This document shows, piece by piece, positions 1 through 64,000 of a stretch of 64,000 nucleotides of DNA. The position numbers and the translations under genes are program-made. The notes under the pieces were generated by a model that did no database searches, was not told the origin of the DNA, and was given only the letters and a program-made list of their open reading frames with translations. The stretch is from a virus: positions 44,286 to 108,285 of IMG/VR virus record IMGVR_UViG_3300031368_000001; one strand, 5' to 3'. Every line of letters starts with the position of its first letter. Within the stretch, counting starts at the first letter, position 1.

Positions 1-17
1 ATAACATTCATCCCGTC

Positions 18-524
18 ATGAGAGCATTCATCAGAGCAAGACCAAAATTACTCTTTGACTTTAGGCCTACTGGAGATATGACCAATTCTCCAACACCGCG
101 GACGGTCGCTCATGTAGGAAGATTATACGCAGATAAATATTCTACAGAGACAGAGTATGAACTTTACTCAGGCGCTGCAGGCGAAGGCTTTGCCGTAGAA
201 TTCCTGGCATTTTCAAAGATCTTTAGAAAGCTTGTCAGCCCTAAGAAAGTTATTCAGGACCCTGATAGCTTTGTTATCCCTTCTGAGCCTGATGTACTCT
301 ACGCACTCTGCGGAGCAGTAGCTAATCTTTCAAGCGAAGATACTATGAAGAGTATAGTTAAATTTGCAGAGAGATTAGCGGATAGCAATAACTTTGATAA
401 TGGAACAGCCAGGTCTGAATTTGCAGTGTTGCTAATTAGAGACAGCTGTAACCATGATAATGAATGTAGGAATACACGAGAATATATAGAATGGCAGACA
501 CAGAATCCAGATATCGTGGTGTAG
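18..524 (+). CDS. C-terminal part of a MoxR/CbbQ-like AAA+ ATPase (likely begins upstream of the window)
   Basis: SPTPRT motif (sensor-like 'TPRS/T') and a helical tail typical of phage AAA ATPases; lies just upstream of a DUF2201/vWA gene, the usual partner. Confidence 0.6.
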   Translation: MRAFIRARPKLLFDFRPTGDMTNSPTPRTVAHVGRLYADKYSTETEYELYSGAAGEGFAVEFLAFSKIFRKLVSPKKVIQDPDSFVIPSEPDVLYALCGAVANLSSEDTMKSIVKFAERLADSNNFDNGTARSEFAVLLIRDSCNHDNECRNTREYIEWQTQNPDIVV

Positions 525-555
525 GAAATGATGGTATAAGCCGCAGGGGAGTACT

Positions 556-924
556 ATGAAAAAGAAAAAACTATATTATGCTACAAAGGATAATTTTACA
601 GAACTAACATGGAATCCAGAACTTTTTGATAATTTTAGAGAAGCAAGCTCTCATGAAATCACATTAGAGCAGCTAGCAGACATGTTCGACCAGCACGCGG
701 AAAGTATTAATGCGCATGACTTCGTTACTACTCACCGTGCATTAGCAGCATTGCTTTATAAAAACTTTGGCAGGGAAATAGCAACCAAAGTATTAATATC
801 ACTTGTAGATTTTGAAGGTCTGCATGGTCTTACCGGGGTCGGTGGCAAAACAAATCCAGATGAACATGAAAAAGAATTACATGTACCATTGAATAACTGG
901 AAAGATTGGAGCTTAGGAATATAA
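556..924 (+). CDS. hypothetical protein
   Basis: 122-aa ORF with GGGGAG RBS. Confidence 0.6.
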   Translation: MKKKKLYYATKDNFTELTWNPELFDNFREASSHEITLEQLADMFDQHAESINAHDFVTTHRALAALLYKNFGREIATKVLISLVDFEGLHGLTGVGGKTNPDEHEKELHVPLNNWKDWSLGI

Positions 925-926
925 TT

Positions 927-2330
927 ATGAACCAAGACATTCTTACTAAAATAACCACAGCCCAAAAAATTCTCATTCTCGATTATTCATTCTGGGGAAG
1001 TCTCGCTCTGCGTCTTACTCTAAAAGAGGACGAAACCTGTAAGACCGGTTGGACTGATGGAGTTACTCTTGGGTATAATCCACACTGGATCGAGACTCTC
1101 TCACACAAAGGAACCGTGGCCTGGTGCGCTCATGAAGTATGCCATCCAATGTGTCAGCATCATACAAGAAGAGCTGGAAGAAATCATAGGTTATGGCAAA
1201 CGGCTGCTGATTATGTGGTTAACAGTATACTTGTAAAAGAAAAATTTGATTTACCCGGCCAGCCTCTCTACGATCCACGCTTCAATGGTATGAGTACAGA
1301 TGAGGTATATAGTATTTTAGAGAAAGAAATGGAGGAGGAAAGGGAAAATAGAAGGAAAGAAATCAATGAAAAAAATAAAAGTGAAAATAAAGGAGTTAAA
1401 GGAAATAACTTACCTGATAGCTCTACTGATCCTGGCAACGAGCCTATGGATGACAATTCAGATGATGGGAATGCTGGGAATGATAGAGACACCAACGATA
1501 ATGGTAAAGATGATGAAAAGAATCAAAAAGACAGCGGAGGTGATTTAGGGAATAACGCCAATAAGAGCAAAGATGATCCTGATGATAACGATCCTGATAA
1601 TAATGATCCTGATCCTGGCAACTGCGGAGAAGTAAGAGACTATCCAGGCAAGGATAATGACCCCTCCCCTTCTGACATGAAACAGCAAGAACAAGATTGG
1701 AAAATAGCAACTGTGCAAGCTGCAACACAAGCTAAACAACATGGCAACATGCCCGCAGGTCTCGATGCTGAAATTCAAAACATAGTAGAACCAAAAGTAG
1801 ATCCGCGAGATTTATTACAAAAATTTGTGGCCATGTCTGCTAAGAATGACTTCACGTGGTCCATGCCAAATAGAAAATATATTCCTCATGGATTATACCT
1901 ACCCAGTATGAAGAGTGAAGAACTGGGAACTGTGGTTTTAGTTTTAGATACATCGATTAGTATCGGTCAGAAAGAACTGGATAATTTTTCAGCGATCGTC
2001 TCAGCTATTCTGGAAACGTATATTATAGATGCGATTGTTCTTTACTGTGACACGAAAATATACGAACCTGAGTATTTCAAGAGAGAAGATTTACCCCTGA
2101 AACTAAAAATGAAAGGACGGGGTGGAACGAATTTTGCGCCACCTTTCTTGTTCGTAAAAGAACATGACATAGATCCGGTATGCCTGATTTATTTAACAGA
2201 TCTTGAATGTAATGACTATCCAGATTTTGAACCAAGTTATCCGGTGATGTGGATATGTACGGACCCACCGGAATATGTATATGATATACCACCATTCGGG
2301 GAAATAATATATATAGATTTAGAGAAGTGA
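927..2330 (+). CDS. DUF2201-type metallopeptidase + vWA domain protein
   Basis: TGWTDG and AHEVCH (HExxH) motifs, acidic D/N-rich linker, VLDTSISI (MIDAS DxSxS), GRGGTNF, IYLTDL; start taken at MNQDIL. Confidence 0.85.
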   Translation: MNQDILTKITTAQKILILDYSFWGSLALRLTLKEDETCKTGWTDGVTLGYNPHWIETLSHKGTVAWCAHEVCHPMCQHHTRRAGRNHRLWQTAADYVVNSILVKEKFDLPGQPLYDPRFNGMSTDEVYSILEKEMEEERENRRKEINEKNKSENKGVKGNNLPDSSTDPGNEPMDDNSDDGNAGNDRDTNDNGKDDEKNQKDSGGDLGNNANKSKDDPDDNDPDNNDPDPGNCGEVRDYPGKDNDPSPSDMKQQEQDWKIATVQAATQAKQHGNMPAGLDAEIQNIVEPKVDPRDLLQKFVAMSAKNDFTWSMPNRKYIPHGLYLPSMKSEELGTVVLVLDTSISIGQKELDNFSAIVSAILETYIIDAIVLYCDTKIYEPEYFKREDLPLKLKMKGRGGTNFAPPFLFVKEHDIDPVCLIYLTDLECNDYPDFEPSYPVMWICTDPPEYVYDIPPFGEIIYIDLEK

Positions 2331-2512
2331 TGATGCCTAAATATAAAGTAGTTTTGTTGTCGCCAATGCTAACCTGGGAGAAAGTAGATGCTGAATCAAC
2401 TGAAAAGGCTGAAGAAGAATGTTGGAATGATCCATGCCTTGATCGAATAGATTTGACAGACGGGCCATTTTATATGGCCGCAGAGGAAATTGAGGAGGAT
2501 GAAATTGAGTAA
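2327..2512 (+). CDS. hypothetical protein
   Basis: 61-aa ORF overlapping the upstream stop. Confidence 0.55.
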   Translation: MMMPKYKVVLLSPMLTWEKVDAESTEKAEEECWNDPCLDRIDLTDGPFYMAAEEIEEDEIE

Positions 2513-2611
2513 ACCTAATCTCCTTGTAGTTACCTTCTTATATCTTTACTTTGTTGTCCGCGCGTAACCTTTTTTTTAGAAATACTACCTAAAGAAAGAG
2601 AGAAAGAATAA

Positions 2612-2851
2612 ATGAAAATAGCCATAGTTAGCTCAAAAGACCTTGGCCTCAACTGCTGGTCACCAAAAAGATTTCTTGGATCCTGTGATCAGTGTGATAA
2701 AGTAATGAAATGTAAATTACCAGAAGCCCGAGCAGGGAGAATTAAGTTACTAAATGGTAAAATTACTGAAGCTCATAAAATAGTGAAAAAATTAGAAGAG
2801 CAGAGATTCCAGGAAGTGAAAGAAGGGTTGAGGGAAGAGAGTAAATTGTAA
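2612..2851 (+). CDS. hypothetical protein (Cys-containing)
   Basis: 79-aa ORF ending just before the attI-like site. Confidence 0.6.
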   Translation: MKIAIVSSKDLGLNCWSPKRFLGSCDQCDKVMKCKLPEARAGRIKLLNGKITEAHKIVKKLEEQRFQEVKEGLREESKL

Positions 2852-2854
2852 TTT

Positions 2855-2897
2855 GTTTATATACAGATATTTTTCTGGTTAATACTGTGCGTTATAC
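2855..2897 (+). mobile_element. attI-like primary recombination site A heading the left cassette array
   Basis: GTTTATATACAGATATTTTTCTGGTTAATACTGTGC/GTT; 36/39 identical to the reverse complement of 62076-62114; GTTATACGC (2891-2899) is the exact reverse complement of GCGTATAAC (3107-3115) closing cassette 1. Confidence 0.75.
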
Positions 2898-2915
2898 GCA
2901 AAAGGAAACTTAAAT

Positions 2916-3107
2916 ATGAAATATATATATGCTGTACTCAGGGAGACAGGTGGAGCACACAAAAGTATGGACGTAATGAGCGTGTGGACAAACAAAAAAC
3001 TCGCCCAGAAAGAGGCTAATAAATTGAATGTATTAGCATCGGAGGGCTATGAATGTGAAGTGCGTAGATGGATTGTAAATGAAACTGGTGATACAATTAA
3101 CTGGTAG
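2916..3107 (+). CDS. cassette A1 hypothetical protein
   Basis: 63-aa ORF between GTT 2891 and attC 3109. Confidence 0.7.
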   Translation: MKYIYAVLRETGGAHKSMDVMSVWTNKKLAQKEANKLNVLASEGYECEVRRWIVNETGDTINW

Positions 3108-3108
3108 C

Positions 3109-3167
3109 GTATAACCATGCCCCTGAAGCCAACAGCAAATAGCTGCGGCTTACCGGCGGCGTTAGGA
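3109..3167 (+). repeat. attC site A1
   Basis: GTATAAC-CATGCCCCTGAAGCC...GGCTTACCGGCGGC-GTTAGGA; nearly the same sequence as attC 61865-61923 (-). Confidence 0.88.
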
Positions 3168-3174
3168 GTCAACA

Positions 3175-3444
3175 ATGAGTGTTGTCACAGATATTATTTT
3201 GGTTACTGCTATTGAGGATGGCGCATATAGACCATCATTCGACTTAGTTAAAGTCGACCAATACGCAGGCGGAGGCAAGGCGGTACAGTGCGATGTGTTT
3301 ATGTCAGCCGTTAACTACTTGGTTTTAGAGGATTTACTTGATTGGTTCAAGTCTGTAAGATGGGAATATCCAGAACAGGTGCAACTTTTTGTTAAAGGCG
3401 AACACGACGACAAGTTTGCTGTGTACTGCCCTGAAAACTCCTAA
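3175..3444 (+). CDS. cassette A2 hypothetical protein
   Basis: 89-aa ORF; cassette starts GTTAGGAGT and ends ACTCCTAAC (9-bp perfect complement); the stop codon lies in the R'' box. Confidence 0.75.
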   Translation: MSVVTDIILVTAIEDGAYRPSFDLVKVDQYAGGGKAVQCDVFMSAVNYLVLEDLLDWFKSVRWEYPEQVQLFVKGEHDDKFAVYCPENS

Positions 3445-3505
3445 CCAATCGTTCAACAACCGACCGCCGATACAGCCCTGTGGCGGGTTAACTCAAACGT
3501 TAGGT
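3439..3505 (+). repeat. attC site A2
   Basis: TCCTAAC...CCGCC..GGCGG GTTAACTCAAAC GTTAGGT hairpin. Confidence 0.85.
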
Positions 3506-3669
3506 GGCAAGCATGAGAAAGCCTTTGACAGGGCATAGGCCATATCCGAGTGAAAGGATAGTACAGCCCATGGATAAGGCATCACACATGCAAGTCTGGT
3601 TGGCTATAACTATTATTGGCAATTAGCATTGCTGGTAGTTTAGGCAGTTCGATTCTGCCATTGCCACCT
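3503..3669 (+). ncRNA. ORF-less cassette A3 encoding a structured RNA with tRNA-like acceptor stem and T-arm
   Basis: GGTGGCAA/TTGCCACC terminal stem; GGCAG-TTCGATT-CTGCC T-arm; nested stems GCATG/CATGC, GCCTT/AAGGC, GGGC/GCCC, TATCC/GGATA. Confidence 0.6.
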
Positions 3670-3727
3670 AATAAATCCCTGAACCAGACGCCATAAAGCT
3701 CGGCGCTGGTTAGCTCAAGCGTTAAGG
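3666..3727 (+). repeat. attC site A3
   Basis: ACCTAAT...AACCAG-CGCC...GGCG-CTGGTTAGCTCAAGC-GTTAAGG. Confidence 0.82.
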
Positions 3728-3736
3728 AGGAAAAAA

Positions 3737-3895
3737 ATGAAAATGTCAGTAAAAGAGTTTGATTCATTGACAAAGAGAGATTTTGACAATGGAGCGGTTA
3801 GGGATGCTATTCGCAATAGCTTAAAAGAGTGTGAAAAATTGCTTGCCTCCCAACAAGTCGTTGAAGCAGACCGCGCTAATCGCACGACTGATTAA
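3737..3895 (+). CDS. cassette A4 hypothetical protein (52 aa, not in ORF track)
   Basis: AAGGAGG RBS immediately after GTT 3721; MKMSVKEFDSLTKRDFDNGAVRDAIRN...; reads into the attC. Confidence 0.65.
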   Translation: MKMSVKEFDSLTKRDFDNGAVRDAIRNSLKECEKLLASQQVVEADRANRTTD

Positions 3896-3909
3896 CTCAG
3901 GCGTTATAA
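3848..3909 (+). repeat. attC site A4
   Basis: TCCCAAC-AAGTCGTTGAAGCAGAC...TGATTAACTCAGGC-GTTATAA. Confidence 0.75.
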
Positions 3910-3922
3910 TTTAAGAGGAAAA

Positions 3923-4171
3923 ATGAAAGAAGAAAAAAAAATATGCGACATGATTTTAAGTACTGTTTCACGCTTCAATGATGCTCAAAGTATTGGGATT
4001 GAGGTTCTAGAGAAATATAAGAACATGGATAAAGGCATAGTTCCAGAGTTGCAAGAAATCGCTTTTCATGTTCAGAGTTTAGCACGAGGCTGGCGTTCTC
4101 AGCAAGATCGGGCAGATGAGTGTTATGAGAAATATGCTGCATATAAAAAATATTGCAATGAAAATCTATAA
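3923..4171 (+). CDS. cassette A5 hypothetical protein (attC reduced to R'' CTATAAC)
   Basis: 82-aa ORF after GTTATAATT, ending ATCTATAAC with no following hairpin. Confidence 0.65.
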   Translation: MKEEKKICDMILSTVSRFNDAQSIGIEVLEKYKNMDKGIVPELQEIAFHVQSLARGWRSQQDRADECYEKYAAYKKYCNENL

Positions 4172-4189
4172 CAATAAGGAGGAAAAACC

Positions 4190-4459
4190 ATGCCAGGAGT
4201 AATTAATTACACAAAGCTCCCAGAAAGTCTAAGAGGGGGAGCACAAAGATGGATAGAAAATGGAATAGTTCCAGGAAGTTTTCTCACAGCAGTGATCCGT
4301 AATGATCTAACAGAAAGCTTTGCACAAGCTGATTATATTAATATCACTAAATTACAAGATATTGTGCACTTCTTTTACTGGGAAGCTCCAAGCCAGTGCT
4401 GGGGCTCAAAGGAAAAGATGATTGCATGGGGGAAAAAATTTAATGAGATAAGACCATGA
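4190..4459 (+). CDS. conserved phage hypothetical protein
   Basis: PGSFLTAVIRNDL...A...APSQCWGS pattern seen in phage small proteins; AAGGAGG RBS. Confidence 0.7.
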   Translation: MPGVINYTKLPESLRGGAQRWIENGIVPGSFLTAVIRNDLTESFAQADYINITKLQDIVHFFYWEAPSQCWGSKEKMIAWGKKFNEIRP

Positions 4460-4719
4460 ATATGAGAAGCGCTATGGCCAGCGCAAGAGCGAGAACTTTA
4501 AATGAAAAATTCCATAAAAGTGCTGAAAACACTGTAAATAGATTACTAACAAGCCCCACACATTCAGCAAGAGTCTCTACAAAGTTAGCTAAACATATTT
4601 TGATACAACATGAAACTCTCTTATATAATGGAATAGTATATTCTACTCACGTAAGAAATATAGGCGCTGGTGTAAAGGAATTATATTTAAAGGAATTTCA
4701 TGAGGAGATAAGACCATGA
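4456..4719 (+). CDS. hypothetical protein
   Basis: ATGA-coupled to the upstream ORF. Confidence 0.65.
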   Translation: MNMRSAMASARARTLNEKFHKSAENTVNRLLTSPTHSARVSTKLAKHILIQHETLLYNGIVYSTHVRNIGAGVKELYLKEFHEEIRP

Positions 4720-4988
4720 CTGATAATGATGCCATGACCGACAATAACACCATCCGTGATGTAAACACCGTCCGTGATGTAAACACCGTCCGTGATGTAA
4801 ACACCGTCCGTGATGTAATAAAATTTAAAGTACATGTGATAAGAACAGGCTGGGCAAGTTTGGATATTGCTATCGCTGCAAAAGATAAGGATAGTGCAAA
4901 AACAAAAATTATGGATACTATTGGAGACTATGAATTCTCAGAATATGATGCTGAGTATGAAATAGAATCTATGGAGATAATACCATGA
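4716..4988 (+). CDS. hypothetical protein with NTVRDV repeats
   Basis: ATGA-coupled; contains an 18-bp tandem repeat. Confidence 0.6.
   Translation: MTDNDAMTDNNTIRDVNTVRDVNTVRDVNTVRDVIKFKVHVIRTGWASLDIAIAAKDKDSAKTKIMDTIGDYEFSEYDAEYEIESMEIIP
4746..4817 (+). repeat. 18-bp tandem repeat AACACCGTCCGTGATGTA x4 (extra copy at 5042-5059)
   Basis: Read directly from sequence. Confidence 0.9.
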
Positions 4989-5212
4989 CTGACAATACTA
5001 TGACTGATAATACCATGACCGATAATAATATGACTGATAATAACACCGTCCGTGATGTAATGAAAGATCGTATCCGGGATCTGTTGGCTGGATATTTTAG
5101 GATAGATAATTTAGATGTAGACGCTGATCTCGTAGCCAATATAGCTGATGAAGCTTTTTCGGTGACAGGGATAAGTGAGAAAGAACAGGATGAGGAGTGG
5201 AAAATTTTATAG
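4985..5212 (+). CDS. hypothetical protein with MTDNT repeats
   Basis: ATGA-coupled; N-terminus shares repeats with the previous ORF. Confidence 0.6.
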   Translation: MTDNTMTDNTMTDNNMTDNNTVRDVMKDRIRDLLAGYFRIDNLDVDADLVANIADEAFSVTGISEKEQDEEWKIL

Positions 5213-5407
5213 AGGTTAGCTAATACAGGCAGTGATTATAAAGAGCCCCAAGAAGGAACCTGGTGTGGTTTTAATCATTGCCTGTATTTTTATGTCTGGG
5301 TTTTCTCTTGTTCTAAGAGATCAAAAATGAAAAATAAAAGCCGGTCCTTTAGGAAATCCTTAATGGTTGTGAGAAAAAGTAGCTGTGAGAAAAAAAAAGA
5401 AAATATC

Positions 5408-5587
5408 ATGAATACTTACATAGGCACTTACCAGGATATGATAGAAAGAACTGTAGAGCTGATCCTTGCCGCGGCAGAAAAAATTCATAATAAAGATGCT
5501 ATAAGTCGGATTTACACGGCCAACAGAGAGGTTGACACAAAAATTGGCAATATTATGGAGAATATCAGAAAGAAGAAGAGATCATGA
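5408..5587 (+). CDS. hypothetical protein
   Basis: ORF 5327-5587 in track; internal ATG (MNTYIG) is the more plausible start. Confidence 0.5.
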   Translation: MNTYIGTYQDMIERTVELILAAAEKIHNKDAISRIYTANREVDTKIGNIMENIRKKKRS

Positions 5588-5799
5588 CTAAACAGGAAAA
5601 GCGTAAGTACTGCATCGGCTGTAGAGACAATTTCTACAACGGCAATAATCCATATGGCATTAAGGAATGCTGGAATCTTAAAGATGCAAAATTCGTGAAA
5701 AGAAAAAAGATTCCTATAGATTTGAGCCCACCTTATGATCATATAAAAAAACAGAAAGTTTTGAGCTGCTATGGCCAAAAGGGGTATGTATATTGGTAG
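5584..5799 (+). CDS. small Cys-rich phage protein
   Basis: KYCIGCRDNFYNGNNPYGIKECW motif; ATGA-coupled. Confidence 0.7.
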   Translation: MTKQEKRKYCIGCRDNFYNGNNPYGIKECWNLKDAKFVKRKKIPIDLSPPYDHIKKQKVLSCYGQKGYVYW

Positions 5800-5802
5800 T
5801 TA

Positions 5803-5897
5803 GGTGGTAAATGCTGCTTATAAGCAGAGGGTCAGCTTGTATCTGACGTTTGATAGTAAACAAAACTATCATGCAGGGTTAAATCTGTATACCACCT
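5803..5897 (+). ncRNA. ORF-less cassette encoding a tRNA-like cloverleaf (TGT in anticodon position, long variable arm)
   Basis: GGTGGTA/TACCACC acceptor; CTGCT-TATA-AGCAG D-like arm; GTCAG-CTTGTAT-CTGAC anticodon arm; TGATAGT/ACTATCA extra arm; TGCAG-GGTTAAAT-CTGTA T-like arm; flanked by GTTA/TAAC. Confidence 0.65.
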
Positions 5898-5951
5898 AAC
5901 CAACCCACTAAGCTCGATAGCTAAAATTGCTGGTTAATTCAAGCGTTAGAT
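5894..5951 (+). repeat. attC site after the tRNA-like cassette
   Basis: ACCTAAC...CTGGTTAATTCAAGC-GTTAGAT; right arm resembles attC A3. Confidence 0.75.
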
Positions 5952-5968
5952 TCATCAAGGAGGTAAAC

Positions 5969-6166
5969 ATGGAAATAGACGAAATTATAAATAACTTGGG
6001 CAAAAAAATATCAACTCCAAAAGGAAATCAATTATTAGCTGGTTTTCAAATTGCAGTGTTAATGGAAAACAATAAATTAAAAGCATATCCTCAATCAATA
6101 TCATTAATCTGTTGGTCAGATAATGGTGGAAAATATATGCATTGGGCAATTGATTGTAAAAAATAA
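5969..6166 (+). CDS. cassette hypothetical protein
   Basis: AAGGAGGT RBS, MEIDEII..., stop codon within AAATAAC. Confidence 0.65.
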   Translation: MEIDEIINNLGKKISTPKGNQLLAGFQIAVLMENNKLKAYPQSISLICWSDNGGKYMHWAIDCKK

Positions 6167-6221
6167 CAAGCCGGTTGAGTCTAACGCTCATAAACTCGCG
6201 TGTCTTACCTCACCATTATAC
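6161..6221 (+). repeat. degenerate attC site
   Basis: AAATAAC-AAGCCGGTTGAG...CTTACCTCACC-ATTATAC (GTT mutated to ATT). Confidence 0.5.
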
Positions 6222-6254
6222 ATCCTAATAGCGTCTTAACGAAAGGAAAATACC

Positions 6255-6404
6255 ATGAAAGTAGACCTAATAGCTATTGGCTATGAATGGATCTGTCTGA
6301 AGTGTGGACATCTTAATAATGAGTTCGAGATATTAAAAGAAGTTACCTGCGTAGAATGCGGTGAGATTTATGAAGTAGGTGAGACAGAACATGCGTGTGG
6401 GTGA
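6255..6404 (+). CDS. small zinc-ribbon protein (49 aa, not in ORF track)
   Basis: MKVDLIAIGYEWICLKCGHLN...TCVECGEIY, two CxxC motifs. Confidence 0.6.
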   Translation: MKVDLIAIGYEWICLKCGHLNNEFEILKEVTCVECGEIYEVGETEHACG

Positions 6405-6465
6405 GACAGAACATGCGTGTGGGTGAGGCAGAACATGCTTATAGGTGAGACAGAACATACTTATA
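6378..6465 (+). repeat. 22-bp tandem repeat GGTGAGACAGAACATGCGTGTG x4
   Basis: Read directly; the last two copies have diverged. Confidence 0.9.
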
Positions 6466-6498
6466 GATAAAAAAGCAAAATAGAGGAGGTGAGTATAC

Positions 6499-6738
6499 AT
6501 GAATAACACAATTTTCATATCGATAAAGGGCGGAGTTATCCAGAGTATCAATGTTACGGATGACCTGGATAGTATAAAAGCTGTGGTTATTGATTTTGAT
6601 GTTCAAGGAATAGAGGATTCAACGCTCAATCTTGTGGATGGTCAGTGGGCAGTAATTTTTAATTACGGAGTAGAAAAAATAGCGGACGGAGATGTGGAGC
6701 ATTTTGAGGGGATAGTGAAGAAGGGGACTAAGGGATGA
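6499..6738 (+). CDS. hypothetical protein
   Basis: GGAGGTG RBS; I.I.GGVIQ...V.VIDFD pattern common in phage small proteins. Confidence 0.7.
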   Translation: MNNTIFISIKGGVIQSINVTDDLDSIKAVVIDFDVQGIEDSTLNLVDGQWAVIFNYGVEKIADGDVEHFEGIVKKGTKG

Positions 6739-7249
6739 TTTTTTAGTAATGACAGCTAGATTTACTTGGATACTGTTTTTTGAGAAACTGTTTTCTTTGA
6801 AGATTTTCTATGTCGCTTCTTTTTATAATTCTCCAGACTTCTGATAAAATCCGGGTCAAAGTAAAGTGGTTTCTTTTTAGGCAGTAAATTCTTACCAAAG
6901 TCTCCAAAGTTAGTCATTATAATTTTTCCCTATAACTCTTCCTTCTTTTTTAGCTTAAATTATATCATATTTATCAACTAAAAGCTAATATTATTTTAGA
7001 CATATAGAAAAAATGTGGAAAATAGTAAAAATAAATAAGAACTTAGGAAAACACAGCAATTTAAAGCAATTTAAAGCATTTCAAAGCAATCCATCAGATC
7101 GGATATTTGGGGCCATCAAAAATCAACAAAAATTTTTATTAATGATTCTATATACTTATATTAAAAATGATGGGGATGATTTTTTCTGATTCTTAAAAAT
7201 CTCTGCAAAATTTTTCCTGGATAATCACGGAAAATAGCAAAAAGGTTTT

Positions 7250-7710
7250 TTGGGTAGTAACACTATCTTATTTAGAGTACCCGGTAAGTACCTGAAATTA
7301 CTCAAAGAGTAACGGCAGAAAACCTTGGTGTTACTGGCCTAAGGGGTTGAAATAACTAAAAAAAACCCCTATATGGTAACGGGTACACCTGTTTTGAAAA
7401 CTTTTTCTTGGAATTTTTAGCGTACCAGAAAAGTTTTATTTTTTATAATTCAGCCGTTACTGTTACCGGGGACGTCTAGCATTTAGTACTCTAAGTTATT
7501 GAAATGACTGAAGAAAAAAGGTTACAAACAGCGAAAACAGCGATTTTTTGAAAAGCTGAGAGCTACGTGATTTCAGGTACTTACGTCAACTAGTTAATAG
7601 TAACGTTTAACTATTTCTGGAGTACCTGTTTCAATGATTTCAGGTACTTAGCAGTACACGGCTGATTTTCTGCCGTTACTGTGTAAGTTATACTGTAAGT
7701 GTTGTAAGTT
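7250..7710. other. candidate replication origin (non-coding region with direct and inverted repeats)
   Basis: TAAGTACCTGAAAT (7285) inverted at 7570 and 7637; AGTAACGGCAGAAAA (7308) inverted at 7666; many GTAAC/GTTAC motifs; lies downstream of the primase gene. Confidence 0.45.
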
Positions 7711-7979
7711 AGACCAAAAAAGTACTGGTGAGGAGGTTAAAAATGGCAACTAAACGTAATGTGGGTTTTATCCCTATATTTAGAAAGAAGGATGGTGCTG
7801 TGTATTGCAGACCCTCTCCTATTTTTAGTGATAAGCGATCGGCCAGGATAGGTGTAGCAAAAAAAGGATGGTTGGACAAAGATAATTTTTTAACTATAGG
7901 CAAGGTGGTATTCAGAACGGAGGCAGAAAATAGTGCGGAGGGTTAACGTATAAAAAATGCTCGAATTATGAACTATGAA

Positions 7980-9323
7980 TTATGAACTGAACGACTCTCT
8001 CCACACTGCATCGAAAGAGCGATACCAGACGCGGAGATGCATTTGCTTGACAGTTCTAAGTTCGTTACGAAAACCAAGGGTTCTTAATATTCGGCCTACA
8101 TCCTTACGAGTAATCCTTTCTTTCTCTGCATTAGCCATATTAAGAAGAGTCTCCATACGAAGATAAATAACTTCACCATTCACCACAATTCTACTACCTA
8201 TCCATTTGATATCCTTCATCACACCTTCTGAATAAACTTCTGAATTAATTAATCTTAAAATTAATCCAGTTAATGTCTCATCCATGGTAAGCTGAATAAT
8301 TTCAGCTTCAGCCAAAGCTTTATTAACCATGTTTTCCCATGTTAGCTGTTTTACTGGTTTTGGAATCCTACCGGCTAGCTCACAAAATTTAATTTTAAAC
8401 ATGGAAAAAATAACCAATTCGTTTGTATTCATCTCAACTGATTCATCACTATGATTAGCTAAAAAAACTCTATATTTTCTTGCGCTATCGGGTGGAGGAT
8501 ATTTCAAAATTTGAATTTTACTAATCTTTTCACCAACAGTTTTCCCCATTGCTTCTCGACCTTCTCGATCAGCAACTGATTTTATAGTACGTTTAATTTC
8601 TTTCCAGTCTAAAGGAGGAGTATTTCTTTCATTCCAATTCTCAAGAATTATTTCAGTTTGTGTAATATCACCATTAAAAATTCGTAAATAATAACCAGCA
8701 AGCTTGGTACAAACAGCATTTCGACTACCTTCCTTTACGCCCATAAGAGCTTCCTGTACCCAACCTTCAGGATTTTTTGAAACTCCGGTTATTCCCTGAT
8801 CGGCTACAAGCTTATCCTTAACATCACTTGGCAAATCCATAAGATCATCAAGGTCCATCTCAATAGGATCAATATCCCATTTATACTGAGTGCCATTAGG
8901 ATGAATAGAAGGAGCTACTACAATATATCCTCCATCAGCACGAACATCCACATCAGGGAATAAACCAACTCTATTCTGATATTTTTGGTCTCGAGGATGT
9001 TTAAATAAAAGATGAAGAGATCCTTTTTTGCCTGTGGTTTGAGTAATAGTACCGTGAAGGTCGCCAAAGGCCGCAATATAATTCTCACGACCTATTTGTG
9101 AATCTAAATCTAATACAATAAGATCCGAAACAAAACCAGTAACAAGACCAATATTAGCATCAGGCCATTTTTTCCACCAATGTTTTATTTGATCATCTGT
9201 TGCTTTCTCTTTTTGAAATTTTTCCCATGTTTTTAGCATAGGACTTTTTTCTCCAGGCCGAATTGGAAAAACAGACCATCCCAAACGAGCATATGCTAAA
9301 GCATACTCAGCTAAAGTTTTCAC
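7980..9323 (-). CDS. bifunctional DNA primase/polymerase (Prim-Pol + PriCT)
   Basis: ALAYARLGWSVFPI..K.P, ANIGLVTG..SDLIVLDLD, LHLLFK, DVRADGGYIVVAPSIHP, EGSRN...PPL..KEI; GTG start with AAGGAGG RBS. Confidence 0.92.
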   Translation of the reverse strand: MKTLAEYALAYARLGWSVFPIRPGEKSPMLKTWEKFQKEKATDDQIKHWWKKWPDANIGLVTGFVSDLIVLDLDSQIGRENYIAAFGDLHGTITQTTGKKGSLHLLFKHPRDQKYQNRVGLFPDVDVRADGGYIVVAPSIHPNGTQYKWDIDPIEMDLDDLMDLPSDVKDKLVADQGITGVSKNPEGWVQEALMGVKEGSRNAVCTKLAGYYLRIFNGDITQTEIILENWNERNTPPLDWKEIKRTIKSVADREGREAMGKTVGEKISKIQILKYPPPDSARKYRVFLANHSDESVEMNTNELVIFSMFKIKFCELAGRIPKPVKQLTWENMVNKALAEAEIIQLTMDETLTGLILRLINSEVYSEGVMKDIKWIGSRIVVNGEVIYLRMETLLNMANAEKERITRKDVGRILRTLGFRNELRTVKQMHLRVWYRSFDAVWRESFSS

Positions 9324-9420
9324 AGATCCTCCTTGATTTTCCCGAACAAAAAAATGAGGTTTTAAATAATTGAATATATTGAATTATTTAGAACTATAAA
9401 TTTCTTTCGAGTAGAAAAAA

Positions 9421-9603
9421 CTATTTCAGAAATTCTTTTTTAGCTTTTGCCAACTCCTCTGGATCATTAGATTTGTATAGAGCCCGTGGCATAGCTATTG
9501 AAATTAACGAATGATTTATCTCTAAAATACTTTTGTTTTGCTTAAGAATTTCTTTTGATAATTCCATTAAATCTTGATCTGGTCTAATTTGTTCAATTTC
9601 CAT
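9421..9603 (-). CDS. hypothetical protein
   Basis: 60-aa ORF with GGAGG RBS. Confidence 0.5.
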   Translation of the reverse strand: MEIEQIRPDQDLMELSKEILKQNKSILEINHSLISIAMPRALYKSNDPEELAKAKKEFLK

Positions 9604-9816
9604 CTAATCCTCCAAAAAAAATTGCCGCTTCTCTCAGACTACGCTCGAAGCTGGGCACTCCGCCCCGTGCCTCACGACATAGGGAATCTAAAAGAAAGCG
9701 GCAAAATGTATTTGATTCTTACCTCACCCAGCTCTTGGCGTTTTATACTCATTTAACTTATAATCTATTTATTAAAGTCCAATTATTACATTTTTTTAAT
9801 TCATTATCCATGTTTT

Positions 9817-10140
9817 TTAATTCATTATCCATGTTTTTTTTAATTCACTGTCCATATCCTTTATCAATTTTTTTGTATCATCCAAGGATCTACCAACTAT
9901 AGCTTTTCCCTCAGCTATTTTGACATCACGCATAAAGATAGCCTGGAGTTTACTTGGTTTATCATATCCTACTTTAACTTCAATAGACCCAAATAAACTC
10001 CGATAACAAAAAATAATATCTATTACTCCACGATTTCCCCAGGGACCAGGATAAACGGGAAAGGCCTTGCAGAAAGAAAGAGAGTTAAGAAACTTTAAAG
10101 TGTCTCTTACAAGATCAGTATGTTTGGTGCTTCTAGCCAT
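9817..10140 (-). CDS. VRR-NUC / PD-(D/E)xK nuclease
   Basis: GVIDII...SIEVK...KPSKLQ..F motif. Confidence 0.85.
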   Translation of the reverse strand: MARSTKHTDLVRDTLKFLNSLSFCKAFPVYPGPWGNRGVIDIIFCYRSLFGSIEVKVGYDKPSKLQAIFMRDVKIAEGKAIVGRSLDDTKKLIKDMDSELKKTWIMN

Positions 10141-10651
10141 GAATAATCTCCTGCGATGTACACTTCAGTGCAGTCGCTATTTTTTGAGCCGTGAAAAGAG
10201 ATGTTTGTTGTTTTATAAATAAAAAAGATATGCTCTGACGAGTAAGTCCTATTTTCTCCGCTAGCCTACTTTGATTATATTTTAAAAGAATCATTTCTTG
10301 TTTAATTTTATCAACATCTATCTTAGTTTTAAATTTATTAACAGATTCTTTTGCAACAGAGAGCTCGTAAATAATATCAGAAATATGGTAGAATCCTTTA
10401 TTCTTAAGATTCCGAATAAAAATTTTTATATCCCGAGTAGAGGTAAACCATCCTGTTTTTTTTACCCTTGAATTGTTGAAAAATAAATAGATTTTTTGTT
10501 TTGCTGTATGATCGTTCTCTGTGTTGATAATCTTTAGACAAAGCAGTTTCTTTGAAGAACCAGCTTGAAGCTTTTGAATTCGTGCATCAATATTTGTAGC
10601 AATCCCAATTCTGACGGGTGTACCTCGTTGTTGTTTGATAAAATAAATCAT
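10133..10651 (-). CDS. GIY-YIG/T5orf172-like domain fused to a C-terminal XRE HTH
   Basis: MIYFI...VRIGIATNIDARIQKLQAG...GWF; NQSRLAEKIGLTRQSIS...KIATAL. Confidence 0.75.
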   Translation of the reverse strand: MIYFIKQQRGTPVRIGIATNIDARIQKLQAGSSKKLLCLKIINTENDHTAKQKIYLFFNNSRVKKTGWFTSTRDIKIFIRNLKNKGFYHISDIIYELSVAKESVNKFKTKIDVDKIKQEMILLKYNQSRLAEKIGLTRQSISFLFIKQQTSLFTAQKIATALKCTSQEIIHG

Positions 10652-10657
10652 GAATAT

Positions 10658-10686
10658 AGAATAAACCTAAAAAAAAATGAAGTCAA
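10658..10686 (-). promoter_or_regulatory. sigma70-type promoter TTGACT-17-TATTCT (probably leaderless mRNA)
   Basis: The -10 box ends 6 nt before the ATG of 10133-10651. Confidence 0.55.
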
Positions 10687-10709
10687 GTCATTTTTTATAC
10701 ATTTTTTTG

Positions 10710-10738
10710 TTGACATTCATTTTCTAATAAAATATACT
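10710..10738 (+). promoter_or_regulatory. sigma70-type promoter TTGACA-17-TATACT
   Basis: Near-consensus, divergent, upstream of the SNF2 helicase operon. Confidence 0.75.
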
Positions 10739-10822
10739 GTATTCGACTAAGTAAAAAACTCTGTCAAGCAAAGAAAGAGAAAATAAAACATCAAGGAATG
10801 AAACATCAAGGAAAAAGGCACT

Positions 10823-12436
10823 ATGGAAATAAGCATCAAGGAATCTAAAAAAAAGGATAGACACCTCATTCTTCAATTTGACTATGATCCAGATATAATT
10901 TCTCAAGTGAAATCCATCGGGATGAGATGGAGCCCGGCTAAAAAAATCTGGCATAGTAAAATCACCAAGCTTTTTGTTAGTTCCTTCCTTAAATTATTTC
11001 CTGAATTTCAAGATGAGTTAGAAGGATATGCTTTACAACCAGCCATAAACACTAATTATTTACCTTCAGAATATCTCAGGAATCATCAAAGAGAATCAGC
11101 TGCTTTAGAAAATCCGAGATACGGTGTATGGCACGATATTGGCTGTGGAAAGACCGTTTTGGCCATAGAGCTAATGAAACAGAAGGATGTAAAGACTATG
11201 GTAGTTTGTCCACTATCTATCATTGAAACAACTTGGTTAGAGCTAATAGAAAAATTTGATCCTGAACGTTTTAAGTATACAATAAATCTCTGGGCACTAA
11301 AACAAAAAAATTCACCAGCTGGAAGACGGGCTTATGAAGAAGGCTTAAAAAATTGTAAAACCGCACTTATAAATTTTGAGTCTTTTAGGACTATTCAAAA
11401 AGATTTAGAACAAGCAGACTTTCGGATGCTGCTGATTGACGAATCAACCTACTGTAAAAACCCTCGCTCCAAAATTACCGAGGCATTACTAGATTTTGGA
11501 GAAAATATGGATTTTGCATATCCTCTTTCTGGCAACCCTGCACCTAATTCTGAAATGGAATATTGGTCACAGACTCAGTTAATAGATCCAACTTTATTCG
11601 GAACTAACTTTTACGCTTTCAGAGCTCGTTATTTCTATAGCCATGGTTATGGAAATTTTAAGTGGTCAATGAAAAAAGATAAGCGAGAGGATTTTCTGGG
11701 AAAATTAGCTGGTATATCTGAAGCGGTACGAAAAGAAGATGTACTTGATTTACCTGAGAAGACAGAAAATGTTAGAAAGATATATTTGAATGTCACTGAG
11801 AGAAAAGCTTATGAAGATATGAAGAAGCATCTGGTTATCGAGTTCGGCGATCAAGAAATTATTGCCGCAAATGCTGCGGTTAAACTTATGAAGTTAAGAG
11901 AAGGTACAAGTGGTTTCTACTTAGATCAAGAAAAAAACGCAATTCATGTTGGAGACTCAAAGCTAAATGAACTTGAAAAATTACTAGAAGAAGCAAGAAA
12001 TAATCAGATGATTATCTGGACACATTTTCATTATGAAGCAGATCAAATTGAAAGACTATTCCGAAAAATATTGAAACAAAGATCAATAACCTGGGGTCGG
12101 GTTGATGGAACAATCAATAAGCAAGAGACTAAAAATCAGACGATTAAAGAATTCAAGGAAGGGAGACTCCAGTATTTAGTAGCTCATCCAGGTTCCCTTG
12201 GTCGCGGACAAAACCTATACAATTGTTCTTACATGACATTTTTCAGCCTCAGTCATAGCTATGACTTATTCGATCAGTGTGGAGGACGAATATATCGAGA
12301 TGGCCAAGTAAACAAATGTTCTTACTATTTTTTAATCGCTGATCGTTCTGTGGATGAAGTAATTATGAAAGCATTATTAGAGAAAGGTAAAGTGGTTGAG
12401 GCGGTATTTGAATATATTAAGAAGGGAGGGAAATGA
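10823..12436 (+). CDS. SNF2-family (DEAD/DEAH-like) helicase with N-terminal HARP-like segment
   Basis: HDIGCGKT (Walker A), VVCPLS, LLIDES, LSGNPAPN, G.GQNL..C, Q..GRIYRDGQ. Confidence 0.92.
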   Translation: MEISIKESKKKDRHLILQFDYDPDIISQVKSIGMRWSPAKKIWHSKITKLFVSSFLKLFPEFQDELEGYALQPAINTNYLPSEYLRNHQRESAALENPRYGVWHDIGCGKTVLAIELMKQKDVKTMVVCPLSIIETTWLELIEKFDPERFKYTINLWALKQKNSPAGRRAYEEGLKNCKTALINFESFRTIQKDLEQADFRMLLIDESTYCKNPRSKITEALLDFGENMDFAYPLSGNPAPNSEMEYWSQTQLIDPTLFGTNFYAFRARYFYSHGYGNFKWSMKKDKREDFLGKLAGISEAVRKEDVLDLPEKTENVRKIYLNVTERKAYEDMKKHLVIEFGDQEIIAANAAVKLMKLREGTSGFYLDQEKNAIHVGDSKLNELEKLLEEARNNQMIIWTHFHYEADQIERLFRKILKQRSITWGRVDGTINKQETKNQTIKEFKEGRLQYLVAHPGSLGRGQNLYNCSYMTFFSLSHSYDLFDQCGGRIYRDGQVNKCSYYFLIADRSVDEVIMKALLEKGKVVEAVFEYIKKGGK

Positions 12437-12625
12437 ATGAAGAAAACATATTGTGATATCTGTGATAAGGAAATTCGAGGTGAAGATAATCGGAGTACTA
12501 TATACATTAAGGAAAGGGATGCTTATTCAGGCGAAATTCTTTTTTCTGAAGTTTGTAGTACTTGTACAAGGAAAGTAATAGATTTTATAAACGAGATTAC
12601 GGAACATCGACGGGAGAAAAAATAA
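12437..12625 (+). CDS. small zinc-finger protein
   Basis: YCDICDKEI...VCSTC. Confidence 0.65.
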   Translation: MKKTYCDICDKEIRGEDNRSTIYIKERDAYSGEILFSEVCSTCTRKVIDFINEITEHRREKK

Positions 12626-12800
12626 CAATGACAAAAATTCAGTACTTAGGTCTTTTTCTATTATTCCTTGCACATTATTTCAACCACTGGCCTTACTTTA
12701 AAAAGAATGAATTTTCTTGTAGATTGATAGCTTGGATCTGTTTTACTGGTGCTAGTTTATGCTTAGGATTTGTTTTATTTGGTTAACAAGGATTAGAACA

Positions 12801-12998
12801 ATGACTGATATTGATACCATCGAACTCTCAGGCGAAATAACAGCCGATACGGATCTGGCTATCCTATTCACTGACAGCATAACCGAAGCATGGATAGCGA
12901 GATCTTTGATTGAGATTGAAACTGACTTTTACAAATTCGGAGAACCAATAACGATAATTATGCCGAGATGGGTAGCAGAAAAAGAAGGATTTATATGA
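12801..12998 (+). CDS. conserved phage hypothetical protein
   Basis: DTDLAILF...WIARSLIE...IIMPRWVAEKEG pattern. Confidence 0.65.
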   Translation: MTDIDTIELSGEITADTDLAILFTDSITEAWIARSLIEIETDFYKFGEPITIIMPRWVAEKEGFI

Positions 12999-13147
12999 AT
13001 TCAAAAGAAGCTATAAAAGAAATACAGAAAGAAATGAATGAATTGGAACTTCAAACTGAATTAGTCTGGATACTTATAGCAGTTTTAACAGTTTTATATT
13101 TTATCTACCCTTTATTTATTATCTAAAAACTTTAACAAGGAGGAATT

Positions 13148-13591
13148 ATGACCGAAGAAAAAGATCTAACCAAATTATTCACCGAAGAAAAAAAATCTAC
13201 CCCGGAGCTTCAGCAGCACGTAAAAGAGTTTTATGACCTTGTTATAAAAGAACGCGCTCTCAAGAAAGACCTCGATGAATTACAGGAAAAGCGTATGGCA
13301 GCTGAGGAGACTCTCTACAGCAGTTTAGAAGATGCTAACTTTGAACTCATAAGAACCGAGAACGGAACTTTTTCCAGACGAATCGATCTCTATGCCAACT
13401 TCGAGCCTGGAAAAAAAGAAGAGGGTTTTGCATGGCTTAAAGAACAGGGTTTTGGAGATCTGATCTACGAGACCGTAAACTCGAGAACATTCTCTGCATT
13501 TATTAAAGATTTTAAGAAAGATGAAATGGCGGAGTTACCGGAGTTTGTGAATACTTCGATTAAGAAGAAAATAGGTTTTAGGAAGAAGTAA
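13148..13591 (+). CDS. phage replication-module protein (gp33-like)
   Basis: Coiled coil followed by FAWLKEQGFGDLIYETVNSRTFSAFIK, typical of SNF2/VRR-NUC modules; AAGGAGG RBS. Confidence 0.65.
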   Translation: MTEEKDLTKLFTEEKKSTPELQQHVKEFYDLVIKERALKKDLDELQEKRMAAEETLYSSLEDANFELIRTENGTFSRRIDLYANFEPGKKEEGFAWLKEQGFGDLIYETVNSRTFSAFIKDFKKDEMAELPEFVNTSIKKKIGFRKK

Positions 13592-13602
13592 GGAGATTAA
13601 TC

Positions 13603-13878
13603 ATGCCAAAACTCTACACACACAAAGTGCATGTTTCACCTCTCAGTGGTACTTTTACACCTTTCCCTATTGATATGTTGAGATATGATTGTCTGTGTCC
13701 GAATTCAGAGGAAGATTCTGGAAAAATTATAGAAAATTTTAGTGTTCCATGGGATTTCATGAAAGCAAGAGAAAGTCTTATCATCACTCTCGAGCGTGAA
13801 GGCTGGAAAACCTGGGAACCAACTTATGAAAGATGGAAAAGTTTTTCGTGGACAGTTGTAGGGCATGAGGTAATTTAA
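13603..13878 (+). CDS. conserved phage hypothetical protein
   Basis: FPIDMLRYD...PT..RW.SF.W motif. Confidence 0.7.
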   Translation: MPKLYTHKVHVSPLSGTFTPFPIDMLRYDCLCPNSEEDSGKIIENFSVPWDFMKARESLIITLEREGWKTWEPTYERWKSFSWTVVGHEVI

Positions 13879-14088
13879 TGCCCGCACCATCTCACGCAAA
13901 AACTTTATTAAGCATTAACAAAACTTGGAGTGAATCTAAACTGAGGTTTAAATGCACAAACTGTGGTTATAAAGGTCATGTCAGTGAGCTATTATGTGTG
14001 GACGAAGAAAAAACTTTATGGTGTCCGAGATGTTCAACAGCAAATACTGTGTGGGAAAGAGATTTGATAGAAGAGGGGGGAATGAAAA

Positions 14089-14328
14089 ATGGAGCTCAGC
14101 GAAATCATAGAAAAAGAACTTTGGGGAAAGAAAGTAAAGATAAAACCATGGCAATACTGTAAATGTCAAATCTGTACACAGAGATTTGGTTTTATAGATA
14201 GCATAGAGAGACCTTCACTTTGGAAAAGAAACCACGGACCGCAAGAAGACATAATTTATGTAAGATCTTCCTCTGAACCTAATGGAGAAATACAGGGATT
14301 TCTGACTGATCGTGTAGAGCTTTTATAA
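14089..14328 (+). CDS. hypothetical protein
   Basis: 79-aa ORF with GGGGG RBS. Confidence 0.5.
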   Translation: MELSEIIEKELWGKKVKIKPWQYCKCQICTQRFGFIDSIERPSLWKRNHGPQEDIIYVRSSSEPNGEIQGFLTDRVELL

Positions 14329-14375
14329 CAAAAAAAAGAGTGAGATAATAATTAAAAAGAACGGGGAATGAGGTA

Positions 14376-14696
14376 ATGATGAAAACAACAAAATGGATAC
14401 CAAAAGTAGAATATTCATCTCGTGAAGATATGCTTGATTTTTTTTCTTTAGATAAAAGCGAGAATGAAAATTTAGGTGAGTTTGATAAATACAACGAAGT
14501 AGAAGTAGCTGTAATCAGAGAGGATAATAAAATAGGATTCGAGTCAGCTGGTTGGAACAGTAAAGATAAAATAATTTTATTTAGTTGCGATTTAGGTATG
14601 AAAGTTTCTAGTGACGAAGAAGCTGATAAAGATATTGAATGGTGGAGAAAAGTTGCAAACGTAATAGCAGATGCATTAAATAAAGAAAAACTATAG
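14376..14696 (+). CDS. hypothetical protein
   Basis: 106-aa ORF with GAGGT RBS. Confidence 0.65.
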   Translation: MMKTTKWIPKVEYSSREDMLDFFSLDKSENENLGEFDKYNEVEVAVIREDNKIGFESAGWNSKDKIILFSCDLGMKVSSDEEADKDIEWWRKVANVIADALNKEKL

Positions 14697-14780
14697 TTAA
14701 ATGAATAAAAATAAAGGAGGTGAATATTAAGCTAGGGGATTCAAAGTAATAATAACCTTAACATACAAGGACAAAAAACA

Positions 14781-15503
14781 ATGAATACAAAAAACAAAGA
14801 ATTAGCAACCAAAGAACAAAGTGAAGAAAATCTCCCGGCAGAGCTCAAAGCTAAATTTGACCTCAAGCAAAACATGGAAGGGGTCACACCGAGACTTCCA
14901 CAAATTTCCATCGTACATCAAGCTCAATTATTCACTTTTCCAGATGAGACTCAGGTAAAAAAGTTTGAAGGGATTATTCTGGACACTAGTCGAATAAATG
15001 CCTGGTGGGAACAAAGTTATGATGAGACTGGAGGCGGAACTCCACCTGATTGTTTTTCTATGAATGGAGTTGAACCTGATCTTAACTGTAACATGCCACA
15101 AGCCAAAAGGTGTGCAGAGTGTGAGAAGAATAAATTCGGAAGCGATGGTCGTGGTAAGGCTTGTAAGAACATGAAACGGGTGCATATCATGCTCGAAGAT
15201 GAAATGTTGCCCCTTAGACTTACACTTCCACCCTCAAATTTGAAAGCAATCGATATGTACATTTCTTTGCTGACTTCTAAAGGAATGCCGTACCAATTGG
15301 TTGTTACAAATTTTAAGCTTAAGAAAACTCAAAACAAGGACGGAATTGCCTTTTCAGAAATTAATCCAGAAAAGGTGAGGATCATAACAGATCCAGAAAA
15401 GGCTGAATTCTTGAGTAAAATGCTGAAAGAATTTAAACCTGTGATGAGAGGACAGGAAATTGTGATGGAGGAATATGGTAGTTCGGATACGGAAGAGATG
15501 TAG
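14781..15503 (+). CDS. putative ssDNA-binding/recombination protein of the phage replication module
   Basis: PPDCFS.NG..P...CAECEKNKFGS..GRGKACKN..R...LPPSNLK pattern; acidic C-terminal tail. Confidence 0.6.
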   Translation: MNTKNKELATKEQSEENLPAELKAKFDLKQNMEGVTPRLPQISIVHQAQLFTFPDETQVKKFEGIILDTSRINAWWEQSYDETGGGTPPDCFSMNGVEPDLNCNMPQAKRCAECEKNKFGSDGRGKACKNMKRVHIMLEDEMLPLRLTLPPSNLKAIDMYISLLTSKGMPYQLVVTNFKLKKTQNKDGIAFSEINPEKVRIITDPEKAEFLSKMLKEFKPVMRGQEIVMEEYGSSDTEEM

Positions 15504-15626
15504 ATAGCTGGGAAGTTATCAGTGAATTCAAGCCTGCCCTGTGCATATAGCACAAGAGGAAAATTAAACTCATTCAGAACAACCTCTTAGGGCAGGCTAA
15601 CTAAAAAAAATTGGCTGCTGGGGACA

Positions 15627-15953
15627 GTGGTAAAAAGAGGAGAAAAGGACAAATTTATGCGGTGTATATTCTGCCAGCTCCCAGAATTTCAGTTTGATTA
15701 TTTATCTCAACAAATCAAAGAAGCTAAATGCGCTAATGATGTCACTGAGATAATTTGTTCAAATTGTGTACAGAAAATTTTTAGTTTAAGCAAAGAACGT
15801 TTACAGGAGTTTCAAGAATTAAACCGGAGGAAGGAAAAGGCAAAAGCAGTAGACTACATTCAAAAAATATTATCTAGTGAAAAGGAGAAAATTGATGAAC
15901 CGGGAAAAAGATCACCTCACTCGAGATTTCCTAAAAGAAAAAAAAGTGCTTGA
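15627..15953 (+). CDS. hypothetical protein with CxxC pairs
   Basis: CIFC...CSNC. Confidence 0.55.
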   Translation: MVKRGEKDKFMRCIFCQLPEFQFDYLSQQIKEAKCANDVTEIICSNCVQKIFSLSKERLQEFQELNRRKEKAKAVDYIQKILSSEKEKIDEPGKRSPHSRFPKRKKSA

Positions 15954-16110
15954 ATTACTGGGAATCGTTGAAGGAACTCTTGAGAGGCTCATAAGAGAAA
16001 AGGATTTTCCGCACATAAAAATTGGCCAAGGAAGGCTATTTTATGAGCAGGATGTGATAAAGTGGCTGAGACTTCAAAAACGTGGGTACAATTCTAAGAA
16101 AAATGTATAA
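15895..16110 (+). CDS. excisionase/AlpA-like HTH protein
   Basis: FLKEKKVLELLGI..GTL.RLIR...FPHIKIG.GRLFY...V..WL. Confidence 0.75.
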   Translation: MNREKDHLTRDFLKEKKVLELLGIVEGTLERLIREKDFPHIKIGQGRLFYEQDVIKWLRLQKRGYNSKKNV

Positions 16111-16266
16111 GTTTTGTGTAAGTTTCGAAGAAGTTTGATTTGTTTTCAGTATAGTTTCGTAGGATTTTTTTTTAGCTAATGTCATCCTACCCACAAAAAT
16201 TGAAAGTCGCTCCACAGCGCTAAAAAAGGGCTTAAAGAGGAAATGGGATTTTTGAAAGGAGACAAG

Positions 16267-16518
16267 ATGAAACAAGAGCTTAAAATCGTTACTCCAACAG
16301 GCACTGGAACCGTACAGTATGGAGAGTTTATGCTTAACGATGGACGGAAAAAGAAATTCCATTGCTGGTGGAACGGGAGTGGCATAGGTGGCGATAGTGA
16401 TACCATAGAGGAGGCGAGAAAACATCTCATTGAATTTATCAAAATCAGATTAGCATCTGAACTTAATCAGCTTGAAGAACAATCAGCAAATATTCGATTG
16501 TTTTTGAGAGAAATATAA
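16267..16518 (+). CDS. hypothetical protein
   Basis: AAGGAG RBS before MKQELK. Confidence 0.55.
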   Translation: MKQELKIVTPTGTGTVQYGEFMLNDGRKKKFHCWWNGSGIGGDSDTIEEARKHLIEFIKIRLASELNQLEEQSANIRLFLREI

Positions 16519-16557
16519 TAATGGCGTTGAATCCAATGCCTAAGAATTAGTGCAGCT

Positions 16558-16764
16558 ATGGAAATAATCTTAAAACTAACCATACCGGATAAAACTATCA
16601 AGAATCTAGATGAAGCTTCGGAGAAACTGGGCTGGGGTCAAGATATATGCTGGTGGGACATAGTAGAGAGAAATGTTGATGAGGTAGTTGAGAGATTGGG
16701 AGGGACCTGGAGATTTATGAAGATAATCTCAAAGAAGAGAAGATGGAGATTTTTTAGGTGGTAA
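16558..16764 (+). CDS. hypothetical protein, paralog of 63499-63684
   Basis: MEIILKLTIPDK..K.LDE.SEKL...CWWDI shared with the paralog. Confidence 0.65.
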   Translation: MEIILKLTIPDKTIKNLDEASEKLGWGQDICWWDIVERNVDEVVERLGGTWRFMKIISKKRRWRFFRW

Positions 16765-17222
16765 GAAGATGAAGATATTAGCAACAATCAGTGATAATCC
16801 ACTAGCACAATAGAAAAAGAACCCGAATTAGTTAAAGCTTTTGATGTTACATCGTGCCTGACAATATTCTATCAACTCAAAGAAATTGCGGATCTAGTGA
16901 ATTCTTCTCCAAGTAGCTACTGTGAAGCAGCAAACCATATGGCTTATCTGATAAATCAAATAGAGAAATATATAAGATAATTTTTTTCAAAAGGAGGAAA
17001 ATCAATGTTAGAACTTAAAATCGAAATCAAAGATAGTGAAACCGGATACGCTGTCACAAAAATCAAAAATCTTTCACTTGGTACTGGAACAACTTTTCGA
17101 TTTGATACTGTTAGGCAGACATTATTAAATATAGTGGAGATGATTGTTCCAGCTTGTGAAAATCTCAAAGAAAAGTAATTTTTTAATTTGATATTTTTTG
17201 TATGATGTAGTAAACTTACCTC

Positions 17223-17414
17223 ATGGATAAAAAAACTATGAGCAACAAAATTACAGGCAACAAATTTCAAACTATAAAAATCTGGGAAAAAACATTCAAA
17301 CTATTATACTTTGTCAGAGCATATACTGGAGAATCTATCGTAGCTCTTTTTGATAGATTAGTGAATGAAGAATTAATTAGAGTACAAAGAGGGGATAAGC
17401 CATACAAGAAATAA
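17223..17414 (+). CDS. small DNA-binding (ribbon-helix-helix-like) protein
   Basis: FQTIKIWEKT.K.L....A.TGES...L.DRLV. Confidence 0.5.
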   Translation: MDKKTMSNKITGNKFQTIKIWEKTFKLLYFVRAYTGESIVALFDRLVNEELIRVQRGDKPYKK

Positions 17415-17472
17415 ATTTAAATGGATTGAGAGAGCCAATTGCTGCAACTGATTTGTAACGTTAAGCAACAAT

Positions 17473-17796
17473 ATGAGAATATCAGAACAAACAATAAAAA
17501 AGATTTTAGAAGATAATTTAGATCTATCAGATTTTCTACAAGATTATGATGAGTTGAAATATCGAATAGGGAATATGGGACGTGGTAAGACAAAAGGAAA
17601 ATCAAAATTCAAAGGAGTTGATTTTGATATCTGCAAAAAACAATGGAGGGCGCGAATCACAGAAAATTATTCTAGAAAATTTCTTGGTTATTTTGATTCT
17701 GAAGTAGAAGCAGCTAAAAAATATGATCAAGCGGCTCTATTGATATTTGGAAGATATGCTAGACTAAATCGTGAAATTTTTCCAGGTGAGTTTTAA
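17473..17796 (+). CDS. AP2-domain DNA-binding protein
   Basis: SKFKGV....KQWRARI......FLGYFDSEVEAAKKYDQAA...FG.YARLN. Confidence 0.85.
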   Translation: MRISEQTIKKILEDNLDLSDFLQDYDELKYRIGNMGRGKTKGKSKFKGVDFDICKKQWRARITENYSRKFLGYFDSEVEAAKKYDQAALLIFGRYARLNREIFPGEF

Positions 17797-18095
17797 TTGG
17801 TAAATTATCTTATAGGAAGAAACTATGAATCTCCTTCTCACACTACTTATAATTATCTTAGTCCTTGAAGGCATTAGCAGAACCGAAATCACTGTTCACT
17901 GTTGCATCACGGACTGTAACAATATAACAACATGGACACTGACTTACTGGCTTATAGCCTGTTTTTTTACCGTCAGTTGGCATCCTTATGTATGTGGAAA
18001 ACATTGGGAACTTTTTGAAGAAATAGGAAAAGAGGATGAGGTGAAACTTAGAGAAAAAGTGGAGAAGAAATAATAAACAAAGCAAGGAAAATTTA

Positions 18096-18470
18096 ATGTA
18101 TGGTATTTCTATAAAACAACCTTGGGCGAGCCTAATAATTACAGGAATAAAACCTATTGAAAACAGAACTTGGTCTACATCTTATCGGGGGCCTCTCTTA
18201 ATTCACGCTTCAAAAAAATGGGATAAGGATGGGGCTGAATTTATCACTGAATCACATCCAGAATTAAAAAATTTGGTTCAAACCAGCAGAAATCTTACTG
18301 GAGTATTTCTTGGACAAGTTTTAATGATCGATTGTGTTCAGAAACATAGTTCTGAATGGTTCTTTGGACCTTATGGATTTGTATTTATGCATTCCAGAGA
18401 ATTTTATAAACCTATTCCATACAAAGGTCACCTAAGAATTTTTAGTGTGCCTGATAATGTTTTGTACTAA
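18096..18470 (+). CDS. ASCH domain protein
   Basis: ISIKQPWASLIITGIKPIENRTWST.YRGPLLIHASK. Confidence 0.9.
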   Translation: MYGISIKQPWASLIITGIKPIENRTWSTSYRGPLLIHASKKWDKDGAEFITESHPELKNLVQTSRNLTGVFLGQVLMIDCVQKHSSEWFFGPYGFVFMHSREFYKPIPYKGHLRIFSVPDNVLY

Positions 18471-18502
18471 AAATACAGGCTAAAAATACAGGCTAAAAAT
18501 AC

Positions 18503-18928
18503 ATGAATCTCCCCAACTCTGAATCGATCAGTTACTGGAAAACAAGTCAATCTTCTCCGGATAAATGGATTGAACGAGCTAGTAGAGTTATCGAACAATA
18601 TGACGGTAAGGTGCTTGCTGAAGGATTTGGTAGCAACGCTAACAGCCATGCTGCGTATATGATTGGTTTTGAGATGCATGGTGAAAAATTCAAGGCAGTC
18701 TGGCCTGTACTTCCGTCAGATACGAAAAATGAAAGAGCAGCTAGGATTCAGGCAGCTACTTTGCTTTACCACGACATAAAAGCTAAGTGTATCTCAGCTA
18801 CGGTGCTAGGAGCCAGGGTAGCATTTTTTAGTTATCTTATGTTACCAGATGGAAGAACTGCTGGTGAGGCTACGGAGAAAGAATTGCTGGAAGGGATCCC
18901 GAAACAAATATTGTTGACAGAGATATGA
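18503..18928 (+). CDS. hypothetical protein
   Basis: 141-aa ORF in the operon. Confidence 0.65.
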   Translation: MNLPNSESISYWKTSQSSPDKWIERASRVIEQYDGKVLAEGFGSNANSHAAYMIGFEMHGEKFKAVWPVLPSDTKNERAARIQAATLLYHDIKAKCISATVLGARVAFFSYLMLPDGRTAGEATEKELLEGIPKQILLTEI

Positions 18929-19282
18929 GGAAAAGAGATGGAAGCTCGCATTAAAACAATTATATTTATTGGTTGGTTTTTGATTACAATAAGTTCTTCT
19001 ATTTGTGTCATGATAGAAGTATGGCGATGTAGGTGGATAGAATGTTTTCTGTACCTGGCATTAATTTTTATAATTAATGCTACTCTTAGAATTATCTCTA
19101 AAAAAAAGATAAAACAGAATGGCAAATAAAACAATCAAAACCATAGATCAATTTAGGAAGACATATTTTCCTAAAGAATATGAAAGACAGAAATTGAGTG
19201 AGATGTCATCCACAGAGCTTGGAGAGGACCTGGCAAAAAAGTTTATAATTAAGATCAGGAAAAAATATGGAAAAGAGATAAA

Positions 19283-19501
19283 ATGTTCTTCATTAAAGGT
19301 TACCACAACATAAAATTTGGTAAAGTTATTAAACCTAAGAAGGGTTTACCATATATCAAAATCATTTTGCTAAAACCAGGCGCACCGGATAAAACCATAG
19401 AAGCAGGCTCTGTGATCTGGGATCTCAAGAAAAAACAGTGGGAGTTGAGAACACGGAAAGAAACGGATGAATTAGTGAAAGAGATGGGGGGGGAGAGATG
19501 A
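19283..19501 (+). CDS. hypothetical protein
   Basis: 72-aa ORF in the operon. Confidence 0.5.
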   Translation: MFFIKGYHNIKFGKVIKPKKGLPYIKIILLKPGAPDKTIEAGSVIWDLKKKQWELRTRKETDELVKEMGGER

Positions 19502-19751
19502 CCTTCTTTTTTAAACAAAAAAATATATAGGCTTCGATCAGAAGGCGAAATTATCCCCCCGTGGTATTTTAGTCTTGTTTATATAGATTATATGCACAGA
19601 AAAGATATCTGGTGTCCAATTCCTTTGAATTATATTCTCAGAGCTATGAAATTTATAGAATACTCTTGGATAAATTTCGTTCAAAGCCTACATGGATAGA
19701 CAAAAGAGTCGAAAAGTATATAAGCAAAATTAATAAAGGAAGGAAAAACTA

Positions 19752-20156
19752 ATGTCTCGACCAAAAATAGACTGGGATGAGCTACTTGATGGTTATAATG
19801 AAATGTATGATTTTCACTTTAACACCATAGAAGAGTTTGTAAAGAGTTTGTATGATATTCATCGAATCGAGGAAGCCGCAAAAATTCTCGGAGTTTCTAC
19901 ATCAGTATTTCAGGAGAAAATGGCTGAACTAAAAATTCCTCGGGAACCAAAAGGACATCGAAAACCAACTAAGCTTGATAAGTTTAAGGCCTTAGATGAT
20001 AACGAAGCTTTTAAGTTACCTCTTGGAGAAACAGCTAAGTTAGTCAATGTTTCAGATAACCATGCACAGGTACTGCGATCATTGCGGAAAAGAGGATACG
20101 AATATTATGAAGGTCAGAAAAGAAAGAAGAAAAATGCTAGTTTTTCAAGATCCTGA
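19752..20156 (+). CDS. HTH-containing protein
   Basis: IEEAAKILGVSTS. Confidence 0.55.
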   Translation: MSRPKIDWDELLDGYNEMYDFHFNTIEEFVKSLYDIHRIEEAAKILGVSTSVFQEKMAELKIPREPKGHRKPTKLDKFKALDDNEAFKLPLGETAKLVNVSDNHAQVLRSLRKRGYEYYEGQKRKKKNASFSRS

Positions 20157-20339
20157 AAAACAAAAAAGGCTTGAGTGGATAGTAAACTATTTGGTTGAAG
20201 AAAATTTTCTACCTGAGCATTTAGATGCTATCATCAAAATAATCGGATTATTTAATGATTGTGAGGAATCAGAAACAGAAATATTTGAATTTGTTGATAA
20301 ATTAGAAACGAAATACTCAGAATAAAGGGAGGACACAAT

Positions 20340-20591
20340 ATGTCTGAACCAATTAAAAGTATAACTAAGTGTGAATTTTGCGGAGCTTCTATAGAAATAG
20401 TAAGTCCGCCACTGCACGAATATTATGAAGCTGGTCAAATTCAAATAGAAAAAGGAACAATTCTGCTGTCAGAGAAGATAATCAAAGCTCATCATAAAGA
20501 TGGATATTCAGATAGCCATTGTAAGCATATCGATGGATATTATTGTAATACTGCTTGTTTGATGGCAAAACTGAGAGAGATCTTGGTTTAA
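20340..20591 (+). CDS. small Cys-rich protein
   Basis: CEFCG...YYCNTAC; GGAGG RBS. Confidence 0.6.
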   Translation: MSEPIKSITKCEFCGASIEIVSPPLHEYYEAGQIQIEKGTILLSEKIIKAHHKDGYSDSHCKHIDGYYCNTACLMAKLREILV

Positions 20592-20889
20592 CACGAGTAT
20601 AAACCACTCACGAGTTAATTCAGGTATAGGAACAATTATGTATAAAATTACCGATGAAAAAATCAAGAAAGCCAAGCGGAAACTTGCAAAAATGTCTAAA
20701 GAAAAAAAGTGGGATTTAATAGAAAAATCTTTTGGGATGTGGGCAGATAATTCTCATACAGATGGGAACGCCGATTGGGATGGTTCTTTTCTAACAATTA
20801 ACTCAGTAAGCGTGAGGTGTGCTGAAACTCAATAATTAAAAGAAAAAAATGAACTAAAGATATCATAAGAATAGGAGGAAATTCAAATA

Positions 20890-21330
20890 ATGCTTAATGA
20901 AGAAAAACGATTTCAGTCAGTAGAACTAGAGGCCTTGAAATTTAAGATTGAAAAAACTTTTCCTACTATTCAGGAAGTGGATCCTAAATTCAGATTTGAT
21001 AGTATTTTACAACAAGGAATACTTGAACTCCAAACAAAAATTTGGGCTGAGTGTTTACAAACCAAGTCAAAAGTTGTAACCCATGAATTCTGCTTTCCAA
21101 GAACCTGGTGGCAACATCTCAAAAAAGAAAAATTTCCTGGGTGGCTTCTTAAAAAATTTCCTATCGACTTTAAAAAAGAAATTCAGAAAACGCGGATTAG
21201 ATTTCAGCAATATGCAAAATTTCCGAGCTTTAATTATAAATCTGACAAAAAATTTGAAAAGTTTGTCATTGAAGAGATTATGGACGCTAAAGAAATTCTA
21301 TCCGAGCATAAAATTGATAAGATCAAGTAG
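20890..21330 (+). CDS. conserved phage hypothetical protein
   Basis: FPRTWWQHLK...FP.WLL.KFP motif; AGGAGG RBS. Confidence 0.65.
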   Translation: MLNEEKRFQSVELEALKFKIEKTFPTIQEVDPKFRFDSILQQGILELQTKIWAECLQTKSKVVTHEFCFPRTWWQHLKKEKFPGWLLKKFPIDFKKEIQKTRIRFQQYAKFPSFNYKSDKKFEKFVIEEIMDAKEILSEHKIDKIK

Positions 21331-21619
21331 GTTCACTCTTCGTAAAACTTACGCTTGGTAAAAAGCGTTATGTGGAATTACTTTAAACAAAATTGGAAGC
21401 AAATAATTCATATCCTTTTTAGCACATACTATTTTGGAGTGAATAATAAGTGGTGGAGTTATTTTCCATCTATGTTTGGTATTCCTATCTGGAAAAGAAA
21501 TCCAAACCGAATCTGGAAGAATTATGAAGGAGCTAAGTTTCGAGCATTACATTGTTATTTTATACGTTCCAAAACAGCAAAGAAAATATTTCCGACTAAC
21601 TTCCGAGAATAATAACTAA

Positions 21620-22096
21620 TCACTCTTTCTTCTCCCCTGGTCCCGCACTCTTCTTCCATACCCATAAATCGGAATGATCTTGACGTGAAAGAGTAAAAAG
21701 TCCTTTCAGATGTTTACTATTCAATAAAAATTTCCAGAAATCATTCATGATGTAGAAAGTGGCCTTGCCTGATGTAAGTTGTCTCAGGTGCGAAGGAGTA
21801 GCTTTTGATATATTCCACCATCCTTTAGGATCAGGTTCCAGGTAGCTCTTATCCTCTTTTTCCTTTCCCCTCTCAAGCGCTCTCTCATCTGGGCATGGCG
21901 TCCATGATGCTGAGATTTCTTTATTCTCGATGGGATTGGAAGTCAGGGCAAAGGAGGTGATGGGATGATTTCTATCTACTGATAAATCAAAAAACACTCT
22001 CCAGAGAATGCGTGAAGCGCCTTCACGAATTACGTGTTGACCACGAAAAGTTTGTACGACTAAGCTAAAATTTACAGATTTTTCAGGAAGCTCCAT
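21620..22096 (-). CDS. hypothetical protein, possibly degenerate LigD 3'-phosphoesterase-like fold
   Basis: FSLVVQTF..., GKATF...KFLLNSKHLKGLFTL...LWVW resembles the LigD-PE beta-barrel layout. Confidence 0.4.
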   Translation of the reverse strand: MELPEKSVNFSLVVQTFRGQHVIREGASRILWRVFFDLSVDRNHPITSFALTSNPIENKEISASWTPCPDERALERGKEKEDKSYLEPDPKGWWNISKATPSHLRQLTSGKATFYIMNDFWKFLLNSKHLKGLFTLSRQDHSDLWVWKKSAGPGEKKE

Positions 22097-22108
22097 GATT
22101 ACTCTCCT

Positions 22109-25100
22109 TTATTCTTTACTGCTAAGTTCATCCAAAATAGCTATATGCATATTATAAATATCTTGCCAGCTCCTCTGTAGCCACATTCCTGACAGAAATC
22201 CAATCCCTGCTTTCTGTGCTTCCCAGGCTCGATACATTTGTTCAGCCTTTGCTCTTTTTACTTTCTTCGCAAGCTCATCCAATGATTTTCCTTCTTTCTC
22301 AGATTGAGGCATTTTTTTAATTTCTTCATCAATCATTTCTTTAGTTGGAAGTCCTCTGCTTTCCATAATACCATAGATGTAATGAATCTTTTGTGGACCC
22401 GGCGAGGTAACTGTTCCTACAAATTCTTTAAACATCCAGGAAGATACAGCATCAACCAATTGACCTTGTGGAATCACTGTTCTCCATTCTTCTTTTTCTG
22501 CTAATTGTAGCGGTGCGAGGACATATTTTTTCCATATAGGAAGCAAACCCAGCCAGTCATCTAAAAAATCGACTGTAACTTTTGCCCATGTAACCTTTTG
22601 TCGATCTAAATAATCCTGCATATTCTTGATTTTTGCTCTTGAAAAAATTCTTGTTCTATTCTCAACAGGAATTTTTTCCATCATTTTAATTTGTCCTTTT
22701 ATATTCGCATCTTGAGCTTCCCTCCATTTTGGCTCTCCATGATACTTTGTAAAGACTTTTATATATTTATAAGCAGAAAGCCAGGAAAGTGGGTTGAAAT
22801 AAGTTCCAGGAATCAAATACACTGGAACCATGGTCTTTATTGAAAAATTAACATTGCTTCCTGTCCGCTTGCTCCACCAGTTCCATACACCTCGAATAGC
22901 GCCTAATTTCCATGGATGGTACATAAAATCTTTTAGCCAGTAGGCGTTATTGCGAATGTTAAAGGTAAAGAAGGGAAAAATTCTCTCAAGTGAAACCTCA
23001 ACCGCCATCTTATTTTTATAATCAAAGAATACACGGTTCACTTCTTTGATTCCTTTTTCTCTCATTATTTCTGCAAAGTCATCCAGGATTTTTCCCTGTT
23101 TAAATAACTTTTTAGCATAAGCATCCACATAACCTGAAAAATACCATTCTCGTGCTTTTGTCTCCGGGCCTCCTAAAAGGGCTTCGTACAATACATTTCT
23201 ATGAGTTTGATACCAGTTTGTCTTTCCAAGCACCTCACTAAGTTCTGCTTCAGTTTTTACAAAAAAACTACCGCTGACTTCTTTTGGAATCGGGATAATC
23301 GGTGTTCCTCGCTTCCTCATTAGTGGCCAGAAAAACTCTCCTCTGAAAAATGAATTAAGTGATTCATTCATTGCTTTTAAAGTATTGTCAGCCATGTTGC
23401 GAATAGATACCCCAGGTGCATAGATAAGAACACAATCTTTCCAGAAAGACTTGAAATAATCTACTTCATCCAAAATAAATTTTCCAGCTTTAAGAGTATC
23501 ATAATTCATTTGTCCTTTGAATGTATCTATATTTGCCAATGCAGCTGTAATTCTATCTGCCAAGGTTTTACTTCGGAGAACTCTGGCTGAATAAAAACAT
23601 GAATTGATTATTCTTCTGAAAATTCCTGGCTCATATGGAGTTTGCATTTTTCCGCTTGGAAATAAGCCAATTTTGCTCTCTGGCACTACGCCCACATCCC
23701 CTATTCTTTTTGGTAGTTTTGTAAAAATTTTTAAAGCTTTGATTTGTGAAGCAAGCAGATTAAAAAAAAGTTTCGTTATTGGCTTAACAAAATTTAGAGT
23801 AACAACTTCTAAGATTAAATTTTTCATTCCACTTAATTGTTCTTCGACTTCAAGTACCTGACCTTCATTTAGGAGTCTTACAGCAATAGCATCTGCTTTA
23901 GCCATTAGGGGAGCTCTTTTTTTAGGGTTTAATGCAATCATTTCAAGCAGCGATAAATCTGCTGATTTTAAAACTTCCCGGACTGCTTGTTCATAAGCAA
24001 CTATAAAATCTTTGACTAATGGCTGTCCAGCCCAGATCATGAAAGCTTTATCTACCACATTCATATTACCAGTATCTACAACTAGGCTTTTTAATAACTC
24101 CTTGTATTCTAATAATAAAGAATGAACTACTCCCCACATAGATTTTATCTTCACATTTTTTTTATCTTTAATTAAAAGATTAGTAGCAGCATCGATCACC
24201 CATTGTGATTTATATAAATTTTTATCTTTCACAGGCAGAAATACATAATGTCTTCCTTCGCCTTTTTTTTCCCCGGGAAATTCTACTTCAAGTGATGGAT
24301 GGTCAGCTCCCTTGCATAAAATTTTTCCTTCTCCGGGATAAGTTGGAAGAGTATCTATGTTGAACGGTGATTTTGAGGCGAGATACAAACAATCGGGACA
24401 ATGATTCCAAATAATTTTTTCTTTCTTATCTTTCCCACCATAAGTACCCTTCCCGGGATTCCACCAAAATCTCAGGCTTTTTGGAGGATCATAGAATAAA
24501 GTAGATTTAATTTTAGAAAGTACCGATTTCGAAGGAACTTTAACCTTATCTATTTTTACTTCCCATGGGGTAACTACTCCTCCTATCGTAGTTTTCATCT
24601 CAGGTTTTTCTTTTCTTATATAGCTTAGGTGTCCTCGTGCAGCAAATTGTTCTGCATACTCTAATGCTACTTCTTTCTTTTTAATAGCATCTATCAATTC
24701 ATCTCTAATTTTATGAGCTTTCGATTGTTCCTTAATCTTCCAGTATTGATATTCAGAAGGGATTTGACTTCTGATTTTTTTGGGGAGGGCAGAAATTTCA
24801 GCAGGCGGATACCAGTGTTTTTTCAGAGCGCGGGGATCAAGGACATAAGGACCGGGATCGGCGAAGAAGGACATCCAGACTGTGTAGCCTTTTCCAGTTT
24901 TACTTTCAGCACCCTCTCCAATTGATTGCTGTCGCCATACGTTAGGAAGTAGGCGGAACGTTAGTCTGCCACTAAGTTTTTTGCCGGTAAGAAAATATTC
25001 AAAGAAATGAGGTTTGCGCGTGCCAAATTCTACAAATCCTTTATCAACAATTCCCATGTAGCCTTTTAAATTTTTTGTTGCTCCAATTGTTCCTTCAGGA

Positions 25101-25390
25101 AAGGTAGCCTTATCAATGGTAAGCCATTCCATTGGCTCAAGACTTTTTTTCTCAGAAACTGTTTTTTTCGTAGGATCAAGTAGAAGTTTAATCGCAGAAT
25201 TTAACTTTTTCTCTATAAGTTTTTCTGCATCTGAGTAATTTTTAGGATCAGATTCTATCGATAAAATCCAATTCAGGGTCCAGCCTTCTAGTCTTTGAGA
25301 GTCAATCTGAAGTCGAAGATCTCCGTGAACTGAGTTAAGACCGGCCCCTAGAATGCCATTGGAGCACCCATCTCCACTTTTTATTTTCAT
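22109..25390 (-). CDS. large multidomain protein: N-terminal LigD phosphoesterase-like domain + long helical virion/ejection-type region
   Basis: VHGDLRL...LEGWT...DKGFVEFG...FEYFLTGKKLSGRLTFR; C-terminal EVNRVFFDY...RIFPFFTF pattern of large phage internal proteins. Confidence 0.55.
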   Translation of the reverse strand: MKIKSGDGCSNGILGAGLNSVHGDLRLQIDSQRLEGWTLNWILSIESDPKNYSDAEKLIEKKLNSAIKLLLDPTKKTVSEKKSLEPMEWLTIDKATFPEGTIGATKNLKGYMGIVDKGFVEFGTRKPHFFEYFLTGKKLSGRLTFRLLPNVWRQQSIGEGAESKTGKGYTVWMSFFADPGPYVLDPRALKKHWYPPAEISALPKKIRSQIPSEYQYWKIKEQSKAHKIRDELIDAIKKKEVALEYAEQFAARGHLSYIRKEKPEMKTTIGGVVTPWEVKIDKVKVPSKSVLSKIKSTLFYDPPKSLRFWWNPGKGTYGGKDKKEKIIWNHCPDCLYLASKSPFNIDTLPTYPGEGKILCKGADHPSLEVEFPGEKKGEGRHYVFLPVKDKNLYKSQWVIDAATNLLIKDKKNVKIKSMWGVVHSLLLEYKELLKSLVVDTGNMNVVDKAFMIWAGQPLVKDFIVAYEQAVREVLKSADLSLLEMIALNPKKRAPLMAKADAIAVRLLNEGQVLEVEEQLSGMKNLILEVVTLNFVKPITKLFFNLLASQIKALKIFTKLPKRIGDVGVVPESKIGLFPSGKMQTPYEPGIFRRIINSCFYSARVLRSKTLADRITAALANIDTFKGQMNYDTLKAGKFILDEVDYFKSFWKDCVLIYAPGVSIRNMADNTLKAMNESLNSFFRGEFFWPLMRKRGTPIIPIPKEVSGSFFVKTEAELSEVLGKTNWYQTHRNVLYEALLGGPETKAREWYFSGYVDAYAKKLFKQGKILDDFAEIMREKGIKEVNRVFFDYKNKMAVEVSLERIFPFFTFNIRNNAYWLKDFMYHPWKLGAIRGVWNWWSKRTGSNVNFSIKTMVPVYLIPGTYFNPLSWLSAYKYIKVFTKYHGEPKWREAQDANIKGQIKMMEKIPVENRTRIFSRAKIKNMQDYLDRQKVTWAKVTVDFLDDWLGLLPIWKKYVLAPLQLAEKEEWRTVIPQGQLVDAVSSWMFKEFVGTVTSPGPQKIHYIYGIMESRGLPTKEMIDEEIKKMPQSEKEGKSLDELAKKVKRAKAEQMYRAWEAQKAGIGFLSGMWLQRSWQDIYNMHIAILDELSSKE

Positions 25391-25436
25391 TTGGATATGA
25401 AGATACGGAACCGATAAATCATCACCTCCTTTCCCA

Positions 25437-25673
25437 CTACCCTCTAATCAATAACGTTGTTAATGTTGCGCAGGCTGCAAATAATATACTGATAACTACT
25501 GTAACCACCCAGGGAGGCCTGGAATAAACTAATTGACTAATTTCATCCTGTCTATTACAAATTTGTATAATTTTAGTATCAATCCGTTTTTGAAAACCCG
25601 AAAATTCATTCTCCATAGATTTGACTTTTTGTACAACTCCAGCAACTTGTCTTCCAAGTTCATCATTGTCCAT
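25437..25673 (-). CDS. coiled-coil + single TM protein (holin/antiholin-like)
   Basis: C-terminal hydrophobic helix; adjacent to the lysin. Confidence 0.5.
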   Translation of the reverse strand: MDNDELGRQVAGVVQKVKSMENEFSGFQKRIDTKIIQICNRQDEISQLVYSRPPWVVTVVISILFAACATLTTLLIRG

Positions 25674-25679
25674 AATGGT

Positions 25680-26249
25680 TTACCTCTTGGATAGTTCTAT
25701 TCTCTTAGCCCAACCTCGCGCATACTTTTCTTGCAAAGAACTTTTTTTCATAATTTTAATAAAACGCATTCCTTGAAAAACATTCATCCAGATCAGTAAA
25801 TTTTCTGAACTATCTTTTTTGAGATAAGCCTCTAATGCACTCAGAGTTTTTGGGCCAATCACACCATCTTCTACGAGATCTAAAAACAAGAATTCATTAC
25901 GATTTAATAAGTTCAATGATTGCTGTAAAATTATAATTGCCTGATGATTTCCCATATTAACTGCTGTGTCAAAAAGTTCTTGTGCTACATCGAATGAAGA
26001 AATTTTATTACCCATAATTTCATCCCAAAACTTGAGACGATAAAATTTTTTGACAACATGAAATAATCTTTCCTCGAACTTGGCAGAAAACGGTGGGGTA
26101 TAAGAATCAATTACTTTCCATCCAGGCCAGCTGGGATGTTTGTTTCTAGAAATTCCCTTATAGGTCTCACCCCCAAAATCATCTGGGTCGTTTGAGTATA
26201 AACCCTCGTGTTTTAAAGTATTAGTTAAAATTTTTGTGAAGCTGTTCAT
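25680..26249 (-). CDS. endolysin, glycoside hydrolase family 108
   Basis: HEGLYSNDPDDFGGETYKGIS, LFDTAVNMG, DGVIGPKTL, KYARGWAKR. Confidence 0.92.
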   Translation of the reverse strand: MNSFTKILTNTLKHEGLYSNDPDDFGGETYKGISRNKHPSWPGWKVIDSYTPPFSAKFEERLFHVVKKFYRLKFWDEIMGNKISSFDVAQELFDTAVNMGNHQAIIILQQSLNLLNRNEFLFLDLVEDGVIGPKTLSALEAYLKKDSSENLLIWMNVFQGMRFIKIMKKSSLQEKYARGWAKRIELSKR

Positions 26250-26266
26250 GATTTAATCTAATCTGG

Positions 26267-26911
26267 CTATATTTTAATCCCAAGCGATAAAATTACTGAT
26301 AGTTCATTTTTTTCGTCAGTCTCTGGTCTCGATCTGTATTGATCAGTAAGTGATAATTTCAGTGATAAGCGTGCAGCAATTTTTTGCTTAATTGAAGCCT
26401 CTCCGGTAAAGATGTAGTCATCCAAATCTTCAAGATTTGGTTGGTAGAAAATCACTGCTTTGAATGATTTTACTTTACCTTTGAGTCTAAGTGAGAGTCG
26501 GTTTATATCCAAAGTATCACTCTCAATTTTTTGATGATGTTGTAAATAACCAATTGAGACAGAAAAGTTTTTACAGAAACTATATTTTGGACCACCTCCA
26601 AAGAAGTTTTCAAAATCTATTTTTCTGAGTTTATTATATCCAGCCTGGTCAAAAAACCAGAGAGACCATTTATCATTGAGCTTCGGATCGTATCCTAAAC
26701 GTAAGAAAGCTTTATTCTCGATTTCTAAGTCATTCCGCTCACCATAGTTTAGTTTACTCACCAAACTAATTTCCTTGATTTTAGTATCGAGTCCGAGGTA
26801 GAATGATTGTGAATCTGTAATTCCAGATTTAGCAGACAAGCCTATATCAAGATCTCCAGCGAGGGTCTGGAGTGGAAAAAATAAAATTAAAAATATTAGA
26901 AATCTTTTCAA
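26267..26911 (-). CDS. outer-membrane beta-barrel protein (DUF481-like)
   Basis: Signal peptide, alternating amphipathic strands, GGGPKY, YQPNLED..DY. Confidence 0.75.
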   Translation of the reverse strand: MKRFLIFLILFFPLQTLAGDLDIGLSAKSGITDSQSFYLGLDTKIKEISLVSKLNYGERNDLEIENKAFLRLGYDPKLNDKWSLWFFDQAGYNKLRKIDFENFFGGGPKYSFCKNFSVSIGYLQHHQKIESDTLDINRLSLRLKGKVKSFKAVIFYQPNLEDLDDYIFTGEASIKQKIAARLSLKLSLTDQYRSRPETDEKNELSVILSLGIKI

Positions 26912-27138
26912 TTGCTTTGTCCTGGCGGAACAATATTTCTTGGTTTTGGCATGATCTTTATACGATTTGAGAGATTAGTTCCAGAAAAGAGAAATTCAGG
27001 AATCATGACACAATCATATTGTTCAAGAATCGTATTAATCTCAGCTAAACATTTACTGGTTCTAACTTTATCATCACCCTCGATAAATTTGACATTATTA
27101 TGTTTTAAATTTTTGAGTTGGCTCTTTACACTTTTCAT
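26908..27138 (-). CDS. hypothetical protein
   Basis: 76-aa ORF overlapping the next gene. Confidence 0.55.
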   Translation of the reverse strand: MKSVKSQLKNLKHNNVKFIEGDDKVRTSKCLAEINTILEQYDCVMIPEFLFSGTNLSNRIKIMPKPRNIVPPGQSN

Positions 27139-27352
27139 AAATATTTTTCCTTATTTAAAGGTTTATTTTTCTTGAATTATTCTTAAAATTTTGTTTTTTC
27201 CAGCAGAAGTACAAAGATAGTTTTTAATTTCTTCAAAATCGGTAGAATTTTCGATAACTATAAACCTATCTGGAATGGGCTTTCTTTTTTTAATAAATTC
27301 CTGGATACATTTTTTGAAACAGTCTATTGGTATTATCGACATTATATCTTTC

Positions 27353-30300
27353 CTATTTAAAAATCACATTTTTTGGTAGGATCCACGCTTGAATCCCCTG
27401 TGGAACTTCTACTTCTCTCACTGGATCAAATTTCTCTATTACTTCAACTTCATACAAATATAAAGGATGCTGTTCATCCCACCACTCAATTCTTTCATAG
27501 TTCTCCACAAGATGCTCCTCATATCTTTCCTCAAATTCTTTCTGATTAATTTCTTTTGGTTCGGAAAGTTTAATAATTCCCCAGCAGTCTTTATCAGAAA
27601 TTAAGTAGAGAGGTTCATTGATGTGTTCAGTAAATTTTTTGGATTTTATTATGGCTGTTTTACTGCCATCCCAGATGTATTCAGAGTGTGGAGAAACTAG
27701 ATATAGCCCGGCTATCTCCTGATCTTTCTTAGCTTCGCCAATTTTTTGCAGAGTTTCGGGAAGTTTTTCTCTCACCAGACCATATAATTCTTTTGAAGTT
27801 TCCTTCATTTTTTCTGGTGAGAATGTGTAGTTCATCTTATCACTTTTAACTCGTTCTTTAATTTCTTTTATGATTTTTGTTGCATTCTCAAGTATTTGTT
27901 CTTTGGTAAATTTAATGCCTTTACCCTCAGTCTTCTTCCATGTAGAAAAATGCGCGCACACTATTCTAAAATCATCCCCAAGAACTTTATTGTCTACTCT
28001 AGATGGATCATAAGGAGTTTCATAAAAATTATCGTTTCTATAAAAATCATCGGGAAAGTTTTCTGCACTTTCTTCCTTTATTGTCTCGTTATAGGCAGTG
28101 AGAATTTTTTCTGCGAGTGAGTTCCACCATGTACTCCATTTTTCACCCTGATCGTTTCTTATTTTCCCAGCCACGCAGATTCTTGGTCTATTTCCCTGAC
28201 CAATATCGAATCCAACAAATAGATCAGATTGTTTTTTTAAGTTCGATACCATCTGTTCGTGAAGATCGTCATATTTTTCTGGCATTCTGAGCACGACAAA
28301 CGCAGGTCTGGATTCGCTTTTGCCTTCATCTGTTGATCTTATCTCAACTGGTAAATTATTGAGTTCCTCTAACCATTTTTCTTTGAGGCCTTCATCGACA
28401 GCTCTCCCTCTCCACATTTTTTTCGGAGCATCCGTTCTGCCAGACAAAAATTCTGCTGGTTTCTTATTATAGACTGTCTGATAAGCAAATGTTGGTGCAT
28501 TTATTTTTTCGCTGAATTCTTCTTCATTCTCAAATTTTTCCTCAAACTCTTCCTCCAGATCTATCTCTCCCCATTCTTCTCCTTCACTCGCTTCTTTTTT
28601 TTGTTGCAGCCATTCCCAGATTTTTTTCTGTTGTTCATTAGCAGTTCCGGCCTCGATATCTTTTTCAAGATTATCCATGTCTTTCCAGAGTAATCCTAGA
28701 TCAATTGCTTCAAAAATTGGTAATATTCCAGGCACAACTTTTAGAGTTCCTTTTAAAAACTTTGTGAGATTACCCAGGTGTTTTATTTTTAGCTTATTCA
28801 TTATTTGTTTAAGCAATCTTGCATTTAATTTTTCATCAATTTGTTTAACTGGAATTTCTTTTTTAAGTGCAGCATTAATGGAATGTTGTGTTCCTTTTGA
28901 GCCACCCTTTTGAATTGCTGTCATAGCATCTGCCTTACCAACTATATCCTTATTTCTGGTAAAAGCAGCCTGGCCATAAGAAATTTCTGAGACAGCTTTA
29001 CCTGTTTCTTTCGCAGCTCGTTTTACACCTGAATTTTCCACCACATTTGCTCCAAGATCTCTTACTTTTTTAAGAAGGGGCCTAACAGCAGCTGGCTGAC
29101 TTTCGATAGTTTTTGGTAAATAAACAGTTAATTTTTTACAGGCATTCTGTCGTAAGACTTCTCTGATTGATTCTTCATCTACTCCTTTCGCTCCGCCAGT
29201 TACAATCCCCCAGCCAGCATCAAGAGCTTTTTTGGTTTGGTAGCGTGTAGCTTGTAACATATTTGAAGTAGTTTCACGGGAACCGACTATAGCCATAGTT
29301 TTTATGGATGATATTTTTTTAAGTCCTGCCTCTCGAACTTCTGCCAGAATTTTACCCAGTTGATTTTGTCCTTTCCCTCCGCTCTTTCCCCAAAAAGTAT
29401 CTCCCCATGTATTATTTTCAACAATATCAATTCCTTTAGTGGCAATTAATTTTTCCATTAATTTTGGATTACTTTCAAATTTAGTCCTGACAATTCTTTT
29501 CATTACATCAGTCTTAATTTTTTCCCAGTCAGATCGAAGCGGAATTTTCCTTGCATATCTTTTAGCATCTCCTGGAGTCCTTAACTTTCTAATGGTTTCT
29601 CTGATTTCTGAATCCAATGTTTTTGCAGCTTGATAAGCATGTTCAGAAGTTGGATACACTTTTCCCTCGAATGAAGTTGGTGCTGGATGGAAATTTGATA
29701 AAAAATCATACTGACCACGGAAGGCTGAAGTCTCGGCAAAATCGTTGGTGAATTTTAATAGATCTTCAAACTCTTCACTACTCGATTCTGAGCTACTTGA
29801 TTCTTCATCTTCTTCAATAGTACCACTACTACTACTCATTTCTTCTTCAATATTCTCATAATCCTCTTCAAACCCTTCCGGTCCCACTACATGTATTAAT
29901 TCAACTTCTCCCTCTTCATGTTTCTCATAAATATAAATCGAGACATCGGCTGTCATTTTCTTGAGCCCCGGAATTGTCAGACCTCGACTCTTAAGAAAAT
30001 TTTTCAGCTTAGCCATATCCAAGGTTTCTTCAACCTTGATAAATCTTCCAAGTTTTTTCTTTTTGAGAGAATTAACCGCTGTTTTCTCGGAAACCACTTT
30101 GTAGTAAGCAGGAGTTCGCCTGAGAGAAAAGATATAACGAGTGGTTTCAACTTTCTTCATCCCAGTATCTTTAAGAACATCAGCCATAGCGCCCTGGATG
30201 GCTGAAATTTCTGAGTCCAGATCTTTGCGCGCCACTGGCGGGGTCTTGAAATAGTCCTCAAGTTTCTTCTTGGCTTTTCTCAGAGAGTCATGCAATGACT

Positions 30301-30544
30301 CGAGTTCTCTGAGTTTGGCTTTCGGAAGAATTTTCTTTTTTTCTTTTTTGACGAACTCGTCTATGTTGCCTTCAATAACATCATCAAACTTAGAAATATA
30401 TTCTTCCCAGGGGAAGTCTGAGCTGATGGTTTCTGTTGGCTCTTGACCTATTGGCTCTTGATCTGTTGGCTCTTCGCTGAGAACTTCAAGGTCTTGTTTA
30501 AGTGAGGTTATAAGATCTAACAAACGTTTTGCGAGATTTTTCAT
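27353..30544 (-). CDS. polyvalent protein: Gp157/Gam-like + NADAR + SLOG (DprA-like) + unknown + ASCH-like domains
   Basis: FRGQYDFLSNFH...SEHAYQAAK...WGDTFWG...NQLGKIL (NADAR); AIVGSR...IVTGGAKGVD...RNKDIV...SKGT (SLOG); GLYLVSPH...IWDGSKTAIIKS (ASCH-like); acidic Ser-rich linkers. Confidence 0.8.
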   Translation of the reverse strand: MKNLAKRLLDLITSLKQDLEVLSEEPTDQEPIGQEPTETISSDFPWEEYISKFDDVIEGNIDEFVKKEKKKILPKAKLRELESLHDSLRKAKKKLEDYFKTPPVARKDLDSEISAIQGAMADVLKDTGMKKVETTRYIFSLRRTPAYYKVVSEKTAVNSLKKKKLGRFIKVEETLDMAKLKNFLKSRGLTIPGLKKMTADVSIYIYEKHEEGEVELIHVVGPEGFEEDYENIEEEMSSSSGTIEEDEESSSSESSSEEFEDLLKFTNDFAETSAFRGQYDFLSNFHPAPTSFEGKVYPTSEHAYQAAKTLDSEIRETIRKLRTPGDAKRYARKIPLRSDWEKIKTDVMKRIVRTKFESNPKLMEKLIATKGIDIVENNTWGDTFWGKSGGKGQNQLGKILAEVREAGLKKISSIKTMAIVGSRETTSNMLQATRYQTKKALDAGWGIVTGGAKGVDEESIREVLRQNACKKLTVYLPKTIESQPAAVRPLLKKVRDLGANVVENSGVKRAAKETGKAVSEISYGQAAFTRNKDIVGKADAMTAIQKGGSKGTQHSINAALKKEIPVKQIDEKLNARLLKQIMNKLKIKHLGNLTKFLKGTLKVVPGILPIFEAIDLGLLWKDMDNLEKDIEAGTANEQQKKIWEWLQQKKEASEGEEWGEIDLEEEFEEKFENEEEFSEKINAPTFAYQTVYNKKPAEFLSGRTDAPKKMWRGRAVDEGLKEKWLEELNNLPVEIRSTDEGKSESRPAFVVLRMPEKYDDLHEQMVSNLKKQSDLFVGFDIGQGNRPRICVAGKIRNDQGEKWSTWWNSLAEKILTAYNETIKEESAENFPDDFYRNDNFYETPYDPSRVDNKVLGDDFRIVCAHFSTWKKTEGKGIKFTKEQILENATKIIKEIKERVKSDKMNYTFSPEKMKETSKELYGLVREKLPETLQKIGEAKKDQEIAGLYLVSPHSEYIWDGSKTAIIKSKKFTEHINEPLYLISDKDCWGIIKLSEPKEINQKEFEERYEEHLVENYERIEWWDEQHPLYLYEVEVIEKFDPVREVEVPQGIQAWILPKNVIFK

Positions 30545-30664
30545 GATAATGCCCTAGATTTTTTTTAGGTTGGAATCTAATTGAGGTAGATTATTCAGAA
30601 TTTTTCAGAAAAGATCAATCTTTTTTTTAGAACAAGTATAATAAAGACTGAGTTTATAGCTTAT

Positions 30665-31501
30665 TTACTGCTTTTTTTGTCTTCTCTGCTCTTTTTCAGC
30701 TCTTCGTTTTGCCTTCTCTTTTTCCTCAGCCTGCTTTTTTGCGGGAATAGTCTTATCCTTCAATTCCGTTGCCATTTGCGGATAGTATTTTCTGAGTAAC
30801 CTTTCTAGTCTGATAGTTACAGCTATTTCTCCAATACCTTCTCTGTCGAGGCCGTGAATTTCCCAGGCAATTGAATTTTGAGGGTGGAAGTGTACAACTC
30901 GGATTGGTTTTAGGCTTCTTGTAAATCTAGGTATAAATCCCGAACATCCTGTATTGTAGGTAGAATTAAGTAGCGAGATTCTCTTAGCATATTTTTCTGA
31001 GTTAAAAACTTTATTAAGAAGGGGTTCTTCTTTAGCTGCCTTGTCTTTTTCTAGTTGCCTTACGATCTCATCAACAATGTCTTTCGAGGATGGCTTCCAG
31101 AAAATACTGCCTCCATTCCATTTCGGATTGGAGTAGGAACAAGCCCCAACATCACCATCAAAAACTGGGCAATTAAACCATAAATTTTGCCACGTATCAA
31201 TGTCAGCTGAATAGATAACCTCATCAACTCTGTTGTTATCAAAAAGAAATTTTACCGCCCACATTTTCGAGCCAGAAAGACAAAAATCATTAAACTTTAT
31301 CTTTTCAGCTTTTATACCCATAAACTCAAAATCAAAATTGGCTAAAAGAATAATATCTTGTTTTTTCCAGCCAACTTCTAATAGATTATGAATTTGAGCC
31401 CTAAGCATAAGCTTAAGTCTTTCTGGATTATATCTCGATTTGCTATTTGGCTGTAAATTAGCGGCTATTAGACGTTTCATGAATTCTTTCTTCCCATCCA
31501 T
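30665..31501 (-). CDS. putative glycosyltransferase (nucleotide-diphospho-sugar transferase fold)
   Basis: YSADIDTWQ (DxD), WNGGSIF, EEP.LN, LNSTYN, VVHFHP. Confidence 0.6.
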   Translation of the reverse strand: MDGKKEFMKRLIAANLQPNSKSRYNPERLKLMLRAQIHNLLEVGWKKQDIILLANFDFEFMGIKAEKIKFNDFCLSGSKMWAVKFLFDNNRVDEVIYSADIDTWQNLWFNCPVFDGDVGACSYSNPKWNGGSIFWKPSSKDIVDEIVRQLEKDKAAKEEPLLNKVFNSEKYAKRISLLNSTYNTGCSGFIPRFTRSLKPIRVVHFHPQNSIAWEIHGLDREGIGEIAVTIRLERLLRKYYPQMATELKDKTIPAKKQAEEKEKAKRRAEKEQRRQKKQ

Positions 31502-31884
31502 ATTGCTGCTAATTTTAGATCAACAAAGACCTGTCCGCCATTATTTCTAACCATCCTTGCTACAGCGCCAAAGGATTTCCACTGACCGTCATTAAATTTT
31601 TCTTTACCATCATAACGAAGCATAACAAAGACAGTTTTTTCAGGTCGTTTATTGCTATCGTCTACAGTTTCAGCTAAGCTATAGACACCAGTCATTTTTG
31701 GTGTAATAGTATAAAGAACAAAATCACAAGTTTCACGTTCTCTTAGTTCATTTTTTTGAGCTTCTTCATTCCAATCATCAACGACTGGATCGAACCATTC
31801 TAGTCCTTCATCATGCAGAAATATTATCATATGTTTGCGCCATATTGATTCATTGCATGTTCCTCCGAGGTAGACCTTTTTCAT
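31477..31884 (-). CDS. nucleoside 2-deoxyribosyltransferase-like protein
   Basis: KVYLGGTCNES.WR...FDPVVDDW...CD..LYTITPKMTGVYS.AE. Confidence 0.8.
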   Translation of the reverse strand: MKKVYLGGTCNESIWRKHMIIFLHDEGLEWFDPVVDDWNEEAQKNELRERETCDFVLYTITPKMTGVYSLAETVDDSNKRPEKTVFVMLRYDGKEKFNDGQWKSFGAVARMVRNNGGQVFVDLKLAAIWMGRKNS

Positions 31885-32058
31885 AATTTTACCTCTTCAC
31901 TAGTTTAAAGCGTATAACTTTTTCACCTTCAAAATCTGCACCAATTACTCCAAGACCATTTTCATCAACACCGAAAAGCTCATTTAAAATTCCAACAAAA
32001 CCTACTACTGGAAAGTTTTAGCTAACAAACCAACTTGTACAGTAGAATGGTATTATCT

Positions 32059-32940
32059 CTATCCCTGAATTCCCGTTTCTATCTCCTCTGTAAAGTTCTT
32101 AACTAATTTAGCCTTCCCCCAGACTTTCTCTTCATTTGCTTTAAACCTTCCCAAAAGTAAATTTGAATAAGAAATAAATCTGTTTCTTCCTTCTGACTGC
32201 CACCAGGCTTCTGGATAATTTCCTTCTTGATGTTTTTTATGATCTGAAGTTCCTCTACTGAAATTTCCACCTTTTTGAAATGACATCATAGTAAAGCCTA
32301 ACTCCCAAGCTCGGTTCATCAAATCCACGTCATCTGAGCCATAGTGACGTAAATCTTCGTTGTATCCACCAAGCAGATCAATAAACTCTTTTTTGTAATA
32401 CCCCTGTCTTCCTCGTAATAACTGTCTACTCTTTGCAAATATAACTTTCTCAGATAATTGATTAGCAAGCTTATTGATATAAATAACGAAACCTCTATTG
32501 GTAAATCCATCGGCATCTACATTATTCACAATATCTCCAGAGGCAGCCTGAAAAGCAATATTCCGTGAGTGACCCATTTCAAAGTATTTGGGTTCGTCTG
32601 TCCTGATAAAAACAAGAATGCCTTTCTCAATGTATTCCATCATCTCTGATTTAATCCAGCCACCAATATCATCTATTTTACTTCCGTAGTCTATTACCAC
32701 AAACTCCACATTGGGATACTCGAGATTATCTTTGATATTCTGAGGAAGAGTCACTTTAAGATCTTTAAGTCTATCCATACAAGTTGTACAGATAGAAATT
32801 TTATAGTTCTTTGTAACCGGATTAGAATACTTCCCATCCCAAAATTTCATCTTTGGTAATCTGGCGCCACCCCAGGCAAATTCAAGTGGTCTGGCTAAAA
32901 CCTTAAAATCGATTTCGCATTCAGGATATTTTCTCGACAT
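32059..32940 (-). CDS. glycosyltransferase family 2 (GT-A)
   Basis: ISICTTCM, EFVVIDYGS, SRNIA, NVDAD, LGGYNE...YGSDDVDL. Confidence 0.88.
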   Translation of the reverse strand: MSRKYPECEIDFKVLARPLEFAWGGARLPKMKFWDGKYSNPVTKNYKISICTTCMDRLKDLKVTLPQNIKDNLEYPNVEFVVIDYGSKIDDIGGWIKSEMMEYIEKGILVFIRTDEPKYFEMGHSRNIAFQAASGDIVNNVDADGFTNRGFVIYINKLANQLSEKVIFAKSRQLLRGRQGYYKKEFIDLLGGYNEDLRHYGSDDVDLMNRAWELGFTMMSFQKGGNFSRGTSDHKKHQEGNYPEAWWQSEGRNRFISYSNLLLGRFKANEEKVWGKAKLVKNFTEEIETGIQG

Positions 32941-32959
32941 GGTTCCTCCTTACTTTTAG

Positions 32960-33532
32960 TTAATTCTTTCTCATCACTAACAGTGAGCCTTTAAACCACT
33001 TTCTCTCAGCAGCCTTCCTTAAAAACTTTGTCTTTTTTCTCTCAAGCCTGAATCCTCTTTTAATAAATTCAGCTATTACATACTCATTTGGCTGTTCGTT
33101 AAAATGTCCTGTTCCTCCCTGTCCTGGGATTCCCCAGCTCAATATCAAATTACTTTTAGCAAATTCAGAGACATTGTTAATAAAGACTTGTTCGTATTTT
33201 TTTGGGATGTGTTCACCGACTTCGAGGGAGATTACGAGATCGTAATAAATTTCTACCCATCTCCTTTTGGTAAGATCAAGAGTCATAATATCATTATAGA
33301 CAGCAATTTCTTGAATATTTGGTGTGCCTTCATAGCCATGGACTATTGGAATACCTTTTTCCTTCAGATATTTGCAGTAGTCTCCTTTGCCGCACCCAAG
33401 ATCTGCAACTGATTTAACAGATTTGTACATTGTAGCTATGTATTTTGCTAATTCTGGATCATATCTATGTCGTTTTTTTGCGGTCTCTAAATTCCAAATT
33501 CCGGTTTCAGCACAAATTGAGTTCTTTTTCAT
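32960..33532 (-). CDS. class I SAM-dependent methyltransferase
   Basis: VADLGCGKG, YDLVISLEVGEHIP, PGQGGTGHFN. Confidence 0.88.
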   Translation of the reverse strand: MKKNSICAETGIWNLETAKKRHRYDPELAKYIATMYKSVKSVADLGCGKGDYCKYLKEKGIPIVHGYEGTPNIQEIAVYNDIMTLDLTKRRWVEIYYDLVISLEVGEHIPKKYEQVFINNVSEFAKSNLILSWGIPGQGGTGHFNEQPNEYVIAEFIKRGFRLERKKTKFLRKAAERKWFKGSLLVMRKN

Positions 33533-33620
33533 ATTGCTTTTTACCCATTATAAATATCCTATTCCAACCGCTAATTTTTTTCACCGCCCAACAAAAACTT
33601 ATACCTCTTTTCATATCTCA

Positions 33621-34280
33621 TCATTTCTTTCTTATACAATAATGTCCATATCCCCCATCCATATTATAAGTATGGAAAGATATAATATGATTATTAAAAA
33701 TTTTTTTTATCCAATTATCATAATCGCTAAAACTTAACCAATCATCAAATGGGGTTTTTTGGGACTTGAAATGAATTTCCATACCAATATGCTGGGCATT
33801 TATCACTATTTCCTCTGACTTTTTATCCCCGATAATATACTTTTCTCCGCCCTCACAATCAAGTTTAATAAGATACCTATCACTTAATTTACAATTATAT
33901 TTTTCAAATAAAGATATTAAAGAAATAGATTCAACACTATAAGAATCTCCTTCACGCTTTGGCACGAACATGGAATCAAGAATATGCCCTCTGCTTAAAA
34001 GAAAAAATCTTTCGCCATTTCCTAAAGCCTTTTCTTCAAGTTCAATATTTAACATATTAATATTTTGTCTAAGATAATTACACACTTCTATACTAGGTTC
34101 AACAGCTACAATTCTAGTATATGGATGCTTCATTCTCATATAGACAGAAAAAAATCCTATATTTGCTCCTATATCAAATATAATATCAAAATAATTACTT
34201 TGATATTCTTTGACCCCATACAGATCCTTTGCAACTATATGTTTAAATTCATTTCCTTGGTTTTTATAATTACTTATCAT
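33621..34280 (-). CDS. FkbM-family methyltransferase
   Basis: IFDIGANIGFFS, VAVEP, IKLDCEGGE. Confidence 0.9.
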   Translation of the reverse strand: MISNYKNQGNEFKHIVAKDLYGVKEYQSNYFDIIFDIGANIGFFSVYMRMKHPYTRIVAVEPSIEVCNYLRQNINMLNIELEEKALGNGERFFLLSRGHILDSMFVPKREGDSYSVESISLISLFEKYNCKLSDRYLIKLDCEGGEKYIIGDKKSEEIVINAQHIGMEIHFKSQKTPFDDWLSFSDYDNWIKKIFNNHIISFHTYNMDGGYGHYCIRKK

Positions 34281-35008
34281 TTTAGATGCTCCTCTATAAG
34301 GATTTTATTCAAATAAGTATACCCATTCGAACTCTGTGGTTGGCAATTATTTCTCTTATAACAAACTTCTAAAACCCTTGGATGTTTCATCGCCTCAGCG
34401 AGAGCAAAACAAAGCGATTGATTTCCAATAAAAAGTTTTGATCCCTTTATAGCTTGTGCGATCTCAAAAGCATCACGGCATTGATACCATTGTACAGAAA
34501 GCATCTTAGAAAATTCTTTATACTCCCATTTATTACCAATAAAAGCTACAACTTCCTGATAAGGTTCTAACAATTTCCAATCTATCTCTTCTTTATCATG
34601 ATGTCGTAAAGTCCTATTAACAATTATAGATGTTATTGAATTAGATACTACTTCCGAAATCCATGATTGAGATAAGTCAAACTCAAGACCAAAAATATCC
34701 AAATGGTACTGTGCTAGATGTCTAACTCTTCCTGCTAAATGTCCCATCTTTTCCAGATGACGATATCTATCTAAATTACTTACTTTTTTGCCATCAGGAA
34801 GAACGACATTTTCAGCTCTACCATATTGCCACCTAGTACGAATAGAAGGAAATACATCAGAAATATACGGTTGTCGAGTTAAAAGATCTCTTAATATCTC
34901 AGAATGATCGGATTTCAAATACAATCCTCCGCCTCCTAGAGTTATAATAGCAGGAAGTGAATAAATAATGTCTCCTAATGAACCACTGTGCCAAAACTCT
35001 AATTCCAT
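34277..35008 (-). CDS. glycosyltransferase family 9-like protein
   Basis: HSGSLGDIIYSLP, AQAIKGSKLFIGNQS...ALAEA. Confidence 0.75.
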   Translation of the reverse strand: MELEFWHSGSLGDIIYSLPAIITLGGGGLYLKSDHSEILRDLLTRQPYISDVFPSIRTRWQYGRAENVVLPDGKKVSNLDRYRHLEKMGHLAGRVRHLAQYHLDIFGLEFDLSQSWISEVVSNSITSIIVNRTLRHHDKEEIDWKLLEPYQEVVAFIGNKWEYKEFSKMLSVQWYQCRDAFEIAQAIKGSKLFIGNQSLCFALAEAMKHPRVLEVCYKRNNCQPQSSNGYTYLNKILIEEHLK

Positions 35009-35015
35009 AAAATAT

Positions 35016-35147
35016 TTATACCCTTTTCATCCAGACCGTTTCTTCTAATAACTCTATGTTAGTCTGTCCAAAAACATCATTTACAGCTCTTTCGATATCT
35101 GGATACTTCTTATTTCCATAATCATGACCGCAAAGTATGCATCTCAC
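35016..35147 (-). pseudogene. C-terminal fragment of a Methyltransf_24-type methyltransferase
   Basis: Translates ILCGHDYGNKKYPDIERAVNDVFGQTNIELLEETVWMKRV; the N-terminal part is missing. Confidence 0.7.
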
Positions 35148-35187
35148 TAATATATTTCATATTTCTCCTATCCAATTATAACTTAAT

Positions 35188-35751
35188 CTAAACCCCATTC
35201 AATCTTTTAACCCAAACTGATCCAGGGTGTATGACCTCAATATTATCTCTGCCATAAATTTCATCAACTGCTTTTATCACTTCTTTTTCACGAGAAGCAT
35301 AATCATGTCCACACATAATTCCACCCTTTTTCACTAAAGGTTCCCATGTTAATATATCTCGTTTAACACTTTCATAGTCATGCTCTGCGTCTATAAAAAC
35401 AAGATCAAAATATTTTTCATTAACATATTTTTTATAATGATAAAAAAGTTTCGATGCCTCAACAGAAGTCATTCTAATTATTTTAAGTTGTGGAAAAAAA
35501 CACACATATCTATAAACATTCCAAGCTTCTTTATCAAAAAAATTCTGGTCTCTGCCTCCGATCCTATTGCACTCCGAATCTCTTGCATGCTTAGTACTCC
35601 AAGGATCTACCGCCCAATATTCTTTAATTATATTAGAACAATTTGATCTTAGTATTTCCCTTGTAGTTCTTCCACGTCCTACACCAATTTCAGCTACACG
35701 TTCCGCTTGTTGTTCCTTAATAAGATCTATCAGTATATTAGCTCGCCCCAT
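35188..35751 (-). CDS. class I SAM methyltransferase (Methyltransf_24-like)
   Basis: AEIGV, FDLVFIDAEHDYESV, GGIMCGHDY. Confidence 0.88.
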   Translation of the reverse strand: MGRANILIDLIKEQQAERVAEIGVGRGRTTREILRSNCSNIIKEYWAVDPWSTKHARDSECNRIGGRDQNFFDKEAWNVYRYVCFFPQLKIIRMTSVEASKLFYHYKKYVNEKYFDLVFIDAEHDYESVKRDILTWEPLVKKGGIMCGHDYASREKEVIKAVDEIYGRDNIEVIHPGSVWVKRLNGV

Positions 35752-35763
35752 TATTCCATCTCC

Positions 35764-35985
35764 TTACATTCTTTTCATCCATACAGTACTTTTTAATAAC
35801 TCTATATTATCCGCACCAAAAATTTCATCAACAGTTTTTTTAATCCCAGGAAATCTTTTATTACCATAGTCATGTCCTGTTAACAAACCATCTTTTTTAA
35901 CCAAAGTTTTCCATGAATAAATATCTTCTTTAACAGCATCATAAAAATGATCCGAATCTATAAATACTAAATCAAAATATTCTTT
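35764..35985 (-). pseudogene. C-terminal half of a Methyltransf_24-type methyltransferase
   Basis: KEYFDLVFIDSDHFYDAVKEDI...GLLTGHDYG...VWMKRM, in a shifted frame overlapping the end of 35967-36899, with no start. Confidence 0.75.
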
Positions 35986-36899
35986 GCACTTAATTCTCCT
36001 TCCACTATTTCTGTAAATTCTTTGACTCTTTGTTCAGTGCTGTGATATTTTCTAACAAATTCCATCCCGTTTTTTGCAATTCCTTCTCTTTCATTTTCAT
36101 TTTTAAGAAAATATTTTATTTTGTCTTCCAAATCACTAAAATCATTTTTATAAAGAACTAAATGCTCCCCATCTTTGTAACCAAGTCTTTCAAGGTCATC
36201 CGGTCTAGTTGTTAATAGAAAGGTTCCACAAGCCATTACTTCAGTATACTTACCGCTTAATTCATTATCCTCAGCGTTATATGTCACAAAAATTTTCGAT
36301 TCATTAATTTTTCTAACATATTCTTCAAACCAAACTTTTTCAAAAAAACTGTTTACATCCATTTCATGAATTATTTTTTTTAACTTTTTACGATTCGCAG
36401 CCTTATAACTTATTTGAAACGACGCCATAACATCAATGTTTTTCTCAATATAAAGTTTATGATGTTTATTAATATCAACAGACCACGGCAAAATATAATA
36501 CTTACTACCTATACCACGACTTTCCAAACTTCTCATTTGTGCTTTATATCTAGGAATTATAATATCATAACCAACTTTATTTAAATGACTGTCATAAATT
36601 TCAAAAGATTTTTCATTATAATCACCGCCAAAAATATGCACCTTTAAAACATTTTCCACATCCTCAAGCCCAGGCGATAAAGACTTATCTCTAAATTCAT
36701 AATGCGTTAACACAACATCTGTGTCTGGATACATAGTTAGAACATCCGGTACTGTTAATCTAGAATTATATCCCTCGTATCCAACACCAAAAAATATAAC
36801 ATCTTGTTGTCTAGCTAATTCTCTTCGAAACAATTCATGTTGCCAATTTCCTTTTTTTTTCCGCCCCATACGATTCCATGCTACAAGCAATATTTTCAT
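35967..36899 (-). CDS. glycosyltransferase (CgeB / GT-B Glyco_trans_1_2)
   Basis: INESKI...KYTEVMACGTFLLT...DGEHLVLY...IA.NG.EFV...HST. Confidence 0.88.
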   Translation of the reverse strand: MKILLVAWNRMGRKKKGNWQHELFRRELARQQDVIFFGVGYEGYNSRLTVPDVLTMYPDTDVVLTHYEFRDKSLSPGLEDVENVLKVHIFGGDYNEKSFEIYDSHLNKVGYDIIIPRYKAQMRSLESRGIGSKYYILPWSVDINKHHKLYIEKNIDVMASFQISYKAANRKKLKKIIHEMDVNSFFEKVWFEEYVRKINESKIFVTYNAEDNELSGKYTEVMACGTFLLTTRPDDLERLGYKDGEHLVLYKNDFSDLEDKIKYFLKNENEREGIAKNGMEFVRKYHSTEQRVKEFTEIVEGELSAKNILI

Positions 36900-36914
36900 A
36901 ATTTTTCAATCTCT

Positions 36915-37484
36915 TTATAATTCTTTAATCCATACACTATCACGTGCTTTTATTATTCCATCAAAACATTCTGTTATTGCTTTTACAACACCAGGATGAT
37001 GTTTATTACGATCATGTCCCATTATTAATCCGCCTTCTTTAATCAACGGCGACCAAGTTTTAATATTAGCCATTACAGATTCGTATTTATGATCAGCGTC
37101 TATAAATACTATATCAAAATATTTTTCAGGAAATAATCTAGCTGCTTCAAGAGAAGACATTCTTACAACACAAAGCTGAGGATACCAACGCATAAATTTA
37201 CATGCGTAAGCATATAACTCATCCCATTTCTCCATTGGTACATCTACATATGATGAATGATTACTAGGTTGCCAAAAATCTATTGCCCAATATTGCGATA
37301 TAATATCACCACAATCTTCTAAAACTCGTTTCATATTCGTAGAATCCCAAATACCTATTTCAGCTATTTTTAAATCTTTTCTATTAAAACTTTTCAAGAG
37401 GGCTGGTATTATATCCCAACGCCACCTAGTATTTTCTATAATCTTTAATATTTCTTCTTTAGTTCGCATCATCTTCTTCAACAT
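36915..37484 (-). CDS. class I SAM methyltransferase (Methyltransf_24-like)
   Basis: AEIGIW, FDIVFIDADHKYESV, GGLIMGHD. Confidence 0.88.
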   Translation of the reverse strand: MLKKMMRTKEEILKIIENTRWRWDIIPALLKSFNRKDLKIAEIGIWDSTNMKRVLEDCGDIISQYWAIDFWQPSNHSSYVDVPMEKWDELYAYACKFMRWYPQLCVVRMSSLEAARLFPEKYFDIVFIDADHKYESVMANIKTWSPLIKEGGLIMGHDRNKHHPGVVKAITECFDGIIKARDSVWIKEL

Positions 37485-38161
37485 CCTCCATACTGTCCTA
37501 ACTCAACAGCTATTTCATTAAATTCATTTAACGATGGAAAATCATTGTCTTTGACTTTTAATATAGTCACATATGTAAAATTCTTTCTCCCTGGTATATT
37601 ACTAGGCCAATATTTCTGTGTCATTTCCCTCACATCGACTATTTTGTATTTACAAAGTCTAGAAAGTTTTGTATAGAAAGCATGAGTATAATGAAATAGT
37701 CCATGATGTTTAGCAGGATTCCCGCCACTATATCTATCTGAAGGATTAGATCGTATTATAATACCACCAACTTTACATAAATTATGTATATTCTTGTTTA
37801 ATTCATATTGATTTTCTACATGTTCAGCTGTACCAAAATCGATTATAAAATCAAATTTACCTATCTTAGATGTAATAGGTTTAGCTAAATCGTATCGTAA
37901 TATAGTCTTTTTAGTGCGCTTTTCTGATTTTACAATGTCTTCATTTCCTATGCCTAAATCTATAACACTGACTTCAAAACCTTTACTCTCAAAATACTGA
38001 CTAGCCAAACGATGAGGCATATAATTATGTAGATCTAACCTAATCCATAAATCACCAAACTCGCACAATCTTAAACCATCAAAACTTCCAATGTATTCTT
38101 TATGTTTTAACCAATCAGTAATTTCTTCAAAATATTTTATATCTTTGAAATGTAGTCCCAC
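37478..38161 (-). CDS. class I SAM methyltransferase
   Basis: KFDFIIDFGTAEHV.NQ...NIHNLCKVGG. Confidence 0.8.
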   Translation of the reverse strand: MGLHFKDIKYFEEITDWLKHKEYIGSFDGLRLCEFGDLWIRLDLHNYMPHRLASQYFESKGFEVSVIDLGIGNEDIVKSEKRTKKTILRYDLAKPITSKIGKFDFIIDFGTAEHVENQYELNKNIHNLCKVGGIIIRSNPSDRYSGGNPAKHHGLFHYTHAFYTKLSRLCKYKIVDVREMTQKYWPSNIPGRKNFTYVTILKVKDNDFPSLNEFNEIAVELGQYGGC

Positions 38162-38802
38162 TAAATTTCCTCGGTAGATAATATTGTTAATTTCTTAATA
38201 ATATGGTTTTTAGCATGCCCTATCAATGCTACTCTAAGCTCTTTTTCTTCCTCTATAAGTTCCTTGCATCCTAAATCTATGAATTTCTTAGCCCAATATT
38301 CTCTAGTTTTTCCAGCATTAAGGTGCATATAACTAAAACTATACGCTGCGGTAAGTACTATTAGCCTAGAAGAAGCATTAATCATATTTGCAACAAAGAT
38401 GTCTTCTTCTTCTGGCAACAGATGCTCTGCAGCTTCTATAGAAAGAGCGCAATCCCATTTTCCATAATCAAGTTTTCTACCAATATGTCCTTTCTTAACA
38501 AATCCACGTACACGCTTCGGAATACACTCTCTTGCAATATCGGCTCCTATATCTATGCCTAACACTTTTTTAGTTTTCGCTTCAAGAGCACCTTCAATAT
38601 ACGACCCTAACCCGCAACCAAAATCAATTATAGATTCCAGATTAAGCATATCAGATAAAATTTTACCTGATCTCATTTCCCAATCCCTCATTTTTATTCT
38701 TTTACAACAGTAATGTTTACTATAAATATTTAACGGGTTTTCTTTATATAATTCCTGCACAGCAGGAATATCTTTTTTCCATCTTTCTTCAGTCCATCCC
38801 AT
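38161..38802 (-). CDS. class I SAM methyltransferase
   Basis: IIDFGCGLG, WDCALSIEAAEHL. Confidence 0.85.
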   Translation of the reverse strand: MGWTEERWKKDIPAVQELYKENPLNIYSKHYCCKRIKMRDWEMRSGKILSDMLNLESIIDFGCGLGSYIEGALEAKTKKVLGIDIGADIARECIPKRVRGFVKKGHIGRKLDYGKWDCALSIEAAEHLLPEEEDIFVANMINASSRLIVLTAAYSFSYMHLNAGKTREYWAKKFIDLGCKELIEEEKELRVALIGHAKNHIIKKLTILSTEEI

Positions 38803-38805
38803 CTA

Positions 38806-39351
38806 TTAAAGCCTCCCTATTTTTTTTACCCATACACTTGCGTCTAATAGTTCTATATTATCCGAGCCGAAAATTTCATCTACCGCTTGCTTAACACCAA
38901 TTTTCTTACCGCCATAATCATGTCCTGTCAGTAATCCTTCATACCCAACTAGCGGAAGCCAAGCTGTAATATCATTCAAAACAGATTCGTATTTATGATC
39001 AGCATCTATAAAAACCAAATCGAAATATTTTTCAGGAAATAATCTAGCTGCTTCAAGAGAAGACATTCGTAAAATATGTAATTGTGGAAACCAGCGCATC
39101 AGTCTACATGCTTTAAGATAACACGCATCCCAGAATTCGTGTGTACGAGATCTATAATTCCAATGGCTAGTAAATTCCCAAAAATCGATTGCCCAATATT
39201 GAGAAATAATATCTTTACATGTGCTTAAAACTCGTTTCGTAGTACTTGATTTCCAAATTCCTATCTCTGCGATTATCAAATCTTTTTTATTAAACTCTTT
39301 CAAAAGATCTATCAAAACTTCTGCTTGATTCTTATATTCTTTTTTTTCCAT
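38806..39351 (-). CDS. class I SAM methyltransferase (Methyltransf_24-like), paralog of 36915-37484
   Basis: RMSSLEAARLFPEKYFD.VFIDADHKYESV shared with the paralog. Confidence 0.88.
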   Translation of the reverse strand: MEKKEYKNQAEVLIDLLKEFNKKDLIIAEIGIWKSSTTKRVLSTCKDIISQYWAIDFWEFTSHWNYRSRTHEFWDACYLKACRLMRWFPQLHILRMSSLEAARLFPEKYFDLVFIDADHKYESVLNDITAWLPLVGYEGLLTGHDYGGKKIGVKQAVDEIFGSDNIELLDASVWVKKIGRL

Positions 39352-39522
39352 TTTACATCCTCACCACAAAAATGTTACAAAAGAAAGGTTTTTATTTCTT
39401 TCAGGGTCAAATATTTCACTACATCTCATTATAAGCTCTATTTGGATCCATCTTCATTACCATAGTTAGTCCACAATTCATAGCTGTACTTCCAATAAAA
39501 TCCTCAGAGCCCGTTACTAAGA

Positions 39523-40380
39523 TCATGATAACTCCGCATAGTCATTTTTTGATGTTGCTCCCTTAATCTCTTCCCAATCTCTGACTTCTCTAACTCGCTG
39601 ATTAACTTTTTCAGCAGCTCGAGCCATATCTACTTCAAGATTGTGTTCTTCTGCCCATCTTATGAAAGCATTAATATCTTTAGGAAAACATTTACCGCCC
39701 CAACCACGATAGGAATCAAATCCAGGAACATCAGTATGGCTATTACCAATTCTAAAATCTGCTAACCACATATTTCTCAGTTCATCGTAAGGCACACCAA
39801 TACTTTTTGTAATATCATACATTTCATTAAGAAACGAAATCTTAACAGAAAAGAAAATATTTGCCATGTATTTTACAACCTCAGCTCCTTCCCATGTTGT
39901 TCTGAATATCGGTGTATGCGAAAATCTAGTTCTGTATACTTCTTCAAGTTTTCCCAAAACATAATTATCATTTCCTCCAATAATGATTCTTGAAGTATTA
40001 ATGAAATCAAGCTTTGCAGAACGTTCAGTTAGGAACTCAGGATTAAAAATAAGTATATGATTTTTATATTTTTCAGCATAAGAACGGGTAGTTCCTGGTA
40101 CTACAGTACTTTTAATTACTATATTTTTCTGACTGAAAGCTACTCTATTAATTTCTTCAATGGTACTATCTATACTGGATAAATCTTGACTTCCATCTAA
40201 ATTCATTGGAGTGGGAAGACAAAGAAATAAAAAATCTGACTCATTCACAGTTACATAAAATGGATCATAAAAATCTGAATATTTATCAAAAATTTTAATA
40301 TCAGCATGCAGAGCAAAGCCATGACTGATTGCTGAACCAACAAAACCAAAACCGATTATTCCAATTCTGGGTTTTTTCAT
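39523..40380 (-). CDS. UDP-glucose/GDP-mannose dehydrogenase family (lacks C-terminal UDP-binding domain)
   Basis: IIGFGFVG, CLPTP, IKSTVVPGT, FNPEFL, AEVVKY..N, GGKCFPKD. Confidence 0.9.
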   Translation of the reverse strand: MKKPRIGIIGFGFVGSAISHGFALHADIKIFDKYSDFYDPFYVTVNESDFLFLCLPTPMNLDGSQDLSSIDSTIEEINRVAFSQKNIVIKSTVVPGTTRSYAEKYKNHILIFNPEFLTERSAKLDFINTSRIIIGGNDNYVLGKLEEVYRTRFSHTPIFRTTWEGAEVVKYMANIFFSVKISFLNEMYDITKSIGVPYDELRNMWLADFRIGNSHTDVPGFDSYRGWGGKCFPKDINAFIRWAEEHNLEVDMARAAEKVNQRVREVRDWEEIKGATSKNDYAELS

Positions 40381-40390
40381 ATTTTCTCCT

Positions 40391-40621
40391 CTATCCTTGT
40401 AATTCTACAATTTCTTTACCACTTCTTTTTGCTTCATCTTCACTCAACAATTTACCAGTGCCAGAATCAATGTCTTCTATCGCTCCACAATCAGCACATT
40501 TCATGAGTTTTCCTTTCATACGATTATCAAAAGCTTTTATCTCTTGATCCATCTCATTACCATCAGCCATTCCACCAGCTAACGGACTACCACATTTCAT
40601 ACAAAAAACATCCCAAGGCAT
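40391..40621 (-). CDS. zinc-ribbon protein
   Basis: CMKCG...CADCG. Confidence 0.6.
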   Translation of the reverse strand: MPWDVFCMKCGSPLAGGMADGNEMDQEIKAFDNRMKGKLMKCADCGAIEDIDSGTGKLLSEDEAKRSGKEIVELQG

Positions 40622-40642
40622 TATGCTGCCTCCTTAATGATT

Positions 40643-41047
40643 TTAAATGTATGATTCATATCTTTTCATTAAATCAGGATCAGCCTTTCCGCTAAATTCT
40701 CCTAGTAATCTGTAAGAATCTTCCTCAAAATGTTGAGTAGAAATTTCTAGGATTTTAGCATGTGTTAGTCCTGTGAAACGATGTAAAAGAAATGGACGTA
40801 TTCTAACTACATCGCCTTCTTGAATTACTTTAATAAGATTATCTAAGTATATATTACTACTTAATTCCATAATAATCTTACCTTCCAAAATATAGAATGT
40901 TTCATCTTTAATTTTGTGATAATGTAGACTACATCTCCGACCTTTATTTAGATAGAGAATTTTACCACAATACAAAGAAGTGTTAACAATCCATTTTTCA
41001 TAACCCCAAACTTTCTTGTGGATTTCACTCATATGAATGAAAATCAA
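40643..41047 (-). CDS. cupin (sugar isomerase-like)
   Basis: KVWGYE.W...CSLHYHKIKDETFY...HRF. Confidence 0.85.
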   Translation of the reverse strand: MIFIHMSEIHKKVWGYEKWIVNTSLYCGKILYLNKGRRCSLHYHKIKDETFYILEGKIIMELSSNIYLDNLIKVIQEGDVVRIRPFLLHRFTGLTHAKILEISTQHFEEDSYRLLGEFSGKADPDLMKRYESYI

Positions 41048-41067
41048 TAAATTCTAATGTAATTTTT

Positions 41068-43677
41068 TTAGGCATTTAAACACAACCTCTCAATTTCCTC
41101 TACCCACCTTGTTGGATCATAGTTTTTCCGCATATGTTCCTTTGCAGCAGCACCCATGCTATAACATAGATCAGTCTTACGTTCAAGAGTCTTCAGATGA
41201 AGAAGAATTTCGTCATAATGGCAGAAATAAAAACCCGTCTTGCCATGTTGCACCCGATCAGCAGGCCCATCACGATTTTCCACTATGGGACATAAACCCG
41301 TTGCCATTCCTTCTATCAGCCCCCTTGGAAGATTATCACGCCAAGCATTTGAAGTTCTGTAAAAATATACATGTCCACGTTCTAAAAAATGTTCTACGCT
41401 CATCGAATCCCATTTATGGAAAACCATTTGGGGATTATTCGGAAAAGCATTCACTAGTTCTTTATGAGCTTCCATAAACTCAAAACGCACATTGTTTTTT
41501 AGGTCTTTTAATAATCGTTTATAGAGTTTTTTATCGGTTTCTTTGTCGAACTTCTTTTGCCACAAATGTATTTTTTTACCCTGATTCACACTTTCCTCTG
41601 TTGTATATTTCCTATAATCTGGCATGCAATGTTTCAAAATAACAAATGGATCTCCTTTTTCTCGTTTTTGAACAGTTAATTCTAGATAGCGATTTATATC
41701 CACAGCTCCAAAGAGAACTATCAGTTCCGTCCCTACTTGTTCGCCGAGCTGGTCTTTTATATACTCATTTTTCTTTTCTTCATTCTGAAAAATCACCGCT
41801 CTCAACTTCCCACTCTTATGCAACCACCTACATTTTGGTAATCCAGCATTAATATAGTTAATCCCTACAATCAGCATCGAACTCTTTCCAACAATTTCCT
41901 CTCCTTGTTCCAAAAACCTTCCAATCTGATCATTAGCATAGAAAAGAAGCGGTACATTATTTACCATATTTTTTAGCATTCCGCCTTTAGCCACAATTTT
42001 ATCTCCAATATTTTTACTTTCAATATATTGTCTAAAAGTATATTTACTTTTCTTGATACTTTTATAATTTTCATGCACAGGTCCCCAAGGATAAAAATTA
42101 ACTTTCCAGCCAGCTTTTCTTAAAAGCTTAACAATCATACACGCACTTTGTTCTCCGCCTCCCTTACTACTAAGCGAGGCGAGCACATTAATTTCTTTCT
42201 CCACACTTCTCTCTACCACCTTACTTTTCACCAATTCAACTTTAGTCTTTTTCGATGTTACTGGATTCATATAGGTGTAGATATCACCATCATAATATTT
42301 CTCGATGGCTCGAATAACATCCTTGGCCGTTATAGAATCCATACAAGCAGGAATGGTTCGTCCTTCTACTGTTACCGGAAGTTTACAAAATCTTTTGTTC
42401 CTAGATGGATTCGTCTGGAGTGGCGTTACGCGAGATTCCCAACAACCCCCATTATCACAACAGCTCCAAGCCCCATTCGTATGCAAAACCTGATGGTTAC
42501 AATAAGCCGTAAAAGAAGTTGGCTCCCGTCCACCATAAATGGCTACACATGGTTTTCGTTCTAATCTCCATCTTGGTGGAACTGCCGCAGCTAAATGCAT
42601 AAGAAAAGTTACACCTGATACACACCCCTCTGCATGATAAACAAGAGGAAACATTCCTCTAACATCATTATTAAACTTATCAGTTAAATCTATTACGTTT
42701 TTGAGTTTTTCTATTATGTGATCACTTCGTCCAATTACCACAAATTTTATCATTCCCTCGAAATAATCTATAACTTCCTGAAATCTTCGGTAATCCCAAA
42801 TTTTACAAGTACAGTCTGACTTACCACCGGGAGCTACAATCCAGTATTTTATGTTCTCCCCATAAATATCAGTTATCATATTATAAGATTTTTCTTTTTC
42901 GGTGAGGTGAATATCTCCGCGCTGACGAGCAAATACACTACAGAATTTATCATTCTTACCAAAGACATCCTGAAGTTTCCGAGGTAGCCAATCAAGGCCT
43001 CCGGATGGTTTACGCTTGCTGTATTTAGCCAACCAATTTTTTACTTTTTCTGATTCCTCAGAATTCTTATCAGAGACCCCTAAATCATAATCTCCTACTT
43101 CTCCTCCGGAAAATGTAGCGGTAAATTCTCCGATGGACATAGGTAATGATTCATGAGCATCTACATCTGCAATCATGTTGAGAAGAAAACCCATTGTAAA
43201 ATGGGTATAGGAGTTATTTGAATTATTGATAATGGGATAGCCAACCTTGTAGAATTCTACTCCTGGATCGTCTTTTTTTAAAGATGTGTCAATATATGGA
43301 TTATTTTCCCAGACAGCAGGGAAATTATTTTCTATGTTGATTTGGATATCAGGAAATAATAATTTAAAGTCGCGGACCCCCGCAGAAAACATGAGAGCAT
43401 CGCCTATGGCACGGCCATGACCGAAGACAATTTTTCGTGGTGGGATAGATTTTATTTTGATATTTTTTAGAAGACCTAGTGGATCTACAGGAATTGGAAT
43501 GTTAGGGGTTGGAACATCAGGGGTTGGAACATCAGGGGTTAGAATGTCAGGAAGTTCTTTTTTCCCGATGGATTTAACCTTGATAAATTTTATTTCGGTA
43601 GGTTTATTTCCGACTTGTACTTTTTCCAAGGACTCAGGATGCTTCGTTCCCGCTGTCCTCTTCATTTTCAATTTCAA
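41068..43677 (-). CDS. fused glycosyltransferase (GT9/heptosyltransferase-like N-terminal + GT4-like C-terminal)
   Basis: AIGDALM...WENNPYI...GGKSD...GVTFLMHLAAA...GGREP; GGGEQS...PRGLIEGMATG. Confidence 0.8.
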   Translation of the reverse strand: MKLKMKRTAGTKHPESLEKVQVGNKPTEIKFIKVKSIGKKELPDILTPDVPTPDVPTPNIPIPVDPLGLLKNIKIKSIPPRKIVFGHGRAIGDALMFSAGVRDFKLLFPDIQINIENNFPAVWENNPYIDTSLKKDDPGVEFYKVGYPIINNSNNSYTHFTMGFLLNMIADVDAHESLPMSIGEFTATFSGGEVGDYDLGVSDKNSEESEKVKNWLAKYSKRKPSGGLDWLPRKLQDVFGKNDKFCSVFARQRGDIHLTEKEKSYNMITDIYGENIKYWIVAPGGKSDCTCKIWDYRRFQEVIDYFEGMIKFVVIGRSDHIIEKLKNVIDLTDKFNNDVRGMFPLVYHAEGCVSGVTFLMHLAAAVPPRWRLERKPCVAIYGGREPTSFTAYCNHQVLHTNGAWSCCDNGGCWESRVTPLQTNPSRNKRFCKLPVTVEGRTIPACMDSITAKDVIRAIEKYYDGDIYTYMNPVTSKKTKVELVKSKVVERSVEKEINVLASLSSKGGGEQSACMIVKLLRKAGWKVNFYPWGPVHENYKSIKKSKYTFRQYIESKNIGDKIVAKGGMLKNMVNNVPLLFYANDQIGRFLEQGEEIVGKSSMLIVGINYINAGLPKCRWLHKSGKLRAVIFQNEEKKNEYIKDQLGEQVGTELIVLFGAVDINRYLELTVQKREKGDPFVILKHCMPDYRKYTTEESVNQGKKIHLWQKKFDKETDKKLYKRLLKDLKNNVRFEFMEAHKELVNAFPNNPQMVFHKWDSMSVEHFLERGHVYFYRTSNAWRDNLPRGLIEGMATGLCPIVENRDGPADRVQHGKTGFYFCHYDEILLHLKTLERKTDLCYSMGAAAKEHMRKNYDPTRWVEEIERLCLNA

Positions 43678-43697
43678 TATTTGATTCCTTTGCTATA

Positions 43698-43874
43698 CTA
43701 TTTATTTTTGCATTTACAAAACATCCCACTAGAAAGCGATGGCCCAGATACACCTAGATCTGGGCATGAAATCTCTTTGATTCTATGACATTTTTCGCAG
43801 AGTATTATTTTGTATCCATATCTTTCATAATAAGATTTGTAATATAAAATACCTTCCTCTGAATTAGCTTCCAT
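43698..43874 (-). CDS. small Cys-containing protein (58 aa) flanked by 24-bp direct repeats
   Basis: MEANSEEGILYY...CEKC...FCKCKNK; TCAATATTTGATTCCTTTGCTATA at 43674 and 43896. Confidence 0.45.
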   Translation of the reverse strand: MEANSEEGILYYKSYYERYGYKIILCEKCHRIKEISCPDLGVSGPSLSSGMFCKCKNK

Positions 43875-44074
43875 TAACTTGCCTCTTCTTCAATCTCAAT
43901 ATTTGATTCCTTTGCTATAACTTTAATAAACTCCGCCATTAATGATTGATTCTTAGTTGGTCCGTGTACATGAAAATGATTGTTTTTATCTAGAGTCACC
44001 ACAAGGTGTTCCTGGAGCTGACTTTTTTTGTCAGGCTTGAGTTCTCTTTTATCTGAGCAAAAAGGACAGATCAT
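43874..44074 (-). CDS. hypothetical protein
   Basis: 66-aa ORF, MICPFC. Confidence 0.6.
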   Translation of the reverse strand: MICPFCSDKRELKPDKKSQLQEHLVVTLDKNNHFHVHGPTKNQSLMAEFIKVIAKESNIEIEEEAS

Positions 44075-44084
44075 AGTGTTAAAT

Positions 44085-44387
44085 TTAGATGTTCAAGCTT
44101 TCTTCTGGTATTGTATAAATTTTCATTCCCTGATCTGAATATGAAACAAGAGAAATTCCTGATACGTAATCCTTGACATTTATTATTCTACATTGAGTTA
44201 GTCTGAACATAGCATGACATTTATTACATCGTATAAATATTTTTTCCTTGGTTTTATCCACCAATATTGTCATCCTATGTTCTCTATCATTACATATAGG
44301 ACAAGCAATAGTTAATTCTGGTAATTTCTCTTCCATGATTTCTTCCTCAACTACTGGTGGATCAGGCCATTCTTTTGGTCTCTTCAT
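44085..44387 (-). CDS. zinc-ribbon protein, paralog of 44641-44931
   Basis: WPDPP...PEL.I.C...ND..HRM.I..DK.K...FI.C.KC shared with the paralog. Confidence 0.65.
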   Translation of the reverse strand: MKRPKEWPDPPVVEEEIMEEKLPELTIACPICNDREHRMTILVDKTKEKIFIRCNKCHAMFRLTQCRIINVKDYVSGISLVSYSDQGMKIYTIPEESLNI

Positions 44388-44640
44388 CTTTTTCTCCTTT
44401 CAGGATTCTCTTTCATAATTCTTTTCCCTGATTTATTTTCAAATAGATTACAAAAATATTTTTTATATCCCATATTTTTTCTGTTAACCTAACAATAAAG
44501 CAAACAACTGGAAAAGTAATCGGAAAAAATAAGATACGAATGATTATTGTAATTATTTTACTTATAACCCTGACTTTTTTTTGATAGTATTTTTTCCACT
44601 CTCGAATAAGATATTTCATATCTTCTCCTCCTCTAAAAAA

Positions 44641-44931
44641 CTACTTACTCACTACCTCCTCACCACTTTCTCCTGGCAAGTAATATTCTCTATCCTTTTC
44701 AATGATCTTAGTTCTCATTAGCTTAAATGTTCCACATTTATCACACTTTATAAAATAAGATTTTACAGAGTAGTCTTTCCCTTTTGCCTTATCCATAAAT
44801 ATCATCATCCTATGTTTTACATCATTACTCATAGAACATGGAATAAATAATTCTGGGAATTTTATTTCTGGTGGATCAGGCCAGGGATGCGGCCTTTCCA
44901 TTTTTTCAGAGTTAAATGTGTGCTCTTCCAT
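44641..44931 (-). CDS. zinc-ribbon protein, paralog of 44085-44387
   Basis: Same motif as the paralog; C-terminus YLPGESGEEVVSK matches the ligase gene end. Confidence 0.6.
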   Translation of the reverse strand: MEEHTFNSEKMERPHPWPDPPEIKFPELFIPCSMSNDVKHRMMIFMDKAKGKDYSVKSYFIKCDKCGTFKLMRTKIIEKDREYYLPGESGEEVVSK

Positions 44932-44944
44932 GATCTTCCTTAAA

Positions 44945-45307
44945 TTACGCTGTACCCTTTATAAACTTGTGATAACGATTGATACACCCTAACAAAGTTG
45001 AAGCCTTATTCCAAGCTCTATGTGTATTTGTTACAAAAATTATTTCTCCTTTAGAATTTTTTGATTTCCATACTGCAGGAGTTTCTTCACCATGAGGACC
45101 ATGATGCCAGACAGCTTTTCTGTACATCACAATTTTTCGTTCTTCTTCAGTTAGTGGAATTTTGTTTTCTCTCAGGATTTGGTAGGAGGATTTAGGGACT
45201 GAAAAATTAAAATGAGTAGATTTAACTGCTGGTAAATCCTTCTGCATATCAGAATAGTTAGAGCCTGTGCTGATATCCTCGCTAAATGGTTTGATTTGTT
45301 CTACCAT
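44945..45307 (-). CDS. hypothetical protein
   Basis: 120-aa ORF in the operon. Confidence 0.6.
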   Translation of the reverse strand: MVEQIKPFSEDISTGSNYSDMQKDLPAVKSTHFNFSVPKSSYQILRENKIPLTEEERKIVMYRKAVWHHGPHGEETPAVWKSKNSKGEIIFVTNTHRAWNKASTLLGCINRYHKFIKGTA

Positions 45308-45525
45308 GGCATAACCGATGGTGTTGATTTAGAAGTTGATCGAGCTTCAGCATAAATACATCCAAAATCTGGATCAATAAAAAATCCTTCGCAGTAGACA
45401 AGATGAATTAATCCAGATTCACCACGTATTTTGGGATTTATACAGTCCCATTTAGTATCAGGGTTTTTACCATCAGGGTCTGATAAATCATTTGACTTAT
45501 AGAATCTACAATCCTTACATTTCAC
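45301..45525 (-). CDS. small Cys-rich protein
   Basis: MKCKDCRFY...PDFGCI. Confidence 0.6.
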   Translation of the reverse strand: MKCKDCRFYKSNDLSDPDGKNPDTKWDCINPKIRGESGLIHLVYCEGFFIDPDFGCIYAEARSTSKSTPSVMPW

Positions 45526-48500
45526 TTACTTACTACCTCCTCACCGCTCTTTCCTGGCAAATAGTGTATCTTACCTTTTTTATCTATAATCTTTGCTTGA
45601 AATACATGATCTTTTATGGCCTGCCGTTCTATCTCATCTATAGTCTGAGGTTTCTTGTTTGTTATCCCGAGCATCCTTGGCGCCCATGCACTTAAATCAA
45701 AAGTTTTACTTCTGGCGTCATACGTGACATTGATTGTCTCAGCCTCAATAAGAATTCCAGATCCTTCGGCTGGATTTTCTTTTGTACTAAACGATTTCCC
45801 TACATGTACAGCTTTTTTTCCATTAATTTCTCGAGTATCCTTTTCTTCAATAACTCTATTGCCAGCCAGGATACCATATTCAAGGTTATACACCTCTTTT
45901 GTTTTAGTTTCAAGTGAATTCAACACAGTTGCGGTAAAAATAGTACTTACATGATATTTTATCCAAAGATTCTTTCTCCTATTTTTCAGGTCATAGGAAG
46001 AGGAGGCCTGTTTTGCTACATTTCCTTCAGAACCGTCTAACTTCCTCAATCTTTCCGTCTCTTTTTTCAATTCCTCTCGATTTTCATTTTTTGTATGTGG
46101 AATCAAATTCCAATTATGTTTCGGATCTGGAAGTTCAGTTTTTTGCGGAAAGTTTAATTTTTGCAGCAGCTCCCGGCGTTCTTCAAACGGGTTTTTATGA
46201 ATATCTTTATCGTAAAAAATCATGTCATAGACATTAAGAATAATACCATCTTCATTAGGATTTATTTTATGGATATTACCAGCTGCAACTTCGCGAGGAT
46301 AGTGCTGACCATCTTCCCACCATTCTGCTTCAGCTAAGAGAATCATATCATGCCCAGGAGATAACTTTTTGGCTTCTTCAATAGTCTGAGGGAAAGAACT
46401 AGTTTCGTCAACACCATCCTCTGTATAAACTATTACTTTACCATCTTTCGAGATGTGCCATTCTGTGTTTATACCATCGGCCTTCCTGGAAGAATTATGC
46501 GCTATAACTCCAGGAATATAACTTTCATCTTCAGTTTGGATGTTAAAAAGTTCTTCCTTATTTCTTGAAAGAAATTCGATGTCTAATATCGGAATCCAAA
46601 AATACTCTTCATCATCCCACCATTTCTGATAAGATCTTAATGGAGGATCTTTGATTTCTGGCCATTTAATTCGTTCAATTTGTTTTCCAGTTACTACAAC
46701 TTCCCATCCACCCAGAGAGCTACTTTTATAGCCATTCAGTTCAAAACTTTTAGGTGAAGTTCGATATTTTACAGCTAGAAGGTTTAATTGATTTAGTAGT
46801 ACCAAAAGTTGATTAGCAATAGTTTCTGAATGAGTTGAAAAACGAAAACCCGAGGCATGTAATGCACCATCACCTCGCCAATATCCATATAGAAATGCTA
46901 AAAGTTGTTCTTTAGAGAGATGAAATACGAAATCTGGAATTTTTTTATTTCGAGCACCAGTATTAAACAATTTGGCAAACGCCCTTGAGAGAACTGTTGA
47001 ATTAAGCTGTATTCTACAAGCATGATCTAAATAATAAATCTTTGGAGAACGAAAATATTTCTCACATAAATAACTTGTTTCTTCAATTAAATCAGTTTCA
47101 TGTAGACCAAATGAAAACCCAATACCTTTTCCTCCCCCTGCATCTCCTTCAGCTAAATATAAACCAAACAGCCTATAGAGATCAGATTCTCCGTGAATTC
47201 TAAAATTAAAAAAATCAATAACTTCATTTTTTTGAATATAACCCTTGCCTCGAGTTAAACTTTTCAATCCAGATATTTTTGCGAAATTAAAAGAGAATTT
47301 TTTTATTTGATTCCTGATTTTTGGTATAGCAAGAAAATCACCAGTTTCAAGAGAATTAGCTTCTATCCACTTAGCTTTATAATTTTTATATCGATGCTGA
47401 CATCCGTACTTCTGCTCACCACAATTTTTTCTACAGACAAGATGTTTACGATTAGACCATGAACATTTTTGAGATTTGATTGCCAAAAATTTGTGATCAG
47501 CAGAGCAGATAAGTGGATCTTGTTGATTTAATAATTTAATTTTTCGTAGAGAGCGATCATCTATAGTTGAAAATATCCCTAACACTTCTTGCAATTTTCC
47601 AGACTTGGAATAAACTTTATCACCAATTTGTATCTCTTGAATTTTTTTGAATTTTTTGCCCCAGACTATTGTATCTCTATGAAAACAATATACAGGAAAT
47701 TGGTCATCAGTCCAGAGTGAAAGAAAGGATTCAAGCGATTGAGCTTGACCTGGCAAAAATCCGCGTTTTGGCTTCATGGCTAAAATAAACTCATTAAAAG
47801 TAACTTTATCATTTTTTGCTGCTTTGTTTGCTTCAGCTTGTTGCTTATTAGTATTCTTTGTTCTTAGTTTTATCTCAGCTTTCACATCCAACTCTCCGAC
47901 ATCTAACTCTTCCATCTTCACAATCTCTGCATCAGGAATTCTTTCCATGATTAGACGATAAAGTGGAAGATAGCTTGTAAACGGGCTCATCCCTCCTTTT
48001 TCTTCTGTAAGTAATTGTAATCTATTTTGTAAATTTTTGGGAAACATTCGATGAATTCTAAATTCAATAATTCGTTTAAGTTCCTCTTCAGATGGAATAG
48101 TCAAGAGAATATCCGCATCATTCTTTGTTCCTTCCGGATGAGTAATTATTCCTCCGACTATCCATGATACTGGATCACATACCTCAAAATCTTTGAAGTA
48201 AGGTTCAATATCTTTAAGTTGTATTACCGTTCCTAATTTTTCTCCACTGGGACCAACCGGGGCGTACTCTGCATCTTTCTCCGGTAAAGGCAAAATTTCT
48301 TTAACTTTATCGTGGTTAATTTTTTCAATTTGGTAAATAGCTTTTTCTTTATGATTATCACACACTGGAATAAAAGCTCGTCCTTCTGCCCAAACAATTG
48401 CTAGTGTAGCAGACTTGCTGCAGTATTTGCATTTATGCGGTCTTTGCAAAGAACTCTCTCGAAATGTATGCTCAGTTGGAATAATTGGTAATGTCTTAAT

Positions 48501-48737
48501 TTTCGCTATCTCACTCAGCATTTTTGCTTCAAGATCGAGATCAGTTTCTTTAAATGGCAAAGACTTTTTTCGTTTTTTGAGCTCTGCTTTAATTAACAGA
48601 AATTTATTTATAATTTTTTCATCCTGGGAATTAAGATGATCAGCTTTCCATTTAGTATAATCTTCACGGAGTTTCTCAACCTCTGCTCTTAGTTGGGTGA
48701 CTGACTTTTTAGTGTCTGATAATTCATCAAGATTCAT
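45522..48737 (-). CDS. multidomain ATP-dependent DNA ligase-like protein (Zn finger + minimal nucleotidyltransferase-like + ligase adenylation/OB) containing an intein
   Basis: After splicing: FPVY|SSRKADG (motif I), LLAEA (III), VYDMI (IIIa), SEGNVAK (IV), WIKY (V); N-terminal CKYC...CDNH and VGGI...NDADILL. Confidence 0.8.
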   Translation of the reverse strand: MNLDELSDTKKSVTQLRAEVEKLREDYTKWKADHLNSQDEKIINKFLLIKAELKKRKKSLPFKETDLDLEAKMLSEIAKIKTLPIIPTEHTFRESSLQRPHKCKYCSKSATLAIVWAEGRAFIPVCDNHKEKAIYQIEKINHDKVKEILPLPEKDAEYAPVGPSGEKLGTVIQLKDIEPYFKDFEVCDPVSWIVGGIITHPEGTKNDADILLTIPSEEELKRIIEFRIHRMFPKNLQNRLQLLTEEKGGMSPFTSYLPLYRLIMERIPDAEIVKMEELDVGELDVKAEIKLRTKNTNKQQAEANKAAKNDKVTFNEFILAMKPKRGFLPGQAQSLESFLSLWTDDQFPVYCFHRDTIVWGKKFKKIQEIQIGDKVYSKSGKLQEVLGIFSTIDDRSLRKIKLLNQQDPLICSADHKFLAIKSQKCSWSNRKHLVCRKNCGEQKYGCQHRYKNYKAKWIEANSLETGDFLAIPKIRNQIKKFSFNFAKISGLKSLTRGKGYIQKNEVIDFFNFRIHGESDLYRLFGLYLAEGDAGGGKGIGFSFGLHETDLIEETSYLCEKYFRSPKIYYLDHACRIQLNSTVLSRAFAKLFNTGARNKKIPDFVFHLSKEQLLAFLYGYWRGDGALHASGFRFSTHSETIANQLLVLLNQLNLLAVKYRTSPKSFELNGYKSSSLGGWEVVVTGKQIERIKWPEIKDPPLRSYQKWWDDEEYFWIPILDIEFLSRNKEELFNIQTEDESYIPGVIAHNSSRKADGINTEWHISKDGKVIVYTEDGVDETSSFPQTIEEAKKLSPGHDMILLAEAEWWEDGQHYPREVAAGNIHKINPNEDGIILNVYDMIFYDKDIHKNPFEERRELLQKLNFPQKTELPDPKHNWNLIPHTKNENREELKKETERLRKLDGSEGNVAKQASSSYDLKNRRKNLWIKYHVSTIFTATVLNSLETKTKEVYNLEYGILAGNRVIEEKDTREINGKKAVHVGKSFSTKENPAEGSGILIEAETINVTYDARSKTFDLSAWAPRMLGITNKKPQTIDEIERQAIKDHVFQAKIIDKKGKIHYLPGKSGEEVVSK
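46494..47687 (-). mobile_element. intein with LAGLIDADG homing endonuclease (398 aa)
   Basis: Starts CFHRDTIV, block B CSADHKFL, LFGLYLAEGD and FLYGYWRGDG motifs, ends LFNIQTEDESY...AHN followed by Ser. Confidence 0.92.
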
Positions 48738-50374
48738 TATTTTTTTAACTCCTCCACTAATTGTTTTAATGCCTCACCAAAGACCTCCTCGATATTTTCA
48801 GGCTTAATCCTTACTTCTATATAGGTCTTGACTTTTTTTGCCAGTCTGAATGCTTTTTTATCATCAAATTTATCTTTTAGTATTTTTTTGATGGGGCCTA
48901 CATTTATGGGCTCTGGAGATTGTTTTCTCTCATAATTTTTCAACACAGAACTCTTTACACGTTCAAAAGTTTTCTTAAGCTCTGCAGTAACTTCGGTTTC
49001 TTCTGGAACTATTTCCTTTTTTGGTTTTTCCGGAACTATCTTTTTTTCCGGAACTATCTTTTCTTCCGGAATTATTGGTGCACCTATTAGCTCTTCAGGA
49101 ACTTCTTCAGGAACTTCTTCAGGAACTTCTTCAGGAATTGGTTCCGTTGGCTTTTCAGGAATCTTAGCTATCGGTACTTTCTTTCTAGCAATCTCTGTAT
49201 CTTTTCCAGTAAATGTTTTCATTATAAACTGAGGATAGATATCGGTAACAAAATTGAAGTCAACGAGTCTCCTTACCAGTTGTTGCTGTATTACATCCGA
49301 AATTTCAACTACATCTGCCTCTACCCTCTCACGTCTGACTTCAGAGTGCGCCCTAGATAATGCATAAGAACCGCGCCTGCCTTCTTCCACGGTCTGAGTT
49401 GCACCAAGTATAGCTTTTGATATTTCAGCATTGCATGCATCGGCAAGATCTCGATAAGAAACAGTTCCTGCATGAGAAGCTTCCAGAAAAGAAATATTCA
49501 TTCCATCTGGAATTATTATTCCAGTCTCTTCCTGAATTGTTTCTACTATATCAAGGAGTTTTGTTTGCTCCGAGGGCTTTGTACTCTTTGGATATTTTCC
49601 AACTGCAGTTGGTGTACCATATTTATTAAGGAAAACAATCCAGGATTTCCATCCTTCTTTCTTAAACCAGTAAAAGTAATAACATGGTTTAAAAGCAGCT
49701 TTTCCATATAAATTATCTTCAGCATCATAAGCAAAATGAATAATTTTTTCCCAGGGAACAGGTTTACCCCGCATTACCGAATCTCCAAAAAGAACTACGC
49801 TCTCATCAGATTTATGCCAACGTTTATCTTTGAAAAACCAATATTTTTGTTTGTGAAAAAGTAGCTCATCAAGCATATACTTGCCTTTCCATCTTCCTTT
49901 TTCAACTAACTTCCATACAATTTCCAGGATAGAAAATCCCTTACCAATTGCATCGAGAAGTTGTTTAATGTCCTCTGCAAAAGTACCTTTACAATCATCA
50001 ATCGCGGTAAAAACAAAATCAGCAATTTCTCTTGCCCGATCACTATCATCACCAGGATAAATTTCCCATGGTGTCATTGCTATAGCAAGTTTACGAGTTT
50101 GATATACAGAATAAACATGGGTATCCTTAGCCTCCATCTCATCATAAATTTTAACCCCTTGTTTTTTCAGGATTTCATCTGGATTTGCATCAGCAGCTCC
50201 CAGAATTCCAGCCATGCTTTTTATGCTGGTAGTATCAATTGTATCTGTGGGAGGTTTCTTGATATCTGCTGTTTTATCAGATTTTGTTTTGTCAGATTCT
50301 TTGAATCGTGATAATAATCCTTTTGATAATAGCCCCTTTGGTAAAAAATTCACAAACGTTGAGCGGAGTGTCAT
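48737..50374 (-). CDS. portal protein (DUF935, Mu gp29-like)
   Basis: IYDEME.KD.HV...TRKLAI, LLDAIGKGFSILEIVW, KYGTP..VGKY, NAEISKAILG.T, GSYALS..H.EVR; follows terL. Confidence 0.9.
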   Translation of the reverse strand: MTLRSTFVNFLPKGLLSKGLLSRFKESDKTKSDKTADIKKPPTDTIDTTSIKSMAGILGAADANPDEILKKQGVKIYDEMEAKDTHVYSVYQTRKLAIAMTPWEIYPGDDSDRAREIADFVFTAIDDCKGTFAEDIKQLLDAIGKGFSILEIVWKLVEKGRWKGKYMLDELLFHKQKYWFFKDKRWHKSDESVVLFGDSVMRGKPVPWEKIIHFAYDAEDNLYGKAAFKPCYYFYWFKKEGWKSWIVFLNKYGTPTAVGKYPKSTKPSEQTKLLDIVETIQEETGIIIPDGMNISFLEASHAGTVSYRDLADACNAEISKAILGATQTVEEGRRGSYALSRAHSEVRRERVEADVVEISDVIQQQLVRRLVDFNFVTDIYPQFIMKTFTGKDTEIARKKVPIAKIPEKPTEPIPEEVPEEVPEEVPEELIGAPIIPEEKIVPEKKIVPEKPKKEIVPEETEVTAELKKTFERVKSSVLKNYERKQSPEPINVGPIKKILKDKFDDKKAFRLAKKVKTYIEVRIKPENIEEVFGEALKQLVEELKK

Positions 50375-50387
50375 GATAGTACCTCCA

Positions 50388-51836
50388 TTAATATTCTTCT
50401 AATCCAGCAAAAATTTCACGTTTTTTTCCAGTTGTTTGATATTCAATACTACTTTCAGCTGTTGACTGTAAAGCATCATTAGCGAGAGCGGTTGAAAATA
50501 AAAAGTCATCTTCAGCGCCTTCTTCTCCTGGTTTATGAACTGTCAGCAATTTTCCTTTTACTTCCTGTTCTGCATCAAGAAATTGTCTAATAAAATTTCT
50601 GGCTTCCGGACTCTCGTCATCAAAGTACTGAAATCTGGAAGGCACTGCTGTTATCTCTGTATGAAGATTTGTAAAAATCTTATCTTTGTAAGGTGCAGAC
50701 ATAAATTTATGGTGAACCACATCATCTCCAAATTCTGCTGCTAATCTTGTTGTTAAAGGATCTCCAGAACCAGTTGACTCAGAGAAAATTGTTTGAATAT
50801 TAGGATATTCATTTAAAAATGGAATTATATATTGAAACTGATAATCCCAATCGCCTTTAATCTCAAATAAATCTACAACAGCCGCAAGTTCTTGTTTACC
50901 TTCAAGTACAGTTATCGTAGTTGCAGAAGTAACTTTACCCCAATCGACTCCAGCTACAAGTCGTCCACCATCAGAATTTCGCTTACCTGATCCTAGTTTT
51001 AGAAACTGAGCAAAGTCAATGAAATGTCCTTCTGCAATTAACCATTCAAGCAAATAATTCATCCTGAAGAATGGATTCTTTACTCCACCAGGCAGGCGAT
51101 CAATCTCTGCGTCTATATACGAAGCATAATCTTTCGAGTAGGGGATGACCCCAGTATAAGGAATTTCTTGATGGAGATGAGGGAATTTACGTTTATTGTA
51201 ATCAATAGCAGTAAGGAAGGGACATTTCTTCCGTCCGGGTGTTCCGGTAAGGCTCAGAAGCCCATCAACGTGTGCAATCATTGGACTTAGTATCTTGTAG
51301 AGAGAGAAAGGACTCAGCAGACTTGCTTCGTCCACCAAAAGTATTTCAGCGCCTGGTCCTTCGTTAGCTGCTGTTTCAGAACCGCTAAAAGCAGTAGATG
51401 TCGAACCATTTGACAGTTCAAATTGAACTGAGTTTGAGGCGATTACCTGTAAATCTAACGAGTTAAGAATATCGGTAAATTTTTTTTGTCTAGCTTGTCT
51501 TCGCAGTCGAATAAATGGAATTTTAGCTATACTTTCTTTCGGACCAGCAAAGGCTATATTTATCCCGTCTCTAAAAAGTTTTAGGCGTGGAAATTCTTTT
51601 GCCAGATAGGTCTTAGCAAGCTCAGGCAAAAGTGTCATTAGCGAAAGCATTGTGGCTTTAAGCATCTCGCTCTTCCCACTTTTTCTCGACCAAAGCGTTG
51701 ACCATTGTCCGGGCTCATGTAACACAACAGCTTTAACTATCTGGCCAGCCCGTTTTCGTTGATATGGTCTGTACTTAAAACCATTAATTTTTTCGCCAAA
51801 ATTTAAAATTTTGTTTACAAGGTTATTGATTCTCAT
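50388..51836 (-). CDS. terL: terminase large subunit
   Basis: RPYQ, WSRKSGKSE (Walker A), LLVDEAS (Walker B), LTGTP, AGVDWGK, DDFLFSTALA. Confidence 0.9.
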   Translation of the reverse strand: MRINNLVNKILNFGEKINGFKYRPYQRKRAGQIVKAVVLHEPGQWSTLWSRKSGKSEMLKATMLSLMTLLPELAKTYLAKEFPRLKLFRDGINIAFAGPKESIAKIPFIRLRRQARQKKFTDILNSLDLQVIASNSVQFELSNGSTSTAFSGSETAANEGPGAEILLVDEASLLSPFSLYKILSPMIAHVDGLLSLTGTPGRKKCPFLTAIDYNKRKFPHLHQEIPYTGVIPYSKDYASYIDAEIDRLPGGVKNPFFRMNYLLEWLIAEGHFIDFAQFLKLGSGKRNSDGGRLVAGVDWGKVTSATTITVLEGKQELAAVVDLFEIKGDWDYQFQYIIPFLNEYPNIQTIFSESTGSGDPLTTRLAAEFGDDVVHHKFMSAPYKDKIFTNLHTEITAVPSRFQYFDDESPEARNFIRQFLDAEQEVKGKLLTVHKPGEEGAEDDFLFSTALANDALQSTAESSIEYQTTGKKREIFAGLEEY

Positions 51837-51853
51837 TGTTAGCTATAATTTTT

Positions 51854-52255
51854 TCAGATTCGTTTTTTTTCAGACTCATCTTCTTCGAGTTCATCTTTGT
51901 CTTCTCCATCTCCCATAATTTTGAGCAGCTCACTCTCCGGATCAGTTTTTTCTTTTTCTAGACTTTCAAGATGGGTTGTAGCACGTTCAAAAACATTCAT
52001 TGCATCTTTCATAGATGTAAAACCTTTTCCTTTTAAGTATTCAAGAGCATTTTTAGCTATGTCCTTCCAGACCATTTCTTGTTCTTTGAAATCTTTATAA
52101 TCCGAAATTTTTTTCCAACCAAACTTCTTTACCCATTCATAAATCGTATTTATACGCTGGATACTGAGCTGTTTCGCAATTTTCGGAGCAGTTATTCCGC
52201 GTTCAAACAAAACTTTTGCTTGTTGAATCAAAGATTCAGAATATTTTTTTGTCAT
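51854..52255 (-). CDS. terS: terminase small subunit (N-terminal HTH)
   Basis: AKVLFERG.T..KIAKQLSI...TIYEWVKKFGW; directly upstream of terL. Confidence 0.75.
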   Translation of the reverse strand: MTKKYSESLIQQAKVLFERGITAPKIAKQLSIQRINTIYEWVKKFGWKKISDYKDFKEQEMVWKDIAKNALEYLKGKGFTSMKDAMNVFERATTHLESLEKEKTDPESELLKIMGDGEDKDELEEDESEKKRI

Positions 52256-52692
52256 GTTTTTAGTTTTTTTACTATAGTGACTTTTTTTTAAATAACTGAG
52301 TTGAAAGAAAAAGGCAAGAAATAAGTTATAGGGGGGTAGTTAAGAGAAGTAGTTAAGATAAAAATGGATAGTTTTGATTGAGGTAATAATTAAGATGGAT
52401 GAACGAGACGGAGTGAGCAAAATGGGTGATTGAGGTAGATGAACGAAATAAATGAGCGAGGTAGATGAGCAAGGTAGATGAGTGTATATAGCAATTGAAC
52501 TGGCAGACGTGACATCCAGTCTTGTCGAAAGGAGTCTAACCCAAGCCAAACATTTTTACAGCACAAACCTGAATCAGCCCGCATTGCTACCAACGAGATA
52601 AAAATGATTGTGCCTAACCTCTAGGGAGAGGGTGAAGTGGAAAATTATTATAAAGAATTTAATTTATTAGTATATTTTTGAGCATTGTTTTA

Positions 52693-52917
52693 TTATATTT
52701 CAATAAGCTCAAGTTCAACAATCTTTTTATCATGATTCCATTTTAATTCATCCAAATACTTTTGTGCTAGTCCTTTATCCTTAAAGGCCGGATGAAAAGT
52801 CTCCATTCCAATTCCTTCCACTACGGAGTGAAGATATTGACATATGCTAAGTTCACTACGATAATCTCCATGTCCAGAATTTTCATTTTTGAGCGTCGCT
52901 ATTGCATAAATTTTCAT
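52693..52917 (-). CDS. hypothetical protein
   Basis: AAGGA RBS before MKIYAI. Confidence 0.55.
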   Translation of the reverse strand: MKIYAIATLKNENSGHGDYRSELSICQYLHSVVEGIGMETFHPAFKDKGLAQKYLDELKWNHDKKIVELELIEI

Positions 52918-52940
52918 ATCGTTGTATCCTTTTTTCTTAA

Positions 52941-53072
52941 TGGAGAGCACCTAGTTTTTTTAATGATAGGCTCTTCACCATCTCATCTGGTCCCTGACAC
53001 CTAAACCTTGTAATGTCGTGTCAGAACGTATTCAAGGTTTGAATCGACCAAGCAAAAATTAAGCGCTCTCCA
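52941..53072 (-). ncRNA. candidate structured ncRNA with pseudoknot
   Basis: Terminal stem TGGAGAGC/GCTCTCCA; TGGTC/GACCA enclosing crossed helices CTGACAC/GTGTCAG and AAACCTTG/CAAGGTTT. Confidence 0.55.
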
Positions 53073-53084
53073 GAATATTTTAAG

Positions 53085-53158
53085 TCCGGGTGGCTGGATT
53101 TGAACCAGCGACTTTCTGCTCCCAAAGCAGGCGCTCAACCAGACTGAGCTACACCCAG
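53085..53158 (-). tRNA. trnP: tRNA-Pro(TGG)
   Basis: CTGGGTGTAGCTCAGTCTGGTTGAGCGCCTGCTTTGGGAGCAGAAAGTCGCTGGTTCAAATCCAGCCACCCGGA; CCA not encoded. Confidence 0.93.
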
Positions 53159-53325
53159 ATATTATCGTTTTCTTTTCTGAGTTTTGAAATTTGTATGGTC
53201 TAATGGTGTTCTATCAACCAAATCGTCTAGTAGATCTATTATCGTTTGTAACTGACGCCCAATGATAATAGTTAGTACACCTATATAAACTGCACACAGA
53301 ATAATTATGAAAAAAATCTGATTAC

Positions 53326-53655
53326 TCATTTCTTCTTCCTCTTCTTCAACCGCTTCTTTTCCAACTTAGTTTTTCCGACCCAGGCTTTCAAGGTACTCTT
53401 CTTTTCCAAAGATCTAAATGCAGTCTTATCAATCCCATACTTCTTAAATAACTTTTCTCTAAAATCATCAGCATTGTAATCTAAAGTAAAACAAACTCCA
53501 CGAAATGTGTTAATATCAATTTCATCGCTTAAGAACCATCGCAGAGCACTCTTCCGAATTCTGCTGCTTGGTGAAGACAAATCCTTTATTGCTCTTTTTA
53601 GTACTGCTGTCCAAGTCCATTTATAAAATTCATGATACAAGTAGTATTGACCCAA
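53326..53655 (-). CDS. conserved phage hypothetical protein
   Basis: W.AVL..AI.D......A..WF......TF..VC..L motif. Confidence 0.65.
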   Translation of the reverse strand: MGQYYLYHEFYKWTWTAVLKRAIKDLSSPSSRIRKSALRWFLSDEIDINTFRGVCFTLDYNADDFREKLFKKYGIDKTAFRSLEKKSTLKAWVGKTKLEKKRLKKRKKK

Positions 53656-53932
53656 GAAAAGTTATAGCTAGCATTCATATAACTTTTTTTCACTCAAGTC
53701 AAATTCTGACAGTTATTTAAATGGTCGGCATTATATCATTTAATTTTTTTGAGTATTCAAGCTCTGTAATTTTAAAGTGCATTCGGAATTTTTTTCGCCC
53801 ATATGTAACTACCACTCGAGCATATGGTGGTTTTAAAAACTCCACATATCCTGATCGAGAAAGATTTGATGCTGTACCAAGTATTGCTGGAAATGTAACC
53901 CAATCACCTTCTTTTATATTTACGTTATTTAT

Positions 53933-54316
53933 TTATTTCTCCTTCAAACTTTCCTTGAGTTTCTCCCCGTAATCTACTTTTTGTTTAGCTCGATCTTTTA
54001 TCTCTTGCGGAATTTCCCATTCTAAGTTGTTTTTTTCTGGAATTACTTCTAGTATTTTTCTTAAAGTCTTTTTCTCAATTCCGAGAAACTTGCAGAAGTC
54101 TATAAAACTTATGCTTTCTCCTTTGATGGTGGAAATAATATCATACCAGCCGGAAAAAGAAAGTTCCTCTTTAGATTTATTATAAGATACTCTTATCCCA
54201 GAACTAGAATCTATAAAAAAGCTTAGCCGTTGCTTAGTCTCGATTATCATCGTATTTTTTTGCGCGAAGCGTTTTTCGTATTTTTCTTTTAATAACCCTA
54301 AATTCGTCTGCATCAA
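53933..54316 (-). CDS. hypothetical protein
   Basis: 127-aa ORF. Confidence 0.5.
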   Translation of the reverse strand: MMQTNLGLLKEKYEKRFAQKNTMIIETKQRLSFFIDSSSGIRVSYNKSKEELSFSGWYDIISTIKGESISFIDFCKFLGIEKKTLRKILEVIPEKNNLEWEIPQEIKDRAKQKVDYGEKLKESLKEK

Positions 54317-54498
54317 TCCAAAGATTCAAAGTTTTTCCAATAAAAGCTCTAACATCTTTTCTTTTTGATTTACAAAGAATCTCAATATATTCAGTTGTCA
54401 GAGCTTCAATCCAATTACTTTTGGTTAGACCAAGTACTTTGACTTTCATTATTCTTCGACTTGTTTTTTTGTTATTCCTCGATCTTACTTTTTTTTTG

Positions 54499-54687
54499 TT
54501 ATTCCTCAGCTCCACCTTTCATAACATCCTCAATATAAAAGATCGAGAGGGTAATGTTTTCTTCACATTCACTTTGTGTAGTAAACTTTACTTTAATATC
54601 AGGATGATCTGAAAACCATTCATTAACCATCTCTTCAAAAGTCTTTGTTCTATCTACATCAGCTGTAAAAAATATTTTGACATTCAT
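54499..54687 (-). CDS. hypothetical protein
   Basis: 62-aa ORF with GGAGG RBS. Confidence 0.55.
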   Translation of the reverse strand: MNVKIFFTADVDRTKTFEEMVNEWFSDHPDIKVKFTTQSECEENITLSIFYIEDVMKGGAEE

Positions 54688-54961
54688 TTTTCCTCCTTTT
54701 GCGGAAGCATATAATCTTTAATTTTTTGTGAAAGAAGAGGAGTAAGTTCATATCCATTCTTTTCAAGCCAGTGAAATCTTTCTATTACAACTTCGTTGAT
54801 CTTTAATTGTGAACGCCAGATCGGGATATCAGGACTCTTTTTCAGTAGAGCATTATTGATATCAACTTGCAAATTCCAGCTGGACTTATTTTGATAGCTG
54901 AAATAGAAAAGGATTCCGATTAGGATAAAGACAATAACAAAAAGGATTCTTTGTTCTGAAA

Positions 54962-55315
54962 TTATATTATATTTTCTCTCCATAATTCTTCTTCCTTTAT
55001 AATATGCTTCCCCGCATGACACTTCTCACACAAAACCTCACTGTTACTAACATCCCATAATTCTCTACACTTCCTGGCATCTTTCAAAGTTAATATTTTT
55101 TTTTCATCAATTATTTTACTCAATGATTTTTTATGATGAACCTGAATTAACTTTCTTCTCCCGCAGCTCTGACATTTACCTCGATCTCTTTCCAGTATTT
55201 TTACCGCCCATTCTACATACTCCCTGGAGAGGCGAATTTTGCCTGCTATACTCCTGGTTTTATTCAGAGTGTGTGAATCAAGAATTCGGATTCCGTGTTT
55301 ATTGAAAACGAGCAT
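54962..55315 (-). CDS. HNH endonuclease
   Basis: W...ILERDRGKCQSCG....QVHHK...N.EVLCEKCH...H. Confidence 0.88.
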   Translation of the reverse strand: MLVFNKHGIRILDSHTLNKTRSIAGKIRLSREYVEWAVKILERDRGKCQSCGRRKLIQVHHKKSLSKIIDEKKILTLKDARKCRELWDVSNSEVLCEKCHAGKHIIKEEELWRENII

Positions 55316-55317
55316 GT

Positions 55318-55785
55318 TTAATAAAATATTATTCTCAATAGATCTTTAGCTGTCATATTTCGTTCTTTAGGATCAGTAATTTTGTATCTATTATTCAAAA
55401 ACATTGTCATGTCATTAATGTAGATACGCTCAAGATCTTTATCAGTTTCAAGGGCATCGTGTATTACTTTTCGGGCATTCGTGATATCCTGTTTTTCTAC
55501 AGAGTTTTTCAGATTAGAAAATCTCATTTTAGAAACTGTCTGATTTATGATTTTCTGTGCTGTTTCTACTGCTTTTAATACCGATTCCTTTCCGTGCTTG
55601 AACCCATGCTCAAAAGCTGTTTTGTAATGAAATTCAATAACGGCTAGTTTCTTTTCTTCTGTGCTAAAAGGTTCAGCTGGTTCTTCACCTGCTATCAATA
55701 CTCCTTTTACATAATTCCAGTGTTCATCACATAATTTTTTAACTTCTGCTTTTAAAGTTTCTGGGTCTTTAGTTTTCTCTTCCAT
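55318..55785 (-). CDS. hypothetical protein
   Basis: 155-aa ORF with GGGGAG RBS. Confidence 0.65.
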   Translation of the reverse strand: MEEKTKDPETLKAEVKKLCDEHWNYVKGVLIAGEEPAEPFSTEEKKLAVIEFHYKTAFEHGFKHGKESVLKAVETAQKIINQTVSKMRFSNLKNSVEKQDITNARKVIHDALETDKDLERIYINDMTMFLNNRYKITDPKERNMTAKDLLRIIFY

Positions 55786-55802
55786 ACTAATTCTCCCCTT
55801 CT

Positions 55803-56036
55803 TTATCCTACTACAAATCTATTTCGTCTTAGCATATCTTCATTTTGTTCATCCGTAAACTTATCCCATCCTACCTTATTACGTATTTCCTCAGCTTCAA
55901 TAGGGTCTGCTGATTCAACATAATTCGCTAAGGCTTCACGGTAATCTTCTTCTGTTTCTTCTGAATCAAGCTTTCTGAATTTGTGAACTCTTGCAGCCAT
56001 TTTTAGGCTCTTCATATCTGAAAAATTCATAGGCAT
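55803..56036 (-). CDS. hypothetical protein
   Basis: 77-aa ORF in the operon. Confidence 0.6.
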   Translation of the reverse strand: MPMNFSDMKSLKMAARVHKFRKLDSEETEEDYREALANYVESADPIEAEEIRNKVGWDKFTDEQNEDMLRRNRFVVG

Positions 56037-56435
56037 AATTTAATTTTCCTTTTTAAATATTGTCTCAACAAAATTTAATTGTGATAACAACTCTTTGCGA
56101 AGCTCATGCATTTTATCGTATTCTGCTGTAGGGTAATCACTAAGTCCTACTTGACCATAAACAAGTGAGTTATACTTCACGTAGGCCTCAACAAATTCAA
56201 TCAGAACTTCTCCTAATGTCATGTCTTTAGGTTTCATCTCAAAATCCTTTCTTTAACAAAATCATTCGCCATCCAAACAATAATGGTATGTGTTTCTTAT
56301 AACCATAACGCTCAGAAAAAAATAATGGTGTTTGTCCAAAGGCTAGTTCATAATTTTTTTTAATTCGGATCCAGATCAATTTCTGGCTTATGAACCCATA
56401 GAGTAGTTTCCAGTTAAAATCTTTCATAGAGTTTT

Positions 56436-56687
56436 CTAGTATCCTTTTGATATTCTCTGATCACCTCTCCATTCATTTTCGGGTAGCATTTCGCCTATCG
56501 AACCTCGTCGATTATATAACTGAGTAGGTGTTGGCAATCCATGTAGGTAGTTTTCTCTGGTACAAAATTCATAAGCCTTCTCGTATCCCTTATCCCAGAC
56601 CTCAGTGCATTTTTTATGCCAGGTGGAATTGAATCCTGTTCTCTGCCAAGGCCAAATTGTTTTTTTACATGCAAAACATTTATTCAT
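56436..56687 (-). CDS. hypothetical protein
   Basis: 83-aa ORF, CFACKKTIWPWQ. Confidence 0.6.
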   Translation of the reverse strand: MNKCFACKKTIWPWQRTGFNSTWHKKCTEVWDKGYEKAYEFCTRENYLHGLPTPTQLYNRRGSIGEMLPENEWRGDQRISKGY

Positions 56688-56723
56688 AGCTATTTTTCTC
56701 CTCTATCTTATCAAATATTTCCT

Positions 56724-58268
56724 CTACATCCCCCATACCTGTCCTTTTATTCCATAACTATTAAGCAATCCTACACTTTCCTTGGCTCTAGTAATTCCTA
56801 CATAAGCTACCCTGACTTCATCGTAAAATTGTTCTACATTGTTAATACAGCTTCGTAGACATTCCGGTGAGGTTCCCATATCCAACCAGACGTGATCCGC
56901 TTCTCCTCCCTTAACCGAGTGAAAAGTACCTAAAATTACCTTTGGCTCTTCCATCACATCTTCACAGTTCTTTAGCATTTCTCCACTCTGACCAACTAAC
57001 TTAAAAACTTCCTCCAGGGTTTTTTCAAAAGTTAAAAATTCTTTCGTAAATATTCCAGATGATATTACTCCGAACATATCTATCTCTTTATCGAGCTTCA
57101 TATCTTCAACCTGAGTCTTCATTCCTCTTATAATATTTCCATCTGCAATCACGTTCCGAGTCATATGTATAAAATCATTGGAGTTTATTACCTCTCCTCT
57201 TCCTAATTTTACATAGTTCCTGGCTGCTCTCCATACCTTAGTATTTAAAGGATTATAGACCATATCTCTAGGTCTATAGGGATTGTGCCACATAACTCTA
57301 TTTCTCAACAGATAATGTCGCCAGCGGTTAAGATGATAATTACATCTCCCCAAAATCATATGAGTTCCATCTAAACTCAAATCTGGTTCTGTGCATCTTA
57401 TTACTGAGCCCTCTATCCTAGTTGGTTCATATGTTACATCTTCCCTATTTTTTATTTGACTGATTACCTCCATGGCATACTCATGAACTTTTTTAGGCAC
57501 CCTGTAGGATTTACCTAGAATCTTCATCCATGTATGATTTAAGTTTACAAAGGCTTCGGGTACTGCCCCCGCGAATCTCAGAATTGCCTGATCAGAATCA
57601 CCTACATAGACCGTTGAAACTGTATCTTTTCCCCACATTTCTAATAAATTTACAGATAATCTGGACATATCCTGTGCTTCATCTACCATAAGGATATCTA
57701 TATCTGGCCCAAGCTTTGATTCTAAAGTTTTTTCGAGCATTCCAGTAAAGTCTGTATAATCATTTTCTCTCATCCAGTTCTGCCAATCCGTGTACATACT
57801 TTTAAGACGTAGATCCGACCATTCTTTGAAAGGTACCATCTGATGTCTCAGCATTTGAATTTCAGCAAACCGGCGTTTATTCTGTTCTGGGGTATGTTTG
57901 TCGGTATCTTCCTTAAATTCATCCCTCTCAGTTATTTCTACATTGAGAGGCATTCTCCATTCAGGGTAAGCTTCATTGAATTCCTTGATCTTTTTGTCTG
58001 CTACCTTTTCTTTTTTTAGCTCAAGAAGATTAAAACATGTGGAGTGTATGGTACGAATATTTTTAGCAGCTTCTCTGGGCAGGCCCGTCTGTTTTTTTAC
58101 CCGGTCTCTCATTTCTTCGATTGCTGCATTGGTTAGAGATACGGCACCTATTCGTTCAGGATCATATCTTTTAGCGGCCTGCTCGATGAGTTTAAGAAGG
58201 TAGGTGGTCTTGCCTGTTCCGGGGGCACCTACGACTTTAGCTCTTTTGTGGGTTTTGTGATGGGTCAT
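56724..58268 (-). CDS. UvrD/Rep-like superfamily 1 helicase
   Basis: GAPGTGKT, SLTNAA, TIHS, VDEAQD, VGDSDQAI..F.GA, SYR, TFHSVKGGEAD, YVGITRAK. Confidence 0.93.
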   Translation of the reverse strand: MTHHKTHKRAKVVGAPGTGKTTYLLKLIEQAAKRYDPERIGAVSLTNAAIEEMRDRVKKQTGLPREAAKNIRTIHSTCFNLLELKKEKVADKKIKEFNEAYPEWRMPLNVEITERDEFKEDTDKHTPEQNKRRFAEIQMLRHQMVPFKEWSDLRLKSMYTDWQNWMRENDYTDFTGMLEKTLESKLGPDIDILMVDEAQDMSRLSVNLLEMWGKDTVSTVYVGDSDQAILRFAGAVPEAFVNLNHTWMKILGKSYRVPKKVHEYAMEVISQIKNREDVTYEPTRIEGSVIRCTEPDLSLDGTHMILGRCNYHLNRWRHYLLRNRVMWHNPYRPRDMVYNPLNTKVWRAARNYVKLGRGEVINSNDFIHMTRNVIADGNIIRGMKTQVEDMKLDKEIDMFGVISSGIFTKEFLTFEKTLEEVFKLVGQSGEMLKNCEDVMEEPKVILGTFHSVKGGEADHVWLDMGTSPECLRSCINNVEQFYDEVRVAYVGITRAKESVGLLNSYGIKGQVWGM

Positions 58269-58290
58269 AAGAATTAACTTTCAGTGTTTT

Positions 58291-58659
58291 CTAGTTCTTT
58301 AGGTTACTCTTTTCTTTTTTTTTACTGCTTCCTACTTCCTTAATATATTTTTCAAGCACTTGTGCAATAGCATCAGGGATAGACTTTACTAAGCCTTTTC
58401 CTACATAAAGAGGCTTATCATCCATAATATCTTTTAATTGTTTAATAATATCTTCAAGAGGGATACTATTCCTGAGAGCTAACGAGCAAAGTCTGCCTAT
58501 TGTTTCAGATTTTGCCATTAAACTCCCACCACTTTTTCCCATAAATGCAAATACTTCAAATGGTTTATCCTCTTTAAAAGTTACGTTTACATAAAGATTG
58601 CCATAGCCTGTCTTGATTTTAGTTGTTTTACTTGGCAATGTTTCTGGTCTATCTTCCAT
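58291..58659 (-). CDS. stand-alone TSCPD domain (C-terminal module of class II ribonucleotide reductase)
   Basis: RPETL...T.KIKTGYGNLYV.V...KPFEVF..MGKSG...GRLCSLALR...SIPDAIA. Confidence 0.85.
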   Translation of the reverse strand: MEDRPETLPSKTTKIKTGYGNLYVNVTFKEDKPFEVFAFMGKSGGSLMAKSETIGRLCSLALRNSIPLEDIIKQLKDIMDDKPLYVGKGLVKSIPDAIAQVLEKYIKEVGSSKKKEKSNLKN

Positions 58660-58703
58660 TACTTATCTCCTAACGCCGCTAATAACCTGCCCAAAATAGC
58701 AGT

Positions 58704-58892
58704 TTATTTTGGGTCAAAGTTCATTTGTTTGTTAGATGGATGATTAAGAAGTTTTTCAGTGCTTTTCACTATCTGCTGAAAAAAATTAAGCAAAAATTCT
58801 AAATCCCTTTTGGTAAACTGGCCTTCTTTCATTGCCACCATGATTTGTCTACAAGCATTTTCTATAATTTCTGCACTTATCATATTGTCCAT
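58704..58892 (-). CDS. cassette B11 hypothetical protein
   Basis: Cassette GTTAGATGGA...TCCATCTAAC (10-bp perfect complement); the ORF reads into the attC. Confidence 0.65.
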   Translation of the reverse strand: MDNMISAEIIENACRQIMVAMKEGQFTKRDLEFLLNFFQQIVKSTEKLLNHPSNKQMNFDPK

Positions 58893-58945
58893 CTAACGCC
58901 TGAGATAACCCGCCTGCGATTAGCAGATCGGAGTTCAGAGACTGG

Positions 58946-59167
58946 TTATGCATCTTTGCAACTTTCAATAAGAACCATTCTAAGCGCGTCCATTTCCTGA
59001 GTAGCATGGTAATAGAACTGTTTGATTTTTGCTAACAGTCTTTCTTCAACAAATTGCATCTGAATTTGTACTTCTTTGCTACCACGAAAATCACCTATTT
59101 CCTCTATTTTCCGTTCAAGACTGATTCGCTGTCTCACATATTGTTCATATGCTTCTTTATCAAACAT
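58946..59167 (-). CDS. cassette B10 hypothetical protein
   Basis: ATTATGCA...TGCATAAC ends; stop codon in R''. Confidence 0.65.
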   Translation of the reverse strand: MFDKEAYEQYVRQRISLERKIEEIGDFRGSKEVQIQMQFVEERLLAKIKQFYYHATQEMDALRMVLIESCKDA

Positions 59168-59208
59168 GGTCTGGAACCTTCTTTCTTAAATCTGCATAAT
59201 GCCAAGCA

Positions 59209-59493
59209 TCACTCGCCAGCGTTTTTACTGGTCGAGTGAATGCTATCGTTAGCGACATTTTTATGGTGCTCGCTAAATTGCTCAAACAAAACATCAAGTT
59301 TGCTCTCCATTTTTCTATCACAATCCTCGCACAGATAAGTATGTCGCCTCTTATTTTCGGTCGACACAAGATGATAATGCTGCGAGCATGCTTCCTTTCC
59401 GCAGGACCAGCACGTAAGGATGGTATGCAAATCGTCTTCTCTTGCACCGCAAATATCACAATATTTAACTTCAACTTCCTCTTTTTTCCTCAT
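59209..59493 (-). CDS. cassette B9 zinc-finger protein
   Basis: CDIC...CWSC...CSQH...CEDC; AAGGAGG RBS. Confidence 0.7.
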   Translation of the reverse strand: MRKKEEVEVKYCDICGAREDDLHTILTCWSCGKEACSQHYHLVSTENKRRHTYLCEDCDRKMESKLDVLFEQFSEHHKNVANDSIHSTSKNAGE

Positions 59494-59570
59494 CTACTAT
59501 CCTCCTTTTAAGGATTGCTAACGCCTGACCTAACCCGCCCAGCTATGCTGGGTCGGAGTTGAGTGAATTG

Positions 59571-59783
59571 TTATAAAGATTTTTTTAGTTTTATCATTGA
59601 TGAAACACCTATTAAAAAAGGCATAACTGCACCAACAAAAGGCATCCATATTGCATCCCACCAAGTAATTAAATAAGGATCTTCTGTCATTGTACCGACT
59701 TTAGCAACCAGTAAACCATAGAAAAAAGCACACCAAGCTATTCCTAAAATAAATGTTGGCCAATCTACTCTATCTTTAAACAT
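59571..59783 (-). CDS. cassette B8 two-TM membrane protein
   Basis: Two hydrophobic helices; 16-bp perfect end complementarity GTTATAAAGATTTTTT. Confidence 0.7.
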   Translation of the reverse strand: MFKDRVDWPTFILGIAWCAFFYGLLVAKVGTMTEDPYLITWWDAIWMPFVGAVMPFLIGVSSMIKLKKSL

Positions 59784-59858
59784 TATTTAAACCTCCTAAA
59801 AAATCTTTATAACGCCGCCGGTAAGCCGCGCTTTATTGCGTCGGCTGGAGTAGCCTTG

Positions 59859-60404
59859 TTATATTCGTTTTTGTCCATAATCCTTCTTTTTGATTTTTCC
59901 CATTCTTCCATCAGGGTGGTGAAATACGATTCCTTCAATGTCCTTATCTTTCATGAAATCGGATATACCTTCAAATGTTCTCTGCACGGTTTTAAATACT
60001 TGAGCTTTCTCATGTTTCACAAGGGCATGAACATTATATCCCTCTGGATTCCCTTGAATTTTTGGCCCGACAAGCTCATATGTGCCATCAGATAGCTTTT
60101 CTGAGAAAGTTTCCATGTGCCACCGGTCTTCTTTAAGGCTTCGATCTACTGGAACCCAACCAACACGCTTCCCTGTATTTTCATCAAATTCTTCTTCAAT
60201 AAAATTATTTGGTGCAACCCTACCCTTTTTTACTTCTCTGCGTTTGAAATAATTCCCGTTTTCTATTTTTACGCATGTGCCGTCATATTTTCGAGTCGCC
60301 ACGCCTTCACCATTAAAAACCCATTCACAATCAAGATGATGTTCATGAAGGATTTCACGCATATTCTCAGGGTTCCTTTTAAAGATTGTTGGTATTTTCC
60401 TCAT
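59859..60404 (-). CDS. cassette B7 RNA-ligase-like protein (DUF5565/RLIG1-like)
   Basis: ATRKYDGTC (motif I KxDG), TYELVGPKIQGNP, IEGIVFHH..G.M.KIK. Confidence 0.75.
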   Translation of the reverse strand: MRKIPTIFKRNPENMREILHEHHLDCEWVFNGEGVATRKYDGTCVKIENGNYFKRREVKKGRVAPNNFIEEEFDENTGKRVGWVPVDRSLKEDRWHMETFSEKLSDGTYELVGPKIQGNPEGYNVHALVKHEKAQVFKTVQRTFEGISDFMKDKDIEGIVFHHPDGRMGKIKKKDYGQKRI

Positions 60405-60482
60405 GACTCTTCCTCCTTTCAAAGAATATAACGCTTGAGCTAACCAGCCGTGTGATTAGCACGGTCTGAGTTGAGTGATTCG

Positions 60483-60707
60483 TTATAATTGTCCAGCATC
60501 TTGTAATATTTCTGGTGTTACATCTTTTTTCTCAATATACTCACACCGGAGATACCCCCCTCCTTGGTCAATTCTATTTACCAATATAAACCTACAGCTT
60601 TCTTTGCTCAAGGCTGTTTCAATAAGTTTATGTTCAATGTATGCATTGGCCGGAGTAATGTCCCATTGACTCAATGCAGCCCATCCGTATCTTTCACCTG
60701 TATTCAT
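60483..60707 (-). CDS. cassette B6 hypothetical protein
   Basis: GTTATAATT...AATTATAAC ends; GGAGG RBS. Confidence 0.65.
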   Translation of the reverse strand: MNTGERYGWAALSQWDITPANAYIEHKLIETALSKESCRFILVNRIDQGGGYLRCEYIEKKDVTPEILQDAGQL

Positions 60708-60751
60708 TTTGACCCTCCCTAAATTATAACGCCTGCGATCAGCCGCAGCGG

Positions 60752-60952
60752 TTAGCTGTCGGCTTCAGAGGCCTGGTTATCTGTTTTCTCTATCAATACT
60801 TTTATCTCGTCTACACGTCGCTTGACATCTAAATCGCCTTTATATGACAACGTACCATAGAATGTTGGGTCAAGTCCTTTGGGTACAATCTTTACCCAAT
60901 CTGGAACAAATGACATTAAATATTTGCATGCCTCCAATAGATCGCTTTGCAT
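60752..60952 (-). CDS. cassette B5 hypothetical protein
   Basis: GTTATCTGT...ACAGATAAC ends; AAGGAG RBS before MQSDLL. Confidence 0.65.
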   Translation of the reverse strand: MQSDLLEACKYLMSFVPDWVKIVPKGLDPTFYGTLSYKGDLDVKRRVDEIKVLIEKTDNQASEADS

Positions 60953-61017
60953 TATTTTAATCTCCTTTACAGATAACGCCTGAGCTAACCCACCCAAAAT
61001 AGCGTAGCTATTGAGGG

Positions 61018-61239
61018 TCAGAGTTCAGGGGCCTGGTTATGTGATTCAATTATTTCTTTGATACCATTCAGAACATGCCTCATATTACTTGCTGAAATTG
61101 CATCAAGGGTCATACCGTGCTGTTTCAAAACTTTATGCGCTTTCTTAAAATCAGGCTCAGGGAAAACGCTTAATGGATACGCATTAATCCAAGTTTTAAT
61201 TTTACGCATCTTATCTTGTAATTCTTCTAATTCGCTCAT
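61018..61239 (-). CDS. cassette B4 conserved phage hypothetical protein
   Basis: W.NAYPL.VFPEPD..KA..VL...GMTLDAISAS.MRH. Confidence 0.7.
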   Translation of the reverse strand: MSELEELQDKMRKIKTWINAYPLSVFPEPDFKKAHKVLKQHGMTLDAISASNMRHVLNGIKEIIESHNQAPEL

Positions 61240-61312
61240 TTTCCCTCCGTATAACGCCTGAGCTCACCAGCCAGATTAGCAAAGCTATATCTGGTCGGAG
61301 TTCAGGTATTTG

Positions 61313-61522
61313 TTATATTCCATCTTTCCATTGCTTATAATGTAAATCAACTTTCTTTTGGTCATACTCGAAAGAATTTATAGGAGTTCTACGAAGCTGC
61401 ATAAGTTTTATTAATATATGCTCATACGCAGTCTCAGCTTTCCCTGTTCCGTTATCCATTACAGAACATACTATGTCGATAATTTCTTCATCATTACTAC
61501 GGTCAATATAATTAACGCTCAT
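61313..61522 (-). CDS. cassette B3 hypothetical protein
   Basis: GGAGG RBS; stop codon in R''. Confidence 0.65.
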   Translation of the reverse strand: MSVNYIDRSNDEEIIDIVCSVMDNGTGKAETAYEHILIKLMQLRRTPINSFEYDQKKVDLHYKQWKDGI

Positions 61523-61603
61523 AACCTACCTCCAATTCATTAGAAATTTAACGCCTGACCTAACCAGCGGGCGTTTTACTAGCCCGTCTGGTTTAGGGAT
61601 TTG

Positions 61604-61849
61604 TTAGCCACGATTTTGTGGCCTCTCCTGATTGTCTTTTTCAATAGCTTCCATCAAATTTTGTAATGACTTTCGAGTATTTAATGATTGCCCGCCACCC
61701 GACAAAGTACAGAATTCAGCATTTTGTATGAAATGCTTTGATTCTTTTCGGTCGGGAATGATGGATACAATCATATCTCCATCATCTTGCTGACATATAA
61801 CCAACCGCCCTGTTGGACTCATATCTTCGTATCGTTCAACTTGCTTCAC
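61604..61849 (-). CDS. cassette B2 hypothetical protein
   Basis: GTG start after AAGGAGG; REDMSP.G.L....DDGD.IV...EFC..GGG.S. Confidence 0.65.
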   Translation of the reverse strand: MKQVERYEDMSPTGRLVICQQDDGDMIVSIIPDRKESKHFIQNAEFCTLSGGGQSLNTRKSLQNLMEAIEKDNQERPQNRG

Positions 61850-61889
61850 TTTATCCTCCTTGGTGCCTAACGCCGCCGATAAGCCGCAG

Positions 61890-62057
61890 CTATTCACTGT
61901 CGGCTTCAGTGGCTTGGTTAGATTTTTCTTCTTTTTCTACACATTCAAGGCATTTCTCTTCATTAAAATCGAATTCATCTGCCTCAAAAAGCTCCCAACA
62001 TTCAGTACAACGATATAATTTTGGAATGCCGGTATCATTAAACCAATTAGTCGCCAT
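61890..62057 (-). CDS. cassette B1 zinc-ribbon protein (55 aa, not in ORF track)
   Basis: MATNWFNDTGIPKLYRCTECWE...KCLECVE; AGGAGG RBS; reads into the attC. Confidence 0.6.
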   Translation of the reverse strand: MATNWFNDTGIPKLYRCTECWELFEADEFDFNEEKCLECVEKEEKSNQATEADSE

Positions 62058-62071
62058 AATTACCTCCTAAA

Positions 62072-62114
62072 ACCCAACGTACATTATTAACCAGAAAAAT
62101 ATCTATATATAAAC
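62072..62114 (-). mobile_element. attI-like primary recombination site B heading array B
   Basis: Minus strand GTTTATATATAGATATTTTTCTGGTTAATAATGTAC/GTT, 36/39 identical to 2855-2893. Confidence 0.75.
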
Positions 62115-62139
62115 TAAGATATAAAAAACTTACTCATAT

Positions 62140-62490
62140 TTATTTTTCATCGACCCACCTATCATTTTCATCTTTCACCTCAATTTTCAAATTCTCAGGT
62201 TTCATCGCTTTATCGATTCTTTGTTCCATAGTCTTGCCTGAATCAATTTCATAAGCAAGCCAATTAAGCCACAACTTGAATTTTCCTGAAGCAGCAAGCC
62301 GACGTAAAGCAAGACCTTTATTACGGTACTGACTCCTATCTGTGTGACTTTCGCCAATAGCGCCAGAAGCTCGGTGAATTATACGAACTGCTGAATCTGT
62401 CTTATTAATTTTTTGTCCACCATGTCCGCTGGACTTAAAGGTCTGAACGATAAAATCCTTTTTAGTGAGTGTAATCAGATGTTCTCTCAT
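62140..62490 (-). CDS. peptide chain release factor-like protein (RF-1 GGQ domain; ArfB/PrfH-like)
   Basis: FKSSGHGGQKINKTDSAVRIIH..SG......RSQ.RNK..AL.RL. Confidence 0.88.
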   Translation of the reverse strand: MREHLITLTKKDFIVQTFKSSGHGGQKINKTDSAVRIIHRASGAIGESHTDRSQYRNKGLALRRLAASGKFKLWLNWLAYEIDSGKTMEQRIDKAMKPENLKIEVKDENDRWVDEK

Positions 62491-62639
62491 TTTTATCTCT
62501 TCTCAATAACCATCTTAAGTCCTTTTGTTATCGCGTCTTGAATCGATTTGATTTTTCTTTCTTCCTGTAGTCTTCTAAGCTTAAGCCACATTTCATGAGT
62601 AATTCTTACCGTGAGGGGATGTTTGTTATTAGACATATA

Positions 62640-62840
62640 TTATCGAGGCTCCGTCCGATAAGGCTGAAGCTGAGGTGTTGTAATAATTTCTTCTAGCCAA
62701 TAAACAAGAATGCTATCATCCTCAATAGTGTATTCTGTTCCGCAATGTTTACACTTCACTTTCTTATCATCAATATTCCATGCAATAAACTTTCCACACT
62801 TACACTTATTTCGTCTGTCTTTCATAATTTTATTCCTCAA
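62640..62840 (-). CDS. zinc-ribbon protein
   Basis: CKCG...CKHCG. Confidence 0.55.
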   Translation of the reverse strand: MRNKIMKDRRNKCKCGKFIAWNIDDKKVKCKHCGTEYTIEDDSILVYWLEEIITTPQLQPYRTEPR

Positions 62841-63188
62841 TATTCTTTAGTATGACAATTCTCACACTCATAATAATATCCACCATATCTAGACTGATAG
62901 TGCATAAATCCACCACACTCGCATTGCTTTCCAAATGCATCACAGCAGCCGGTCGGTCTATTCGTTGTATACTTCATTTCATCCATTATGAGTGTTACGA
63001 CTTTATCTTTATTTTTAGTTTCTTTATCCCATAATTTTTTCTAATTTCTATCCTATCACATCTGATACCATGGTGCAATAAAAAAGTGAAATTTTTTTAT
63101 TTTTTTTTAAGTGCTTTTTGCAAAACTGAATCTTGAGCTTTGGAAAATATATTTTCTTTTTTTATCTCTTTTCTTTTTATTATAAAAA

Positions 63189-63416
63189 CTACATACATAT
63201 TTTATCTATTCGTTTTCTTATTTCTTTTAACCTCTCTTGTTCAGGTTGACACTCCACAGGTAATAAATTCTCTGCTGCCTGGATAAGGTCTTGAGCAAAC
63301 AATAACGACTCCTCTTCAGCCATTATCTCTGCTATTTTCTGCAAAAAGGTATCCTGCCAGATGATTATCTTTTTTTTGTTATCTTTTTTCACTTTTTCTA
63401 CTGTGATTGTTATCAT
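63189..63416 (-). CDS. hypothetical protein
   Basis: AGGAGG RBS. Confidence 0.55.
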   Translation of the reverse strand: MITITVEKVKKDNKKKIIIWQDTFLQKIAEIMAEEESLLFAQDLIQAAENLLPVECQPEQERLKEIRKRIDKICM

Positions 63417-63498
63417 GGAGACCTCCTATGAATTTATTGTCACCAATAATTGTGAATTCACGAGTCGACTTTACTGACCTAGCTATTATATAACAGTA

Positions 63499-63684
63499 TT
63501 ACTTCCACCATCTCTTTTTTATTATCTTCACAAACTCTATCTTTCCTCCAACAATCTTACTCATATCTTGCAGTATTCTATTTATTATATCCCACCAACA
63601 ATATTCAGGCCATAATTTTTCTGAAGTTTCATCGAGTTTCTTTACCAGTTTATCCGGGAGTGTTAGTTTGAGTAAGATTTGCAT
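63499..63684 (-). CDS. hypothetical protein, paralog of 16558-16764
   Basis: MQILLKLTLPDK..KKLDETSEKL...CWWDII. Confidence 0.6.
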   Translation of the reverse strand: MQILLKLTLPDKLVKKLDETSEKLWPEYCWWDIINRILQDMSKIVGGKIEFVKIIKKRWWK

Positions 63685-63851
63685 GGTGGATTTTTTCCCA
63701 AGACATACCATTCAACAAGAAGAATTAAAGGAATTATTATTAATAAAATTTTAAACCAAAAAAACCAACTAATTATATTACCTGGAGTAATGACTGTTAA
63801 ACAACAGCTGATCCAATATATCCACAGATATTCTTTCAGAAATTCTTTCAT
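63663..63851 (-). CDS. small membrane protein
   Basis: Two hydrophobic segments. Confidence 0.5.
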   Translation of the reverse strand: MKEFLKEYLWIYWISCCLTVITPGNIISWFFWFKILLIIIPLILLVEWYVLGKNPPCKSYSN

Positions 63852-63878
63852 TTAAGCCTCTCTTTTTATATTAATCTC

Positions 63879-63907
63879 ACTATATCCTATTATTTTATCC
63901 ATGTCAA
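63879..63907 (-). promoter_or_regulatory. sigma70-type promoter TTGACA-17-TATAGT
   Basis: Near-consensus, upstream of the minus-strand early genes leading into array B. Confidence 0.65.
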
Positions 63908-64000
63908 AAGAAAAACGCAATATGTCTGACTTGACAATAACTTTATCCACCAACTCGATCTCCGCGTCTGGTATCGCTCTTTCGATGCAGTGTGGAGAGA

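Follow-up and report, generated by a model that had tools for sequence, protein, structure and literature searches.

A large salt-marsh phage with two arrays of very probably integron-type gene cassettes

Introduction

How does a series of small genes, each closed by a hairpin resembling an integron attC site, come to lie in the genome of a large phage, and does an integron recombinase move them? Integrons are bacterial gene-capture devices, and the phage examples so far are, to our knowledge, a few small attC clusters viewed as possible carriers of bacterial cassettes. The locus that raises this question belongs to a large salt-marsh phage (108-kb contig, 77% complete); the window, that is, the whole stretch of DNA analysed, measures 64,000 nucleotides. 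The initial annotation started from the premise that integrons are not features of phages, which is outdated: a survey of 10,705 isolate genomes, in which a cluster had to contain two or more attC sites, reports 17 attC clusters in phages and recombination of phage attC sites with attI1 under IntI1, five sites being validated with this enzyme (Qi et al. 2023, PMC9892861).

Results

Two cassette arrays lie among phage genes

All 11 hairpins described in the initial annotation were found in place on the minus strand, between window positions 58668 and 62114. They are attC-like sites of 58-72 nt, each preceded by one small ORF of 55-181 aa whose stop codon lies in, or just beyond, R'' (Table 1). 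The layout expected of cassettes, one promoterless ORF and then attC in the same orientation, fits 11 of these 11 units. A second array, absent from the initial annotation, occupies positions 2855-6221 of the plus strand with six attC sites. The 17 sites of the contig are clustered 11 + 4 + 2 without an integrase and fall into the CALIN class of IntegronFinder (at least two attC sites, no integrase nearby). A Shine-Dalgarno sequence is present in 13 of the 15 coding cassettes, and two cassettes are ORF-less. The placement among phage genes held: an RF-1 domain protein, a TSCPD/RNR-like protein, a UvrD helicase, a terminase and a Mu-type portal flank the arrays, which are co-directional with them. 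The head of the minus-strand array is 1.9 kb from window position 64000, which lies upstream of it.

Table 1. Leaders, attC sites and cassettes of the two arrays (window coordinates).
Feature	Position	Strand	Cassette ORF	R1 (bits)	Remarks
attI-like leader, minus array	62076..62114	-			crossover GTT 62078-62076; matches plus-strand leader, similarity ends at GTT; core recurs at other contigs' array heads
attC s1 (59 nt), cassette c1	61865..61923	-	62057-61890, 55 aa	57.3	ORF reads into attC
attC s2 (64 nt), cassette c2	61546..61609	-	61849-61604, 81 aa	61
attC s3 (70 nt), cassette c3	61249..61318	-	61522-61313, 69 aa	59.6	89-92% identity to sites of L210, L240, L204, L224
attC s4 (72 nt), cassette c4	60971..61042	-	61239-61018, 73 aa	51.8	ORF 93% aa identity to first cassette of L381
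attC s5 (59 nt), cassette c5	60724..60782	-	60952-60752, 66 aa	59.9	own-cassette run 8
attC s6 (63 nt), cassette c6	60426..60488	-	60707-60483, 74 aa	61.1	bulged G, A, T on bottom strand
attC s7 (58 nt), cassette c7	59807..59864	-	60404-59859, 181 aa	51.6	RNA ligase (phrog_14301, Pfam RLIG1)
attC s8 (61 nt), cassette c8	59516..59576	-	59783-59571, 70 aa	60	hydrophobic; own-cassette run 15
attC s9 (61 nt), cassette c9	59194..59254	-	59493-59209, 94 aa	41.1	degenerate, ATT for GTT; Cys-rich ORF
attC s10 (61 nt), cassette c10	58891..58951	-	59167-58946, 73 aa	61.5
attC s11 (70 nt), cassette c11	58668..58737	-	58892-58704, 62 aa	52	last of array; 92% identity to L016/L222 (viral contig) site
attI-like leader, plus array	2855..2893	+			crossover GTT 2891-2893; p1 R'' complements 8 bases past its G
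attC p1	3109..3167	+	2916-3107, 63 aa	51.8
attC p2	3439..3505	+	3175-3444, 89 aa	50.3	run 8
attC p3, ORF-less cassette	3666..3727	+		59.2	structured tRNA-like RNA 3503-3671, 169 nt, fold z -3.8
attC p4	3848..3909	+	3737-3895, 52 aa	49	closes first plus-strand array
ORF-less cassette with attC p5 (5894-5951)	5799..5951	+		50	cloverleaf RNA 5801-5899, fold z -5.3; at bare GTT ending ORF 5584-5799; start/R'' complementary over 10 nt
attC p6	6161..6221	+	5969-6166, 65 aa	40.6	degenerate (ATT)

The hairpins have the anatomy and sequence of attC sites

The check by attC covariance models that the initial annotation had proposed was run in reverse, with a model built solely from the 17 sites of this phage. 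On the class 1 integron of the clinical plasmid NZ_CP120536.1, this model matched the attC sites of aadA1, aadB and catB8 at the exact cassette gaps (56.8, 49 and 47.5 bits, respectively), and the same search gave just four matches at E ≤ 1 in 30 kb. The model also detected an eight-site array in Thermomonas fusca, and in four of five such array genomes, as compared to none of 14 control genomes, an IntI scored above the TIGR02249 cut-off. A model made from phage hairpins thus finds class 1 attC sites and the arrays of IntI-bearing genomes. A blastn search of plasmids with one of the attC sites gave no match, and a generic scan for AAC...GTT hairpins was too permissive to be informative.

Inverted cores R'' (RYYYAAC) and R' (GTTRRRY) stand at the site ends, with TAAC and GTTA in 15 of the 17 sites; as exceptions in the cores, s9 and p6 have lost the GTT and carry ATT, and p3 carries AAT in R''. 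Within the hairpins 85.5% of cells were paired, against 31-41% when the partners were slid, and the covariation score was reached by none of 500 shuffles. Folding of the bottom strand as single-stranded DNA gave an R box, an unpaired spacer, an L box and a variable terminal loop. Extrahelical bases, which such folds had been suggested to reveal, are indeed predicted: a bulged T, originating from an invariant A, in all 17 sites and a bulged L-box G in many of them, not all. Across different cassettes and contigs the attC family is 88-92% identical while the cargo differs. As judged from sequence and predicted folding, the sites are confirmed as genuine, canonical attC sites.

Cassette starts follow a G|TT rule

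The complementarities between cassette starts and R'' quoted in the initial annotation were correct, and the G/TT cassette signature is real and significant. For cassettes 5 to 11, R'' and the start of its own cassette agree past the G over runs of 8, 8, 8, 15, 5, 7 and 9 nt, as against only 3-5 nt when the adjacent R' is taken for comparison. Summed over the 17 sites, own-cassette runs reach 107 (115 with the p1 start at 2891) versus a permutation mean of 58 ± 5.6, a value as high being obtained in none of 20,000 permutations. The own cassette start ranks first among all starts for 11 of the 17 sites; p1 has its 8-nt run with the start at 2891, outside that ranking. The first cassette of the minus-strand array, c1, shows a loose match to the leader (7 of 12 positions).

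Both arrays begin with the same attI-like leader

A 39-nt leader is shared by both arrays and the similarity stops at GTT. It occurs twice on the contig, in both cases at an array head, and nowhere else. Searching IMG/VR with an 18-nt word of the leader returned chance matches alone; a degenerate 20-nt core recovered true array heads. This core stands at the head of attC arrays in seven further contigs (L214, L222/L016, L224 and L381-L384), five of which are IMG/VR viral records, and the similarity again ends at GTT. The first cassette past the leader obeys the G|TT rule in L214, L222 and L224. An identity of 99% between L214 and L384 sets in exactly at G|TT, the upstream sequence being the leader in one contig and an attC in the other. 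The leader has the properties of an attI, and it would act as a non-hairpin insertion site with crossover at GTT, interchangeable with the G|TT of attC. It is not always the first element of an array, since an attC lies directly upstream of it in L222 and L224. No sigma-70 consensus of a Pc promoter was found in the leader, and promoter-like matches in the region were no more frequent than by chance.

The cargo resembles the phage and one cassette is shared with another viral contig

The initial annotation had described the cargo as phage-like. This holds for composition, with a GC fraction of 0.372 in the cargo and 0.369 in the genome and a codon-usage correlation of 0.93, and it holds for the RNA ligase of c7, which matches phrog_14301 over its full length (E 4.7e-58) and belongs to a family whose members in 80 other viral loci are ordinary genes and not cassettes. 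The RNA ligase is, however, the sole demonstrable phage family, the other coding cassettes being ORFans with phage-like composition. The RNAs of the two ORF-less cassettes gave no Rfam match and no ARAGORN match. One of these cassettes, at 5799-5951, follows directly on an ordinary phage ORF: its start is the bare GTT at which that ORF ends, and no attC precedes it.

The suggestion that the phage acquires and shuffles genes through such a system found support between contigs but not within its own population. Cassette c4 recurs at a different array position in the unrelated viral contig L381, where it is the first cassette. In both pairs of shared cassettes the gene and R'' are conserved and the inner attC differs, which a crossover solely at R' does not predict. 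In the sequencing runs that contain the phage the cassette order is the same, with no gain or loss and hence no sign of current activity.

Alternative origins and the source of the recombinase

It is scarcely credible that the assembly fused a host integron to a phage, or that the hairpins are repeats that have nothing to do with integrons. Assemblies do break at repeats, a 43-nt repeat ends the contig and the Logan contigs of run X2 break at s9 and s6; however, phage genes stand on both sides of both arrays, and Logan contigs run without differences over 56497-59238 and 60456-63678 in X2 and over 55000-62205 in X1. Those of X2 bridge both junctions between phage genes and array, and the chimeric join that the initial annotation had considered was not found. 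Unrelated hairpins such as terminators or REP-like elements are ruled out by the cassette rule and the class 1 attC matches, and a terminator scan of the region gave no more than chance. In run X5 a word share of 59%, considered as a variant array, reflected low depth, and joints with 20-nt sides, considered as deletions of the phage, belonged to other attC sites of the community. It also seems quite improbable that the arrays are an inert remnant of a bacterial integron block acquired in a single illegitimate recombination event. The missing integrase, the two decayed sites and the identical cassette order across runs would suit such a fossil, yet each of the two arrays starts with the same leader exactly at GTT, this leader also stands at array heads in several phage-like contigs that are unrelated, the composition of the cargo equals that of the phage, its RNA ligase is of a phage family found outside cassettes elsewhere, and one cassette lies among ordinary phage genes, inserted at a bare GTT.

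The search for IntI on the rest of the contig, recommended in the initial annotation, revealed no integrase in the 77% of the genome at hand. Neither tyrosine, serine nor Y1 recombinases were found on the 108-kb contig, none of its sequences matched TIGR02249, PF00589 or PF13495 at E ≤ 10, and tblastn with two IntI proteins returned nothing below E 0.04. IntI was not found by tblastn in the array-bearing metagenome and viral loci either. Because the contig has both kinds of site and no recombinase, the enzyme moving the cassettes would be supplied in trans, as a host IntI or from the unsequenced part of the phage. That the same cassette system relies on a very divergent Xer/IntI-like recombinase encoded by the phage, and not on a host IntI, is, in our estimation, unlikely. 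A 380-aa ORF of L381 occupies the place expected for intI, between two leader-plus-array units that face outward, and displays SAM-like and catalytic domains in the correct order, with matches to PF00589 (E 1.3e-3), the XerC model (E 1.8e-8) and the integron-integrase model (E 9e-8) and a weak match to IntI4 2a3v; in our phage, such a gene could lie just past window position 64000, on the missing part of the genome. Against this, the scores of the L381 ORF are all far below the curated cut-offs, no relatives were detected in this phage, in four other leader-bearing viral records (one 85% complete) or elsewhere in IMG/VR, and it could be the ordinary lysogeny integrase of L381. Moreover, given how closely the phage sites resemble class 1 attC, a standard IntI is expected to accept them. 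More than 120 highly diverse genomes contain the attC 3' motif, which therefore names no host. The sole named relative of the portal comes from a Candidatus Aminicenantes MAG. A search of 401 genomes of the phylum of G006 did not recover the leader core, the UvrD relatives (at most 30% identity) have no attC sites, and two portal relatives (52-54% identity) have none in their short records.

Discussion

We conclude that this large phage very probably carries two true integron-type gene-cassette arrays, of which the region is one, with the enzyme supplied in trans. Each unit would be a promoterless cassette consisting of a ribosome-binding site of its own, a single small gene or structured RNA, and attC. 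An IntI-type tyrosine recombinase would have cut the folded bottom strand between G and TT, and each cassette would have been joined either to another attC or to the leader, a docking site resembling attI. Since the arrays and the flanking phage genes share one orientation, the arrays would be transcribed by read-through as parts of phage operons. The anatomy of the sites, their family membership, the G|TT signature, the common leader and the cassette found again in another contig are shown directly, whereas the identity of the acting enzyme, its timing and any continued action on this phage are inferred. The recombinase would most likely be the IntI of the host, acting during infection, or else the product of a gene on the unsequenced 23%.

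A broader reading, which we put forward tentatively and at somewhat below an even chance, is that unrelated low-GC sediment phages share an integron platform consisting of the leader and the attC family with no linked integrase. Phage-adapted genes and tRNA-like RNAs might then pass from phage to phage through either a host-encoded IntI or a divergent Xer/IntI-like enzyme of the phages, as opposed to an accidental carriage of bacterial cassettes. If confirmed, this would mean that phages use integron recombination to swap their own accessory genes with an enzyme that is borrowed or hidden, and it would explain part of their mosaic small-gene regions. Leader and attC would then offer defined sites for direct testing in a standard assay.

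The arrays resemble classical integrons (NZ_CP120536.1) in the anatomy and sequence of attC, in the order of ORF and attC, in the G|TT crossover and in insertion at a non-hairpin head, and the 60-nt site of the aadA1 type obtains a score similar to those of the phage sites. They differ from the classical arrangement of intI, attI, Pc and attC in that no intI lies beside the leader, no Pc is demonstrated, and there are two arrays, borne by a phage. With sedentary chromosomal integrons they have in common a homogeneous attC family (88-92% identity) with varying cargo, but here the arrays are short and lie on phage-like contigs of about 39% GC instead of a bacterial chromosome. The cassette at 5799-5951, placed at a bare GTT, recalls the integrase-driven insertion outside att sites presented in the available text of a preprint (bioRxiv 10.1101/2022.09.11.507474), with the difference that the recipient here is a phage genome and the event is deduced from its sequence. 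The phage CALINs of Qi, Rajabal, Ghaly, Tetu and Gillings (2023, PMC9892861) likewise consist of attC-bounded cassettes with no intI nearby; as far as the available text of that report goes, no phage-specific attI-like site is described in them. In contrast, the phage described here has 17 sites in two arrays with a conserved leader as insertion point. New with respect to that text are the shared leader and the sharing of cassettes across contigs: leader and attC family occur together in several unrelated phage-like contigs, with one cassette in common.

attC arrays in the phage genome

The carrier is a large phage (GC 0.369) from salt-marsh metagenomes, whose IMG/VR record of 108,285 bp, with the window as its final 64 kb, has a linear topology and a completeness estimated by CheckV at 77%. 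Its genes include a Mu-type portal, a large terminase, a primase-polymerase (PrimPol), two helicases (SNF2, UvrD) and a ligase with a LAGLIDADG domain, the latter perhaps representing an intein or a homing endonuclease fusion. On the minus strand we recovered the 11 hairpins that the initial annotation had placed after single small ORFs; they measure 58-72 nt and each lies 3' of one ORF of 55-181 aa (Table). Minus-array cassettes consist of 14-31 nt with a Shine-Dalgarno sequence followed by the ORF, the stop codon being the TAA of R'' in six of the 11 and lying inside the site in the other five. Further sites are present on the plus strand, between whose groups seven small genes overlap one another. 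Downstream of the plus-strand cassettes, about 1 kb devoid of ORFs but with several repeated short motifs and hairpins extends to the PrimPol gene and is possibly a replication origin.

The hairpins are supported by covariation, with 85.5% of cells paired as compared to 31-41% when the partners were slid, 43 double changes and a score that none of 500 shuffles reached. The proposed folding of the bottom strands did reveal extrahelical bases: in the single-stranded DNA the R box is paired, the spacer is not, the L box of many sites has a bulged G, and a bulged T and a loop of variable form are also present, this T being the counterpart of an invariant A (17 of 17 sites). A covariance model built from the phage sites alone (R1) matched its own 17 sites in the window and nothing else, either there or across the remaining 44 kb of the contig. 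Run in reverse on 30 kb of a Providencia plasmid carrying a class 1 integron, R1 found the attC sites of aadA1, aadB and catB8 exactly in the inter-cassette gaps (E-values 8e-12 to 2e-9), with four matches in total at E ≤ 1. It also detected an eight-site array in Thermomonas fusca, and four of five genomes with such R1 matches encode an IntI above the TIGR02249 cut-off, versus none of 14 control genomes. Because of this covariation, the bottom-strand folds, the matches to class 1 attC and the arrays in IntI-bearing genomes, we conclude, in agreement with the initial annotation, that these are canonical attC sites and that the 60-nt aadA type is close to them.

Cleavage by IntI falls between the G and the TT of R', and the final R' bases move with the following cassette; R'' should therefore pair with the start of its own cassette and not with the adjacent R'. 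The complementary pairs of cassette start and R'' quoted initially were all correct. For 11 of the 17 sites the start that pairs best, out of all 17, is that of the site's own cassette, and the summed own-cassette run is 107 as compared to 58 ± 5.6 in permutations (0 of 20,000 as high), a sum computed with the start of p1, the first plus-strand site, set elsewhere than at GTT 2891, from which its run is 8.

A chimeric join of host chromosome onto the phage contig had been named as an alternative. The arrays are not a chimera, since phage genes lie on both flanks of both and Logan contigs from two salt-marsh runs (X1, X2) bridge the array junctions without differences; possibly the phage record was itself assembled from these samples, and Logan therefore counts as a second assembler and not as an independent sample.

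Features of the phage window and of two other viral contigs
Feature	Position	Strand	Remarks
Leader, plus array	2855-2893	+	39 nt
Four further attC sites	3109-3909	+	same elements as minus array
169-nt tRNA-like RNA	3503-3671	+	8-bp acceptor-like stem, canonical T-arm, z -3.8
Seven overlapping small genes	3923-5799	+	without attC; two (4716-4988, 4985-5212) begin with tandem peptide repeats (MTDN-type, VRDVNT-type)
99-nt cloverleaf RNA	5801-5899	+	long variable arm, UGU anticodon-like loop, z -5.3
Two further attC sites	5894-6221	+	same elements as minus array
Region without ORFs	6740-7720
43-nt repeat, internal copy	7996-8038		3' end of PrimPol gene region, adjoining plus-strand array
Ligase protein	45522-48737	-	1071 aa; ATP-dependent DNA ligase and LAGLIDADG domains
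Bridging Logan contig, X1	55000-62205
Bridging Logan contigs, X2	56497-59238, 60456-63678
UvrD gene, stretch matched by sister strain	57563-57788
Minus array, 11 attC sites	62114-58668	-
Leader, minus array	62114-62076	-	39 nt
RF-1 gene, stretch matched by sister strain	62136-62398
43-nt repeat, terminal copy	63958-64000		exact inverted copy
Tandem leaders, contig L384	528-600
Recombinase candidate P0202, contig L381	3665-4807	+	380 aa

A common attI-like leader

One 39-nt sequence, without a further copy on the contig, heads both arrays, and the similarity of its two copies stops at GTT. Its 3' part, in which a 7-nt spacer separates an L'-like from an R'-like box, would match a double-stranded attI core in its arrangement. 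Among 381 loci, the 20-nt core was confined to this phage and to contigs with the same attC family; a scan of IMG/VR located it in four further viral contigs, in all of which attC arrays begin directly downstream on the same strand, L381 having two leaders and two arrays. The pairing rule also holds for the first cassette after the leader in other contigs, with runs of 7 in L214 and 10 in L222 and with 9 of 10 positions in L224, and the 99% identity between L214 and L384 starts exactly at G|TT, upstream of which lies the leader in one contig and an attC in the other. Heading of arrays, pairing of first cassettes and this identity boundary together indicate, at the level of sequence comparison, that the leader behaves as an attI site. 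There are two caveats: L222 and L224 have an attC directly upstream of it, and L384 carries it in two tandem copies, the second beginning immediately past the first copy's GTT; and a promoter scan revealed no sigma-70 promoter in the leader. A G-N-T triplet precedes nine of ten leader copies.

Cassette cargo

The cargo had been described as phage-like. This holds for composition, cassette ORFs having a GC of 0.372 and a codon usage that correlates at 0.93 with that of the backbone (attC sites: GC 0.485), and for cassette c7, a full-length member of phrog_14301 (RNA ligase, DUF5565; more than 5,800 relatives). No attC lies within 2.5 kb of the RNA ligase gene in 80 other viral loci, so that elsewhere it is an ordinary phage gene. 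However, no significant Pfam or PHROG family could be assigned to 14 of the 15 cassette ORFs; c11 gave one weak PHROG match (E 0.004). Two cassettes lack an ORF, and each folds into a structured tRNA-like RNA that neither ARAGORN nor Rfam called and whose acceptor stem overlaps the cassette ends.

Cassette sharing between contigs

Acquisition and shuffling of cassettes, as initially proposed, is supported by comparison between contigs: c4, fourth in the minus array, recurs as the first post-leader cassette of the otherwise unrelated L381 (93% protein identity, about 95% DNA identity by eye). No alternative cassette order was seen within the phage's own population in the salt-marsh run contigs. 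L214 and L222 have two cassettes in common in different order, and several low-GC contigs carry a single attC 88-92% identical to s1, s3 or s11 of the minus array next to different genes. Depth goes up at the attC sites in the salt-marsh runs, and of the contigs compared 46-79% match a site and then depart into unlike sequence from its boundary, indicating that the same attC family flanks many other cassettes in these communities. Contigs of runs X1 and X6 are about 89% identical to the RF-1 and UvrD genes, so a sister strain co-occurs. A cellular-looking metagenome contig (Ga0315547_1002457) has two attC sites of this family and an ApeA-HEPN defence gene among large cassettes.

When c4 was aligned with L381, and L214 with L384, the conserved part began at TT and took in the gene, R'' and the spacer (95-99% identity), the inner attC being a different allele. 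A crossover at R' alone would not predict this difference; either gene conversion or a switch of template from one attC site to another is a possible origin. The R'' of c4 in the window complements the cassette start of L381 and not its own.

Source of the recombinase

The search for IntI on the rest of the contig, suggested by the initial annotation, gave nothing: TIGR02249, PF00589, PF13495, PF00239 and PF01797 had no match on the contig even at E ≤ 10, and no leader-bearing viral record passes PF00589 at the search threshold. The main alternative to a host enzyme is a phage gene on the missing part of the genome. The contig ends 1.9 kb upstream of the minus-array head, where assembly stops at a 43-nt repeat, and in L381 a protein (P0202) with weak but correctly ordered tyrosine-recombinase domains sits between two outward-facing leader-plus-array units, together with an N6/N4 DNA methylase. 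P0202, a divergent Xer/IntI-like candidate, reaches E about 1e-8 with the XerC and integron-integrase models, which is far short of the model cut-offs; it has no relative in this phage or in the other records. Given the recombinase searches, the L381 gene and the contig end, we consider that the enzyme is most likely a host IntI supplied in trans, with the missing phage gene ranked second.

Comparison with known phage attC clusters

According to the available part of a published survey (PMC9892861), 10,705 isolate phage genomes contain 17 attC clusters lacking an integrase (CALINs), and five phage attC sites were validated with IntI1. Relative to that part of the source, in which we did not find them described, the following appear to be new: a conserved attI-like leader common to integrase-less arrays of unrelated phage-like contigs, a cassette shared between such contigs, and cargo native to the phage.
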